A stretch of DNA of 64,000 nt from Prorocentrum cordatum (GCA_963575745.1 CAUYUJ010000216.1:1-64000), one strand, 5' to 3'; counted from the first letter of the stretch, positions 1-64,000 are shown. The notes: generated from the letters alone by a model not told the origin. Numbers and translations: made by a program.

Positions 1-299
1 GAGGAGGAGGAGGAGAAGTGATATATATATATATATATATACGAACAACAACATCAGGAATATCAGAGGCCCAGTCCCGTGGGCATCGGTCCGCCTCCCC
101 CTGGGGCGGCCGGGCCGCAGGCGGCTGGAGCGAGCCGGGGGACCTGGACGTGCCGCCGGACCACCCGCTGCTGCGCCGCGAGCAGGCGCCGCGCCGCTCG
201 TCGCTGTCGGCGATCGGCGGCGGCGTCACGCCAGCGTGGACGGCGTCGTCGTCGTCGTCGTCCGCCGCGTCGCCACGGCAGGGCGGGGGAGGATGGGGA

Positions 300-1310
300 G
301 TATGAGGATGAAGAATGGAGGAGGAGGAGGAGGAGGATGAAGGAGGGAGAGAGGAGAATGGAGAGGAGGAAGAATGGAGGAGGAGGAGGAGGAGGGAGGA
401 GGAGGAGGAGGAGGAGGAGGAGGGAGGAGGAGGTTAGGAGCGCGTCAGTAGGAGTAGGAAGAGGATGAGGAGGAGGAGAGGAGGAGGAGGGAGGAGGAGG
501 GGATAGATGAAGGAGGGAAAGGAGGAGTGAGGAGGAGGTGGGTGGAGGATTAGGCAGGTCCGTCCGCGCGAAGCTCGGCGGCCTGGGAGTCGGCGCGCCC
601 GTCCCCCCCCCCCCCCCGTGAGCAAGCGCTGGTCGGTCTAGGCCCGAACGGCGGCCTCTCCCGCGGGGAGGGGTTTCGCCAGCCCGGGCCTTTGGCAGCG
701 CTGCCCGTGAGCGCCAGGGCGACCGCGAGGGCGGGGCAGTGTCAACCTGGGCCCGCTGCCAGCGCCTGCCGCCTACCGCCGCCCAGCCCTGCCAGCAGCG
801 CTCACGCCTCTGCTGGCACGCCTGCGGCAGAGCCCGGCCAGCGGCGGCCCGCTGTGGCGGCTGCAGGCCGCCGGCGGCCCGGCCCCGCCTCGCGAGGGCC
901 GGCCGCCGTGCGGAGCTGCCGCGCTGTGGCGGCCTGCGGGCCGCAGCCCAGGGCCCTGCAGGCCCGCGCCAGCTCCCGCGGCGGTGGTCCTCCTCCTCCT
1001 CCTCCTCCTCCTCCTCCTCCTCCTCCTCCTCCTCCTCCTCCTCCTCCTCCTCCACCTCCGCCTCCGCCTCCTCCTCCTCCTCCCCCCTCCTCCTCCTTCC
1101 TCCTCCTCCTCTCCCCTCCTCCTCCTCCTTCCTCCTCCTCCTCCTCCATTCTTCCCTCCTCCTCCTCCTCCTCTCCTCCATTATTTCCTCCTCTCCTCCT
1201 CCTCTCTCTTCCTCCTCCTCCTCCTCCTCGCGCCTTCTCCTCCTCCTCCCCCTCCTCCTCCTCCTCCTCCATTATTCCTCCTCCTCTTCCTCCTCCTCCT
1301 CCGCCTCCTC
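300..1310. repeat. (GAG)n/(CCT)n low-complexity microsatellite arrays flanking a GC-rich spacer
   Basis: Long GGA runs at ~300-548 and CCT runs at ~987-1310. The poly-E/P/S/L ORFs here are artefacts of the repeats. Confidence 0.95.
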
Positions 1311-1330
1311 CGTAGCCATTTTGTCTCAAG
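1309..1330 (+). other. Dinoflagellate spliced-leader (DinoSL) relic at the 5' end of a LINE
   Basis: TCCGTAGCCATTTTGTCTCAAG matches the canonical DCCGTAGCCATTTTGGCTCAAG at 21/22 positions. Confidence 0.92.
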
Positions 1331-1520
1331 GTTGATGCCGCGGCGGGCTGAGCCCGCATGGGCAGAACTGGATACCGCTAGTCCGCGGCATACCCCGTTT
1401 GCTTTGCAGAGCCTGGTCCGCCCCAGGTCTCTGCGTGCCACTTGCTGCCCGCAGGTGAGCACGTCCGCGCGGCCGCCGCGCGATTGCACCCTTGTTTCTC
1501 AGTGCGCAGCGGCATGGGAT

Positions 1521-2696
1521 ATGGCAGTGCGAATGCAGCGGGATATTGGATGCAAGCCGTGTGGATATAAGTGGAACTGGAGCAGTAAGACCGAGTGCTC
1601 CAAGTGCAAGGCAAAGCTCTTCCCCACCTTCGGCGCCCCACCACCACCGTCAGGAGTATGGGCACATAATGACAAGCATTCTGCGGGTTGGTCAAACTCA
1701 GGACGGCCATGGAAGAAGTGGGCGCCGTGGAGACGTTCCACCCCCACCCACAAGGGCGACACGGCAGGCTGGGACAACGCGGAGGAACCGACGGGCGACG
1801 TCGGACAGCCCGACCCGCTCACCACGGTCTCCCTCATCGCGAGCTTGGCAGCATACCAGGGCGTCGGCGACCAGTCTGACCCCACCATCACGGCCGCCTT
1901 GGACACGCTGCGTCGCAAGGCCCAGGAGGAGGAGGAGAACGCCAAGCCGGCCCCAGCACCGCCCAAGCAGCGCACGGGTGCGCAGCTCCTGGGCGAGGCC
2001 AACCGCGCGCTCAAGGACCTCGATCATCGCATCGGGAAGCAAAGGAAGCAGCTCACGGACGCGCAGCTGTACCTGGACGACCAGAACGACTACATGGAGA
2101 AGTTGGTGCAGCAGCGTGTCGAGGTCCAACAGCGGCATCTCTTGGCCCTTCAAAAGGCTAATCATGAATCGGGCATCCTCGTGGTCAAGTCAGAGGATAA
2201 GAGCGGCGGAGGCACCCTCAAGGTCAAGTTCGAGTACGATGACACGCTCTTCGAAGGCCTCGAGGAGTGCGACATCCCCAAGGACGAGATGGACCGCATC
2301 ATACAGTGGAAAGGAGAGCTCGAGCAGTTCCAAAAGGAGCAGCTCGGCACGCTACAGGCGAAGTTCAAGTACATCGAAGAAATTCACGGGAAGGCGAAGA
2401 AGGCGCTGGCAGCCCCCAATAAGAAACGAAAGGTACTGGCAACAGATGGAGACGGCAAGAAGGTGGAGGCAGTCGACGAGGAACCCCGTTCGGCGGAGGC
2501 GGCGGCGGGTTCGGCGGCAGCGACGGCACCTTGCAGCAGTGGCTCGAGCACCCTCAACCCTGAGGAGGAGAAGCAGAAGATCCGAGAAGCCAATCAAGTG
2601 GCCTTGGAGCAGGCCCGCGCTGAGAGGCGCAAGGCTCGCGAAGTGGATGATAAAGGTGTTGATGCTGCTAATGGCGCTGGCCAGTCGCAGGTTTAG
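1521..2696 (+). CDS. LINE ORF1 protein: N-terminal RanBP2-like C4 zinc finger plus coiled coil
   Basis: CKPCGYKWNWSSKTECSKC followed by a charged helical region. An alternative in-frame ATG lies at 1335, just after the SL. Confidence 0.75.
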   Translation: MAVRMQRDIGCKPCGYKWNWSSKTECSKCKAKLFPTFGAPPPPSGVWAHNDKHSAGWSNSGRPWKKWAPWRRSTPTHKGDTAGWDNAEEPTGDVGQPDPLTTVSLIASLAAYQGVGDQSDPTITAALDTLRRKAQEEEENAKPAPAPPKQRTGAQLLGEANRALKDLDHRIGKQRKQLTDAQLYLDDQNDYMEKLVQQRVEVQQRHLLALQKANHESGILVVKSEDKSGGGTLKVKFEYDDTLFEGLEECDIPKDEMDRIIQWKGELEQFQKEQLGTLQAKFKYIEEIHGKAKKALAAPNKKRKVLATDGDGKKVEAVDEEPRSAEAAAGSAAATAPCSSGSSTLNPEEEKQKIREANQVALEQARAERRKAREVDDKGVDAANGAGQSQV

Positions 2697-5600
2697 CGAG
2701 CCGACGCCCGACCGGCAGAGCGACCAGTTCCAGGTTCTTTTCGGCAACATCACGGAGTGGGGCCCTCAGGCGCAGAACTACATCGAGGGCCCCAACAGCA
2801 AGCAGTTCGACTGTATCGCGCTCCTGGAGACCCACAAAGGGCCAGCGGACGTGCCCGTTATGAAGACGTTCTTGCAGAAGGAAGGTTGGAAGGCAGCGAT
2901 CACCCCCGCAGTGCCCAGTGGCAAGTCGCACAAAGGTCTGTCGGCTGGGGAGATGGTCGCCACGCGCACGCATATCCAGGCCACTTCGTTGGAGCACTGG
3001 AAGAGCAAGCAGGACAAGCAGGGCGACGCGACCTTTGTGGGTTTCTCCCCAATGGTACTCCACCTCAGCATCGGCAATGTCCTCCTCATCGCGGCGTACC
3101 TGCAGCCGAAGCTGAACTTCGCGGGCAGGAATCGGAAAATCATGGCAGCCCTCGCAGCTTTTGTAAGATTGCAGAAAGACGCATGACTGTGCTTGCAGAT
3201 TGGAATTGCGTTCCCAGCGAACTACTTGCCTCAGGTTGGATAGAGCAGATGCGGGGGGAGATAGTCACGGGCCCAGAGGAGGTGAGTTGCGATAAAGGCA
3301 AAGGTTCGTCATATGATTATGGAGTGGTCTCGGCAGGGTTCAAGGATGACCTCACCATCTCCAAGGAGCTCGCGGTACCGTGGGCCACGCATTGTGGGCT
3401 GCGGATACGGATGGCTGGAAAGAAGCAGCGCTGGTGGCACCGCATGATGGACATCCCAAAACGTTCACCGTCTGAGCCGAGGCCGAAGAAGCAGAAGGAC
3501 ACCAACAGCAAGCGGAGCAGGCAGCAACAGCGACTACAACAGCGACGAGAGGCTCTGGCTCCAGAATTACGACACGGATTCGATCTACTGGAACAGGACC
3601 CAGAGGCAGAGGGTCTGGACACATCCCCGACATTAGTGACGCCGACGGAGGCTGTTTCAACCACCTCCCTCTACATCGGCGACGACACCTGGGAGCACGC
3701 CAAAAGGGGATGGTCTGGTAGCATTCAACTTCGATGGGAGCGATGGCAGCCGCAAGCCTATCGCGAGCGCCCTCGACTGGCGCACTATTTGGCGAACAGC
3801 TACGGCAAGTGGATCACGACAGTAGAGGAGGCAATACTACAACACTCAGAAGTACCAGTGCATCAACGAGATAGTTGTCGCGGCAGGGCGCAAGGTTTTG
3901 ACATCAAATGGAAGGTAAGCACGGCATCACCAGGCATGCCACAACTGTATAACCCCGAAGCTGATTGGTGGGTGATCACTCATACGCAAGCGGCCGCAAT
4001 CGGTGGCCTGGTCAAGAACAACAGGGATCCGCAGCAGTTGCAGCAGAGAGAGCAAGATTTTCGGCGACGCATACAGCAGGTGCACGCGGTCAGCAAGCAC
4101 AAAGACGTCGAGCTCCTCAATCAGTGGCAGCAGCAGGCGCACGACATTTTCAGTCCAGTACGACAGGAGCGACAAGACGTGATAGAAATCACAGAAAGAT
4201 TGGCAGGCCAAGCAGCGAGGCGCGCTATGGCTGACGGCACCAAGGGCTTCACCAAGTGGGCTCAAGATATGTGGAAGAAGGCCCCAGGTGCTCTGCACCG
4301 ATGGACAAAATACAACCAACAACCACGACTCGAGGAGGTGATCTCGGGCAAACTAGTGGCGGACCCCGTCCTCATCATGAAGCACAAGAGTGACACTTGG
4401 GCCAAGAAGTGGACCGCCACAGCCCACAGACAAGCAGCGCTTGCAGAAGCTCTCCAACGTTGCCGACAGCAGGCTGGGTTGGAAGAACTACCGTTACTCA
4501 CCATCCAGGACCTCGACGCGGCGACACGTCGCATGGGAGTGGAGAAGGCAAGAGGGATCGACGCAATTGGCCCGTTAGATATTGAACGTCTCCCAGACCA
4601 AGCGAAGGTAGATTTTCTGGGCATCATCGCTGACGCCGAAAGCTATCTCATGTGGCCCCCACAAGTACTCGGCACCATTGGAGCGATCGCGGGCAAACCT
4701 GCTGGAGGTGATAGAGTTTTGGGGCTGCTACCTATGACAATACGCATATGGTCACGTATGCGGCCTGGTGTGGTAGAGCCCTGGACGCAGCAGCTCGAGG
4801 ATCATTGGGGCACGGCGCTACGTGGATCTTCGGCACTACGAGCGGCATTACTCAGAGCCACGCTCGATGAAACAGGGCACACAATGGGAATTGCACACGC
4901 GGAGTTGTTCGCCGATATGGAGCAGTTTTATGATTCATTGGATCTTGGGCGGCTGATAGACACGGGGATCAAGCTGGATTTCTCACCGACAGTTATGGCA
5001 ATGGAAGTGGAAGCGTTCTTGGGGCCACGGCATCTCAAGCACGCGGAATGGATAGGGCCCAGAATCGACCCGACGTGTTCGATCGTCGCTGGTTCGGCAC
5101 AGGGCACCAGGTTCGCTAAAGTGTACCTCTTCCCCTTCTTGGAAGCAGCGCAGAAGAGAGTGCAGGCAGCGGGCTTGTGGTCGCACGTGGACGACACGGT
5201 TGGACGTGTCGAAGGCACGGAGGAAATGGTTGAGAAGCAGATGTTAGAGTTGGCTGACGAGTTCATACACCAGGCCGCTCAGCGCAACCTGACGATCTCG
5301 CCGAAGACGGTGCTAGTGGCGTCGAACCCCAAGTTGCGAAGGCGTATCTGGCGCAAGCTTCAACAGCGCGGTTTTCCCGGCAAACAGCAAGCAGACATGG
5401 TGGACCTTGGCGCCGACGTCAGTGGCATGGGCAAGCGAACACAAAAGAAAGCCGGAGCAAGGCAGCGCAAGGCCAAACAGAGAGCAGGCAAGATCCTTCG
5501 AATAAGACGAATGGCGACGAAGGTTGCGAAGATCACCCAAGGCTTGTTCACCACAGGCGTTTCCCCGCAGGAGTCGTACGGGCACGAGGTCTGGGGCATC

Positions 5601-8600
5601 GCACCTAGCCGCATATTACAACTACGAAGGATGGCAATGCGATCGGCTGCTGGTACTGCACCTGGGCGGTGTCTATCCACGGGCATGGCGGTGCTGTACC
5701 ACCTCAAGGGCCCAGGCATCAGCTTACGGAGGCAGCTAGTCAGCGAATGGCTACAACAATGGATGCACCACCCTGAGCTCCACAGACGAGTACGCCAAGT
5801 ATGGGGCCCTACGTACCGCAAGCTGGTCAGAGCAGGATCTAAGATGTGGCGCAAGGTGAATGGACCAGTGGCGGCAATACAAGCTACTTTGATCGCGGCA
5901 GGGTGGAAGCCAGAGCAGGCAGGTCTCTGGAAGCGACCTACGCAGCAAGGAGACGAACAATGGCAGCTCCCTTTCATTGACGACGACGGCAAGTGCGACA
6001 TCGATGCCATAGAATATATTCAATTGCTAGAAGACCTCGCGTACGACCTAGACGCAGCACGGTGGGCACAAGCTGCAACACATTTACATGGCGAAGATTT
6101 ACTACGCGGAGGAGATATTTGGCATATCAGCAAGGAGCAGAAAAGGTTCAGCCAGCGCGCAGAGTGGCAGGACTGGGCGCTCAACAATGTGGTGGTTGCA
6201 GGGGGGCGATGGACACGACAAAGACAGATGCAAGCCGGCTGCGAATGCGACACAAATATCTGCTCGAGGTGCAAGCAGGAGCCCGAGACCCTTTTCCACC
6301 GCATCTACACTCGTGCTGCAAACACAGGGCACGAGACCTACGAGAGGACGGACTATGTGGTGCCCAAAGCGATGGCAGGAGTGGAAGCGAACCCCACCCT
6401 TTGGCTGCGTGGGATCCCGCCAAGAGACTTCACCCACCCAGAAGTCCCCGACATTGATAGACAGGACTACGTCAGGTTCGGCGATTACGAGGAGGCTCGA
6501 GTACCTGGACGGCGGCTGTATCTCTTTGGCGACGGATCAGGAGGCACCCACGGTGCAGACCCACGAAGGCGGCGAGTTGGCATAGGCGTGGCGGCTATGA
6601 AGATGATCGATGGCAAGTGGCAGATGTCTGCAGGTACGATGGCAGATTTACCAGGACGGCGACAAACAGTACCAAGAGGGGAGCTCATGGCTTTCGCGAT
6701 CGCGATAGAGGAAACCCGAGGTGACATAGTGTACGTCACGGACCATCATCCACTACTCAACGCGTGGTCGAGAGGTTGAACACACGACCCAGGTAGAGGT
6801 AAGAATGCGGACATATGGGCACGTATCAAGCGTGCAATCATGGACACAAGCCCCAGGCAGATAGAAGTGGAGTGGACCCCCTCACATCAGGACGAGGAGG
6901 AGGCAGAGCTGATCAACCCGATCTTCGCGATGGGCACTAGTTTCGCAGACGCTCTAGCGACAGTTGCAGCGGAGGCATCATGGGACAGAGTGAGCAGGCC
7001 CCTACCTCGCACGGATGAACGGGACGCGATCTGTGCACACGTCAGACTACGAGCACGGCAGGCATTGGCAGACACAGCGATCACGGATCCCTGGTGCGCA
7101 GAGAGACCCTCCACGGCCAAGCCTAAGGTAAAGCGAGACAAGCAGCAGGATATCATCAGCAGCGCCAAGCAGCACGACATGGTCAAGCTTAAAAATACGT
7201 GGTTCTGTACAGCGTGCAGGCAGTATATCGCAGCGGACGCCCTGCACGAGTTCGCGAAGACGGAGTGCAACGCCTCGTTCACCGCGGCGAACGAGATCGT
7301 GGATGTCAAGGGCGACAGGTTTATGGGTAATAGGAAGATACACCAGAGTCGCGCCATCAGTGAATGGGCTCGGTATGGTCTGCTGTTCTGTGCACGGTGT
7401 GCGGCGTATGGCGCGACCATCGGTAAGAGGTTGAGGGAGCCGTGTGACGAGACGATCACCAAGTACGGGTAGGATGAACAGGATACGAGATGGGCCATGC
7501 CCTGGCTATAAAGCACCACCGAAGGCGGCACAAGAGGCGGACTTGGCGCGGACTGTGAGGGAGTTGCGGGATCAGGAGCGCCTGGCCCCGCATGAGGAGC
7601 AAGTCCCCTCGGTGCTGACAACCCCCCCACCAGAACCACATCCACAGCCTCGACCTAGAAGGACAGTGAAGCGACGACCAGCAGCGAGATGCACACCACC
7701 AGCAGTACATCCTGCGGATAGCGCAGACGAGGGCCAGCTTACTGCACAGCCCGAGACGAAGGCAGATTACGACGACCCAGACCTGCAGCGGGACCTAGAC
7801 GATTTTTTCGGAGATCCCCAGCGCGGTGAGGGGTTAGACCGCATAGTGCCCCTGCGTGGCGAGGGGTTAGGCCACGGCAGCCCCCAGCGCGGTGAGGGGT
7901 TAGACCGCAGTGGTGAGCAAGACGCGGACTTATTGACCAACAGTGTGGTAGACAGGACCTCGCAACTAACAGAGCGGACCCATGCCTTGGGAAACCGACA
8001 GGCTGAACGCGAGGGGGAGGGCTTGGCCCGCGGATACCACGTGAACCGCAAACACAGCGAGTGGAATAGTCGGGGGACCGCTCCCGAGCCAGTGGGCGGA
8101 ACCATCAAGGATGGGGGCAGTGCGAGGCTTGACGTTCCCCCGCGCGGTGAGGGGTTAGACCGCATCAGCAGTGATCCCCAGCGTGGCGAGGGGTGAGGCC
8201 ACTTTCCCCCCCAGCACGGCGAGGGGTTAGGCCGCAGCAATGGATCGGCAGCAAGCTCGAGCAGGTTGCCACGGGCACCGACTGGCGACTACATCGAGCT
8301 AGAGCTGTATGACGAGTATGACAACGATGTTCCCCAGCACGGTGAGGGGTTAGACCGTGCCCGGCCCCAGCACGGCGACAGTGCGGGGCAATGCGATCCC
8401 CAGCGCGGTGAGGGGTTAGACCGCAGCACCCCCCAGCGTGGCGAGGGGTTAGGCCACCGACCCCAGCGCGGTGAGGGGTTAGACCGCTCCCTACCCCAGC
8501 GTGGCGAGGGGTTAGGCCAGGTCCCTGACGAGCCCAGAAGGCATGACGCTGACTACGTCACCGACATTGTGGTAGACAGGACCTCGCGACTAACAGAGCG

Positions 8601-9495
8601 GGCGGACCCATTCCCTGGGTAACCGACAGACTGAACGCGAGGGGGAGGGCTTGGCCCGCGGATACCATGTGAACCGCGAACACAGCGTGCGGCATTGCCA
8701 GGATACCTCGCCCGAGCGAGAAGACAGCAGCATCAAATATGGCAACAGTGCGAGACGCGGCGTCCCCCCGCGCGGTGAGGGGTTAGACCGCAGCAGCAGA
8801 CCCCAGAGGGACAAGGGGTTAGGCCACAGGCCCCAGCACGGTAAGGGAGTCGGCCGCACCGATCCCCAGCGTGGCGAGGGGTTAGGCCACTCTACTCCCC
8901 AGCGCGGCGAGGGGTTAGGCCGCAGCTGGCAGCGAGCTCGAGCACGTTGTCACGGGCACCGACTGGCGACTATATCGAGCTAGAGCTGCAGGCCGACGAT
9001 GACGACGAGGTCCCCCAGCACGGTGAGGGGTTAGACTGCACCCGGCCCCAGCACGGCGAGAGTGCAGGGCAAGGAGATCCCCAGCGCGGGGAGGGGTTAG
9101 ACCGCAGCTGCATTCCCCTGCGTGGCGAGGGGTCAGGCCACCGACCCCAGCGCGGTGAGGGGTTAGACCGCTTCCTGCCCCAGCGTGGCGAGGGGTTCGG
9201 CCACAACATTCCCCAGCGCGGCGAGGGGATAGGCCGCAGAGGGTTTGCTTCGAGTTCGAGCTGGTTGGCATTGGTACAGCCCGCCGACTACATCGAGCTG
9301 GAGCTCTACGATGAGGACGACGAGGCTCCAGGCCCGTCGCCCGCCAGCGGCGTGACACAGGCGCAGACCTGTGCGCCTGTCGCCGCCGCCGCCGCCCGCT
9401 CGCTGTGCGTGAACCCCAGAGTGCCCGCGACCTTGGCACCTGGGAGTGGGCCCCCGCTGGGAAACGGGCCAGCGGGCGGCGGTGAAAGAGACTGA
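2697..9495 (+). pseudogene. LINE ORF2 (APE endonuclease, RT, CCHC remnant, RNase H, C-terminal zinc fingers and repeat tail), disrupted
   Basis: APE: FGNITEW, LLETH, LADWN, YDYGVV (frameshift ~3180). RT: KARGIDAIG, GDRVLGLLP, ADMEQFYD, IVAGSAQG, SHVDDT. Knuckle: CSRC..ETLFH. RNase H: FGDGSG, QTVPRGEL, VTD, WTPSH, ADALA. In-frame TGA at 6777 and 8194; further frameshifts at ~7470, ~8620 and ~8950. Confidence 0.88.
7816..9237 (+). repeat. About 24 copies of a 27-bp unit CCCCAGCGYGGYGAGGGGTTAGRCCRC (PQRGEGLDR/GH) in a higher-order duplication
   Basis: Copies occur in clusters with 30-36 bp periods. The interposed ~200-bp block (..GTGGTAGACAGGACCTCGC..) is present at ~7945 and ~8569. Confidence 0.9.
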
Positions 9496-9579
9496 TGGAT
9501 TAACTACGGGCTCGCCATGTCGCGCTGGGGCCTCGGTGTCAGCGCGGGGTGGCGACTCTAGTGGCGTGCCTAACCTAAT

Positions 9580-9987
9580 CCTCCTCCGCCTCCTCCTCCT
9601 CCCCCTCCTCCTCCTCCTCCTCCTCCTCCATTATTCCTCCTCCTCCTCCTCCGCTTCCTCCTCCTCCTCCTCCGCCTCCTCCCCTCCTCCCCTCCTCCTC
9701 CTCCTCCTCCTCCTCCTCCTCCTCCTCCTCCTCCTCCTCCTCCTCCTCCTCCTCCTCCACCTCCGCCTCCGCCTCCTCCTCCTCCTCCCCCCTCCCCCCG
9801 CCTCGAGAGCGAAGGGCGTCGGCCTGGCGCCGGGCAGCGGGGGAGGGCGCCTCGCTCGCCGCGCGGCGGCTGGCCTGCCGCCCCGCCGCGCGGGCGCCCG
9901 CAGCTCGGCCGGGGTGCCAGCCCCGGGGTGGCGCGATGGCCGTCGCCGTCGTCGTCGTCGTCGGCGTCGTCGCCGTCGTCGTCGTCA

Positions 9988-10028
<41 letters not shown>

Positions 10029-10310
10029 GGTGGTCGCCGTCGTCGTGGAGTTGCGCGTTCGAGGCGGCCGTCTGCGGTGGCGGCGCCAGGTCGGCGCTGC
10101 CTCTGTGCGAGGTCGGGGCAGGTCGCCGCGCCCCGCAGCGCGGGGGCGGGGCCGCCGACGCTCTGGGGAGTCCCCCGTGGCGGCGCGCCACCTCCTCCTC
10201 CTCCTCCTCCTCCTCCTCCTCCTGCTGCTGCTCCTCCTCCTCCTCCTCCTGCTCCTCCTCCTCCTCCTCCTCCTTCTTCTCCTCCTCCTCCTCCTCCTCC
10301 TCCTCTCCAC
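9580..10310. repeat. (CCT)n and (GTC)n microsatellites
   Basis: Seen directly in the sequence. Confidence 0.95.
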
Positions 10311-10337
10311 GCCCCGGGCCCCGCCCAGCTGGCATGA

Positions 10338-11171
10338 AGTCGGGCGTGTCCCTCGACAGGGGTATATTTTTATAAGCCCGGGCGGGGGACCCCCGCCCCC
10401 ACAACCGGACGACCGGGATCTGGGGCTTTGGGGCCCTGCGGACGGGCCTCGAAGCGGCCCCCCGGGCCTCGCAGGGCGTTTTGCCAAGCGTTCCCAGCCA
10501 ACCCAGGGCGATCAGGGGGGTCATCGGAGACGTCCCAGAGACCCCCAAGACAGCACAAGAGCGCTCCAAGAGTGACCGACGTGACCTCAAGATGGCCCAA
10601 GAGGCATTCAGGACGGCCCCAAAGAGGCCTCCAAGAGCACTCCCAAGAAGGTCCCACGAGGCAAAAATCATAGATTGTCTAGCGGTTTTTGGTGAATGTT
10701 GGGGTTCTCCTCTTTTCGGTTTCCCGACGCTCCAAGACGGCGGTCTTCTGGGCGTCCGAAGCCGCCTGGGAGGCTCCAAAATCGCCCCACAACCATCCGA
10801 GAGGCTTCCAGGCAGTCCAGGAGAGCCCCAAAACGGCACAACACGGGTCCAAGATGGCCCTCAGAGAGCCCCATGGCCCTCCAGAAGGCCTTCAGAAAGC
10901 CTGAAACAATTTTTGTGAGGCCCCCAGAGGCTCTCCAAGGAGGAGCCTCCGCAAAAAAGAGCTGAGGAGGATGGGGAGAATGCGCAGTGTATGGCGAAAA
11001 TGAAGAAAAAGAAGCATGGAGGAAGGAACATTATTATAGCGGCGATGCCGGAATAGGCAACAAGGAGTTATCGCTAAATTGTCGGTTTGACCTTCCTGCT
11101 ATTCCGCCTGCGTGCCAAACATCAAGGACCAAGGTGCATTGCGCGAAGCGCCACTGCAGTCTTGTGTATAC

Positions 11172-11211
<40 letters not shown>

Positions 11212-11295
11212 GTAAGTATGTATGTATGTATGTATGTATGTATGTATGTATGTATGCATGTATGTATGTATGTATGTATGTGTATACATATATTC

Positions 11296-11326
<31 letters not shown>

Positions 11327-11452
11327 TGTAGACGTACATATATAAATAATTGGGGCGATTCGTGTTTAGCATTTTGGGTGTACTTTGGGATGCTTTTGCG
11401 GGTATTTCTGATTTTCCGTCCAACATCCGCCTGCAGGGGGACACGCCCGACC
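10338..11452. mobile_element. Putative non-autonomous TIR element containing satellite-like and (TATG)n/(TA)n sequence
   Basis: AGTCGGGCGTGTCCC at 10338 and GGGACACGCCCGACC ending at 11452, with TGA on both outer sides. Confidence 0.5.
11166..11345. repeat. (TATG)n and (TA)n microsatellite
   Basis: Seen directly in the sequence. Confidence 0.95.
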
Positions 11453-13003
11453 TGAAGCTGGCAGGTGAGGGCACAGCAGCCCTGCGAGAAGCACTCCCGG
11501 ACATGATGGCGTCGCCCAAAAAAAAATCAGGACGGGAAGTTCTTCGCTATTCTCGGCCCCTGCGGGGCCCTCGCTGTGCCTCGGGACCGTAAAAAAAACG
11601 AGGCAGGACGAAGAACCGGTCCCGGGGGAAAGAGTCGGGACTTCCAGGGACCCCGCACTGACAAAGTCAGGACGTCGCTCGTATGGGTTGGGAGAACGAT
11701 GCATGACATGAGCATGGAAACTCGGAGGTCCCTGCGGATTCCTCGGATCCGCGCTGGACCCCCCTGGCGCGGGCGCCAGCGCCGATCCGAGAGATCCGCG
11801 CGGACCTCAGAGTTTTTCATGTCTACGTCGTTCCTCGTTCTCCTAAGTGTGCTGCTGCGTCTGCTTCTGGCTCCGCATCTCGGGCCGGGCGAAAGGGGGG
11901 GATTGGGAAAGGGGGGGGGTCGAAATCTGCTGCATGCAGCTGGTTTCGGCCTCACCGAGGCGTCCATTCCTCGATACATGGACGCCTCCCGGCGCCGGGA
12001 GGCGCCGGGAAAATCAGCTACGTGAGCTGATTCTCAAACCCCCCCCTTTGCTATCCCCCCCCTTTCGCCCGACCCGAGCATCCGGCATGGGGTCGTCCAG
12101 CGGCGCCCCATGAGGATCGTACGAAGGCAAGGCAGGGGAGAGAGGCCACGCTCACAACCAAGCCATCGACGTCAGTCGGCCCAGCTCTGCCTCGCGACAG
12201 CAATCCATCAATCCCATCGACATCAAGCCATCAATCCTGTGGCCCAGCTCTGCCTCGCAGCATGTGGTCCCGAGAGGTGTCCGCACAGGATATCGCGCGC
12301 GTCGAGAGGGGGGGGGGGAGGAGGGAGTGCTACGGGGCGGGGCGGGGGTCAGGGGAGAGGGGGGTGCGGGATGGCAGGCATGGAGGGAAGGAAGGAAGAT
12401 AAGGAGGAGGGGATGGAGGGAGGGAGGGAGGGAGGGAGGGAGGGAGGAGGGAGGGATAGAGAGGGAGGGAGGAGGGAGGAGGAGGAGGAGGAGGAAGCCA
12501 GGGAGTACGTAGGAGGAGTAGGAAGAGGAGGAGGACCACGACAATGATGGCGATGACAATGGTGCGAAGGGAATGCGAGTGACAAGAAGGAGCATTTCGT
12601 TAGGGGAGCTATGAACGGCACAGAGGAGCAGGGGAGGAGGCACATCATGCTGCCATCTTGCCTCTCACCCGCTCTTTTTCCATTTGAGCCTATTGTATTC
12701 CTTGTGTGCCGTCTTCCCTCTCGAGTTTTCACCTCCTGCCTGTGACCACCTCCTCCTCTTCCTCCACCTCCTCCTCCTCCTCCTCCTGCTCCTCCATATT
12801 AGCCCTCCCCCTTCTCCCTTCTCCACCTCCTTCCGTATCCACATCCTCCGTCGTCCTCCTCCATCCTCTGCCTCCATCATCTAAGTAGTCGTCTTCCTCC
12901 TCCTGCTCCTCCTCCTCCTGCTCCTCCTCCTCCTCCTCCTTCTCTTCCTCCGTCTCCTCCTCCTCCTCCTCTTCTTCCGCGCGCTGTGCCACGCCGTTCA
13001 AGT

Positions 13004-14012
13004 AATTCTTCACGCTTCGCGTATCCCCACCAGCCCATCTCAAAACAGCAACTGTAGCGAAGCATGCCGACAGTCGTGTTTTTCAGGCGTGTTTCCGCCT
13101 GCCCCCGCATATCTCCCCTGTTCCTCCTTCCTCCCGCCTCCTTGTACATCCTCCTTGTGGTGGGAGCGGGAGAAGGACGAGGCGGAGGAGGAGGGAGAGA
13201 AAGCGCTCCTCGTGGTTTGAGTCGTTTGGGGTTTCTCGTCCTGGTGTGAGTCGTTCGGGCCCTTCTTCCTGGTGTGAGTCGTTCGGGCTCTTCGTGGTGT
13301 GAGTCGTTCGGGCTCTTCGTCCTGGTGTGAGTCGTTCGGGCTTCTCGTGGTGTGAGTTGTTCGGGCCCCTCGTCCTGGTGTGAGTCGTTCGGGCCCCTCC
13401 TCCTGCCCGTCCAGAAACGACGCCCAGGCGAGTAGAGGGTCGTCCTGATGGGCTTTTCGGCGTCTTGGGTGCCTCGGGGGGGCCTCTTTGGGCCGTTTGG
13501 GATCCTCTTGGGGGCCTCCTGGGGGCCTCTTGGGGCCATCTTGGGGCCTCTTGGTGCCTCCTGGGCGCTTCTTGGGGCCATCTTGGAGGAAATCGATCAA
13601 AGAAGAGGGGAGCTTTAATTAGCGCTGCCCCCTCAGAAGGCCAAAATGGGGCCAAAGCCTTAGTAAAAACAATGATTTTGCCTTGAAAGAAGAGGGGAGC
13701 TTTAATTAGCGCTGCCCCCTCAGAAGGCCAAAATGTGGCCAACACCGTAGTAAAATCAATGATTTTGGCTTCAAAGAAGAGGGGAACACTTTTCTCCCTC
13801 CCCCCGTCGGGGCCAGAATCCTCGTGAGGGGTGTCGTTTTTTTAGCACTCCCAGGAGTCGAAAAAGACCCCTCTGACCACCCGCGGGGCGCCCTCTCCAG
13901 GCCCAGGGGGAGGGGGTAGGGGGAGGGGTAAACCCCTCCCCGAAGGGGAAGAAGGGGGTTGAGAACAGAGCGGGCTCTCTAAACCACTCACGCCCAAAGG
14001 GCTGGTGGGATT
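13004..14012 (-). mobile_element. Helentron/Helitron2-like non-autonomous element, family 1, copy 1
   Basis: Asymmetric inverted repeats ATCCCCACCAGCCC (13023) and GGGCTGGTGGGATT (13999), hairpin ACGC-TTC-GCGT (13012-13022), internal GGTGTGAGTCGTTCGGGC minisatellite. Second copy at 52584-53820. Confidence 0.7.
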
Positions 14013-14342
14013 ACGCGCGAACATTGACAGCATGCTCGACGAACCCGATCATGCCGCGGTGGGGATTCCGCCGCACGGCCCGCGACAGCAATCGTTCGCA
14101 GGTCTCGCAGCCCTCTTGGCGTACCCCAGAGGGCCGCTGTTGGCGAGCTAGAACACCAGCGATGCGCGCGCGTTCTGCGCCGCCTGCTGCGCGGGCGCCG
14201 AACCTCCCTCTCGTCCTCGGCCCTCCTCGGCGGCGGCGGCGCGCGGCCCTCAGCCCACGCAGCAGCCGCACCACCACCATCACCACCACTGGCACCTGGC
14301 GCAGCCTCACAGGCCCGCGGCCGGGGAGGGTGGGGACTGTGG

Positions 14343-14490
14343 TAAGTCGGGCCTGTCCATCTACAGGAGGAATATTCAGAAATCGTAAAAATAGTCAGGG
14401 GACGATTTGTTGACTATGTTTGCCCATTTGGGGGGGGGGGCATTTGTTGCATTTTTTGGGGGCCCACTAAAGGGGGACACGCCCGACTTA
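14343..14490. mobile_element. 148-bp MITE-like element, same TIR family as 10338-11452
   Basis: TAAGTCGGGCCTGTCC ... GGACACGCCCGACTTA form a 15/16 inverted match. Confidence 0.65.
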
Positions 14491-15127
14491 AGGTCTGTGG
14501 GGGGGGGGCAAGAGAGGGAGATTCGGATTCGGATTCGGAACTCGGAACGGTTGCGAAGCAGTGTCCAGCACCTGCATCCTGGGGGGAAGGTGCCTCTCGA
14601 GGACGAGGGCGAGGACGAGAACAAGCGGCCAGGCGCAATGCGATTGCATCCCCCCGCAGTGCGCCAGGTCGCGAGGCCAATGAGGAGATCGATGGGGCGA
14701 GATCAAAAGTGAGATCGATAGCGAGAACAATCGCGAGGTGACATTTCGAGGCAACATCGTCATCCACGGTCGTCGCCAGTTCAATGGGGACATCGCCAGC
14801 GCCGTCAGAACCACGGCCATCGCAGTTCTCGTTTGTGTGTTCTTTCCTGCCCCCAACCTCCAAATCACCTAAGGGGTGGCCGCGTAGGCATCATATAGCT
14901 GCCGACCCAGTGCTTGGCCCCAGGGCGGCCATTTTCGTCAAAGCCCCCCCCCCTCCACGTAGCCCAGTTTGGGTCTCAGGGCCACTGGGCCAATGGTAGG
15001 CCCCATGGAGCGCCCGTGGGCATTGATCGGTCTGTTCGATGCGGCATGAGGGCGCGTCGGATTGTCCTAGAGGCTTCCAAGACGCCGTTGGGTGTCTCCA
15101 AGACACCCCAAGGTCACTTCAGACTAC

Positions 15128-15149
15128 CCGTAGCCATGTTTGGCTCAAG
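15128..15149 (+). other. Second DinoSL relic
   Basis: CCGTAGCCATGTTTGGCTCAAG is the canonical SL core with one inserted G. Confidence 0.85.
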
Positions 15150-15532
15150 TTGTTATTTTCACATTCGTTCGAGTTGTGATGTTTGATTGCTCACCTAAAC
15201 TGGGAAGCGTGGCCTCGGAGAGGAAGTGCATTCTGCAACCTGCCTTTCGGAACATGCAACGCAGTCAGGGCATTGCGATCAGGTGCGCGTTTTTTTTTCC
15301 CTCGGCGCTAGGTCGTTTAGCGTGCGCTCCCAGTGCCCTCGCAATGGTTTCTCAGCACGTGCAGTTTGTATGTGTCTACGGTAGCGGTTCCTAAGCCAAG
15401 CTGCGCACTTACCAGTGGCCTTCTTCAGCGCGGCCCCCCTTGCCAGGGTCGCACGAATGAAATCACACCAGCTTCATGCCAACCTTCGAATCATTCCGTA
15501 GGTGTGTGGCTGTGCTATGCAAGGGCCCTCGG

Positions 15533-16651
15533 ATACCTATACTACCACCCTTCGGGTGATAAGGAGGTGAGGGGGGGAGGGGGAACCAACGTCTCACTCA
15601 ATCGATCTCGCTATCGGTCCCACTCTCGATCTCGCTATCGATCTCACTCGACCAATTTCACTATCGATGTCACTATCGATATCACTGTCAAACTCACAAT
15701 CGATCTCATCATCGATCTGGTTCGATCGATCTCACCATCGATCTCACCATCGATTCCACAATCGATCTCACATTCGGTCTCACTATCGATGTCACTATCG
15801 ATCTCACTATCGATCTCACAATCGATTTCACATTCGGTCTCACAATCGATATCACTATCGATCTCACAAACGGTTCTTTGGCCTAGGCTCGATCTGGCCT
15901 TCGGCTTGATTTCGATACGATGTTCGTTCTTCCCACCCGCGCTGTCCTCGGAGTGCCCTCCGAAGTTTGTGAATCTTGTGTTCCACGATTCTGTTTTGCT
16001 AGTAGTTGCTTCCAGTGCGTTGCATCGCATTGTGTGGGCATTTTGGCGGCCAGGTGGCTGTCCTGCGAGCGTGGCCGAAATTATCTTGGGGCCTCGTTCG
16101 CGCGCATTTGCTTCCAGTGTGTTGCATCGTTGTTTGCTGCGAGTATTTGCTTCCAGCGTGTTGCATCGCATTGTGATGGCGTTTTGGCGGCCCTCAAGGA
16201 GGCTGTCCTGCGAGCGTGGCCGTAATTGGGGCCTCGATTCTCCGGTCGGTCGGCCGCGGGGCTTTCCCAGAAACTCGATCCTCCGGCCGGTCGGCCGCGG
16301 GGCCTTGCTTGTAATTCGATCCTCTGGCTGGTCGGCCGCAGGGCTTTCTCATAAGTTCGATACATTCACAGCGCATTGCATGCAGCCCCCCTGGCCCCCC
16401 TGATCTCATATTCGATCTCACAATCGATCTCACAATCGATATCACAATCGATATCACAATCGACATCACATTGGATCCCACCGTCGGTCTCACTATCGAT
16501 CTCACTGTCGATTTCACTATCGATAGAGTGAATTCTTCTCGCCCGCCCACGCAGCTTCGCCTCGCCCGCACGCACGACACGAACACGAAACCGAAACCGA
16601 TTTCCCGGTGGGGGGCTCTCCGTTCCATGTCGATCTCACCCCCTCACCTCC
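15533..16651 (-). mobile_element. Helentron/Helitron2-like non-autonomous element, family 2, copy 1
   Basis: Hairpin CACCC-TTC-GGGTG (15546-15558), inverted repeats GGAGGTGAGGGG (15563) and CCCCTCACCTCC (16640), internal 12-bp ATCGATCTCACW tandem arrays. Second copy at 24622-25691. Confidence 0.7.
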
Positions 16652-19600
16652 GACGCATGTGCTGCGGAAGGCGTCTTGGCATTGTTTGTGTTTCGCTTCT
16701 TGGCAGTCTGGCCTGTTTACGTGCATTTGATTTGGCGGTGTTTCGCTGCATCTTCCTCTACAGAGTCCATCGGATGCGTCACGCGAAAAATTTATGTTTA
16801 TTCGGTGCACTGGACGCGCCACGCATTGTACGAGTCGCGGCGCTGCGTCGTGTTCTTTCATTCGGTGTCAGAGAGGGCAACCCAGATCTGGGCTCCGACC
16901 TTCTTGTCCAAACCTATGCTTCATTGGCATGCTGCGGGGCGATCGCGCATGCGCCAACATTCAGTTGACGGAAGTTTCGGGTTACAGTGGCGTTACATAG
17001 AAAACAAGCAGTTTCTGTTTCCTGCCATGGCCGTTTCGCTTCCTCGTGGCATCACGCACGGAAGGCCACGATGCCCATCGTGCTGTTCGCAGGGGTCGTA
17101 GTCTCCGCTGCTGCTACCCGTCAAGGCCTTGAGAAAACAGCGTCCGAGACATCGAAGGGGATGCAGCTTAGGTCACTATATGGGTATCCAGTGCCTTCGA
17201 ATGTTTCTTTCCAGCGCGCGTGTTCGTGACAGCATTTGTTCATTTACATCATCGCATGTGTTTGTCTTTGTCCACGACGGTATTACGGCAGTCCTTTCTC
17301 CCAGAGGCAGCCTGGGATATTTGGGGTGGGCCCGATGCGATCACCGAGAAGGTGAGCAACCCACTCCAGCCTGGCGGGCCCGATGCGATCACAAGAGTGA
17401 ACATCCCGCCAGGGCGCGGCAGGCCCGATGCGGTCACAGTAAATGAGCCTCCTGCCGCGCGGCTGTCGTTTTAGGGTTGCGAGAGAAAGGAGGCAAGGAG
17501 GGCAGGCAAAAGGATGGAGGAGGAACAGTGAAGCATGCTGTTCGTGGGAGCACTTTTGGAACCCGACTTGCCCCCTTCGGTTTTCTTGAAAAGCGCAGAC
17601 TGCGTTCAAGAGGGGTTGCGATCGCCTGGTGGGGAGCACATTTCTTCTCAAATGCAACCGTCGATCTTCCCTCCTCTCCCTCTCCCGGGGCACTATGCGC
17701 GCCCTGCCCCACGCACCTGGTGAAGAAACATCGGCGCTCAATGCAACTTCTTTGTTTGGAGTACGGGTCGCATGCGCCCCTGGGTCATGTACCCCGTGGA
17801 GAGCGTATAGCCCCAACAAGGATCCGTTCCTACTTCCGTGCGGCCCGTTCGGGCCATTGTGAAGTGTTGGCTAGAATTGCAGGGGGTCCTCGACAGCGCC
17901 CCGAGGTAGCCCCAGGCGTTCCAAGGCGCCCGAGATCTTCCAGAGGGGCTCCATGACCATGGATGGGGGCCCATAGATAAACCCAACTTACCAAACACAG
18001 TCGCTCCAACGAGGTGATCCGACTGTCAGGATGTGGCGGCCTTTAGGCGGGCATCGCCGCGGTCTTGGAGCTGCCTTGGAGCTGTCTTGGCGCGATTGTT
18101 GGGAGGTTTGGGCCTTCTGGCTATCGACCAGAGGATTTGTTAACTCAAGTGTTGCAGGCGGTCTGGACCCCAGGTTTACCGACCAGGGGATTTATTAACA
18201 TCATGTTTCCGATTCCCGCCCAGCGCGGTCGGGAACCGAAATTCGTTGGGGTAGAATCAGTGATCCTCCTGCGTGTGGGACCCCTGGTGGCCGCGGGCCT
18301 CGGCGCGTGGGCGTGAAGTTTCTTGCGCCTCGCCTGCCTCGCCGTGCCGCCTGGGGCCGTGCAAGCATGTTTGGCGCGTCGCCCATCGAATGTTTGCATG
18401 TTTGTATAGATTCCAGCGCTTCGCGCTGATGCCCCTTGACGGGGGTCCTGAGCTGACGGGCCGAGCAGTGCCTCGGGGCCGATGCGCCCTGGAAGCAGCC
18501 TCCTGCGGCTCGTCTGAGCTCTAGGGGCCCCTTGCGGCCCGCCCCCTGTCTTGGGACGGCCCCTTTGGGCTAGGGCCTCTCAGTGGGGCCTGGGCCCTCT
18601 TTGTGGGCTCCCTTTTATAGCCTTTTTATAGGCCCGCGTTACACGTTACACCATGTTTTCGATTCCAACCGCATCTAATGTGCTTGGGTTGTGGTCTGAT
18701 GCTGAACCGTCCCAAGGAGGCCCATTTGGGGCCCTCTTGGCGCGAGCTTCTTTGGTAACGCCTCCAAGCACGTCGGATAGCTACAAAAGCGTCCCCTGCA
18801 GGCCTCCAAAGAAGGTTCTTTGTGGACCAATAGCTATGCAGGAGAAAATAATTCGCACCCAAAATCTGCGCGTCAAGGGCCCGCGATAAGAATTCAATTC
18901 GATGTTGATTGTCTGCAAGACCTTGCACCGAAACGGTACACTGTAACTCCAATGTGGTGTGTCACGGAATATACCCGCTGCGTGCCCCAAAGCGTTCGGC
19001 ACGGCAAGCAACATGTATGCATCGCGTGACGTGGATGTTGTTTTCTTGGGCAAGGGCGGGACCCGCGTGGTCTTGATGTTATTGCGGCTTGACATGCACA
19101 TTGGTATGAACATGTGCAACATTGTGTTGTCTCTGACAGCCTATCCGTTAGCTGAATGGTGTGCGGCATGACGTCATGCTCGGCCCATCAGCTCCAGACT
19201 CGAGGCGTCTGGTTGGATTGTTTGCAATTGTTTCCACGGGGACAGGCCCTCTGTGGAGTTAAGCGAAGCATGCACGCATCGTCATCTGAAAGGGGGTTGA
19301 GATATGCACAAGTTGAAACAACTACGCGTTCTCGTTGGGCGGAATTTGGCCTACGCAGAGCTGGCCCCGCGCAGGGGCTCAAAGGCCCCATTGGGAATCC
19401 TAGGGGGTATATATGCAATGTCTGTCTTATACCTTATTTTTGCTGCGCCAGCGTAGCCGTCAGATGAGTGATGGCGGGCATGGCGACCTTCCCAGCCCAT
19501 GAACACAAGATTGGTCAAGTCCTTTTGAGCATTGGTTTCGATTGTGCCGCGAGCCATGGCGTACTCGCCAATAGACGTTTGGCTTCGAGATTCGAGTCTG

Positions 19601-22600
19601 GGGTGAAGACTCGGGTCGCCCATGGCTGCCGCCGCAGCCCCAACTTTGGTGCCGCATCGTGAACTAGGTTGCCTGCTTGTTCAGCCATCCCGTGCCGATG
19701 GGATCTCGTACTTGTTCCATCGACTCACAGGAGAGAGGGTAGCTCTTCCAGCTTCTGAGGAGGCGTGGGTGCTTTCCTTCAACGACGCTGGCTTCGGGCA
19801 CGTGGAGAACGGGGAAATTTCCATGTGGGCTCAGGAAAAGCTCAGAGAGGGCATCTACGACGTTCAAGGGTTGTTGAGCGTCGCGGCCGTTGGTGCGCAC
19901 CCGCAGCCTCTGGCTATCGCGAGAGAGGAGCACGCGGGCAAGAGGGTAATCCTCGCTTTCGGGATGCCCGAGGAGGAAAAGGAGTTCGCGCTACGTGTGT
20001 GCCAGCGCCCAGGATGCAGTGTGCTATGGTGGCGGTTCACAGATTTGTACGACAACTTGAATCTGAAACTCAATCAAGGTCAGAGTTACTCGTTGGCCGC
20101 CAAGCGGAGCGACACTTGGACGACGTTGCTCGGTATGATGGGGTTGCCCACGGAACATTTCAAGAAACCTGTTGCCCCAACAGGCGGGCCACAAAGCCAA
20201 CCAGTATCCAGACATTTCTGGGGGTCAACGCCGCTTTGGCTTGCATTCGTCGGCCGGTCGCGCACGGCATCTAAGTGCACTGGGGGCGCCAACGCAGACG
20301 ACCTTCGCCGCGCATGGGCGGCGCTGCTGAGCGGGGTGGCGCGTCGTCTGTCTCACAACGGCGCTCGCCACGACATCGAAGTGTTCGGTCGCCCCGAGCC
20401 GTGGCAGCCGCCAGCCCGCCTGTTCGGAGAATTCCGCGTTGTCTTGACCGTCGTTTCAGGCAAGGTGCAGTTGGCGGATCTTCGGCGGTCCCTTGCGCGG
20501 GCCTTGGTCCAGATCGGGGTCCACAACGGCGAGCTCGTAACAATGGTGAGGAACGATCTCGTTGGGGAGGAAATGCCTGCCACCGATTTCTTGATCATGA
20601 TTGCCAGCTTGAGGCAAACAAATCACAGTGGTTTTGGTCGCAGGTCTTCATCGGCTTCGGCCTGGCTCTCGAGGCGACGCTCTTTGCCGAAGTCGGTGCT
20701 TCTGCGGACGGGCAGGGTGCCCACGGGCCCAGCACGACGCATCTGGCCATGCGAGGGGGGAGTTATGCCGATCCCGCAGGGGAGAACGTGCTCAAATACT
20801 GGTGGGCTGTCCGATCCACCACTAGCCACACGCGTTGCCTGCGCGTCGCGTTCGACAAGACCTCTGTCGGGTCGAAGAGGCAGGTCGCCATCGCTGGCAC
20901 GCGCGGGCCAGTCGGCTTGCACTTCCCCCCCCAGGTTGCGCAGAGAAGGGCTTGGCCGATCAGACTTTGGGCGCCGCCGCCTTTCCTTATCTGCAATCCT
21001 GGGGCCCTCTGTTAACATTTTCATGTTCCTTAATAAACCCGTCTGCGTTGGGGATATACAAGTCCATGTGGGAAATATATCAAAATCTCGTCCTGTTTCC
21101 GGCGACGGTATCGAGGATGTGAGGGGCTCGTTTCTGCCACGTTGCTACATCCCCAAGTCCCCCCCGAACGTGGCCCCGCGGTGGCGGGCCAGAGGCTGGC
21201 GGGGAATCCTGCCAGGGACTGCCTCGTCTATTCGCCCTTCTCGCGCACAGGTTGCGCCAGACTTCGAGACGGAGTTCTCGGGCGCCATGGCGGCGGGGAA
21301 CGTCGACGCCGCCGTGAAGCTGACGGGGGGCTGGAGGCAGAAGGCCCGCGATTTCCTCCAGGGCCGCAAAAGGAAAAAGTCACTCGATGCCGGGCCCGAG
21401 AAGAAGCGTCGAGGTGCTTCCAGCTTGGGCCTCGCTTTGGACAACAGCCTGCGGGCGGCCACTGGCGAAGGCTTGTCATTCTTTAAACTGCCGCGCGACC
21501 AGAATGGCGACTTCACAGGTGACCCATTGGCATGGCCACGATTGGGCTTGGCAGCTGACCAGGGTTCGGATGGGGTCGCGCTGGTCAACGCTCTCAAGTA
21601 CTTGCCGTTGCTTCAGATCAATTGCGCAGAGTTCTGGGACATGTCCCACGGGGCTTGGAATGACTTCCGAGCCACCCTGAAGGAACATAAGTTGTGGGGG
21701 TGGTTCCTCATCTCGTGCGTGGCCTTCAACGCATTCCACGGGCCTTGGGCTGAGTGCCGCTTCTTCGAGGAGATGAAGGAGTCGGCGGTGCAGTATTTGA
21801 AGAGCTTGCGTGTTGCGGGTGATGATTGCCCTCTATTGTCCGCGCTCCTGGAAGACGCCCTGAGGGATTCCAGGGAACTCGACCGCCTCGGCGAGGAGGA
21901 CATCAGCAGCACCATATCCCAGGAGATGTCGTCGGGTCGAATTGTGCCCCCTCGTCTCCAGCAGGGGCGTTGTTTTTCCATGAAGGCGCAGTGAGGCAAC
22001 CCGAGGCAACCCAGGGCAATGCAAGTAGGAGGCGTGCGCCTGCAGGCGGCCCGAGGCAAGGTTAGGTCAGGCAAACCAGCGCAACCCATCGCTGCGAATT
22101 GCCCTCCATGCAGGGGGGTATCGCTGCGCGATCGGTGGCAATCTAGATCGCATCAGGAGCTCGATGACGCCAAGTGCTACAGACGCAGGGGCACGAAGGT
22201 GAGTTTGAACTGATTCTTCGGGCCGCTCACGAAATACAGACAGGATGTCAAGCCGAATTGGCACCGCTTACTTCTAGTACCCAGGTGCCTTCGGCAGGAC
22301 GGGCGCCGCGTCGCTATGCGGGCGGGTCGCTCTCACCGATGGCCCCGACGAGCACGCGCCGCGCTCGTCCGGGCACCGTCTGGGACTCGTCCCGCGGGGC
22401 CTCTCCCCCAAGGTTCGACTGGGGGTGTCCCCTGGGGGCGTTCTGGGATGGGGTCTTATCCGCGTATGCTAGTTAATGACGTTGCGCCGCGGCGTTGCTG
22501 CCATTGTGTTCTTAGGGGTTCCTCAGTTGCCGATGATACTTGCGAAGGGCCCTTGGGAGCGCCACGCGGTGACCTCAGGCGGCCCGAGCGCTCTCAGACG

Positions 22601-23142
22601 TTCCGCGGGAGCCCCGCGACCGTAGATGCGTCGCGTTGCCCGCCCAAAACAACGCAGCCCATCAACAAAACAGTAGACCGAATGAAATGCGGCGACTATC
22701 AGGAGTTATCCGCTTTTGGGCGGGGATCGCCGTGGTCGTCGTGACCGCGCCAGCCGCAACAAAACATAAACGAGACCTCAGGGCGGCGCAAACCAAACAA
22801 GTCCGCAAACGGAGCGCCCTATCCAACAGAAAACGATAGAACCACCCAGATCGATATAGCTAAATTATGCGTTCGGGTGGTGAATTTTAGTTATGCCGTG
22901 TTCTGCAAATTCTGTGTTCTCTCTCATGCGAAACAGCCCGCTTCAGGGACTGATGCCGACAGCGCCGCGTTGAATTGGGGGGTTCCCAAGAGGGCTTTGC
23001 CGCGCTTCCCATTTCTTCCAGACACTCCCCAGGTCCCCTCTACTCCTCCGAACTCTCCCCTGCCCTTCGCCTCCGCAAGCTCAGTAACCCCCACGGCCCC
23101 CAGCGCTGTCCAGGAACTCTGCCGAAGACAAAAAACGTCGCA

Positions 23143-23532
23143 AGGAGCGTTACTGACGCAAAAAAGGGTCCCGCTCTGAGTGGCGCTACTGACGCAAAAA
23201 GGGCCCCATCTCAAGGGGCGTTACTGACGCAAAAAAGGGCACCGTTTCATGGAGCGTTGCTCCCGCAAACAATGGCCCGGTCTCAAGGAGCGTTACTGAC
23301 GAAAAAAAGATCTCCGTCTTATGGAGCGTTACTGACACAAAAAGGGTCCCGTCTCATGGAGCGCTACTGACGTAAAAGAGAGTCCCCTCTTATGGAGCGT
23401 TGCTGACGCAAAAAAAGGCCCCGTTTTATGGAGCGTTACTGACGCAAAAATGGGCCTCCGTTTTATGGGACGTTACTGACGCAAAAAAAGGGTCCCGTCT
23501 CAAGGCGCGCTACTGTTGCACAACAGGGTCCC
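23143..23532 (+). repeat. ~30-bp minisatellite GGAGCGTTACTGACGCAAAAAAGGGYCCCGTYTYA, about 12-13 copies
   Basis: Seen directly; translates as GALLTQK repeats. Confidence 0.9.
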
Positions 23533-23766
23533 GCGTGATTGTTGTGGCGACTTGTATTCCGAACCGTGCTGTCCGAACTGCCCGAAGGTCAGTGGTGTCT
23601 GTGATCCCGAACTGTGCGAAACTCAGTGCCACCCCCCGTGGAACCCTTGTAGACTGGCCCAGGGCACCCCCAGCCCTTGTGGGAGCCCGCCGCGCCCCGA
23701 CATAATCGCTGCCACGCTGCCAGTGGTACTACTCTGGCGGCCGCTTTTCATCGCGGACCGTTGTTT

Positions 23767-24100
23767 CTAGCAACCGCAGCTTTGGGCTGAAGACACGGAG
23801 GGAACACTTTTGAGAATTTTGGCGCTATTGCGTTGTTTATCAAAAGTGTTCCTGCGCAGTTGTAAGACAAGTCGGAAGGGGGCTTCGAGGGCCTGCCGCT
23901 GCATTTCATCGTGGTTCTGGCTGCTACTAACAACGCAGCCTTGGGCTGAAAACAAGGAGGGAACACTTTTGATAATTTCGGCGCTATTTCATTTTTTCTC
24001 AAAAGTGTTCCCTCGCAGTCGTAAGACCATTCGGAGGGGACTTCGAGGGCCTGGTCGCTGTTTTTCATCACAGATCTTGGTGCTTCTAGCAAAGCAGCTT
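23767..24100. repeat. Two tandem ~160-bp units, each with an internal inverted repeat
   Basis: GGAACACTTTTGA ... TCAAAAGTGTTCC at ~23801-23852 and ~23960-24011. Confidence 0.8.
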
Positions 24101-24621
24101 TCTGCAATGGTTGGGCCTTCTGGCGTTCGGGCCCTTTCGGAGCCGTCTTGGGACCCTCTCGGGGCACTCGTTGAGCCTCCCAAAGGCCTTCATTTAGATT
24201 TCGGGGGGCTTCGAAAATTGTTCCCAGAGGGCTCCAGATGCCCCCCGCGTGCGATCGTATTCAGAGTCTTTGGCGTGTAATGTTTTTTTTTGGTTCGGTG
24301 CTAGGGTTTGGATCCAGGGGGTCCTTTTCGGAGCTCCCTCGGAATTCCCAGCTAGAACAAGCGCGGGACCCGAGGGTTTCAGGGGGCGCCCCGGAAGGCT
24401 CATAGATGCGTTCTCAGAATGGCTCGGCCCGTGAGCGACACCTGCATCGTCACAGTGGTCCAGAGTGTCCTCAAACGCGGACCGATATTCCAGCGATGCG
24501 ATGAAGGGGTAGAAGGTTCGCAGTGGTAGAGTCGACTGGACGGGAAAGTAGCGAGGAGAGGGAGGGGGGGAGAAGTTCGGGCAACATTTTACGCACATCA
24601 ACGCCACGGGACCTCCATAAC

Positions 24622-25691
24622 ATACCTATACGACCACCCTTCGAGTGATAAGGAGGTGAGGGGGGGGGGAGGAACCAACGTCTCATTCAATCGATTTCGC
24701 TATCGGCCCCACTATCGATCTCACTATCGATCTCACTCGACCAATTTCACTATCGATATCACTATCGATATCACTGTCAAACTCACAATCGATCCCATCA
24801 TCGATCTGATTCGATCGATCTCACCATCCATCGCACCATCGATCTCACAATGGATCTCTCATTCGGTCTCAGTATCGATATCACAATCGATCTCACAATC
24901 GATCTCACAATCGATCTCACAATCGGTCCTTTGGCCTAGGCTCGGTCTGGCCTTGGGCTTGATTTCGATCCGATGTTCGTTCTTCCCACCCGCGCTGTCC
25001 TCGGAGTGCCTTCCGAAGTTTGTGAATCTTGTGTTCCACGATTCTGTTTGGCTAGTATTTGCTTCCAGTGTGTTGCATCGCATTGCGTGGGCATTTTGGC
25101 GGCCAGGTGGCTGTCCTGCGAGCGTGGCCGAAATTATCTTGGGGCATTGTTCGCGCGTATTTGCTTCCAGTGTGTTGCATCGTTGTTTGCTGCGAGTATT
25201 TGCTTCCAGCGTGTTGCATCGCATTGTGATGACGTTTCAGCGGCCCTCAAGGAGGCTGTCCTGTGAGCGTGGCCGTAATTGGGGCCTCGATTCTCTGGTC
25301 GGTCGGCCGCGGGGCCTTCCCAGAAACTCGATCCTCCGGCCGGTCGGCCGCGGGGCTTTCCTTGTAATTCGATCTTCCAGCTGGTCGGCCGCAGGGCTTT
25401 CTCAGAAGTTCGATACTTTCACAGCGCATTGTATGCAGCCCCCCTGGCCGCCCTGATCTCGTATTCGATCTCACCATCGATATCACAATTGATATCACAA
25501 TCGATATCACATTGGATCCCACCATCGGTCTCACTATCGATCTCACTGTCGATCTCACTATCGATAGAGTGAATTCTTTTCGCCCGCCCACGCAGCTTCG
25601 CCTCGCCCGCACGCACGACACGAACACGAAACCGAAACCGATTTCCCGGTGGGGGGCTCTCCGTTCCATGTCGATCTCACCCCTTCACCTT
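24622..25691 (-). mobile_element. Helentron-like family 2, copy 2
   Basis: Colinear, highly similar copy of 15533-16651 with matching ends; hairpin mutated to CACCC-TTC-GAGTG. Confidence 0.7.
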
Positions 25692-28600
25692 GATTCCGTC
25701 GGCTTCACCTTCACAATTGGGCCTTCCAGTCCGGCAAATTCGGCCAGTCCAAACTTGGGAAGCTCGTGAATGGGAAGCAGCCATCAAAACCTGGGGAGGC
25801 TGACGCGGCATCCATGGTCGCAGGTGACGATGCTCTGAAGAGGTTGAGAGCTGCATGCTCCAACACTCTGGAGCTTGCCTGCACGTTCTACGCAGACGAG
25901 GACAACCTCGCAATTTGGAAGATCATCGACACTGTCAGCAAGTCGTTAGCATCTTGGCATAGCGAGCAGAACACAACTTTACGTAGTTCTTCCAGTTCTG
26001 CCGCATGGTTGAAGGCACAATTGGAGGGAGATTTCCGCGCCCATTGCGTCCAGGGTTTTTTCTACTCTTTCGCTTCCGAGTGCGCTCACGGAGATGAGCA
26101 TATCAGTCGCCCTTTCGCCATGGGAGCTCGGCCTTGACGCTGGACACCCCTACGTTGCGATGCAGAACGAGAAGGCTTGCCTGGCAGTCGAATTTGTCCT
26201 CTCCCTCGTGGGCCGCCGCTTGGCCAGGTGCTTATGGTTCCTCCGGGGCTGGCCGACGATGTTCGCAGCAGCTGCGTCGGACAACGCTGCGGATCAGGAC
26301 GCCGTCCTCCAACGGCTCCAGCGTGGCCTCTTGATCTTCAGGAAGGTGAAGTTGTTGGAGGACGCCTCGCCGCAGGCTGGCGCCATGTCCACGAGGTCCG
26401 TGTTCAACACGTGCGCGGTGCTGCAGTTGCTGGAGTGTGCTACGGTTGTCGGCTGGAAAGCTGACGCTCGCATCGAGAAGCTGGTTCGGGAACACTTCGA
26501 GGGCATCATCAGCACCCAGGCGGCAGAGGACGTCTTCCACGACATGCGCGCGGAGGAGAAGAAGGGCGTCAACAAGCGGATGTCGTACCAGAGGCGGTAT
26601 TCCAGCAACATCGAGGCCGATGCTTTGACGACGAGGCACGGATGCGAAGAACCTGGGGATTGGCGCAGCAACGAGCCCCCTGTCGGCCAGACTATGCCGA
26701 CGTCTGCCTACCGATACTACAAAACCTTAGCATCCATCCCTTTGGACAAGATCGCTTCCTTCGAGGACAAGCCTGATTGGCACTCGCCAGGTGCAGCCAG
26801 ATTGCCAGCCGCTTTCGCCGACTTGGTGTTCGGCGATCATTTGGAGAGCACAAACCAGTGGGACAAGATCGACAACGTGTGGATGACGTGCCTGTTGGGG
26901 TGCGGCAGGATGCTCGTTCGCAACCGTGAGCACCACGATAAAGACAAATGGTACTTCACACTGCACGACGCTGGCGCTACGGGCTTCTTCGCGTGGCCAG
27001 CGGATCACGAGAAGACGTTCGACGACTCCGCCGAAGTCTATCGGTTGAGTGCGTCTGACGACGTTCCAGTCGTCTCCTTGTTGTTCGTCTTGAACTTGGG
27101 CGACTGGGAGGCGCGACCGATCAACAGCTTGTCGCCCTTAGGGTACGTGATGGCACATTCCACGGAGAAGGGCGGTTACCTCAGCACCAAGGCGAGGATC
27201 ACCCACCTCGCAGGGAAGGCGGAGCCATTGACCAATGCTTGTGCCCGCCAGGCGTTCTTGAACGTGCAGAGGCAGGTGCTCGACAAGCTTGCGAGCGAGC
27301 TGGACATCGGAATCCCTGCAGGCACTTCTCTTTATGACCTGGTCTTCGGGCTGGTAAAAAGGGGGTTCTGAAAGTGAGCGACGAGGAGGCTTGCGAGATT
27401 TGCGCGAGACGCACCTTCAGGCCCTCCCGCTCGCGGACCGTGCTGGAGGTGGAGGAGGCGGGGGACCTCTTGGACAGGTCAGAGAAGGAAAAAATCAACC
27501 AAACGAAGAACAAAGTGCAGAAAGAGGTCGCGCCCTTCAATGATTACATTGAGGCGCGCAAACAGAAAAAGGAGGTTCTCGTGGAACCGGCAGCCGCGGC
27601 ACCCAAGGCTAAGGCCAAGGGCAAGCCCAAAGCGAAGCCCGCGGCGGGCGGCGGTCCCCCGGGCGGCGGCCCCCCGCCCATGGATTTCCCAGAGGGGGAG
27701 CTCACGCAACCGCAGGTGACGGCCTTGTGCCCTCAGGGGTCCTACGTGTGGAGGTCCAAGGGGGGGTCGTGGCAGCAGCACACGCCCCCGCACCCTCGGA
27801 CGAGTCGCGCCTGGCTGAAATACGGGGAGCGCGAGGCTGCCGCCGCCATCTTGCAGGATGCCTGGCGTTTGCACTTGGCCAGCAAAGGGCTCGGCGTTGA
27901 CGCCTGCCCAGTGAGGGGCTTATTTACAGCTGGCGCTCCTGTGGCGTTCGACTGAGGGGGTACTTGCAGGGGCGGCCAACCTTTTCGAGGAGGCTGGCGC
28001 GGCAGACCTCGCGCGCCACCCTCCGAACAATTCGAATAAGAGCCATGGCAAAATGCCTGGGCAAAGCCGGCGCAATAAGCAGTGGAGGGAGGAGGAGCAG
28101 GGAGGAGGGAGGAGGGAGGATAGGGACCCCCCAAGGAAAAGGAGGCGTGATAATGCACCCGCACTTCGCCCCAATCCCACTGAACGAAGGGGGGGGAGGG
28201 GCGCGGGGCCCAGGGGAGTTGCGCGACCTTCCGCCCTGCCCCCCATGTGGACCAAGAGTCACCACTGGCAAGCAGGCGTCGATTGGCGAGAATGTTTGCC
28301 GCGCAGCGTTCGAACGTTCTTCATTGAGGGGGCAGTGAGGCTGCCTTAAGTATTCATGGACGCGCCGTTGAAAATGTATGGAGCTATCTTGAGCCATCTT
28401 GTGAAGTCTTGGAGGCCAGGTGCGGTTATCTTGTTTGTTTTTGGAGCCATCTGGACCTCGCCAAGCGCGGCGACCCCCCCGCGCGCGGTCGTTTCGAATG
28501 GAACGGTGGAGCGGGGAAGGAGAAAGAGGGATTGCCACCGAAAGACAACGTCAGCTTCGGGGTGCATGTCTGAACCGTCTGTGCCCGACAGGCTTGATCG

Positions 28601-29499
28601 TCTGACCAGGCAGCCCCGCGGTGCGATTTCCCACGGCCTTGCCCAGGATTGGCGCCAGGCAGTGTCCCAGGGCCAACTGCTCGCCCGATGCGGGCCCATG
28701 TTTGGAAACCGCGCCTCAGGTATCATGCCAGTACCTCCCAGGTTGCCGGGGCGTATCTCAGTGGCGCGGCGCTGAGGGGGAACATATCGGAGGGGGGCGG
28801 CATAAGGAGGAGGATGATTATGAACCGAAGGAGGAGTATTTTGGGGAGAAGGGCGATCATACCCACCATCTCGCGCCCGCTTTGGCGTGGATGTAACGTC
28901 AGAAGTGTTCTTTTACGGTGATGCAGGTCGAGTGCGTGGCATTGCCCGTGTTAGCTCTAGCTCAGCTTCGCGACTGTGAGGCTTCGAGGCGCTGTGCCCC
29001 CCAGGAAAACATTCACGTTGCCCCGAGCTTCTGATGTCACCTTGTCGCTCAGATTCGCGAGCCGCCGCGCGTTCTGGGCAGGGGGCAAGGGCGGGATCCG
29101 CGTGCAGCGCCGCATTTGTTGCACACGATTGTTTCGACGGGCCAAGTCGCCCCCGCACCGTGATTCTTAAAAGGGGGATTGGGCGCCGAGGATCATGATT
29201 GCGAATCCCACTCTTGTGTTGGAAACTTTGAGATGACTGCACATGTAGATGAATGCGTATGATTATGCGACCACGCTACCTGAACAAACAAGCATACATG
29301 AAACGCGAGCCCTCGAAAATGACAGCGGTTCAAGCAGGGCGGTGACCTGTAGGGGTCACGGCGCCCAGTTTGTGCGAGTACGTAGACTTCTTTCGAACCA
29401 GTAACCTAATCTTGGTTTCGCCCTCCCCCTGCCTCTGCCAGTGAACTTCGCAGCGTGCGCTGTCCGACCCTCGTCGCGCGTGGTGTTCCTGGTTTTTCT

Positions 29500-32400
29500 T
29501 GCATGTATTTCGAGCGGTTTCTCCTTCCGCTCCTCCCTTTTCTACCTTTCGAAGGCCTGATCGATGTTTGAAGCGCGCCTTCAGCAACGTTCGCTGACAA
29601 ACAACATCGAAGTTTGCATTGCATTGTAGATGTATTGTTGTAGTTGTGTCGGGTTATTATGCGTTCGGCCTCTTCCTTTTCTGATTGTCAAGTCATTTCT
29701 CCCATGTCCAATGGTTGTGTGAGCACGGCGCGCTGCTGGTTCTCGTGCGCGCGCTCTCGTTGCAGTTGTGAATCTTGAGTGTGTGTCCTTTCTTCTTTCA
29801 TCCTTACATCACCTGCTGCCGCAGTCCCAACCGCTGGTGGGTTTCGAGCTCCCCAAATTTTTTTCGACCCAGCCCGCGTGAGGGCGACTGAGATTGCCGA
29901 CCCACCCAGGAAGTCTCGTTGTCGGAGTGCTGGGAAGCCCACGTGCATCCATCGCTTCAGGTTTCGCAGTAGAGTGCCAACGTCGACGGACAGCTCCTCC
30001 CCTTTAGCGCCCAGCGGCGCCTAGCATATACTTCTCGCAACCCGCGAGTTTGATAGCGCGAGCGTGATCGTAGAGCGCGGGCGCACACCGCTCCACACCA
30101 TTGGTTGCAGCGCCCACCTGCGAACAGTGCCCGAAATTGCAATGCCATCACGCGCACAGTGGTCTTTCTGACGAGGTCGCCACAAAACTCACATTACCTG
30201 CCAGTGCCGCCTACGTCGGCCTGGGCAACATTCTGCTCATACCACTCGGGTTGAAGGTCGTTCCGCGGGCGTCACGTTCGTGGCGGATACGCATTGGCAC
30301 CGGATGCCGCGCGTGGGTCTGATGTTGCCGATGTCCGTGGTTGTGCGCATTTTTGTCCACGCAGGCGCATTCGCGTTTGCGACGTCCACCACGGCCGCAG
30401 CTTGCCCGCAGCGAGCTTCGATTGTTCATGCGTCCGTCGCGTCGTGCACCCAACTCTTGCGCATCGCGCGTCGGGTGTGAGAGCGCCCGAACGGGCTTGT
30501 CGGATCCGCTTGTGGGTGGTGCGCGTCGTCTGTCCGTGCCCCCAGAGGAATGATCTGCCTGGCAGGTGTCTTTGGAGGGGCTGCATTTTGGCAGCCCTCT
30601 TGGGGATTGGGTTCGGATAATTGATACTCAGCAGACGTCGTCGTAACGCTACTTGGAGCCGGAATGGCGCCATGGTGAATACTGGATCGCTGGGGATGGC
30701 CCTCAAGAGCGCCCCTGCTGGGCCACCAGACTGTGAGAGCAATGATGCTTTCCGAGCTTCGTCGCATTCTGGATGCACCACGTGTTCGATGAAGTGTGTT
30801 TCCGAAAACGAACGCGCGACACACTGCCAGCCTTGAACGAAATCAGCTGCATCAGCGTCCCGAGGTGGCGGGGCCGGCTCGTTTCCTGCGAAGACCTCCC
30901 GCCAGCCAGGGATGGTATGAAAACCTTCTTCTTCCAGTCGTTGTTTGCATGCCGTGAGTTGTTGCAGCACTGCGATGGTAGTTGGCCTTTGCGCCTCCAT
31001 GATCTCATTGAACATAGCTGCTGTGATCCCTGGTTTGTTCGTGCGCATCGCTGGTAGAGTAGCCGCCCAAGATGCCCAGAATGCTCCTGTGGCAGAGCGA
31101 GCCGCCGAGCGTAGCCCCAGACCACCCATCCTGGCAGGAAATGTAACGTCATCCAAATTGCATCGTCGTGTTATTTCGCGTATATCCGGGACATTTCTGG
31201 GGGTAGTATTCGAATTGTGTGGTTTGCCCGTGGCACGCATGACATTGCCAACATAATCCAAGATTTTTGCAAGTCGCCCAGGTGAGGTAGGTGATCGAGC
31301 AATTGTTGCTTTTTGCGCATCCGCTCGGAGGCGTCGCTATGAACTGTTCTGTCCCAAGCGGTGTGCCAAGAACGACAATGCCATTCTCTTCCGGGGTTTT
31401 GTTGCCCACCCAAATGTCGGGCCCCAGGGTCTCGATATCGACGGGGGCGTCTCCCCCTGCCCGGCACCACGCTCGCAGCTTGCCTCGGTGGGAGCGCGCG
31501 CCTGTGTGTCGTTCCACGGCCCCTGCCACTTCCTTGAAAACTGTTGTTGCACGAGCCTTCGACGTGATAACGTACAGGTCGTCTAGGAAACTCAACATGT
31601 GTTCGGATGGCAAGAGGCGTTGTTCAGCTTGGACAAGCGCGTCATGCTGGGCGAGCGCGTACAGAGCTGGCATCAACGGGCATCCTTGTTCACCACTTTC
31701 CCCTTGCACAATGTCGTGGGTCACGTTCTGAGCATCCGTCCAAAGAAAACACGACTCAAACGAATACAACATACACGTCATGGGGGATCCCGCAATTTCC
31801 GCGTAGCCCTCCGGACATGGTCGAAAGCACCAATACCATCCAGACTCAGTATTACTGCATCGGGATCGGAATCCGATGTGTATCGCAGTACGTGGGCAAC
31901 CGCCTCTGTGCCTGCCTGAGTCTGGAGGGCGAACTGGTATGGAGCCGTAGTTTTCGACACAGTGTCGTTGAATTGTTTCCCAACCGCTTTGCATGCCAAC
32001 CGCCTGATCACCAACCCAGCGACAATTCCCCGCACTCCGGAGCGCAGTCATACGCCCAAGTCGGAGTGCTGCAGCAATCTTTGGGGGCACGTTGGCACGA
32101 GCGAAAGCTTCGACAAAATGAGCAAACAAGTCAAACAAGTTCCAGCTCTGTTCCTCCTCTATCAACACCCGAAGGTGCTCGAAGCGCATTCCGGCCAAGT
32201 CGGGGGCCGACCCGCGGCCTGCCGCCCGGAGCGCTTGGAAAAGGTGGTGGCGATCCAGTTTGACTTGCGTCCCTGTCTGGAAGGCCAGGACGTCGTCAGG
32301 GATGTCTTCCGTCAGGGATCGCGGTCGCAGCGGGCAATTTGTCAAATCCGTCAGGGGTTCCGGCGCGCCCGGAGCTAGCCCGCTTGACGTCAGAAGAATA

Positions 32401-32580
32401 TGTCATGGATTGCCCCAAGGCTCATGCAGCCCTGGAAGCCAGGGGGGTTGCAAGGTTCTTAAGGGCCCGGGCGCTTGGTTTCCGAGCGCTCGTGCGTGCT
32501 TTTACGCGGGCCTGGGGTGCGTCGTCCGGGCTTTTGGGGCGCCGTTGAAGCGAAGGAAGGTGAAGCGTTTGTTGTAGTAC
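29500..32580 (-). mobile_element. Heavily decayed CRE-like non-LTR retrotransposon (RT plus restriction-like endonuclease, RLE)
   Basis: Motifs across frames: GMRFEHL, MRGIVAG..IRRL, PYQFAL, LSLDGIGAFDH, GEQGCPLMP, FLDDLY, VLGTPLG, PARMGGLGL, FWASWA, LRRRL. Confidence 0.85.
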
Positions 32581-32864
32581 CTTCTTCTCCTGGTTTGGCC
32601 CTGGAAGCCTCGACATATGCGCGCGTGCCCATCGGCGCGCCCAGGACTCATATCTTTTGTTCTGCTGCGGATTTGTCGTGTACCATGCGTTTGCCGCCCG
32701 TTGGGCCAGGCCTGGCGGGCTCAAATTTAGATGTTTCACATCGATGTGGCGAACCTCCGTTATAATTTCGCGCGCCAGTTCATAGATATTTACCGTGTCA
32801 GCCACAATGCAAACGACATATATGTCGTCCAGGTAGGAAATGACATGGAAATATGGCGGGAGGG
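32580..32864 (-). pseudogene. Decayed CRE-like RT fragment split by the Copia insertion (continues at 50816-50995)
   Basis: ISYLDDIY, EVRHIDV, PPGLAQRAANAW match the protein encoded at 58839-62471. Confidence 0.75.
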
Positions 32865-33061
32865 TGTGAATAGAACCCGTGTAATACCCTCATATATACT
32901 CCTTATCCTCACCTCTCCTGCGCCTGGCCGTTTGGGCTCAGGTATTGGGACAGATCGATCAGACCTTTGATCGCGCAGGAGGGAAAGACATCCATCTATC
33001 CCTCCTTCCCTCTACCAACGGATCAGGGGTTCTGTACCCTTGTACTTCAACCCCATACACA
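32865..33061 (+). repeat. 5' LTR
   Basis: TGTGAATAG...CCATACACA; 194/197 identical to 50619-50815. Confidence 0.97.
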
Positions 33062-33073
33062 GGTTATCAGCCC
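33062..33073 (+). promoter_or_regulatory. Primer-binding site of the half-tRNA (anticodon-arm) type
   Basis: GGTTATCAGCCC directly after the LTR, one base from the Ty5-type GGTTATGAGCCC, with no TGG start. Confidence 0.8.
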
Positions 33074-33515
33074 TTTAAAGCTCACCTTTCACCGAACCGC
33101 ACGTTGCGACCTCGCACGCGGTCTCGATGGAGCCCCTGCGGCGCATGCGCCGCAAGGGGTCCATCGGGGCCTCGCGTCCGAGCTCTCCGACGACACGACG
33201 GCTCGGTGACGAGTTGGAGAGCCTTAGTGCGGACTGTGTTGGCGTTCCAGATACCCCCCCAGCTCCGACGGACCCGAGGCGCGGCTAGCTGCTGAGCTCC
33301 ACCGCAGCGCCGCCCGCGGGGGGACAGGAGAAGGAGTAGTAACAGGAAGGAAGGAGTTCCACACGCCTACCTTCGATCCTCCATCCCCTCCCCCGTCGGG
33401 AGCAATCCCAACCGCGTCAGGCGAAAGCCCCACTGGTCATGACACTCCAGGGCGCTTTCGCGCTAACCGCCGATGGACCTCAGGTGCTGGCACCCCCAGC
33501 CCTGCGACCGTCTCC

Positions 33516-36500
33516 GTGGCGGAGCACGTAGCCACCTTCGAGGAACTCAGTAGACCAGCGGCGGCACAGCCGCAGACGCAGTACCCCAAGGTATCATCGG
33601 ATGAGACACCGCACACACATGGTCCGAGTCGCAGCTCGTCCGCGCGCAACCGCCGTGGAGCCCCAGGCCCATGCGGCGAGAGTAGGTCGAGTCCGCGTAC
33701 TGCCTCTCAGAGGCCATGCGCTCCCCGCGACAGGGGACACAGGGAAGCTGACGCTCCCCACCTCTCCATCTCAGACGACCAGCTGGCGGAAACGTCCGCC
33801 GCAGGTGAAATAGCTGAGCTCAGAGACCAGGTTGAAACCTTCGTGTCCAGGCAATACTCTGGACTACTGCAGAGCGTTCAGACGAACGCCGCCAATACTG
33901 CAGCCATACGCCACGATCTGGACGGCGCCTTAGGGATCATTGATTCCAGGATCGCCGAAGATCGACGCATCATAGGTGAACTGCAGTACCAGGTTGATCG
34001 TGAGGTGTCGCACTCAGGTGAACGAACGGCGATGGTCGAGAACCTGCGCAACTACCTCGCGCAGATGGAGCAACAGCTGGTGCTCGCACGCGACGCAGGC
34101 GTTTCAGCAGTCAGGATTTTACATGATGAGATCCAGGACCAGCTCCGCAACCGACCAACACCAGCCGAGGCCACCGACCTTGGCGACGTCCAGTCTCATA
34201 TCAATGATCTTCGATCTTATCTAGACCACACTACGGCGACGCTTCGCAACGAAGCACACACCAACTCGTCGAGCCTGATCGACATGTTGCAGCGTACTGA
34301 GAGAGTCATCACTCAAAGGCTTGGTGCGACCAACGCTGTCGTGCAGCCACTCGCTAACCGGATCTCTGACATCGAGCAGCGTTTTGCTGGTGTGCAGGAC
34401 GCCCTGGCAGAGTTGCGTGTCGGACGAGCCCAGACTGGCCAGCTGGATTTCCCTCCCACGGTTTACGATTTCGCCCGCCTCACTGACAGGTTGCAGGAGG
34501 TTGAGAAGGCGGCGGACCACACGCAGTTGGAGCTCTCCCAGGTTATTCGTGAAAGAGATACTGAGAAGGTACGTGTAGAGGGTCACCTCGCACGTCTGGA
34601 AAGCGAGCTGGAGGCACAAAGCGCCCGTCTCCGAGCACACGAACAACGACTTGATCGGTATTCACAACGTTCTCGGGATACTGATGAGTATACACGCCAA
34701 AAGGTGGCACAAATACACGAAGACATGACGAACTGGACGAATCAGCTGATCGACCACACCAACTACACCAATCTCCACCTTCGACCTGCAACCGACCTGC
34801 ACAGGCCGACGGCAGCGTCCGCCGAAGCAACACATGCCTCTGCAGGACAACAACGACGTACGTCACCAGGAGCAGCCTCCGCGGCAGCTTCTGCACAGAC
34901 ACGCCATGTGTCTCCTGTGCGCACAGAACCAACTACTGACGGTGCACCGATACCCTCACAACCATTGTCTGCGGTTTCGGTCCATACTACAACTCCTATC
35001 AAGGAGTCAGACACCGTCCGAGTCCCTGTCTTGCCTAAGATCACGCAGCTGCTCGAGTGGCAGCAAAAAGTACGGAAGAACTTCGGGGCCGCTTCAGGGC
35101 GACCATCCAAAGCGTGCGCCTTCCTATGCGTGGCTGAACAGCCCGAGTGTACATTCGAGGATTTACAAGACAGTGGAGACTTTGAGAGCATCGATTGCAA
35201 ACTCGCTACCGCTCTGAGCGACATCTTATCCTCGGACTTACGCTACCAAATCAGGCTCATCGAAACTAGAGAGCACAAAGCAGGACGCATGCTCAAAGGA
35301 CGCCAGATTTACTGGCGCATCCTCCAGTCCTACAAAGTGACAGAGGTTGACGACGACCTGCACGATTTCGAGCGCCTTAAAGAACTGAGGACGAGAGATG
35401 ACGATTTGCAACGTTTTATTACTGACTGGGACGCTTTACTCTTGGAGTGCCGAGAAGCACCCGATCCAAAGATCTTGGAATCGCTGTTTCGTACACAGAT
35501 TCGGAGACATGTATGGATGAAACAAGACATGTACGAATACCAGCGCATGAAGATCAGCGACCCGAATCGTACCTATGATTGGCTCCGGCAGCGTGTCCTG
35601 GACATACTGGAGCTTAAACAATTGGAGAATAATCAAAAACAAGTTACGGTACGAACATGAGACACGTTCTCAAGTCAACGTGTGCGCTGCCTGGAAGAAA
35701 GGCAATTGTCGCAATGGTGAACGGTGCAAGGCTTTGCATACATATTCCAGGGATTGGAAGAACAACGAATCTTCCAGAACGTCGACGGCTGGTGGCAACT
35801 CCCGCCGTAGTATGCCCACTCCTGCGAATCAAAATAAGCCAGCATCGAAACCATTTTGCTTCGATTTCGCCAAGCGCAACACATGTACCAGAGGCGACAA
35901 GTGCAACTTTCCACACGTCGCACAGTGTAAAGATTTCGCACAGAATAAGTGCCCCAGAGGCGACAAATGCAAATACGCTCATCTTACACCTGGTGCAAAG
36001 ACTCCTGAGCGAAGCCCGAGTCGACCACGGACCTCCAGCCAGGATAGCCGCGGCCGATCACCATCCCGCGGATCAGGAAGCCAACGTTCTTCACAACGCG
36101 GGGGGTTCCGCTACGCAAACGATCCACGCCATGGACGTGACAACCGACGCCAATGCGACCGATCTCGTTCAACATCCAGGAGGTCCCCAGACTCTCGCAG
36201 TCAATCGAGAAGTCGATACGACAGATCTTCGAGATCTACCTCCCGAGGGCGAGACAATCGTGGCGGCGGACGCGGTAGTCCACGCGGCCGTGATAGATCA
36301 TATGGCAGTGACAAAGGACGTGGCAGACGTTCCTTGAGTCATGGTTCGTCCCGTGGCTCACCCCACGCCAGAGCACGTTCTCCTGCCAACTTTCGACGTT
36401 CACGCCGTTCCGACCGCAGTTACGTCATCCGTGACAAGACCCTCATGGCCAACACTAAGGCCACAGCGACATCTACCAAAACACGTCGTCGGATACGCTT

Positions 36501-36666
36501 CGACATACGTAACGTGGAATATTATTTACATACTGTATCTGGCAGGGCCAGATTGGATAAATGGAAGGAGATGCCGAACGAGGGTGACATCGTCAATGTA
36601 CCAGACCCGTTACCACAACGATGGTGGGATCAAAGTGCAGACGCCCTACGAGAATGTCAACATTAG
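33516..36666 (+). pseudogene. gag: Copia Gag-like region: coiled coil, capsid-like region, three CCCH zinc fingers, RS-rich tract
   Basis: ORFs 33516-35660 and 35575-36666 joined by a frameshift. Fingers: CAAWKKGNCRNGERCKALH, CFDFAKRNTCTRGDKCNFPH, CKDFAQNKCPRGDKCKYAH. Confidence 0.75.
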
Positions 36667-39600
36667 GCACAACTATGGTACGACGACCTGTATGACTACC
36701 GACACAATAAAATGTCGGTGGACACACCAACTGCGATCCGAAAATATGACGACACTGTTAAGCAGTCATCAAAGACAGTGCAGACGAGGACAACGACAAT
36801 GCAAGTCGACCCACCACGCTCGACTGCTGCATTGACACGGTCTCGGGTTCTCGACAGTGTTTCTGTTCATCATATTCAGGGAAAACATGAACTAACGCAG
36901 ACCGAATCGGATCGCATATCTATTCGCGAAGAGCATATTCTGGAAACCGCCAATGGTGATCGTACTGTCAACGAGCACTATGACATACGGCTACCCGAGG
37001 TTGGCTTACACAGTTCAGCCCTTGCCTTGCCAGACTGTCCATCTTTACTATCAGTTGGGAAATTGATCGAGGTTGATGGTTTTCGGCAGCTTTGGGATCC
37101 TGGGCTGGGCTACTTGCTTCAGGATCCGGGTGGCCAATGGTATAAGATTCCAGTCAACAATAGAGTTCCAGAATTACGACTCGCCGACTTGACACTGATA
37201 CCACCACCACGTTTATGCACTTCGTCAGCACCCCGACGTCGTCAGCGCAAGCGTTCATCCGCCCGCTGCAACGACATTTGTTGGTGCTACAAAATTATAG
37301 AGCAGTCAACCACTGCAGAAGAGCTACGGCCCCACATAGGGGCCTGCCCCAAGAGACCACATGTCGGAGAGGGAGGAGGAGCACGGACCACCACGGTCGA
37401 AGAACCTCCCGACACAAACACAGACGAGCCTAACGTGGACACACCCACCGACTCGCCTACGTCTCAGACGCAGCGTCCTCCTCCACAATGCGGGGGGCTA
37501 GTAGATATGCTTCAAGCAAACGACATACCGACAGAGACGTCCACACGAATGCATTAAAGAGACGTCCACACGTCCACAGAGACGTCCGACAATGATCGAG
37601 TTCTCCCCAACAGACGGAAGAAACCGATCGACTCGATGCATTACATGACTCACAGCCCAAAACTCCCTGACTGTGAGATCTGTTCTCGCACGATGGCGCA
37701 GAATGCCCCGTGTAGACGACAGCGCAAACCACATCCACCGGCAGACCCCGCCGACGAGGATAACGCCTGCGAGGCTTTTGTCCCGAAGAAGTTTGGTGAG
37801 GCTTTAACTGCCGACCATATCGTCCTGGCCAAAGACGATGCCGCGGACAAACACGGCGACAAGTATGCACTTGTTGTCCTAGACAGATACACCGGCATCT
37901 TCATGGCCTACCCAGCACTACACAAAGACCCAGCTACCACAAAGGCATCCTTTCAACAGTTCACCGCCGCGAACGATGAGGTGAAGCATATCTATACAGA
38001 CAATTCTGGAGAGCTTCAGAAAGCTTGCCGCCAACTGGGATGGAGACACGACACGAGTACGCCACATCGTCCGCAAACGAATGGATTGATTGAGCGCGTC
38101 GTCAAAATTGTCATTCTCGGTGCGAGAGCTGTGTTACATATGTCTGGTCTGGGACACGAATGGTGGAAAGAGGACATGCAAGCCTTTTGCTGTGGACAAA
38201 ATTTTTTTGCATGCATCCGCGGGCGTGGCTGCCCTCAATGAGGAGCATGCAGATAAGACAGCTCATGACATGCGCTTTGGTGAAAGCTTCCCCGGGCACT
38301 GCATGCCATTCGGTGCTCGAATCTTCTGGAAATGCCTCAACCCCGAGATTAACAATGAGACTGCAAAGTTTAAAGAAAATGCTCGGGAAGGGTTATTCAT
38401 GGGTTACCACTTACATTCTGGTGGACGATGGTCAGGTGACTATCTTGTTTTGGATACGGCTACATACGTCAAGAACCCTGATGGTGAACTGTGCCGCGTG
38501 CACAGAATCAAAGACATCATCATCCCTGATGGCAAGTTCACCTACCCAGTGAAAGAAGGTACTCTACGACATTATAACCCTGAGGCACACGACGAGGTCA
38601 AGGCATCCACTTCTCGCCCCTTGGGTGATAAACCAATGCCCGATCCTCCACTTTCCTACCCTACGGAATGGGATGACCCATCTATGCTGACAACGGAGGA
38701 CAACGGCGCTGATATCCAAACATCGGCCTCTGAAGTTGCTGCACCAGCGCCGGGGCCCGACTACTGGGAACAGCGCGGATATTGCGTCATCAGACATATT
38801 CGTACCCCACGCAAGAAACTGTTCATCCCGACGGACGACGTCATGAACATGCCTGTACCTGTTGATCAACTCGATGTGACACGAGATTTCAAGACAACTT
38901 CTACTTTTGAAGGAGAAAGTGACTTTCGAGATGTTTGGGATGATGTTAGCGCCAACGACCACAGGGAGTTAAGCGAGCCGTGGACAGGCACGATTCAATT
39001 CTATGAGCTTCCAAAAATGACGCCAGACGGCCACATGGTGGTTCGCGGACGCGAGACGCGTATACAGACTACTAAACGTCCTGATCACATTCTTCCCGAG
39101 CATTGGAAAACACTCTCTCGTGGACAACAAATGAAGGAAATCGACTACGCCAACGACGTTAAACGGGCTCGTGAGATTCGTGACCGAGCTGCACTAAGAG
39201 TGTGGACAAGACAGGACAAACAGGTCAACAATTTCCGTGCCACTACATCTGGCGGACCCACATGGAATACTGTGGAACGACGGATTACATACGACACTGA
39301 CAATGGCGCCGTCATCCGTGATGAAAATGTCAAAGGCGTGACAAACAAAGAAATACTGCATGCCAAATTACCTGGTGGGCCACGTGACATTACTACGGTA
39401 CTGTACTACCGCCAATCACCACAACAGCACGATGGAGAAGAACGTGCTGTGGTACTTGTGGATAGTGAAGGAACCGACTTTGGGACCATGAACCCGCTCA
39501 TACGCCAGTTCGCCCAGTCGGTAGCAAGACCAACTATGCCACGTGAGACCACCTACATACTGGCACACAGGGATAAAATACCTGATTCCTCATGGTCACG

Positions 39601-41820
39601 CCCGGCACTAGTCACCAGAAACCTGAGTAGGAAAGAGGTTGCCGCATAACCACGTGCATAAGAAGCCCTACGAAAAGAATACGAGAGATTGGAACAGAAA
39701 CAAACGTGGATGTTGGAGACTGTTGCAGAAGAAGCTGATATTGAGTCACAAGCTATCCGCACTGGGACGAAAGTTCATTTCTTCAATATCTTAGAGTTAT
39801 CTTCAGTCAAACACGAGGAACTTCCACCTGATCTACGTAAATTCAAAGGCAGAGTGGTGGTTCAGGGCAATACAGGCAAAGATACAACTGGCTTGGCCGC
39901 AATATTCGCCGACGCCGCTTCCAGCGCTTCACATATTGAGGCTTCCAAACTTTGCGATGCTACTGCATTATTGCCACAATATGCGGGAGAACAAAGTGAT
40001 GCACCTGGAGCCTACACACACGCATTATTATACGGCGACGGACGAATCGATCCAGTTGATACTTGGATTACCATCCCTAAGTGGCGACAACCGACATCAT
40101 GGTCAAAATGCAAAAATCCAGTGAGCCGATTGCGATTGGCTCTATACGGACACCCTCTCGCAGGTGTCTTTTGGGAACGAAAATGCCGTACATGCTTAGA
40201 AAGCGTTGGTTTCGAGCCTATCTCAGGCTGGGAATGTGTATGGAGACACAACAAACTGGGACTGATATTTTCAGTATATGTGGATGACTTTAAATTAGCC
40301 GGCCCAGCTCACAATCTACAGACTGGCTGGGATTATATTCGCAAAAGCGGTATTGACTTGGATCCACCTACTCCATACTCACAATATCTTGGCTGTGGAC
40401 AACAGGCATATGAGGTACCGCAGACTATCTTCGACAAAAGAATGTCTACCATACGCCCTATGTTGCCCGTACACAATGAGGAAGATTACAACGCGGCCAA
40501 ACAAGTTCGTGGAATTCGACATGATATGCTTGGTTTTACCGATCAGTGCGTTGAGCGGTACCTGGAATGCGCCTCCAAGCGCGTCCAGGGACCAGGGTCA
40601 CGTCGGAAACGATCCGACTCGCCGAGGACTTCGCGACCCAAATCGCCTGCATCCTCCAGGTCGGTTGCCAGACCCACTAGTGTGCTCAATGCACGGCCGC
40701 GGTCATCCAGCCCAGCAAAATCGGTCGACACGACATCTACCACGACAGATCCCATACCCGTCACATACGATGATCTACCTGACGCCGAAACTCCTGACAT
40801 CGAGGACACCTCCTTCACTGATTCCGACTATTCCGACGAGGGCATCCTTGGCCAAGACGCGGCGAGTGTACTAATGAAGATCCTATACCTGGCACGTTGT
40901 TGTCGTTTCGATCTTCTACATCAAGTATGTATGCTGGCCAGAGAAATTACCAAATGGAATACTACGTGTGATAAACGTCTACATCGGTTGATATGCTACA
41001 TCAAAACGACGCGTGCACATTGTTTGCACGGATGGATAGGTGATTCGTCAGACAAGTTACCCATCATGCCCTTCACTGACGCCTCGTTCGCTGATTGCAT
41101 TACATCATCCAAATCCACTACCGGCGTTTTCGCCGCGCTTGTTGGACCCAATACGTTCTTTCCAGTCAACGCTGTATGTAAGAAACAAACGGTTGTCTCA
41201 CATTCATCTACTGAATCCGAGATCGTTGCTCTTGACTCAGCACTACGACTGGAAGGGTTACCGCTACTCTCATTCTGGGAAGCCGTGGTGGGAGTTGCCA
41301 AAACATGCAAAGATAAGAATACATGCCTGAGCTGCCATCGACACGCCGACCCGGCGATGTGTCCGACATTGGCAGCCAAAAAGAAGCGTAAGCCATCGCC
41401 TCGCAAGGCACCCCCTACACGGGGATCTTCTCCTAGCCGTAGGCAACTACCGCTAAATACGGAATTACCTACGCCTCCAAAGAGACGTACAATATCCCAT
41501 GAGGGTACAGTATTGCACGTGGATCCAGAACCAGTTCAGGAGATTTGTTCTCCCAAAGTGCGTCTTATCGTCCTCGAGGATAACCAGGCCGTGATCAAAA
41601 TTGTCCAAAAAGGACGTGCACCAGCACTTCGTCATCTTCATCGTACTCATCGTATCAACCTGGATTGGATATGCGAGACGTGCCAACTCGAGCATATCGA
41701 GCTCAAATACGTAGGCACAAAGGAGCAGATCGCAGATATGATGACCAAACATTTCGAGACGAAGAAAGCAGACCTTTGGAAGGATCTCTTGGAACACTCG
41801 CTCATCTTTCCCGCTACCCC
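36667..41820 (+). pseudogene. pol: Copia Pol (protease, integrase, RT, RNase H), disrupted
   Basis: PR: VLDSVS..H, ETANG, LLSVGKL. IN: HYMTH..CEIC, TADH, YTDNSGE, NGLIER. RT: KFKGRVVVQG, QSDAPGAY, LYGHP, VYVDDF. RH: FTDASFA, SSTESE, LEDNQA, IADMMTK. Stops at 37555, 39647 and 39659; frameshift ~38220. Confidence 0.95.
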
Positions 41821-43469
41821 GATACAGTGTCCTCCAAAGAAACCCTGGAAACCACTGCGAGGGCCTCGGAGGCCCGATGGTTTACCTCGCGTTGCGGAAC
41901 CTCCAAAACTGGATGGATGCCCAGAAGTATGCAGAATATCACTGACAGAAAAAGAAAGATGGGGCGAAGTAGGATCAGAATGTGGATTTCGGTGTGTTGG
42001 GCAATCCAATCACGAGGGAATACGCGCATGCATGTACCACATTGGCGCACCGGCCGCAGCTATTGCGTCGCGCACACCTCGTTCACGAACACGTTTCCCG
42101 CACGGTAGACATCCCCGCCATCCTCCCTCGCCTCCACAACATGCAGAGAGATTTAGAACATTACTTATACGTTCATGCCGCAGCAATTTTACGACTCGAG
42201 CTACAAAGCTTACAGGCATTATGTTCGCCACGTGCGAGGCGAAAATAAGCGAGATCGGTTCTAATCCCGATACCCCCATCCACGAGATGGATCAGGCACA
42301 GCCGCTGAACCTCATCGGCTGGCCCATCGGCCACGACGTTGGGTACGACTCGAACGCCAAGGACGACGACCGCGTGGGCTTCACGTACCACGCTCAAACT
42401 GGCCGTCTTCGTGATCCTGATGATGGTTACATATACATACATCAACGGCGTGCTGATCGCAGTGGAGAGTTTGATCTCCGCGTACCCGACGAATCCACTG
42501 TTCGAGAAATTACCCGCTCTGCGTCCGCCGACGTCAAGAGTTGGATCAATGACACGAATGGATCAGTCGGCGGCGACGCCAACTATGACTACAGCACGTT
42601 TACGGCTACACCGTGGCTGTCACTCATGCGGGCTATGTGTATGCTTTCCAGTCTCTTCAATCGTAATCCGTCTGTGCAAGAAAGTGTTCGTGGTTTACAT
42701 GATCATTTGAACGCGGTGATCCCAGGAACGCACCGCAAGTGCCCACCAGAGAACTTTACGACGATGATATTGAAAACGGAGTGGATGATGATTCGCAACG
42801 ATTGGTCCAAGATTGGCAGTGCAGTACTGGGACAGTATGCCGAGGACAGCGTTATACTATTCAAATGGTCTTTGTGCACCATCCGATGTATACAGCAATG
42901 GATTGATAACTCCATGCTATGCTCCTAAACTTGATCGTACAACGGCCAAGTTACCTACACGCCCACCTGGCGTAGCCAGGACATCAGATACATCTGGACA
43001 CACCGGCCACATTGTTCAGGATAATTTGGTCACCAACATGAGAGCATTTTCCGACCTTAACAAAACGAGCAAATTTCGCCGCAAGTTCACCACATGGTTG
43101 ACGGCGCGCGGAGGCTTTGGAGGTATCGGATCATACTCCAAGACGGTGGCAACACCATCCGATCATCCAGAAGGCTGGGTGGCAATATCAGAGCATGACG
43201 GGGATATGACAAGTACCTATCGCTGGCAACCATACAACGAGGGCAACGACTTCTTTGGCGAAGCCGCTGACCAGATCGACCCTGGTCTTACCCCTGGCCC
43301 TGATGTTGACCCACTCGAGCTGGACCAAGCAACGTGCAGCGCTTTCTGTGGTGGTCGTTTGGTTTCTACTCTTCTTTCAGATAATGGGTGGTGTTCCCTC
43401 GTACAAGAAGACTTGGGACTACTCTTGCATCATGCATTTGGCCCATCAGGGCACGCATGCAAATTGGCC

Positions 43470-44520
43470 AACTTATATACCGACTCAACGTGGATTATGC
43501 AGGCCAAGAAAGGGGCCAAGAGTGCAAAACACAAGAAGTACCAAACTTACGGCATCGACGAGCTCAACACTGCACAGAAGCGAGAAGATCTCGCCAAGGC
43601 ATCAAACGTTGCTCTCGTACCGCTATTTATGCCGTGCCTCAACCGCGCGGAATGCATGGGCGGCGCTACTCTCGAGCATTTGTCGACCATGATCCGCGAC
43701 GACATCATGATGTGGGCATTCTCCTTTGGCAATTATAAAGAATGGTTCAGACAGAACGACGCGCCGATCGGCCAAGATTGCGTTCGATTGCCAGAGGCTG
43801 GTGGAGACACCCGCTATGGTATGGAGGAGCTGCGTAACCAGCGTTTCGATACACAGGAAGCCCGTACCACAGCTATTCTCAACAACCAGTTTGAGTGCAC
43901 CCTCGAGCAGCGCAACATGATCAAGATGATCCGCGAAGCCAGAGGCCTCATGTTACACAGCGACAATGCCTCCATCAAAAAGTGGCGCGAGTTAAACGAG
44001 ACTATCTGGAGCTACTGGGCCAATGATTTTCCAGCATTTGTGAAACAAAGACATTATTGCAGGGGCCTCAATGCCATGGTGGTATGGAGCGCGAATGACA
44101 TCGCATGCGCCAACCACGGACAGAACACCGTGGACATGCGTCGACATCAAATTCGTGCACCTACTGACGTATACGAGCTCCAGAAAATGGAATGTGAGGG
44201 TGGCGTCCCGACGCTCATGCCAGTACACGTACACGTGGACGTATCACGTTTTGTCGATGTGATGCAGTACTTCCGCTGTCCCACAGTCATGGGGCCTGGC
44301 AAAGCAGCACAATGGGGCGTACACCCGAACTTTGATCACCACACGAACGACCTGATCAATATTATGCAAAATCGTGGTACCACTGTTCTTCCATCAGATC
44401 ACTGGGTTGGAGCGTACGATAGGATTACCCCGCAGGCTTGGCATGCAAAACAGAACAACCATAACATGGCGATGTTTACAACACAGTTCTGCGACGCAGT
44501 ATGCTATCGTAACTTTTGCG
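43470..44520 (+). CDS. SGNH/GDSL hydrolase-like domain within the Copia accessory region
   Basis: Block-like motifs in order: LYTDST (43473), MGGATL, VVWSANDI (~44080), VMGPG, AWH (44442). The block V Asp is not evident. Confidence 0.45.
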
Positions 44521-45839
44521 CTTTGATTCAGTCACTGCCCTCTCAACCATATCCATTCAGGGCGCCATTACTGATTCCTGTCACGGATGAGCAGGCCTAC
44601 GCACAGGCCAAAGAGATCATGGCTGCTCTCGACTTCAGAGAAAAGATGACAAACGAATGGAAAAGAGATCTCAGCCTCACGACGCTAATGACACAGACGG
44701 CAAGCGAAATGGCTCATTGTGCGTGGATGGCATCATGTGCCGATGGTACGTTGCTGGCATCACTGCCTGCTGACGCAGGCGACACAACGGAACCTATTCC
44801 TGGAATGCCGAAACGGACACCAGCACCTGATCCTAGCGAGCCAGACAAGGCTATCCCTGAAAATGATCCATGGGGTGTAGCATACGACGACTTATTCCAG
44901 TACCTCATGATGTTGATCAACGACTACCCTGGGGCTTGGGCATCCTGGCATTCAGTCGAGAAACAAGAGCTCCTCCACCCCAAGATCATTAAAACGGTTG
45001 AAGATGCACATGCAGTTACTTGGGTTGTGTTCGAGCAGTTTTTACAACAGATTACTGACTTGGATGGCGATGATAACGCGACCAAATCACGACTCAATGC
45101 GGAAAACAACAGGTTGACTTCTCACTGTATCGGCCCTGCTGCCGAGAACGAGCGGACCATCATAGCATGCAAAACATTCTTCAGGCAGAATGCACTAGAT
45201 CGCGTGGCATTGGGATATGATCCTGATGTTCCGACGTCCGTGTGGCGCGCGGCGGCTGATACAGAACAGCCAGCCCCACCAGGCCCATTGCCTGAACCAC
45301 TGCAGCCTGGACCGCAATTGATAGACGTGCCACAGTCATCGACTCCTGGACCAACAGCAGACCAGCAGCCAGCAGATCAGCTCCCAAAAGCTGAGGCGGT
45401 ACCGATCCCTGACGACGGCACTGACCTAGAGGCCATGGAGCTGGAGGCAACTCCTGCCGAAGAGGAATCTTCTCCACATGAGATGAATTTATTATCATGG
45501 CAGGACAGCTGCGAGCGTTCCATGTATGAGGACATCAGCCAGGCCGGGATGTTCGATAACGCATGCACTATTCGAGAGTGGAAGCTGCAAGCGGGCATCA
45601 AGGACGACCATCCATACGTATGTCCATTATTGCGGGGTACATCCGCGATCAATGGATTCGCCTGCCTGGAAAACAATGACTGGTACGAGCAACTGTTACA
45701 CGATGATTGTGTGATTGCTCACGCGCCTGACATTGCACAGTCTGGTTGCTTTCCAGAATGGAGGTGGATATCGTTACCAAATTACGACGACGTACGTTAT
45801 GGTCCCGAGTTACTTGATGATGAATGGCTGGGAGCAACC

Positions 45840-46670
45840 AAATACATGAGCAAAGACATCACGACCATGTTCCGCCACGAGATTCACTACAAAAAGTTCT
45901 ATATCAATCAATTTCACGATAGACGTATCAACATTTGGACGAAAACAACAGATCGTGAATGGAAGATTCCAAGCAATTGGAAACCCTTTCAGGAAATGGT
46001 TCAATGGAAATTCAAAGATCGCAATAACCACAACGGGCCGTCCATGGACGCGGCCGTGTCACACTTCAAGAAAGATGGTGAGAATGATGGATATGCCGAT
46101 TGGAACGATTATTACCCGATCTTCATCATTCGTGCGTTCGAGAAACATATTGATCCGCAGAAAATAGAATTGAGATATACGCCAAACCAATCCCCGAGGG
46201 AGGTGACCCCAGCTGTTTCGATTGGAACAGCGTCATTGCCATACGATGTGTTGGGGGTCACAGTTGCGTTAATCCACTTTCCAAACCATGGAATATGGGC
46301 TGGGAGAGCCTACAATGGACAGACGTGAAATACCTCCACCACGGCACAGCAGCCCGTGCTTGGCGCAACATCTTGAAGACAGGGATCATTCCAGGCTACG
46401 TTGATCCATCTTCTCAGAGAGACAAGCATCATAAACCATCACAGCGCACGGAGGCATTCTTCAGTTCCAGCACATATCTAGACAATGTCCAGAATAATCC
46501 CCACACCTCAGTAGAGTCATATAAGTTCTATCACTACAAGAGGCCGAGCTAGTGATCAATATGGAGATCGCCACAAAAGCAGGTTGCAGATTTTGGCTGG
46601 GCGCTCAAGGCGCTATCATGACAGAGGACGTGGTTCCAGCTGCGGCAGTTATTGCAATTCGCCGCCTCAA
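45840..46670 (+). pseudogene. TPT1: Tpt1/KptA-like NAD-dependent RNA 2'-phosphotransferase domain (two frameshifts)
   Basis: N-lobe: SKDITTMFRH and IIRA. C-lobe: YLHHGT..AWRNILKTGI..R.EAFFS and INMEIATKAGCRFWLGAQGAIMTEDVVP. These follow the Tpt1/KptA motif order. Confidence 0.75.
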
Positions 46671-49600
46671 ACCACATCACATGCACGGCCAGCAGATATG
46701 GCCAGACGGCGCCACATGGGATTACCCGCCATTGGCCGCGAGACCGCCATTGAGCAAATACGAGATTTGCGCCTATCTTCCTGGAGAGTTCGTCGAAGAC
46801 CCTCCTGGGATTGCACCTGCTGGCACGGATCAGAACATGGAGCAGCCAAGGACAACGTCAGCATCAGCACCTTCGGCTCAGCTGGGGGCAACCCCTGCTA
46901 GCCGTATATCTGGAGCCGATGCCTTGGATGAGCAAGTGGTCCGTGCTATGATTGCGGACACCAATCACAAAGCAGATGATACAGAATGGTTAATTGCCCT
47001 GTCATACTGCCGAGAAGCTCTTCGACCTATTACATCAAATATTACACAAAAAGATTGGGGTCGTCGGCCTGCATTTAATGATGTTCGCATGGGGGACTTC
47101 ATTATCATTAAGAATTGGGGGTCTATCAATTGTTATCATTACGACAACCACTACCCCAAAGGCAATCACAATACCAAGGTCCCCATGAATAAGGGCCACA
47201 TATATGGCCCAATCATTCATTTCGGAGTCTTTGACAAGTTCTTCGCGGTACAGATACCTATTCTCAACTACGGTTTACGATGGGTAAACATATGGTACAC
47301 TGACAAAAGCATGCCTCTCAAGGGCGTTGTCTTTGCATCACCAATTCGTATCGGCGAACATGCCATTGACCCGACATATATGAATACTGTCCTGGAGGGA
47401 CCATCCTCATGCCGTGACAAAATACTTCAGCACAAAACTGATGGCAGTCTGCCATATCTTGGTATGCCGAGCATTTATAGGCCACGCATTCCACGTACAC
47501 CGACTAGACAGCCCGCTCCTCGGGCACCCGATCCCGAAGAGCTGGTGGCCACACCTGCTGAAGATGCCGCTCCTACGGACGATGGACCTCAACAAACTGC
47601 AGGCTCATCTGATGAACCTTTGGATGCCGTTGTCGTGGATATATCAAACATATCGCCCACCGCTGAAGAAAAAGCAGCAAATGACAATATGAGAACAGAT
47701 CTATCAGCAGAGATCCAAGCAGACGAGCACGTTGATGCGAGCATACCCGACAACGTTTTTGACCCGCCAGAAGACTTCCTCAACCACTCAGACTACGACC
47801 CAGAGGAGGATTCAAGGTGGGTTAAACAGTCATACGACCGCCGCATATACCGCTGGACGTCGGAGTTTGTTGGTGGCTTCACCTGTGATAAAGATGAAAC
47901 AAATCATTGAGGTACACACTGGCGCGGACAGAATTGTGGTTGATAAAACACAATCGCACTTACGATTTGAGATTCAATTTGGATCCAAAGCATGGAATAC
48001 AGAGAAATACTATTTGAATTATGATCACACCTACAAATTGGCACGCGACTTGCCAATTTGCAGTGCAGGCCGCTTTTTCAAAAAGTTGGTACACTACCTG
48101 GACCCAGAGACCATCGAGGAGTCGACTACAGGCGTCTTTCAATGGATCTCCAAAGTATACCAAAACATATTGATGGACAGTATTGCGGAGCTTCGTGACT
48201 TCACAAAAGATGACATCCATCAGAAACATCCTGCACTCCAAACGTTGCGTGATCTATTTAAACATTGCATCGACACATTCGGTAATCCAGACTTCCCCGT
48301 ATGGAAGGAACTGGTGGAAACACCTGCCGCGCCACGTGACCCAGGCGCGGAGCAGGATATTCCCCAGGCCCCAGGCAGCGTTGCATCCGCAGCTCCTGAC
48401 CAAGAAACCATGGTACGGATCATAGCCGAGCAGACGGGAGTCAACCGCGAGGAGGGCGACAACGAGTCCGCCTTGCAAGAGAAGGCTCGCCGTCTCCGTA
48501 CTGAAAACGTAGGCCATGGTGATACCGAGGATGCGGACAACGACACAACAGAGCACATAGGACTGCCAGGGGAAAGATTGTCTAGGATCGAGATCGAGGG
48601 ATTGAGTAGATCAATCGCTTCCCGACCGAATGCCGAGATCAACCGCGCAGCCATGGATCAGATCGGCCGTAGTCTTGCTCGTGGTCAGGATACTCGCTGG
48701 GGATCTCGCGAGCACCTCGCGACGGAGGGAGCCCCAGAAACGATCCTGCATGATATCGCGCGATGTCGGAATTGCGGTCGAGACTTATCCCTTGGGATCG
48801 TCACAGGTGATGGTGCCCTTTGTGACAGCTGTTGGCAGTACACCGTGGCCGTAGGTGCTACGGGTAAAAGTACCGCCGTCCAGAGCGACCTAGCATACCT
48901 CCACAAGCTGACCAACTGGATCAAGATGACGCTCTCCCAGGATGACATCACGAGGTACATGAGAGACGGAGCGCAAGTCATTATGACGGGCGCGCGCTCA
49001 TTCCCAGGTAATGAGAAAGATTCGCTGAGGAGAATGGCTAATGTGTCTAGGAAGAGGTATCAGAAGTGGGTCGACTCTGGTCGCCCTCCTGCACACGAGC
49101 GCAGACTGATGGGCGAGGCTGGTGACGACAGACCTCTGTACTACCCATATGCCAATCTCGTTCAGCGCTTTCTCAACGATTTGAAGTTCCACCACCAAAT
49201 GACAGGCGCTCGCGTGAACGTGGGCAAGAAAGCCTGGAACGTGGACGACATGCGTGATGCATGCACGATCCTCGATGCCAGCATCAGGACAGGACAAGCT
49301 GGTCGGAAGAAATGGTGACTGAACGAGGGCAGACCCGACAGGCAAACGCGGCAGGCTCTCGGACTTGTCACGATTCGATTGCCCTCCCTAGAAGGGATGG
49401 CACCCGTGAGAAAGTCACGCAGCGCAAGCTTGCTGCGATTGCTAACGAATTGTTGGGCTCCCTCGATCCGTCACATACCGACCAGAGGGGGGTTGATTCA
49501 GGGATGAGAACCGATCTGATCGAACCTGATACACACTCCCATCAGTCTGATGGTGCCATGGAGCCGCGCCATCCGCCGCCGCCGCCGCGCCCTGCCCCCG

Positions 49601-50600
49601 GCGATGCTGCACAGCCCAGCGCCTCTGGCGCGGCGGACCACATGCCCGCGGGGCCGCGCGCCAAGAGAGCGCGTACCGCAGATTACGCCGCCTACTGGCG
49701 CGACGACCTTGAGGACAGTCATTGGGGTCTCAGGTATTGGAGCTACTACATCAACTGTTGGATCTACATCGCGATGAACAACGACGAGTTCGTATACATC
49801 CACGACGTCCAGTACAACGATTGGTTTCGTCACTGGATCCCGAGGACATATTGGGATACGTTCGCGACGAGCTACGTGACGCACGATGGCCAGAGGATGC
49901 GGGGCCGCAGGTTCTACAATAACGGCAACGCGTAGAGAGTCGGCCGCAAGGCCCACCGCTCAAAGGCTGGAACTTCATTATAATTCAAGTTCGCCTTGAG
50001 CGGTGGCTATTACATACTTCTAGGCCACTTCACTATACAACACAAGTGGCCACATATACAAACATCTTTTGCGATAACCGAGGCAGCCTCCTAAGGAGCA
50101 ACGCCAACGGGGGTCGCCAAATAGAATTTATATACATGCAGCTTTCGTGTTTATCAACGCGACATTTCGTCTGGCCAGACATTTGCTTTTACATGTAGTT
50201 GCGTTCCGTGGCACGATCGTGTTCATCAACGCGATCTTAGCATGCATATTCATTGCAGTATAACTACATTGCGCTGAGAATAATCTGACAGCTGGTGGCA
50301 ACACCTGCCTCGCAAAGGCGAGGCAGATTACAAGTTGCTTTATTGCTCAGATCTTCTTTCTCCGCCCACCCTTGTCTCATTCTTCTCCGCCCTCGAGTGC
50401 CGGGGCGTTTTGGGGGGCGCACCGAGGGGGCACCAAAGCGTGCTTGGCGAAGATATCGGGGCCCAGGGTGTTCCTTCTTACCTTACTTTGCAGCTGAGGC
50501 TCTACTGAATTTAAGCTCAGCTGCCTGCAGACCTAAGGATTAAAGGAGTAAAAGGGTGACGGATTCTTTTCCTCTGTTCCCGAGTCCTACCCTCGCGGGC

Positions 50601-50618
50601 GGGATTCGGGACGGGGGG
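50601..50618 (+). promoter_or_regulatory. Polypurine tract
   Basis: GGGATTCGGGACGGGGGG immediately before the 3' LTR. Confidence 0.75.
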
Positions 50619-50815
50619 TGTGAATAGAACCCGTGTAATACCCTCATATACACTCCTTATCCTCACCTCTCCTGCGCCTGGCCGTTTGGGCTCAGGTATT
50701 GGGACAGATCGATCAGACCTTTGATCGTGCAGGAGGGAAAGACATCCATCTATCCCTCCTTCCCTCTACCAACGGATCAGGGGTTCTGTGCCCTTGTACT
50801 TCAACCCCATACACA
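50619..50815 (+). repeat. 3' LTR
   Basis: Direct repeat of 32865-33061, followed by the GAGGG TSD. Confidence 0.97.
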
Positions 50816-50998
50816 GAGGGTACGTCCTAAGGCCAAATAGAAAATTGCCGGCTTTCGGGCGTGGTTCTGTTCCCCCGCAAGTCCTTTATTGCGTCGCGTA
50901 AACCTTGTCGTTGTAACCTTTCCGTTTGCGTATTGATTGATTGTGCCAATTAAGAAAAAGTAGCATCCGATGAAACTCGCGTGCGCTTCAGTCCACAG

Positions 50999-51554
50999 TT
51001 TTTTTTTTTCTCTTCCCCGGCGTCGTTTTCACATATCAGCTAGCTCCAAGGCTCATTTGAAAACGGAAAACTGCGAAATGAGGCTGAAACGGAAGATACG
51101 GTAAGCAGCGTCAGAGGAGGATCGGGGGGAGGAGGAAGAGGAGGAAAAGAAAAAGAAGAATCTATAAGAGAGAATAAATAAGAATAATCATAATAAGAAG
51201 ACGAAGGATAATAATACGAAACAGACGAAAGAAGAAAGACACATAATAGTAATACGACGAATAAGGAATACTCCTAAGAATAATACGACTAAGAAGAATA
51301 ATATTAGTAAAATGAAGAAAAATAGGAATATTAAAAAACAGAAAACGAATAATACGAATAACAATAATCATAATACAGAAGAATAATACAAACAATAAGA
51401 AGAAGACGAAGAATAATAATATATAGAATAGTAAGAATAATAATACTAATAATACAAATAATACTCATAAGACAAAAAAAAAAAATAAGGAGGAGAGGAG
51501 GAGGAGGAGGAGGAGGAGGAGGAGGAGGAGGAGGAGGAGGAGGAAGAGGGGGAG

Positions 51555-51586
<32 letters not shown>

Positions 51587-51960
51587 GGAGGAGGAGAAGG
51601 AAAGGGAGGAGGAAGAGGAGGAGGAGGAGGACAAGCGGACCATAAAAGGAGAGAAAAACAGTCAGCCCGTAGGTGACCACAAGCAATTCATCCAGGGGGC
51701 ATGCGGGGTCACCTTATCTTGTTGGTAGGTTGGCACGTTCATGGAGCATGGCGTGCGCCACTGACCGTTGTAGGGTTATCCTTGAAAATTCCATCACCAA
51801 TTCCCTTCGCCACATTAAGGCATGGGACGACGAGGTCAAAACGTCGTTTTTTTCCGGATAGCTTATTGTCGTAGTAGGCGTTTCACATTTCGGTCGGGGA
51901 TGACCACGATTAATTCGGAATTTATATCGGAAAGATAGCGAGGCAAATCTATGGGTGCAT
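50999..51960 (-). mobile_element. 5'-truncated 3' end of a CRE-like element with an expanded low-complexity 3' UTR and poly(A)
   Basis: Minus-strand TLQRSVAHAML...PACPLDELLVV matches the C-termini at 57085 and 62508. It is followed by (CCT)n/(TAT,CTT)n and a poly(A) read as T at 50999-51009. Confidence 0.65.
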
Positions 51961-52091
51961 CAGTGCCGGTACGATTGTGTAAGTCAGAAGCTCATAGCTG
52001 CATTATCTTGCGCAAAGGTGCGCGGAACTAGGATTTTGCTGCCAGCTATGGTCCTCAGTTTGTTTGTTATCTCTGTCTATATATATAGTTT

Positions 52092-52240
52092 TGTGTGTAT
52101 GTATGTGTATGTATGTGTATGTGTATGTGTATGTGTATGTGTAGGTGTAGGTGTAGGTGTAGGTGTAGGTGTAGGTGTAGGTGTAGGTGTATGTATGTAT
52201 GTATGTATGTATGTATATATACATATATAGATATATATAC
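52092..52240. repeat. (TGTATG)n/(TGTAGG)n/(TATG)n compound microsatellite
   Basis: Seen directly in the sequence. Confidence 0.95.
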
Positions 52241-52583
52241 GGGCCAATAAAAGACGCCAATACGCATCATTACGACAATATGGGGCAATATGGACTTTTG
52301 TTTTCGCCAATTTTGCATTATTTCTTGCAAGGAATTGAAACATGCGTTGCCTTCCAGACATCTTTATCATATTTGAATCGGCTACCCCTGAAGCTCCTGC
52401 TGAGACCTAATGTGGATGCGCGGAGACTCACGCTTTCAGATCATTGCCGCGATCGGCCCGGAACAAACAAAAAACCCAAAGGGGGGGGGGCGGAACGGGA
52501 GCCATGACGCCCGTCATGCCCCAAGTAATAAAAAATGGTTTATACCCACACAGACCTCAAAGCAGTCCGTGTAAATTCAATGG

Positions 52584-53820
52584 AATTCTTTACGCTTCGC
52601 GTATCCCCACCAGCCCATCTCACAGCAGCAACTCTCGCGAAGCATGCTGACAGTCGTGTTTTTCAGGCGTGTGTCCGCTTGGCCCCGCATATCTCCCCTG
52701 TTCCTCCTTCCTCCCGCCTCCTTGTACATCCTCCTTGTGGGGGGAGCGGGAAAAGGACGAGGCGGAGGAGGAGGGAGAGAAAGCGCTCCTCGTGATTTGA
52801 GTCGTTTGGGGTTTCTCGTCCTGGTGTGAGTCGTTCGGGCCCTTCTTCCTGGTGTGAGTCGTTCGGGCTCTTCGTGGTGTGAGTCGTTCGGGCTCTTCGT
52901 CCTGGTGTGAGTCGTTCGGGCTTCTCGTGGTGTGAGTTGTTCGGGCCCCTCATCCTGGTGTGAGTCGTTCGGGCCCCTCCTCCTGGTGTGACTCGTTCGG
53001 GCTCCTCGTGGTGTGAGTCGTTCGGGGCCCGCGTCGTGGTGTGAGTCGTTCGGGCTCCTCGTGGTGTGAGTCGTTCGGGCGCCTCGTCCTGGTGTGAGTC
53101 GTTCGGGCCCCTCCTTGTGGTGTGAGTCGTTCGGGCTCTTCGTGGTGTGAGTCGTTCGGGCCCCTCGTCCTGGTGTGAGTCGTTCGGGCTCCTCGTGGGG
53201 GGCCTCTTGGGGCCTCTCTTGGGGGCCTCGGGGCCTCTTGGGGGCCTCTTGGGGGCCTCGTGGGGGCCTCTTGGGGGCCTCTTGGGCTTCTTGGGGCCTC
53301 GTGGGGCCTCTTGGGGGCCTCTTGGGGGCCTCTTGGGGGCCTCTTGGGGCCGCTTGGGGGCCTCTGGGGGGCCTCTTGGAGGCCTCTTGGGAGCCTCCTG
53401 GGGGCCTCTTGGGGCCATCTTGGGGCCTCTGGCGACCTCCTCAGAAGCGCAAGTGAGAGCTGCTCCCTGAGGAGGACAAAATGAGCCCAAAACCTTCGTA
53501 AAGCCAATGATTTTGCTATGAGGGAAGATGAGCGCGGCCCCCTCAGAAGGCCAAAATGGGGCCAAAACCCAAGTAAAATCAATGATTTCTGCTTCAAAGA
53601 CGAGCAGAGGGGCCAAACTCCTTCCCCCCGTCGGGGCCAGAATCCTCGTGAGGGTCGTCATTGTTTGGCCCTCCGAGGAGTTTAAATGGACCCCCCTGAC
53701 ACCACCCCGGACTCCCTGTCCAGGTCCAGGGGGAGGGGGTAGGGGGAGGGGTAAACCCCTCCCCGAAGGGGAAGGGGGGTTGAGGACAGAGCGGGTCACG
53801 CCCAAAGGGCTGGTGGGATT
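52584..53820 (-). mobile_element. Helentron-like family 1, copy 2
   Basis: Same termini, hairpin (52592-52602) and internal minisatellites as 13004-14012, with longer arrays. Confidence 0.7.
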
Positions 53821-54329
53821 TGATGGAAAAGTCTGCGCGTGAAGTATTTCGGGTCGGCGGTGTCTGATGAGTACCGCGACGTTTATGTACGCCATAATGC
53901 TTGCATGCACGACAGCGCCTGTGTACACCCCACCGCCCACGTACACCACGGCAGCCGCAATTAACACAACGTCAATGTGTAGTATCGTGTACCCACACCA
54001 ATATTTACCATAATGCTTGCGTGCGTTACAATGCTTGTGTACACCGCGGTGCCTATATGCACCACAGCATCCGCGTGCAACACAACGCTCCATTTGCATG
54101 TCGAATATAGCAGGAATCCGCAATGGACAACGGAGCGCCGCTGGAATCTACAAATTCGCCCGAGCTCGCCCGCATCTTCCAAGCTTTTTCCCATCTGCGT
54201 CCAGGGTCCAGTCAAATTGGCAAAGCGAGAACCAAGTGGACCGATCCAAATCATTCTGCAGTGAATTGTGTTTGAATTGCGCACGTGTGCTGTAGCGCCG
54301 CCCCGCGCGACAGGTGGCACGTGCGAGCG

Positions 54330-56918
54330 AAGCAGCCAAACGCAGAATGCGTGTCCATTGTAGGCCTTCAGGGTTTGATGCCAGTACTTTCCAATAATCA
54401 GCCGGTATGTCGTCAGGTCCGCTGGATTTTCCACGTTTCAGTTGGGAAATGGCGGTTCCAATGTTTAAGCTTGTGAAATCATCATTTGGGATGTTCAGAA
54501 CCCGTATCCACACTTGTCGCCAGTGCACTTTCTATTGCACTTTTTCCAAATATTCAGCCATAGTCTCTGTCTTTTCCTCGCTGTCCACTATTTAGCTTTG
54601 CAGATTCCAGAGCCTGCTTGTCTGCGCGATTTTGACCGGCACATTTTCGTCGGCGAGTCCCAGTCTCCTGCATTAATGGCGTCGTCAACCCATTTCGTTT
54701 TATCTTGTTCGACTGCGCGTCGCACGTCTTTCCAGAATTGTTTCTCCCAAAATTTGTTAATTGACAATCGGCTGTACCTGGCTCCGCAATCAAATCCAAA
54801 ATGCGCCGCGTAACCCCATGCTCGTTGTCGCACCTTTCCGAAAACATATTTTTGTTTTCGCAGTGGCCGCCGCGTCCTTAGCATTGGTCCGAAGATTTTC
54901 CACATTGTGCGTCTGTAGGGCTGGTAAATCGTGTTTTTCGGCTCTGTGTTTGCCTTTTCGGTTGCATTTGAATCGCGATCTCGAAAGTAGCAAGAAAATG
55001 ATCAATGGCTAAAACAGCTTCTCGATGGCTCCGTAAATTTTTGATTGTATTCAGCGTGCAAGGTCTGCAAAGAACAATGTTCAAAATACTGCGGGTTGCA
55101 AAATTGATTGGCAAAAGCGGTCGCACTCCTGGCACTCGGAGAATTACTGTTCTTGTTCTTTACAAGCATTTGTCATAGAAAATGTTTGCGATGAGCGTTT
55201 CCGCGCCCGCGCAGAATTCCATTGGCAAATCTCGATTTGGTGTGTCCACTTCGTCGATGGCTTCGCGACCCCACCCAAATTCTCCAACGATATCATGTTT
55301 TCCATGGTGTTTTCGCCCGGCCCTTGCCTTGAAATCTCCAATGCAGAATTTTGCAAAATTTGCGTTGCACGCCTTATGTTCTTTATCCAACGTGAGAAAT
55401 CACTGCGTTCCAGGGGCGGCCGCATGTTGTGCGGGGCATATACATAAAATATTGCAAATGTTGCGCTTTAGATGCGTATTTTGAATATGCATATTCTTTC
55501 AGAATCTTGTTTTAAGCTTTGTGTGTGACGGCGAAGACGAGGTGCCGCTATAAAACCAACCCCGGCCCAAGATATTGAATCTTCGCTCGGTCCTGAAAAT
55601 GGGCGTGCACATTTGCCCTCGTTTTCCAAGTTTCTTGTAAGCACAATAGATCGATATTGCGTTGCTCCATGTGTATGAAAAGTTCCTATAGTTTCATTTC
55701 TGCGAACCCACAAACATTCCTTTTTCTACATTTTATTGTTTGTATTGCCTGAATTTCTGAATCCGGGTTCGCAATTGGAGATGGAACAGAATGGATGGTA
55801 CCTTTGCCCAAATCGTTTGTTCCAATATTCGATTGAATTGTAATCTCCGGGAAATTCCTGGACGGTGGAACTATGCCCCTGTACCCTTGGCTTCTTTAAG
55901 CTGTTGGTTTCCTTTTGTCCATCCCTTTTGAAACAAATGCCGCGTTCTTTTCCAATGTGTCCGTGATTTGTTGCTGTAAATCAGCTCTTCGGAGATCTTT
56001 CCAATTTTTCCACTATTCGTCGATCCATCCCAAGTTGAGCGTATCATCAACAAGAGATACTTTGAGAACCATTTTCCTTCTGGCTTTCAGTGTGCTGGTG
56101 TCTCCATTGGCTTTGACATTTTCCCGAAGGTACCGCAAACCAAGTACTGTGGATTTGGCAACTCTTTTCTATGGGAGTGTCTTGGCGCAACGGGATCCAT
56201 CCTTTCGCACTTAAGCGGCGCGCGCGGTTTGCCGAACCGGCAATGTTTTTCTGCAGATGTGTTCTGAAGCAAATTTTGTGAATAACATGGCTTTGAAATC
56301 GTACCCGGTCGGGTTTCTTTTGTAGCTTTTCAGTGATAAATCACATTGACCGTTCGTTCGTGTGGCAATTACCCAACGTTTTGCGTCAATTACTGAGGCA
56401 TGCGATAACCACCAACGAATAAAATTGAAGTATTCTTTTGCGTGCTTCCGGAAATAATGCGGATCCCTTCCATGCGTTTGTCGATGTATGCTGGCGTGGT
56501 ATTTGCAGGATGTTGACATCATCGATATTGTGGTCCATTTTTGTCACCTGGCCAAATCATGGTCGTGGTACTTCTTCACGGTGATCTTTAAATATTGAAC
56601 GTTATATGTATTTAAGAATTGAATAACATGCATTGTCGGTGTAATATGTTTTTTTTGTTTGTTGAACATTTGTTGCATGGCTTAGTTTCATAGCTACCCG
56701 TTCTTTTCCACCATTAGAAAAATTAAATATCTTCGTCTTCGCCGTCAATGATCAACGTCTTTTGCTTTGCGTTGGTGTCCGTGTTAACCATCTTGGCAAT
56801 TTTCTTGTCTGGTGCTTCAGGATTACTCCCGTGAGATTTGAGTTTCCTGCCAGTAGGATTTTGAAGGGCGGGAGCCGCGGACATACCAGACATCAGAAGG
56901 ATGGATGCAACTGGGAAG
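54330..56918 (-). mobile_element. Decayed fragment of an APE-type LINE (ORF1 remnant, endonuclease, start of RT)
   Basis: WAGVGFIAAP, CIGDFKAR, VGEFG, AIDHFL and LKRGKSSGPDDIPADYWK, across many frameshifts. Confidence 0.75.
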
Positions 56919-58808
56919 TTTTTTTTTTTTTTTTTGCCATCCCCCGCATCGGACACGAAGCGACGCTGTGCAAGGCTATGCCCGAAAACCTGGCATAGGT
57001 GAAACGCGGCGCAGCGAACAGCCTAAGCAGCGCCAAAGGAGGAGGAGGAGGAGGAGGAGGAGGAAGGAGCGGGCTACCGCCGGACTAAATCACTTCCAAT
57101 TCGTCCAGCGGGCATGCGGGCTCGAGAAGGCTCACCGGCAGGTCAGAATATGGTTGGAGGATTTGGTTCGCCACCGACCGTTGTAGTACGATCCCCAGAA
57201 TGCCCCACCATCTGTGTAGGAGTCCTAACGCAGTCCCTCTTCGGATAGCCCCTGGCAGCGCCCGGCATCGTTCACGTGCGAGCGCGGGCACGAGCGTCAC
57301 TGCTTGCTTCCCCCATCTTCCGTACGTCTCTGATCCAAGGCATTGCAGCGACCCCAATCCCGTAGATACCACTTCCGAATAGTTTGCATTGTTCTCCCGC
57401 TCTGCTGTTTCCATCAGCCGCCCCCCTCTGTTACTCGTCCCTGCCCTCGGGGCCCCGTTCCCGCTGATTGGATGCATAATTGTCACGTCGCAGAATAGGG
57501 GAATACCATGTTCCACGTGAAGCCCCGGAACAATGAGGTCCAAACGCCTTTGATCATTGGAGGGGACGGGGACGTGCGTATGAGCCAGCATCCGCTCTAC
57601 GTTCCTGTCGGGGATAATCCCTCCAGCTTCCGTGAACACTTGCCTCCACGCTCCTACCATAGCAGTATGCCGTGCATTTAGCCTCCCATAGTGGTTCGTA
57701 GTCATGGTAGAGTATCCATGGGGGTCCCCTCCATCAAAAACCACTGCAATTCCCAACCGTCGCCGTATTGCACAAAGCATTTGTGGATTATCCATTGCCA
57801 GCGTGGGAGTCGTAGGGCAGATAGTTAACCAAATAGCTGCATAGGGCCCCATACACGCATAGATTCGAGTTTTGCCGGCCGTTGCGGCATTCCTCCGGGC
57901 ATCTGGTCCCCCACCCAGTTGTTGAAGCAAATTGTTATGAGATTGTTTTTCGAAGTGGTCCGAAGCGTGAAATTGCCACCCATGTGTCCATTCGCCCAAA
58001 GCTAGCGGTTGCTCTGGTGGTGCGGGGGGTCTCTCACCCGCTGCCACCTGGGCCCACGTGGGGCGATCGCGCCATCCAGCGTTGCTGCATATTTGTCCGC
58101 TGCGCTCCGCTTCGACCACACAGTCGGGGTAATTGTGCCCTGCTGGAATATCCCCACCAGATACGGTATCGAAGTGGTGTCGGATATCCCTTCCTATCTC
58201 GGGGAATGCGCGGGTCAAGTTATGCAACGAATCAGCCCAGCTTGCCCAGTAAGCTGCCGGAGAAAGCCTCGTGGAGTCCGTGAGGCCAAGGCCAGCGTAG
58301 CGGAGGGGGAGCGTAGCTTGTGCAACCCAGGTGGCATAAGAAACTCCATGCAAGATGCGATCCCAATTGTCTGGACCTGGGATGCCGAATAGCTCGCTGA
58401 ACGTTGTTAGCACGTTGCGGTCGTGTGTAGCCGCTGCCTCCCTGGACTGGGATGGCGGCGTCGTCCGGAGTAAGTGGTTGAGCCGCGGCACTGCACAGTA
58501 GTATAGTAGGAGCCACGCCATTTGTAGTGAAGGGAGCTTCGGTAAAATGTGTAATAGCTTCGCCTTCGCTGCAGCCTGCGCGTTTCCGAATTCTGCCACG
58601 TATGCATGTGTGCCAAATGGTGACCCTAAGACCCGTATTCCTTGTTCCGCCTCTGGCTTGTCGTAGACCCATGCTGTAGCGCCCCGTGCGTGCAAACCTG
58701 GGGGACAGGGATTGCGGTTTTTGCTCCATGCCGCCAATTTGCCGATGTTGACATCGATATGGCATGTTCCTCGGAGGGTGGCCCGGATAGCGTCATACAC
58801 ATTAGCCA
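56919..58808 (-). mobile_element. 3' part of a CRE-like RT-RLE element (copy B); ORF ends at 57085, then 3' UTR and poly(A)17
   Basis: VLGSPFG, LPLRYAGLGL, YWASWA, RH, RRLDLIV, FCDVT, ETYGRW; T17 at 56919-56935. Confidence 0.9.
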
Positions 58809-61800
58809 CCACAAGCCCGCGAGGCGGCGATCCAACTTTTGCGATTGGTAGATTCGATACCTCTTGGGGCAAGTGACGCGACAATCGACGACTATGTTCT
58901 GCGACACAGATGGTCATCATTCAACATACCGATATTTTGGATGGCAGCCGGGACCAACGATCATTCAGAACTACTCGGATGGATGGAATCAATGGTGCAA
59001 TTCTGCATGGACGAGTTCCCGACTTTCCACACGCTTGTGTCCGTTCAGACCATACGGGATGCATTCACCCACATACGGTTTGGTATACGGCAAATGGGGA
59101 TTGCAAATGCAGACGGGTTGGTTCTATGGCTCCAAGCGAACGGGGCACGACACGCTGTAAACGAACATTTTCCAGAAGAATTGCAAGAACGACTGATGGA
59201 CAATATAGCCGCGTCGACTGCTATGGCAAGGAGGATGGAAACGGTATATTTTGCGATGACAGTGGGCATGTACAAGGCGCCAGATCTGCGACACTTTCTC
59301 TCCCAAGTATTGCAACCCAATCTCCAACCAAGGGCAACGCCACCACTCCCCAGAGAATCCGCGATCCCTGGAGAGGCAGCTCCAGCACCTCGAGGCGAAC
59401 CCTCACAAGCAGCCACGCACAGGGGGGGACGCCCAGGCATTGCTCGAGTGCCGAACGGATGGAGACACATCGACGCTGTGGACATCAAAGAGGAAATCGA
59501 CGTGCAGGTGAAGACACTCAAATCGATCCCAAGATGCATCAGGGGCCCATTTCTGCGCATCTTAACTCAATGTTTAGCTGAAGTGGAGCGGGCACATTTG
59601 TCTTGGGACAGAAATGACAATGCCGAAGGAGATTGCATCCGGGCGTGGATCTTATTTCCTCTCCTCCCTCGCATGCTCCTGCACCCAACCACACACGGAG
59701 GGAAAGCGGGAGAGCGGGATCTCCGAAGACGTGTTGCCCTCTTCGATTCCGGCGAATGGGGGCAGTTGCTGGACCGAGCACGGCAAAGAGCGACCAAACC
59801 ACAGGCGCGCAATGCCAGCCGCACGAAGACCGACACTGAAAACGACGAGGCTAAGATCAACGCAGCGATTTCTCTAATTCAGAAAGGAGAACTCAGCCAC
59901 GCGGCCCGCCTGTTAACCTCCAAAGGGCTTGCCCCAGGCACACGGGCTACGTGCGACGAGTTGGTGAACCCACTGTTACGACCAGCAGAACCAGCTGAAG
60001 ATTTCCCTACAAACCTCGAGGACTTCCACACTGAACCAGTTGAATTGGATAAAGGAGTTTTTGCGCAAGTTCTCCGCGAATCCAGACGGGGTCTGAGTGG
60101 TGGCTTATGGGGTAGCCGATACGAATACTACAAAGCATGTCTGGAGGACGACGCGGCCTTCGACTCTTTACACGAAGTGGCGCAAAGACTGGCGAAAGCA
60201 GAAGTCCCGATTGTCATAAGAGATGTTTTGTTGGTGTCCTCACTGACGGCCCTTCTCAAACCCAACTCGCGGGTACGGGGCATCTCAAGCGGGGATACTT
60301 TCAGACGGCTGGTAGCCAAATCATTGGCCCGACAATTGCGAACGCCCCTACGTGACGCAGTATCGCCATTGAATTTCGGGCTACACGATCGCAGCGGCAC
60401 CGATGCAGCCATCCACTTGCTCCGGTATCTCTCAGATGCAGACCCTGATAAAGTAGTTCTCAGCATCGACGGGGTCGGAGCCTTCGACCACATCTGCAGG
60501 GCGAGGATGTTCGAGGAGCTCATGCGTACACGCGAACTTCACGGGCTTCTACCGTTTGTGAGGCAATGGCATGCCGTGCAATCCAAATTCAAATGGAGAG
60601 ATTGTGACGGGAAGGTCTACACGATACGGCAAGGAGACGGAGGGGAACAAGGCGACGCGTTGATGCCGGCTTTATTATGCCTGGCTTTGCGGCCCGCCTT
60701 ACAACGAATTCAAGAATCCCCCCCACCAGGTTCCCACGTCATCGCCTACTTGGACGACGTATATATCGTTTGCAATGCGGCGGATGCCTCGGGTATATGC
60801 GATCTAGTACGCGATGCTCTACGGGAGGTTTGCCACATCGATGTGAACATTGGGAAACTTGCGGCCTGGAGCAAGCGCCCCAACCCGTGCCCGCCAGGAC
60901 TGGCCCAGCGGGCGGCGAACGTATGGATACACGACAAACCCGCAGCAGAGCAAGGTTTACGAGTGCTGGGCGCACCGATGGGCACTGATGCATATGTCGA
61001 GGCCTTCGGGGCCACGCTGGCAGAGGAGAAGGCGAAGCTACTACAAACACTACCTCAGCTCCCTTCGCTTCAGGCAGCATGGCCCCTACTTTACTTTTGC
61101 GCAGTGCCGAGGCTGAACCACCTGCTACGGACCACGCCGCCAGCGCAATCCAGAACTGCTGCCATTGCGCACCGCAGCCACGTTTTGAATGCGTTCAAAA
61201 CGTTACTCGGCATCCCAGGCCCAGAAGAATGGGCTGAAACAGTGCACGGAATCACTTATGACACGTGGGTGGCCCAAGCAAAGCTTCCACTGAGGTATGC
61301 CGGATTGGGGTTGCGCGACTCCGTACGGTCCGCACCCGCAGCATATTGGGCCAGCTGGGCAGACTCAATCGAAAGCTTGGTACAGCGGTTCCCGACGGTG
61401 GGTAGGGACATCATTTACCATCTGGGAGCGTTACATTCAACACCACATCCGGAGGCAGAGCGGCGACCCGATTGCTTAAAGGCCGCGGAACTGGCCGGGC
61501 GAGTTTGCGCAGACATGGGATGGACCAGCCGACCTACGTGGGACAACTTGGCTACTGGAGAAAGGCCGCGTGCCCCCGACCCACATCCTCATGCTCTCGG
61601 CGAATGGACCCATGGGTGGCAATTCCACGCATCGGACCCTATCGAAGCATCCGCACATGCCGCACTACTTCGCACGCTGGGGGGGGGAGATGGGGCCAGG
61701 AGAAACGCAGCGACGACGGGGAAGACACGGATCTTTTCCTGCATGGGCCCATATGCAGCAACATGGCTCACCATATGCCCCACTACCGACAATTTACGAT

Positions 61801-62745
61801 TGGATAACAAGACTATGTCTTGTGCCATCCGCCGCCGGATTGGTATTGCTGTCAAATATGACGGCCGGGACCCGCATGGCCATGCCGTAATGACAACAAA
61901 CCATAATGGAAGGCTCAACTCAAGACATACGCAAATGGTGAATGCGCGGCGACAGGTTCTAATGGAAGCAGGGGGGCAGATACCAGACAGAAGTGTGGGA
62001 CGCTTACTCCGAGAAACGCACATACCGATCCCAGCAGGCGACGATCGACGGCTAGATCTTATTGTTCCTGGGCTCAATGTCGATCGAGGGTTGCCACTCT
62101 TCTGCGACGTTACTGTGGTATCTCCCCTTGCACGCACGGGAGGCCCGCGCTACGGAACAAGCAACAGAGGTGGGAAGATGTTGGAAAGGGCCGAACAAGA
62201 CAACAATGTGACTTATCACGACGTTATTTCAACGGGACTGGGGTCACTACAGTGTCTGGGGGCAGAGGTGTTTGGAAGATGGGGCAAACAACCCGTGCGG
62301 TTACTGCCCGCACTGGCCAAGGAACGGTGCAGGTACCTACATGTGCGAATACGGCGGGGCACAACATTGGGCCTTCTACACAGATGGTGGGGGCTCCTTG
62401 GCTACTCTGCAAAAAGCCGTAAGCCACATGGTGCTGGAGGAGTGGTCAGATATCCCGACTCTGAGGCTTGAAGCCCCCTGCCCGCTGGACGAGCTCGTTG
62501 TCCTGTAGGCTGGAGGGGGCGCCTTCCCTCCTCCTCCTCCTCCTCCTCCTCCTCCTCCTCCTCCTCCTCCTCCTCCTCCTCCTCCTCCTCCTCCTCCTCC
62601 TCCTCCTCCTCCTCCTCCTTTTCCCTGCTTAGCCGCGCGCCGGGGCTGTGCAGGTTCCGTCGTGTTTCACCCCGTTTGCGTTTAGCGAATGGCACTTGGA
62701 GGTGTATGTGTGTGGGCTGCGCTGCGGGGGGGGGGGGGGGGGAAA
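58806..62745 (+). mobile_element. 5'-truncated CRE-like RT-RLE non-LTR retrotransposon (copy A)
   Basis: One long ORF, then a 3' UTR with (CCT)n at ~62527-62618, ending in a G run plus AAA. Confidence 0.9.
58839..62508 (+). CDS. RT plus restriction-like endonuclease protein (one frameshift near 62400)
   Basis: VRGISSGDTFRRL, SIDGVGAFDH, GEQGDALMP, AYLDDVY, VLGAPMG, RRLDLIV, FCDVT, EVFGRW. The C-terminus CPLDELVVL is in the 62272-62508 frame. Confidence 0.9.
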
Positions 62746-64000
62746 TTTAAATGCGTTCGTTCCACTTCAACCAAGCATTGTGTTAGAATGCGTAGGAAGG
62801 CGCCCCGTATGCATTTCGGGATGGATTGCAGCGTCTGGATGCGGTTGTCGACCTCAGTCCGTATATCCACTGCATCGATATGCCGCCAGCCATCCGGCAG
62901 ACGAGCGACCCCAGGACGTCCTTGCATATGTGTTCCTCCCGATGTAGGTGGAAGGCGTGGTTCGGGGTGCCGTGGCGGTCGCGGTGGTGGAGTTTCACCC
63001 GATGTGGGTTGTGGTGGTCCTTCTGCGCGTCGGGTCGGAGGTGGACGTCGCTGTCGAAGACTGTCCGCCATGTAATTGCGTATATCTGGCGCCTTGTGCA
63101 ATCCCACAGTGATCGCAAAATACACTGTTTCCATACGACGAGCCGCCGTTGTAGCCTGCGCAATTTGATCCCGAAGCCGTTCTTGTAATCTGCCATTGAA
63201 GTAATTATTTTCCGCAAACACTCTGTTACGAGGGTCGTTCGCCGTTAACCATGCACACATCGACGCTGTGTCCGTAATGCCGATGTGTCGCATTCCAGTC
63301 CGCATGTGGTCAAAAGCTCCCCGTGCAGCACCCGCATCAACCAGCTCATGGAATGTGGGGAATTCGGCGACGAAATTTGTCAGTAAATTTTCCAACCATG
63401 ATACCAAAGGCACGTCATTTGCAAAAGATAGGCATTGAAATTTGACCATCTGTGTTGTTCAATGGTATTTTGCATAGCCGCGTCATCGGCTCCAGCTGGA
63501 ATGCGCCCCAGTAGACGTAGCAAGTTGTGGGCTGCTTGCACCGCGTCGGGCGGAGGTCGGACAGGAGCCAAATCAGGTTCGCTACGATCCTCTTCGTCAG
63601 AAGCCGCATCTCCCGGGTCTCCGTCGTCGTCGTCATCACTGCCCAGGTTGCTCGCCCCCCCAATGTCGCAAGCTAGCATGCCGTCGGCGGCGCTGATCTC
63701 GACGTGGGCCGCTGGATTGCCGGGTGGTGTAGGCCAGCTTCCCACGGGAGTCAGAGGTCTCGGCCCAAGGCCCAGTGCATTCAGAGCCTGCGTAATTTGG
63801 GAAGGAACTTCATTTTGAGCTGGGTGTGGACGTCCATATTCGCTGCGGGCACCGTCGACCGCGCGATTAGCAGCTGAGGTCGGTATGTCGTCGGGGCCGC
63901 CATCTCCGGGCGGGTTGCTTGGCATGGGCGGGGCAGAAGTTGGAAGGGCCGCCGGGCCGCGCGGAGGGGAGTTTGGTAGTGCCGGAGTTGGAGGAAGTGC
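62746..64000 (-). mobile_element. 5' part of a CRE-like element (copy C), running off the window end
   Basis: HRWSNFN, RMETVYFA, WRHIDAVDI and SIPKCIRGAFLRILTQCL match the N-terminal region of copy A; frameshift ~63430. Confidence 0.88.

What the first reader, a model, noticed from the sequence alone, without database searches (positions are those of the whole stretch)
32865..50815. An 18-kb Copia that looks like one ~5,400-codon polyprotein with ~8 kb of cargo after RNase H
Seen: 197-bp LTRs, a perfect GAGGG TSD, and sense ORFs tiling 33516-49935 without gaps. RNase H runs on in frame for more than 1 kb into the accessory region. Known: typical Copia elements are ~5-7 kb and Pol ends at RNase H. 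Inference: this is a giant cargo-bearing Copia lineage whose accessory domains (SGNH-like, Tpt1-like, zinc finger, aromatic tail) are co-translated with Pol. About 7 frameshifts and 4 stops alongside 98.5% LTR identity could be decay or partly assembly error.
Basis: partly seen in the sequence, partly recalled or inferred. Interest (0 to 1): 0.8.

Follow-up and report, generated by a model that had tools for sequence, protein, structure and literature searches.

The report
Giant cargo-carrying Copia retrotransposon, decayed copy
This is a dead copy of an unusually large, high-copy jumping gene of the Copia type, probably from a dinoflagellate, whose replication protein carries on for about 2,700 extra codons that seem to include an esterase-like and an RNA-repair-like module, which I did not find described for this class of element.

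Summary
There are two 197-bp TG..CA LTRs (194/197 identical), a GAGGG target duplication on both sides, and sense ORFs tiling 33228-49935. The order protease, integrase, RVT_2 reverse transcriptase, RNase H makes it Ty1/Copia. This copy is broken by 7 frameshifts and 4-5 stops.

The 8 kb after RNase H has no termini of its own and no membrane segment. It is covered by contigs of four public runs, at 26-42% of the gag-pol depth. Relatives read across four of the window's breaks in one frame, among them a 749-aa protein at 40% identity. One giant Pol-cargo reading frame was therefore most likely the ancestral state.

Two cargo modules get partial support:
- SGNH-like esterase fold: structure matches of only Z 5.7-6.9, plus conserved block-like residues.
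- Tpt1/KptA-like RNA 2'-phosphotransferase: weak top hits in three libraries, plus the family's motifs in order.

A second, distant Copia lineage with single ORFs up to 2,839 aa shows the same motifs. The other cargo domains remain unknown.

Two DinoSL relics in the window point to a dinoflagellate host, although one source labels sister fragments Pyramimonas. I file it as a new variant of a known kind; interest 0.7.

The parts
32860..32864 (+). Target-site duplication GAGGG (5' side)
   Evidence: identical 5-mer directly before the 5' LTR and directly after the 3' LTR.
32865..33061 (+). 5' LTR, 197 bp, TG..CA. Holds a weak spliced-leader-like block at 32927-32943.
   Evidence: 194/197 identical to the 3' LTR; the SL-like block scores as high in 12 of 2000 shuffles and in 3 of 310 window tiles.
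33062..33073 (+). PBS-like GGTTATCAGCCC next to the 5' LTR
   Evidence: The likeness to the Copia tRNA-Met(i) primer site is recalled, not tested.
33228..35660 (+). ORF1, 810 codons, coiled-coil-rich, gag-like. Start codon unclear.
   Evidence: only coiled-coil-type sub-threshold hits. High contig depth.
35635..35639 (+). A5 run where ORF1 (frame 2) and ORF2 (frame 0) meet. One A fewer joins the two frames.
   Evidence: a 1-base deletion here in 17% (X1), 31% (X2), 32% (X3) and 100% (X6) of contig depth.
35683..35982 (+). Three tandem CCCH zinc fingers, followed by an Arg/Ser/Gly-rich tract. They stand where Copia usually has a CCHC knuckle.
   Evidence: zf-CCCH 48.7 bits (cut-off 20.5), zf_CCCH_4 E 5.4e-13; translation.
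36667..37557 (+). Protease-region ORF, bounded by in-frame stops at 36664 and 37555
   Evidence: residues 58-146 match the part of P0067 that carries aspartyl-protease Pfam hits. The motif reads LDSVS here.
37558..39649 (+). Integrase, split by a frameshift at 38090-38241
   Evidence: rve E 4.3e-6 (27.4 bits, below the cut-off of 32.6). P0006, P0015, P0022, P0023 and others cover both pieces in one ORF.
39662..41885 (+). Reverse transcriptase (RVT_2) and RNase H, with two low-complexity inserts
   Evidence: RVT_2 E 2.5e-5; 84 homologues at 30-46% identity; homology ends at residue about 696-741.
41886..42925 (+). In-frame continuation of the RNase H ORF: a Pro/Arg-rich linker, then the start of the first cargo domain (from about 42.27 kb)
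   Evidence: same uninterrupted ORF. P0085 residues 17-204 match ORF residues 890-1060 and continue into the next ORF.
42836..42870 (+). Frame break between the RNase H ORF and the 1178-codon ORF. Sister contigs carry 14 more bases in 42836-43002.
   Evidence: table 8, records 14 and 20. P0085, P0135, P0158 and P0198 read across it in one frame.
43473..44519 (+). SGNH/GDSL-like alpha/beta domain: block-I-like LYTDS at 43473-43487, WSAND at 44085-44099, W-H at 44436-44444
   Evidence: 21 of 50 VIA rows cover model residues 26-410 at Z 5.7-6.9, and 17 of those are titled GDSL/SGNH, lipase, esterase or O-acetyl enzymes. DS 3/4, N 12/12, H 13/13. No HMM hit.
44859..45281 (+). Cargo domain of unknown function
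   Evidence: fragments P0089, P0096, P0113 and others at 61-81% identity; no family.
45849..46638 (+). Tpt1/KptA-like domain, spread over three frames: SKDITTMFRH 45849-45878, DRR 45915-45938, IAIRCVGGHS 46235-46264, YLHHGT 46331-46348, C-terminal lobe 46549-46638
   Evidence: Pfam PF01885 E 0.0068. NCBIfam's three hits are all RNA 2'-phosphotransferase. The Atlas's top three named clusters are Tpt1. Motif conservation. hhalign to the second lineage E 0.023.
46158..46161 (+). A4 run where the frame breaks between 42792-46328 and 46154-46552. Sister copies have one more A.
   Evidence: +A at 46160 in 17% (X1) and 20% (X2) of depth. P0204 and P0168 read ..DPxxNRIE.. across it.
46942..47484 (+). 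Cargo domain of unknown function
   Evidence: P0236 is 82% identical over residues 263-449 of this ORF; no family.
47867..48322 (+). Cargo domain of unknown function, joined in frame to the previous ORF in a sister copy
   Evidence: P0216-P0221 at 47-81% identity. P0236 bridges both ORFs.
48764..48832 (+). CxxC..CxxC zinc-ribbon-like motif, followed by a helical domain that runs to 49315
   Evidence: DZR_2 E 0.039, zf-FPG_IleRS and Zn_ribbon_Nudix, all below cut-off. P0222-P0230 at 75-89% identity.
49258..49935 (+). Last ORF: a Pro-rich linker, then a Trp/Tyr-rich C-terminal tail from 49678. It ends the coding span.
   Evidence: a 5-base deletion at 49371 in 36-66% of sister depth would join frame 1 (open 49319-49507) to this frame.
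49936..50596 (+). Non-coding 3' region
   Evidence: no long sense ORF.
50597..50618 (+). Polypurine-like tract abutting the 3' LTR
50619..50815 (+). 3' LTR
50816..50820 (+). Target-site duplication GAGGG (3' side)

Best explanation
The locus is one decayed insertion of a high-copy family of giant Ty1/Copia-type LTR retrotransposons, most likely in a dinoflagellate genome.

In the ancestral, working form one reading frame ran from the CCCH-finger region through protease, integrase, RT and RNase H. Possibly it started in Gag, or reached Gag through a shift at an A-run. It then continued for about 2,700 more codons.

That extension encodes a string of conserved modules separated by Pro-rich or acidic linkers:
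- an unknown N-terminal domain;
- an SGNH/GDSL-like alpha/beta domain;
- a Tpt1/KptA-like (ADP-ribosyltransferase-fold, NAD-dependent RNA 2'-phosphotransferase) domain;
- three or more unknown domains;
- a zinc ribbon and an aromatic tail.

Inferred mechanism: the cargo is made as part of the Gag-Pol polyprotein, is probably cut out by the element's own protease, and is carried into the virus-like particle. There the Tpt1-like module would act on ends or 2'-phosphates of the element's RNA, primer tRNA or cDNA. The esterase-like module would play an auxiliary role of the kind proposed for esterases of LINEs and rotifer LTR elements.

Shown: the LTR/TSD structure, the Copia domain order, the multi-copy status of the cargo, and single-frame continuity across four of the window's breaks in relatives.

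Inferred: the identity of the domains, proteolytic processing, packaging, and every biochemical role.
For: - Structure: LTR pair, TSD, PBS-like and purine tracts.
- Copia order and RT family: rve lies before RVT_2. There are 84 RT/RNase H homologues, many of which cover integrase and RT in one ORF.
- Not nested: no other repeat within the element apart from the LTRs and a 5' palindrome, no termini within 41.5-50.7 kb, and no paralogue elsewhere in the window.
- Multi-copy cargo: contigs of X1, X2, X3 and X6 (four studies) cover all 30 bins. The 1178-aa ORF has 131 relatives at E<=0.001, of which 23 are at <=1e-30. The 541-aa ORF has 21 relatives.
- Continuity: the RNase H ORF itself runs 1.05 kb into the cargo. 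P0085 (749 aa, 40% identity, an ORF filling its whole 2,265-nt contig) joins the RNase-H-ORF tail to the next ORF, as do P0135, P0158 and P0198. P0168 and P0204 join the next break, and P0236 joins the 46525/47693 break.
- Matching indels in sister contigs: 14 bases at 42836-43002, +A at 46160, -1 at 35635, -5 at 49371.
- Long-term constraint: an open 749-codon frame at 40% identity.
- Domains, SGNH-like.
- Domains, Tpt1-like.
- A second lineage, a 38-row clade with 100% SH-aLRT support, has single ORFs up to 2,839 aa. Its conserved post-RNase-H tail is longer than 1,100 aa and carries SKRVINILRH, KRRF, LRALQGHS, YIYHVGS and a VFSDS block.
- No membrane segment in any ORF, so the cargo is not an env.
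Against: - No intact full-length copy was seen. Continuity is pieced together from short fragments and one 749-aa relative.
- At two break sites most sister depth agrees with the window: 35635 (69-83% in X1-X3) and 46160 (80-100%).
- Cargo depth is only 26-42% of gag-pol depth, and the bin 47364-47974 is lower still.
- The break at 46525-46552 is bridged only by weak collinear similarity to the second lineage (E 0.016-0.07). The last break needs a stop at 49316 to be private to this copy.
- Domain calls are weak. No HMM reaches its family cut-off. Foldseek found nothing at E<=0.001 in PDB or BFVD. VIA Z stays under 8.
- Profile comparison of this element's SGNH-like region with the second lineage found no relation (probability 0.3%). 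An HMM of the second lineage's tails found nothing in the element.
- The nearest RT relatives (P0001 group) end within 60 residues of RNase H, though contig ends may explain that.
Confidence: 0.75

Rival explanations
1. The 8 kb after RNase H is foreign to the element: a nested insertion of another mobile element, or host genes picked up by one lineage (transduction). It would have no role in retrotransposition.
For: Cargo depth is only 26-42% of the gag-pol depth, with the drop starting near 42.5 kb. The closest RT relatives end soon after RNase H. One dinoflagellate gene model (P0191, with WD40 and PDEase domains) shares about 30% identity with part of the Tpt1-like region.
Against: There are no direct or inverted termini and no second TSD in 41.5-50.7 kb. 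The cargo lies in the sense orientation and shares a frame with RNase H in the window itself. It is repeated in four runs. It has stayed an open frame in relatives down to 40% identity. A distant Copia lineage carries the same kinds of motifs after RNase H.
Confidence: 0.08
2. The cargo belongs to the element but is not co-translated with Pol. It would be expressed as separate products from spliced or internal transcripts, or by programmed frameshifts at some of the breaks seen here.
For: At 35635 and 46160 most sister depth keeps the window's shifted state, and both sites are A-runs. Copia and Ty1 elements are known to regulate Gag:Pol ratios by frameshift or splicing (recalled).
Against: Fragments of sister copies read through 42.8 kb, 46.16 kb and 47.7-47.9 kb in one frame. 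The second lineage has uninterrupted ORFs up to 2,839 aa that include RT and the tail. The 14-base indel is no slippery site.
Confidence: 0.12
3. The element's size and its frame breaks are assembly artefacts: a chimeric join, or homopolymer errors of long reads.
For: Two of the seven frame breaks sit in A4/A5 runs. Such errors are typical of long-read assemblies (recalled).
Against: A matched LTR pair with a perfect TSD frames the whole 17,951 bp. Independent contigs of four studies cover every bin. The four in-frame stops and the 14-base and 5-base indels are not homopolymer errors. Differences from sister contigs are dominated by transitions, as expected for mutational decay (table 1).
Confidence: 0.04

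Closest known systems
Ty1/Copia (Pseudoviridae-type) LTR retrotransposons, e.g. the ~10-kb SmTCL1-4 elements of Symbiodinium microadriaticum (PMC5776459; passages read)
   Same: Short LTRs, a 5-bp TSD, integrase upstream of an RVT_2-type RT and RNase H, high copy number, and a dinoflagellate host.
   Different: The internal region is 17.6 kb against about 10 kb. Pol continues for about 2,700 codons beyond RNase H. CCCH fingers stand in place of a CCHC knuckle. The passages I read describe only RT, integrase, RNase H and LTRs for the SmTCL elements.
Bdelloid rotifer LTR retrotransposons (Vesta, Juno) and Terminons with a GDSL esterase, and esterase-bearing LINEs of the CR1, L2 and RTEX clades (PMC5408684, abstract and passages; PMC6431247, passages)
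   Same: Retroelements that carry an SGNH/GDSL-type esterase as accessory cargo, with a proposed auxiliary role in replication or membrane contact. Very large coding capacity.
   Different: Those are Ty3/Gypsy-like, Penelope-like or LINE elements, and the esterase is a separate ORF3 or ORF1 with intact S-G-N-H residues. Here the domain is fused in frame behind a Copia RNase H, is recognised only by a weak fold match and block-like motifs, and sits beside a Tpt1-like module.
Cellular Tpt1/KptA RNA 2'-phosphotransferases (Pfam PF01885)
   Same: The motifs occur in the family's order (recalled): SKxLSxxLRH-like, (K/R)R, IRAxQGHS-like, (Y/H)HGT, then a C-terminal lobe. PF01885 and three NCBIfam models are the top hits.
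   Different: Scores lie far below the family cut-offs. About 75 extra residues lie between the N-terminal and NAD lobes. The domain is embedded in a retrotransposon polyprotein, and activity is untested.
Giant LTR retrotransposons Ogre (plants) and Burro (planarians) (PMC6431247, passages)
   Same: LTR retrotransposons far above the usual limit of about 10 kb, with extra coding capacity of unknown function.
   Different: Those are Ty3/Gypsy-like. Ogre owes much of its size to LTRs of 1.9-6.5 kb and has separate extra ORFs. This element is Copia-type, has 197-bp LTRs, and has its cargo fused to Pol. The review does not contain the word Copia (0 occurrences).
DNMT-carrying retrotransposons of Symbiodinium (PMC5890265, passages)
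   Same: Dinoflagellate retroelements that have built a host-type enzyme domain into their coding region.
   Different: Those are LINE-like and tyrosine-recombinase elements. The paper states that the abundant Copia elements lack a DNMT domain. The cargo here is different.

Membership tests
Ty1/Copia LTR retrotransposon | Direct LTRs ending TG..CA | tested here: met
   197-bp LTRs, 194/197 identical, TGTG..ACACA.
Ty1/Copia LTR retrotransposon | Short target-site duplication (5 bp) | tested here: met
   GAGGG on both sides.
Ty1/Copia LTR retrotransposon | Integrase encoded upstream of RT and RNase H | tested here: met
   rve in 37558-38241, RVT_2 in 39662-42928; relatives hold both in one ORF in that order.
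Ty1/Copia LTR retrotransposon | RT of the RVT_2 (PF07727) type | tested here: met
   E 2.5e-5, though 24.4 bits is below the cut-off of 31.6; 84 homologues (E down to 3.7e-144), most of the best ones annotated PF07727.
Ty1/Copia LTR retrotransposon | PBS next to the 5' LTR and PPT next to the 3' LTR | tested here: inconclusive
   both tracts are at the right places. Complementarity to a host tRNA was not tested, because no host tRNA set was available.
SGNH/GDSL hydrolase | Match to a family HMM | tested here: not met
   no Pfam or NCBIfam hit for 43332-44771, even at E up to 5 (Pfam) or 1 (NCBIfam).
SGNH/GDSL hydrolase | Three-layer alpha/beta/alpha fold like that of solved members | tested here: inconclusive
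   model pLDDT 64, with a core at 80-95; 21 of 50 rows cover the domain at Z 5.7-6.9 (137-178 residues aligned, rmsd 3.5-4.9), and 17 of them are titled GDSL/SGNH, lipase, esterase or O-acetyl enzymes. Z under 8 can be a common arrangement. Foldseek found nothing at E<=0.001.
SGNH/GDSL hydrolase | Catalytic S, G, N and H in four conserved blocks (as stated in PMC5408684) | tested here: inconclusive
   [YF][TS]DS in 3 of 4 sequences that cover it, N435 in 12/12, H551 in 13/13, D at -3 of the His in only 4/13. The block II Gly was not assigned. The block I strand is poorly modelled.
Tpt1/KptA RNA 2'-phosphotransferase (PF01885) | Match to the family HMM above its cut-off | tested here: not met
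   16.9 bits against a cut-off of 26 (E 0.0068); three NCBIfam equivalogs at 12-13.5 bits against cut-offs of 231-239; no PDB sequence match; sister fragment P0204 has no hit.
Tpt1/KptA RNA 2'-phosphotransferase (PF01885) | Signature motifs in order, including the Arg-His...Arg...Arg catalytic residues (motifs recalled from memory, not taken from a call) | tested here: inconclusive
   SKDITTMFRH (S 15/15, R 12/12, H 11/12), DRR (R1045 13/13), IAIRCVGGHS and YLHHGT (kept in P0204; IAIRCVG in P0168), then QRTEAFF and a C-terminal lobe in the next frame. Which Arg is catalytic was not established.
Tpt1/KptA RNA 2'-phosphotransferase (PF01885) | Two-lobed Tpt1 fold | not tested
   The domain is split over three frames in the window, so it could not be folded whole. 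The model of its N-terminal part was unusable (pLDDT 53). (Atlas features, scores 0.77-0.80, top three Tpt1, fourth Arr ADP-ribosyltransferase) is a lead only.
Env-bearing Copia (Sirevirus-like) | Extra ORF after pol with transmembrane segments | tested here: not met
   no 19-residue window reaches Kyte-Doolittle 1.6 in any of the 11 ORFs. The cargo is in frame with Pol rather than a separate ORF.

The most novel reading that the evidence does not exclude
Dinoflagellates and other marine protists harbour an old clade of 'mega-Copia' elements whose Pol is fused to working enzymes, above all a Tpt1-type NAD-dependent RNA 2'-phosphotransferase / ADP-ribosyltransferase and an SGNH-type esterase. 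These would be packaged with the genomic RNA and would be needed for replication, for instance by repairing or capping ends of the element's RNA, primer tRNA or cDNA. That would be the first RNA-repair enzyme serving as a standing part of a retrotransposon polyprotein. With about 5,500 codons it would also be among the longest retroelement polyproteins.
Probability: 0.35. Interest if true: 0.85.

Novelty: new variant of a known kind. Interest (0 to 1): 0.7.

Why it matters
LTR retrotransposons are thought to be held to roughly 10 kb by transcription, reverse transcription and packaging (PMC6431247, passages). A Copia-type family with a 17.6-kb internal region, tiny LTRs and a reading frame of about 5,500 codons stretches that limit within a superfamily that the giant-transposon review does not mention.

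The cargo is not an envelope. It is a chain of conserved modules fused to Pol, two of which look like an esterase and an RNA 2'-phosphotransferase. If they are active, retroelements recruit RNA-end chemistry that has not been linked to them in the papers I could search. That would be testable with simple enzyme assays.

It also bears on why dinoflagellate genomes are so large and repeat-rich.

Tried and rejected
- Whole genome: none is held for this window.
- Sister loci: two metagenome-contig scans (1178-aa ORF; 24-nt LTR start) and two viral-contig scans found nothing. No full-length sister copy could therefore be read.
- The 541-aa ORF had no relatives at near lengths. Relatives appeared only among shorter proteins.
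- An HMM of 37 tails of the second lineage found nothing in the element. hhalign of this element's SGNH-like alignment against that lineage gave probability 0.3%. A profile of that lineage found no PDB sequence.
- My first two MAFFT alignments of fragments (A2, A3) were misaligned and were not used. A4 and A5 were checked against pairwise identities before use.
- Fold of residues 895-1122 of the 1178-aa ORF: pLDDT 53, unusable. The Atlas look-alikes for residues 895-1178 were ssDNA-virus capsid clusters at 0.90, but with low recognition (1101), so I do not rely on them.
- Foldseek of the SGNH-like model against PDB and BFVD: nothing at E<=0.001.
With stems of 4 or more the count is 13 sense against 4 antisense. 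There is no clear enrichment here.
- No RNA holder was listed among the 17 runs. That says nothing about expression.
- RT phylogeny against named diatom and dinoflagellate Copia clades was not possible, because no named reference sequences were available. The tree uses unnamed metagenome proteins only. It includes 67 of the 84 hits; the 17 that span fewer than 450 residues were left out.
- Green-alga host: 20 of 21 hits carry the source label eukprot Pyramimonas_sp. I set that reading aside after finding two DinoSL relics in the window. The conflict is unresolved.

Full report
**Observation**

The repeat finder gives one pair of 204-nt direct repeats 17,754 bp apart. Aligned, they resolve into 197-bp LTRs at 32865-33061 and 50619-50815 that start TGTG and end ACACA, with 3 mismatches. 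GAGGG lies immediately outside both. A PBS-like GGTTATCAGCCC follows the 5' LTR, and a purine tract abuts the 3' LTR.

On the + strand, stop-to-stop ORFs tile 33228-49935 through 7 frame changes and 4 in-frame stops. The element is 17,951 bp with a 17,557-bp internal region. Only the proposed start at 33516 could not be confirmed.

**What kind of element**

- Pfam finds two or three CCCH fingers (48.7 bits, above cut-off), an integrase core (E 4.3e-6) and, downstream of it, RVT_2 (E 2.5e-5). 6 of the 11 ORFs have no family at E<=0.01.
- The RT/RNase H ORF has 84 homologues among metagenome proteins at 30-46% identity. Several of them hold protease, integrase, RT and RNase H in one ORF in the Copia order.
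- Homology stops at residue about 696-741 of the 1088-residue ORF, but the ORF continues for 1.05 kb.
- These relatives also show that the integrase frameshift, the stop at 37555 and the two stops at 39647 and 39659 are lesions of this copy or family, since the relatives are continuous there.

**Is the cargo part of the element?**

- Self-comparison finds no repeat inside the element other than the LTRs and a 78-nt palindrome in the 5' leader.
- The region 41.5-50.7 kb has no inverted repeat and only one chance-level 29-nt direct pair.
- None of the 11 ORFs has a paralogue elsewhere in the window.
- Contigs of four public runs from four studies were laid at 88% likeness or more. They cover all 30 bins of the element, so the cargo is repeated DNA. 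Mean depth over 42.5-50.4 kb is only 26%, 39%, 42% and 37% of that over 33.3-42.5 kb.
- So either many family members lack the cargo, or the cargo diverges faster, or related subfamilies share only gag-pol. I cannot tell which.

**Is it read in one frame with Pol?**

- The window itself fuses RNase H, a Pro/Arg-rich linker and the start of the first cargo domain in one ORF.
- A full HMMER search with the 1178-aa ORF found 131 relatives, mostly fragments of 60-250 aa at 40-87% identity.
- P0085 is 749 aa, 40% identical, and fills its whole 2,265-nt contig. It aligns with residues 890-1060 of the RNase H ORF and with residues 5-555 of the next ORF in one frame. P0135, P0158 and P0198 bridge the same break.
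- Two contigs carry 14 extra bases in 42836-43002, which is the shift needed there.
- P0168 and P0204 bridge the next break. Some sister contigs have one more A in the A4 run at 46158-46161, which gives the reading ..DPQKNRIEIY.. seen in those fragments.
- P0236 bridges 46525-47910 to 47693-49318.
- The break at 46525-46552 lies inside the Tpt1-like domain. It is bridged only by collinear weak similarity to the second lineage.
- At the last break, 36-66% of sister depth lacks 5 bases at 49371. That would join frame 1 (open 49319-49507) to the final ORF, if the TGA at 49316 is private to this copy.
- At 35635 (A5 run) a 1-base deletion joins ORF1 to the CCCH ORF. In three of four runs it is the minority state. 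A programmed Gag/Pol shift there therefore remains possible.

**What the cargo may do**

No ORF has a membrane-type hydrophobic segment, so nothing resembles an envelope gene.

SGNH-like domain:
- An AlphaFold model of residues 181-660 of the 1178-aa ORF (34-row alignment, mean pLDDT 64, core 80-95) has no Foldseek match at E<=0.001 in PDB or BFVD.
- The exhaustive VIA search listed 50 rows. 21 cover the alpha/beta core at Z 5.7-6.9, and 17 of those carry GDSL/SGNH, lipase, esterase or O-acetyl-enzyme titles. The other 29 rows match only the terminal long helix. Such Z values are middling.
- Block-like residues add some weight: [YF][TS]DS in 3 of 4 sequences, N in 12/12, H in 13/13.

Tpt1/KptA-like domain, in the region 45.85-46.64 kb:
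- PF01885 is the top Pfam hit of the 132-aa ORF (E 0.0068, below cut-off).
- The only three NCBIfam hits are RNA 2'-phosphotransferase equivalogs (E 0.04-0.12).
- The three best named Atlas clusters are Tpt1, and the fourth is an ADP-ribosyltransferase (scores 0.77-0.80, a lead only).
- The motifs that I recall for the family occur in order and are conserved in relatives: SKDITTMFRH (S 15/15, R 12/12, H 11/12), DRR, IAIRCVGGHS, YLHHGT, then a C-terminal lobe.
- Against this: no PDB sequence match, no Pfam hit in sister fragment P0204, and no fold.

The remaining domains, the zinc ribbon at 48764-48832 and the aromatic tail have no assignment.

**A second cargo-bearing lineage**

- 77 of the 84 RT relatives reach the end of RNase H, and 52 of those continue for 150 residues or more.
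- 43 of these 52 share one conserved tail of more than 1,100 residues.
- Cluster mates are single ORFs of 1,947, 2,023 and 2,839 aa that include RVT_2.
- Their consensus shows SKRVINILRH, KRRF, LRALQGHS, YIYHVGS and a VFSDS...FNDI pair. All 9 proteins long enough to reach the region carry LRALQGHS, against none in shuffled sequences.
- hhalign of the window's 130-aa piece against this lineage aligns these motifs (E 0.023).
- In an RT/RNase H tree of 68 rows, this lineage is a 38-row clade (100% SH-aLRT) and the window sits outside it on a long branch.
- The same kinds of modules thus follow RNase H in two distant lineages, by common descent or by repeated gain. Direct homology of the two tails is not shown.

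**Host**

20 of 21 relatives of the 541-aa ORF carry the source label eukprot Pyramimonas_sp.. However, the window holds two near-perfect copies of the dinoflagellate spliced leader, at 1310-1332 (22/23) and 15128-15149 (21/22 with one inserted base). None is expected by chance (the motif is confirmed in the abstract of PMC2606063 in a search listing). One relative of the cargo is a Prorocentrum/Polarella protein. I take the host to be a dinoflagellate and leave the label conflict open.

**Comparison and novelty**

- The Symbiodinium SmTCL Copia elements are about 10 kb and are described with standard domains (PMC5776459, passages).
- Symbiodinium DNMT cargo sits in LINE-like and tyrosine-recombinase elements, not in Copia (PMC5890265, passages).
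- GDSL esterases occur as separate ORFs in rotifer LTR elements, Terminons and some LINEs (PMC5408684 and PMC6431247, passages).
- The giant-transposon review has no occurrence of 'Copia'.
- Searches for Copia with dinoflagellate, green-alga, GDSL, Tpt1/KptA or polyprotein terms turned up no description of a Copia element with such cargo. These searches cover only the open-access library.
- Earlier notes of this scan report other giant Copia elements with Tpt1 domains in the same assembly. They are unchecked leads. Here the Tpt1-like module lies after RNase H, not in Gag.

**Verdict**

This is a real, decayed copy of a giant, cargo-fused Copia family, a new variant of a known kind. The domain functions are plausible but unproven.

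Noticed in passing
window 1310-1332 and 15128-15149 (+): Two near-perfect copies of the dinoflagellate spliced leader (22/23, and 21/22 with one inserted base). Each lies upstream of long + strand ORFs (1459-3186 and 2697-6779; 15321-16403). They look like relic leaders of retroposed mRNAs and point to a dinoflagellate host.
   Followed up: partly
window 711-8196 (+): A run of long sense ORFs (661, 575, 1360, 230 and 253 codons) with no Pfam family and the same A-over-T skew as the Copia element. It may be another large mobile element or a retrogene.
   Followed up: no
window 58806-62471 (+): A 1221-codon ORF with an RVT_1 reverse transcriptase (E 1.9e-10): a second, non-Copia retroelement.
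   Followed up: no
window 32927-32943 and 50681-50697 (both LTRs): The block GCCGTTTGGGCTCAGGT resembles the 3' part of the spliced leader plus its GT (15 of 18 with one gap). 12 of 2000 shuffles and 3 of 310 window tiles score as high, so the signal is weak.
   Followed up: partly
window 35635-35639: The A5 run at the Gag/CCCH-ORF junction is length-polymorphic among sister contigs (one A fewer in 17-100% of depth). It could be a decay site or a site of programmed or transcriptional slippage.
   Followed up: partly
window 35683-35982: Three tandem CCCH zinc fingers, followed by about 150 residues rich in Arg, Ser and Gly. They stand where Copia Gag usually has a CCHC knuckle.
   Followed up: partly
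window 33108-33185: An imperfect 78-nt palindrome (80%) in the 5' leader of the element.
   Followed up: no
window 51091-51654: Purine-rich microsatellites ((GGA)n and AAT/AAG-type units) lie about 300 bp downstream of the insertion.
   Followed up: no
proteins P0037, P0081, P0082, P0238, P0239, P0241 (ENA metagenome contigs): A separate Copia lineage has single ORFs up to 2,839 aa. Its post-RNase-H tail of more than 1,100 aa carries Tpt1-type motifs (LRALQGHS and others) and a VFSDS block. Pfam does not recognise either.
   Followed up: partly
protein P0191 (named Prorocentrum cordatum / Polarella glacialis by its sources): A gene model with WD40 and cyclic-nucleotide phosphodiesterase domains. 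Its N-terminal residues 72-208 are about 30% identical to the N-lobe of the Tpt1-like region. It could be a chimeric model that includes an element fragment.
   Followed up: no
relatives of window 47693-49315: 20 of 21 sister fragments are labelled eukprot Pyramimonas_sp. (a green alga). That conflicts with the spliced-leader evidence for a dinoflagellate host. Mislabelling, contamination or horizontal spread are all open.
   Followed up: partly
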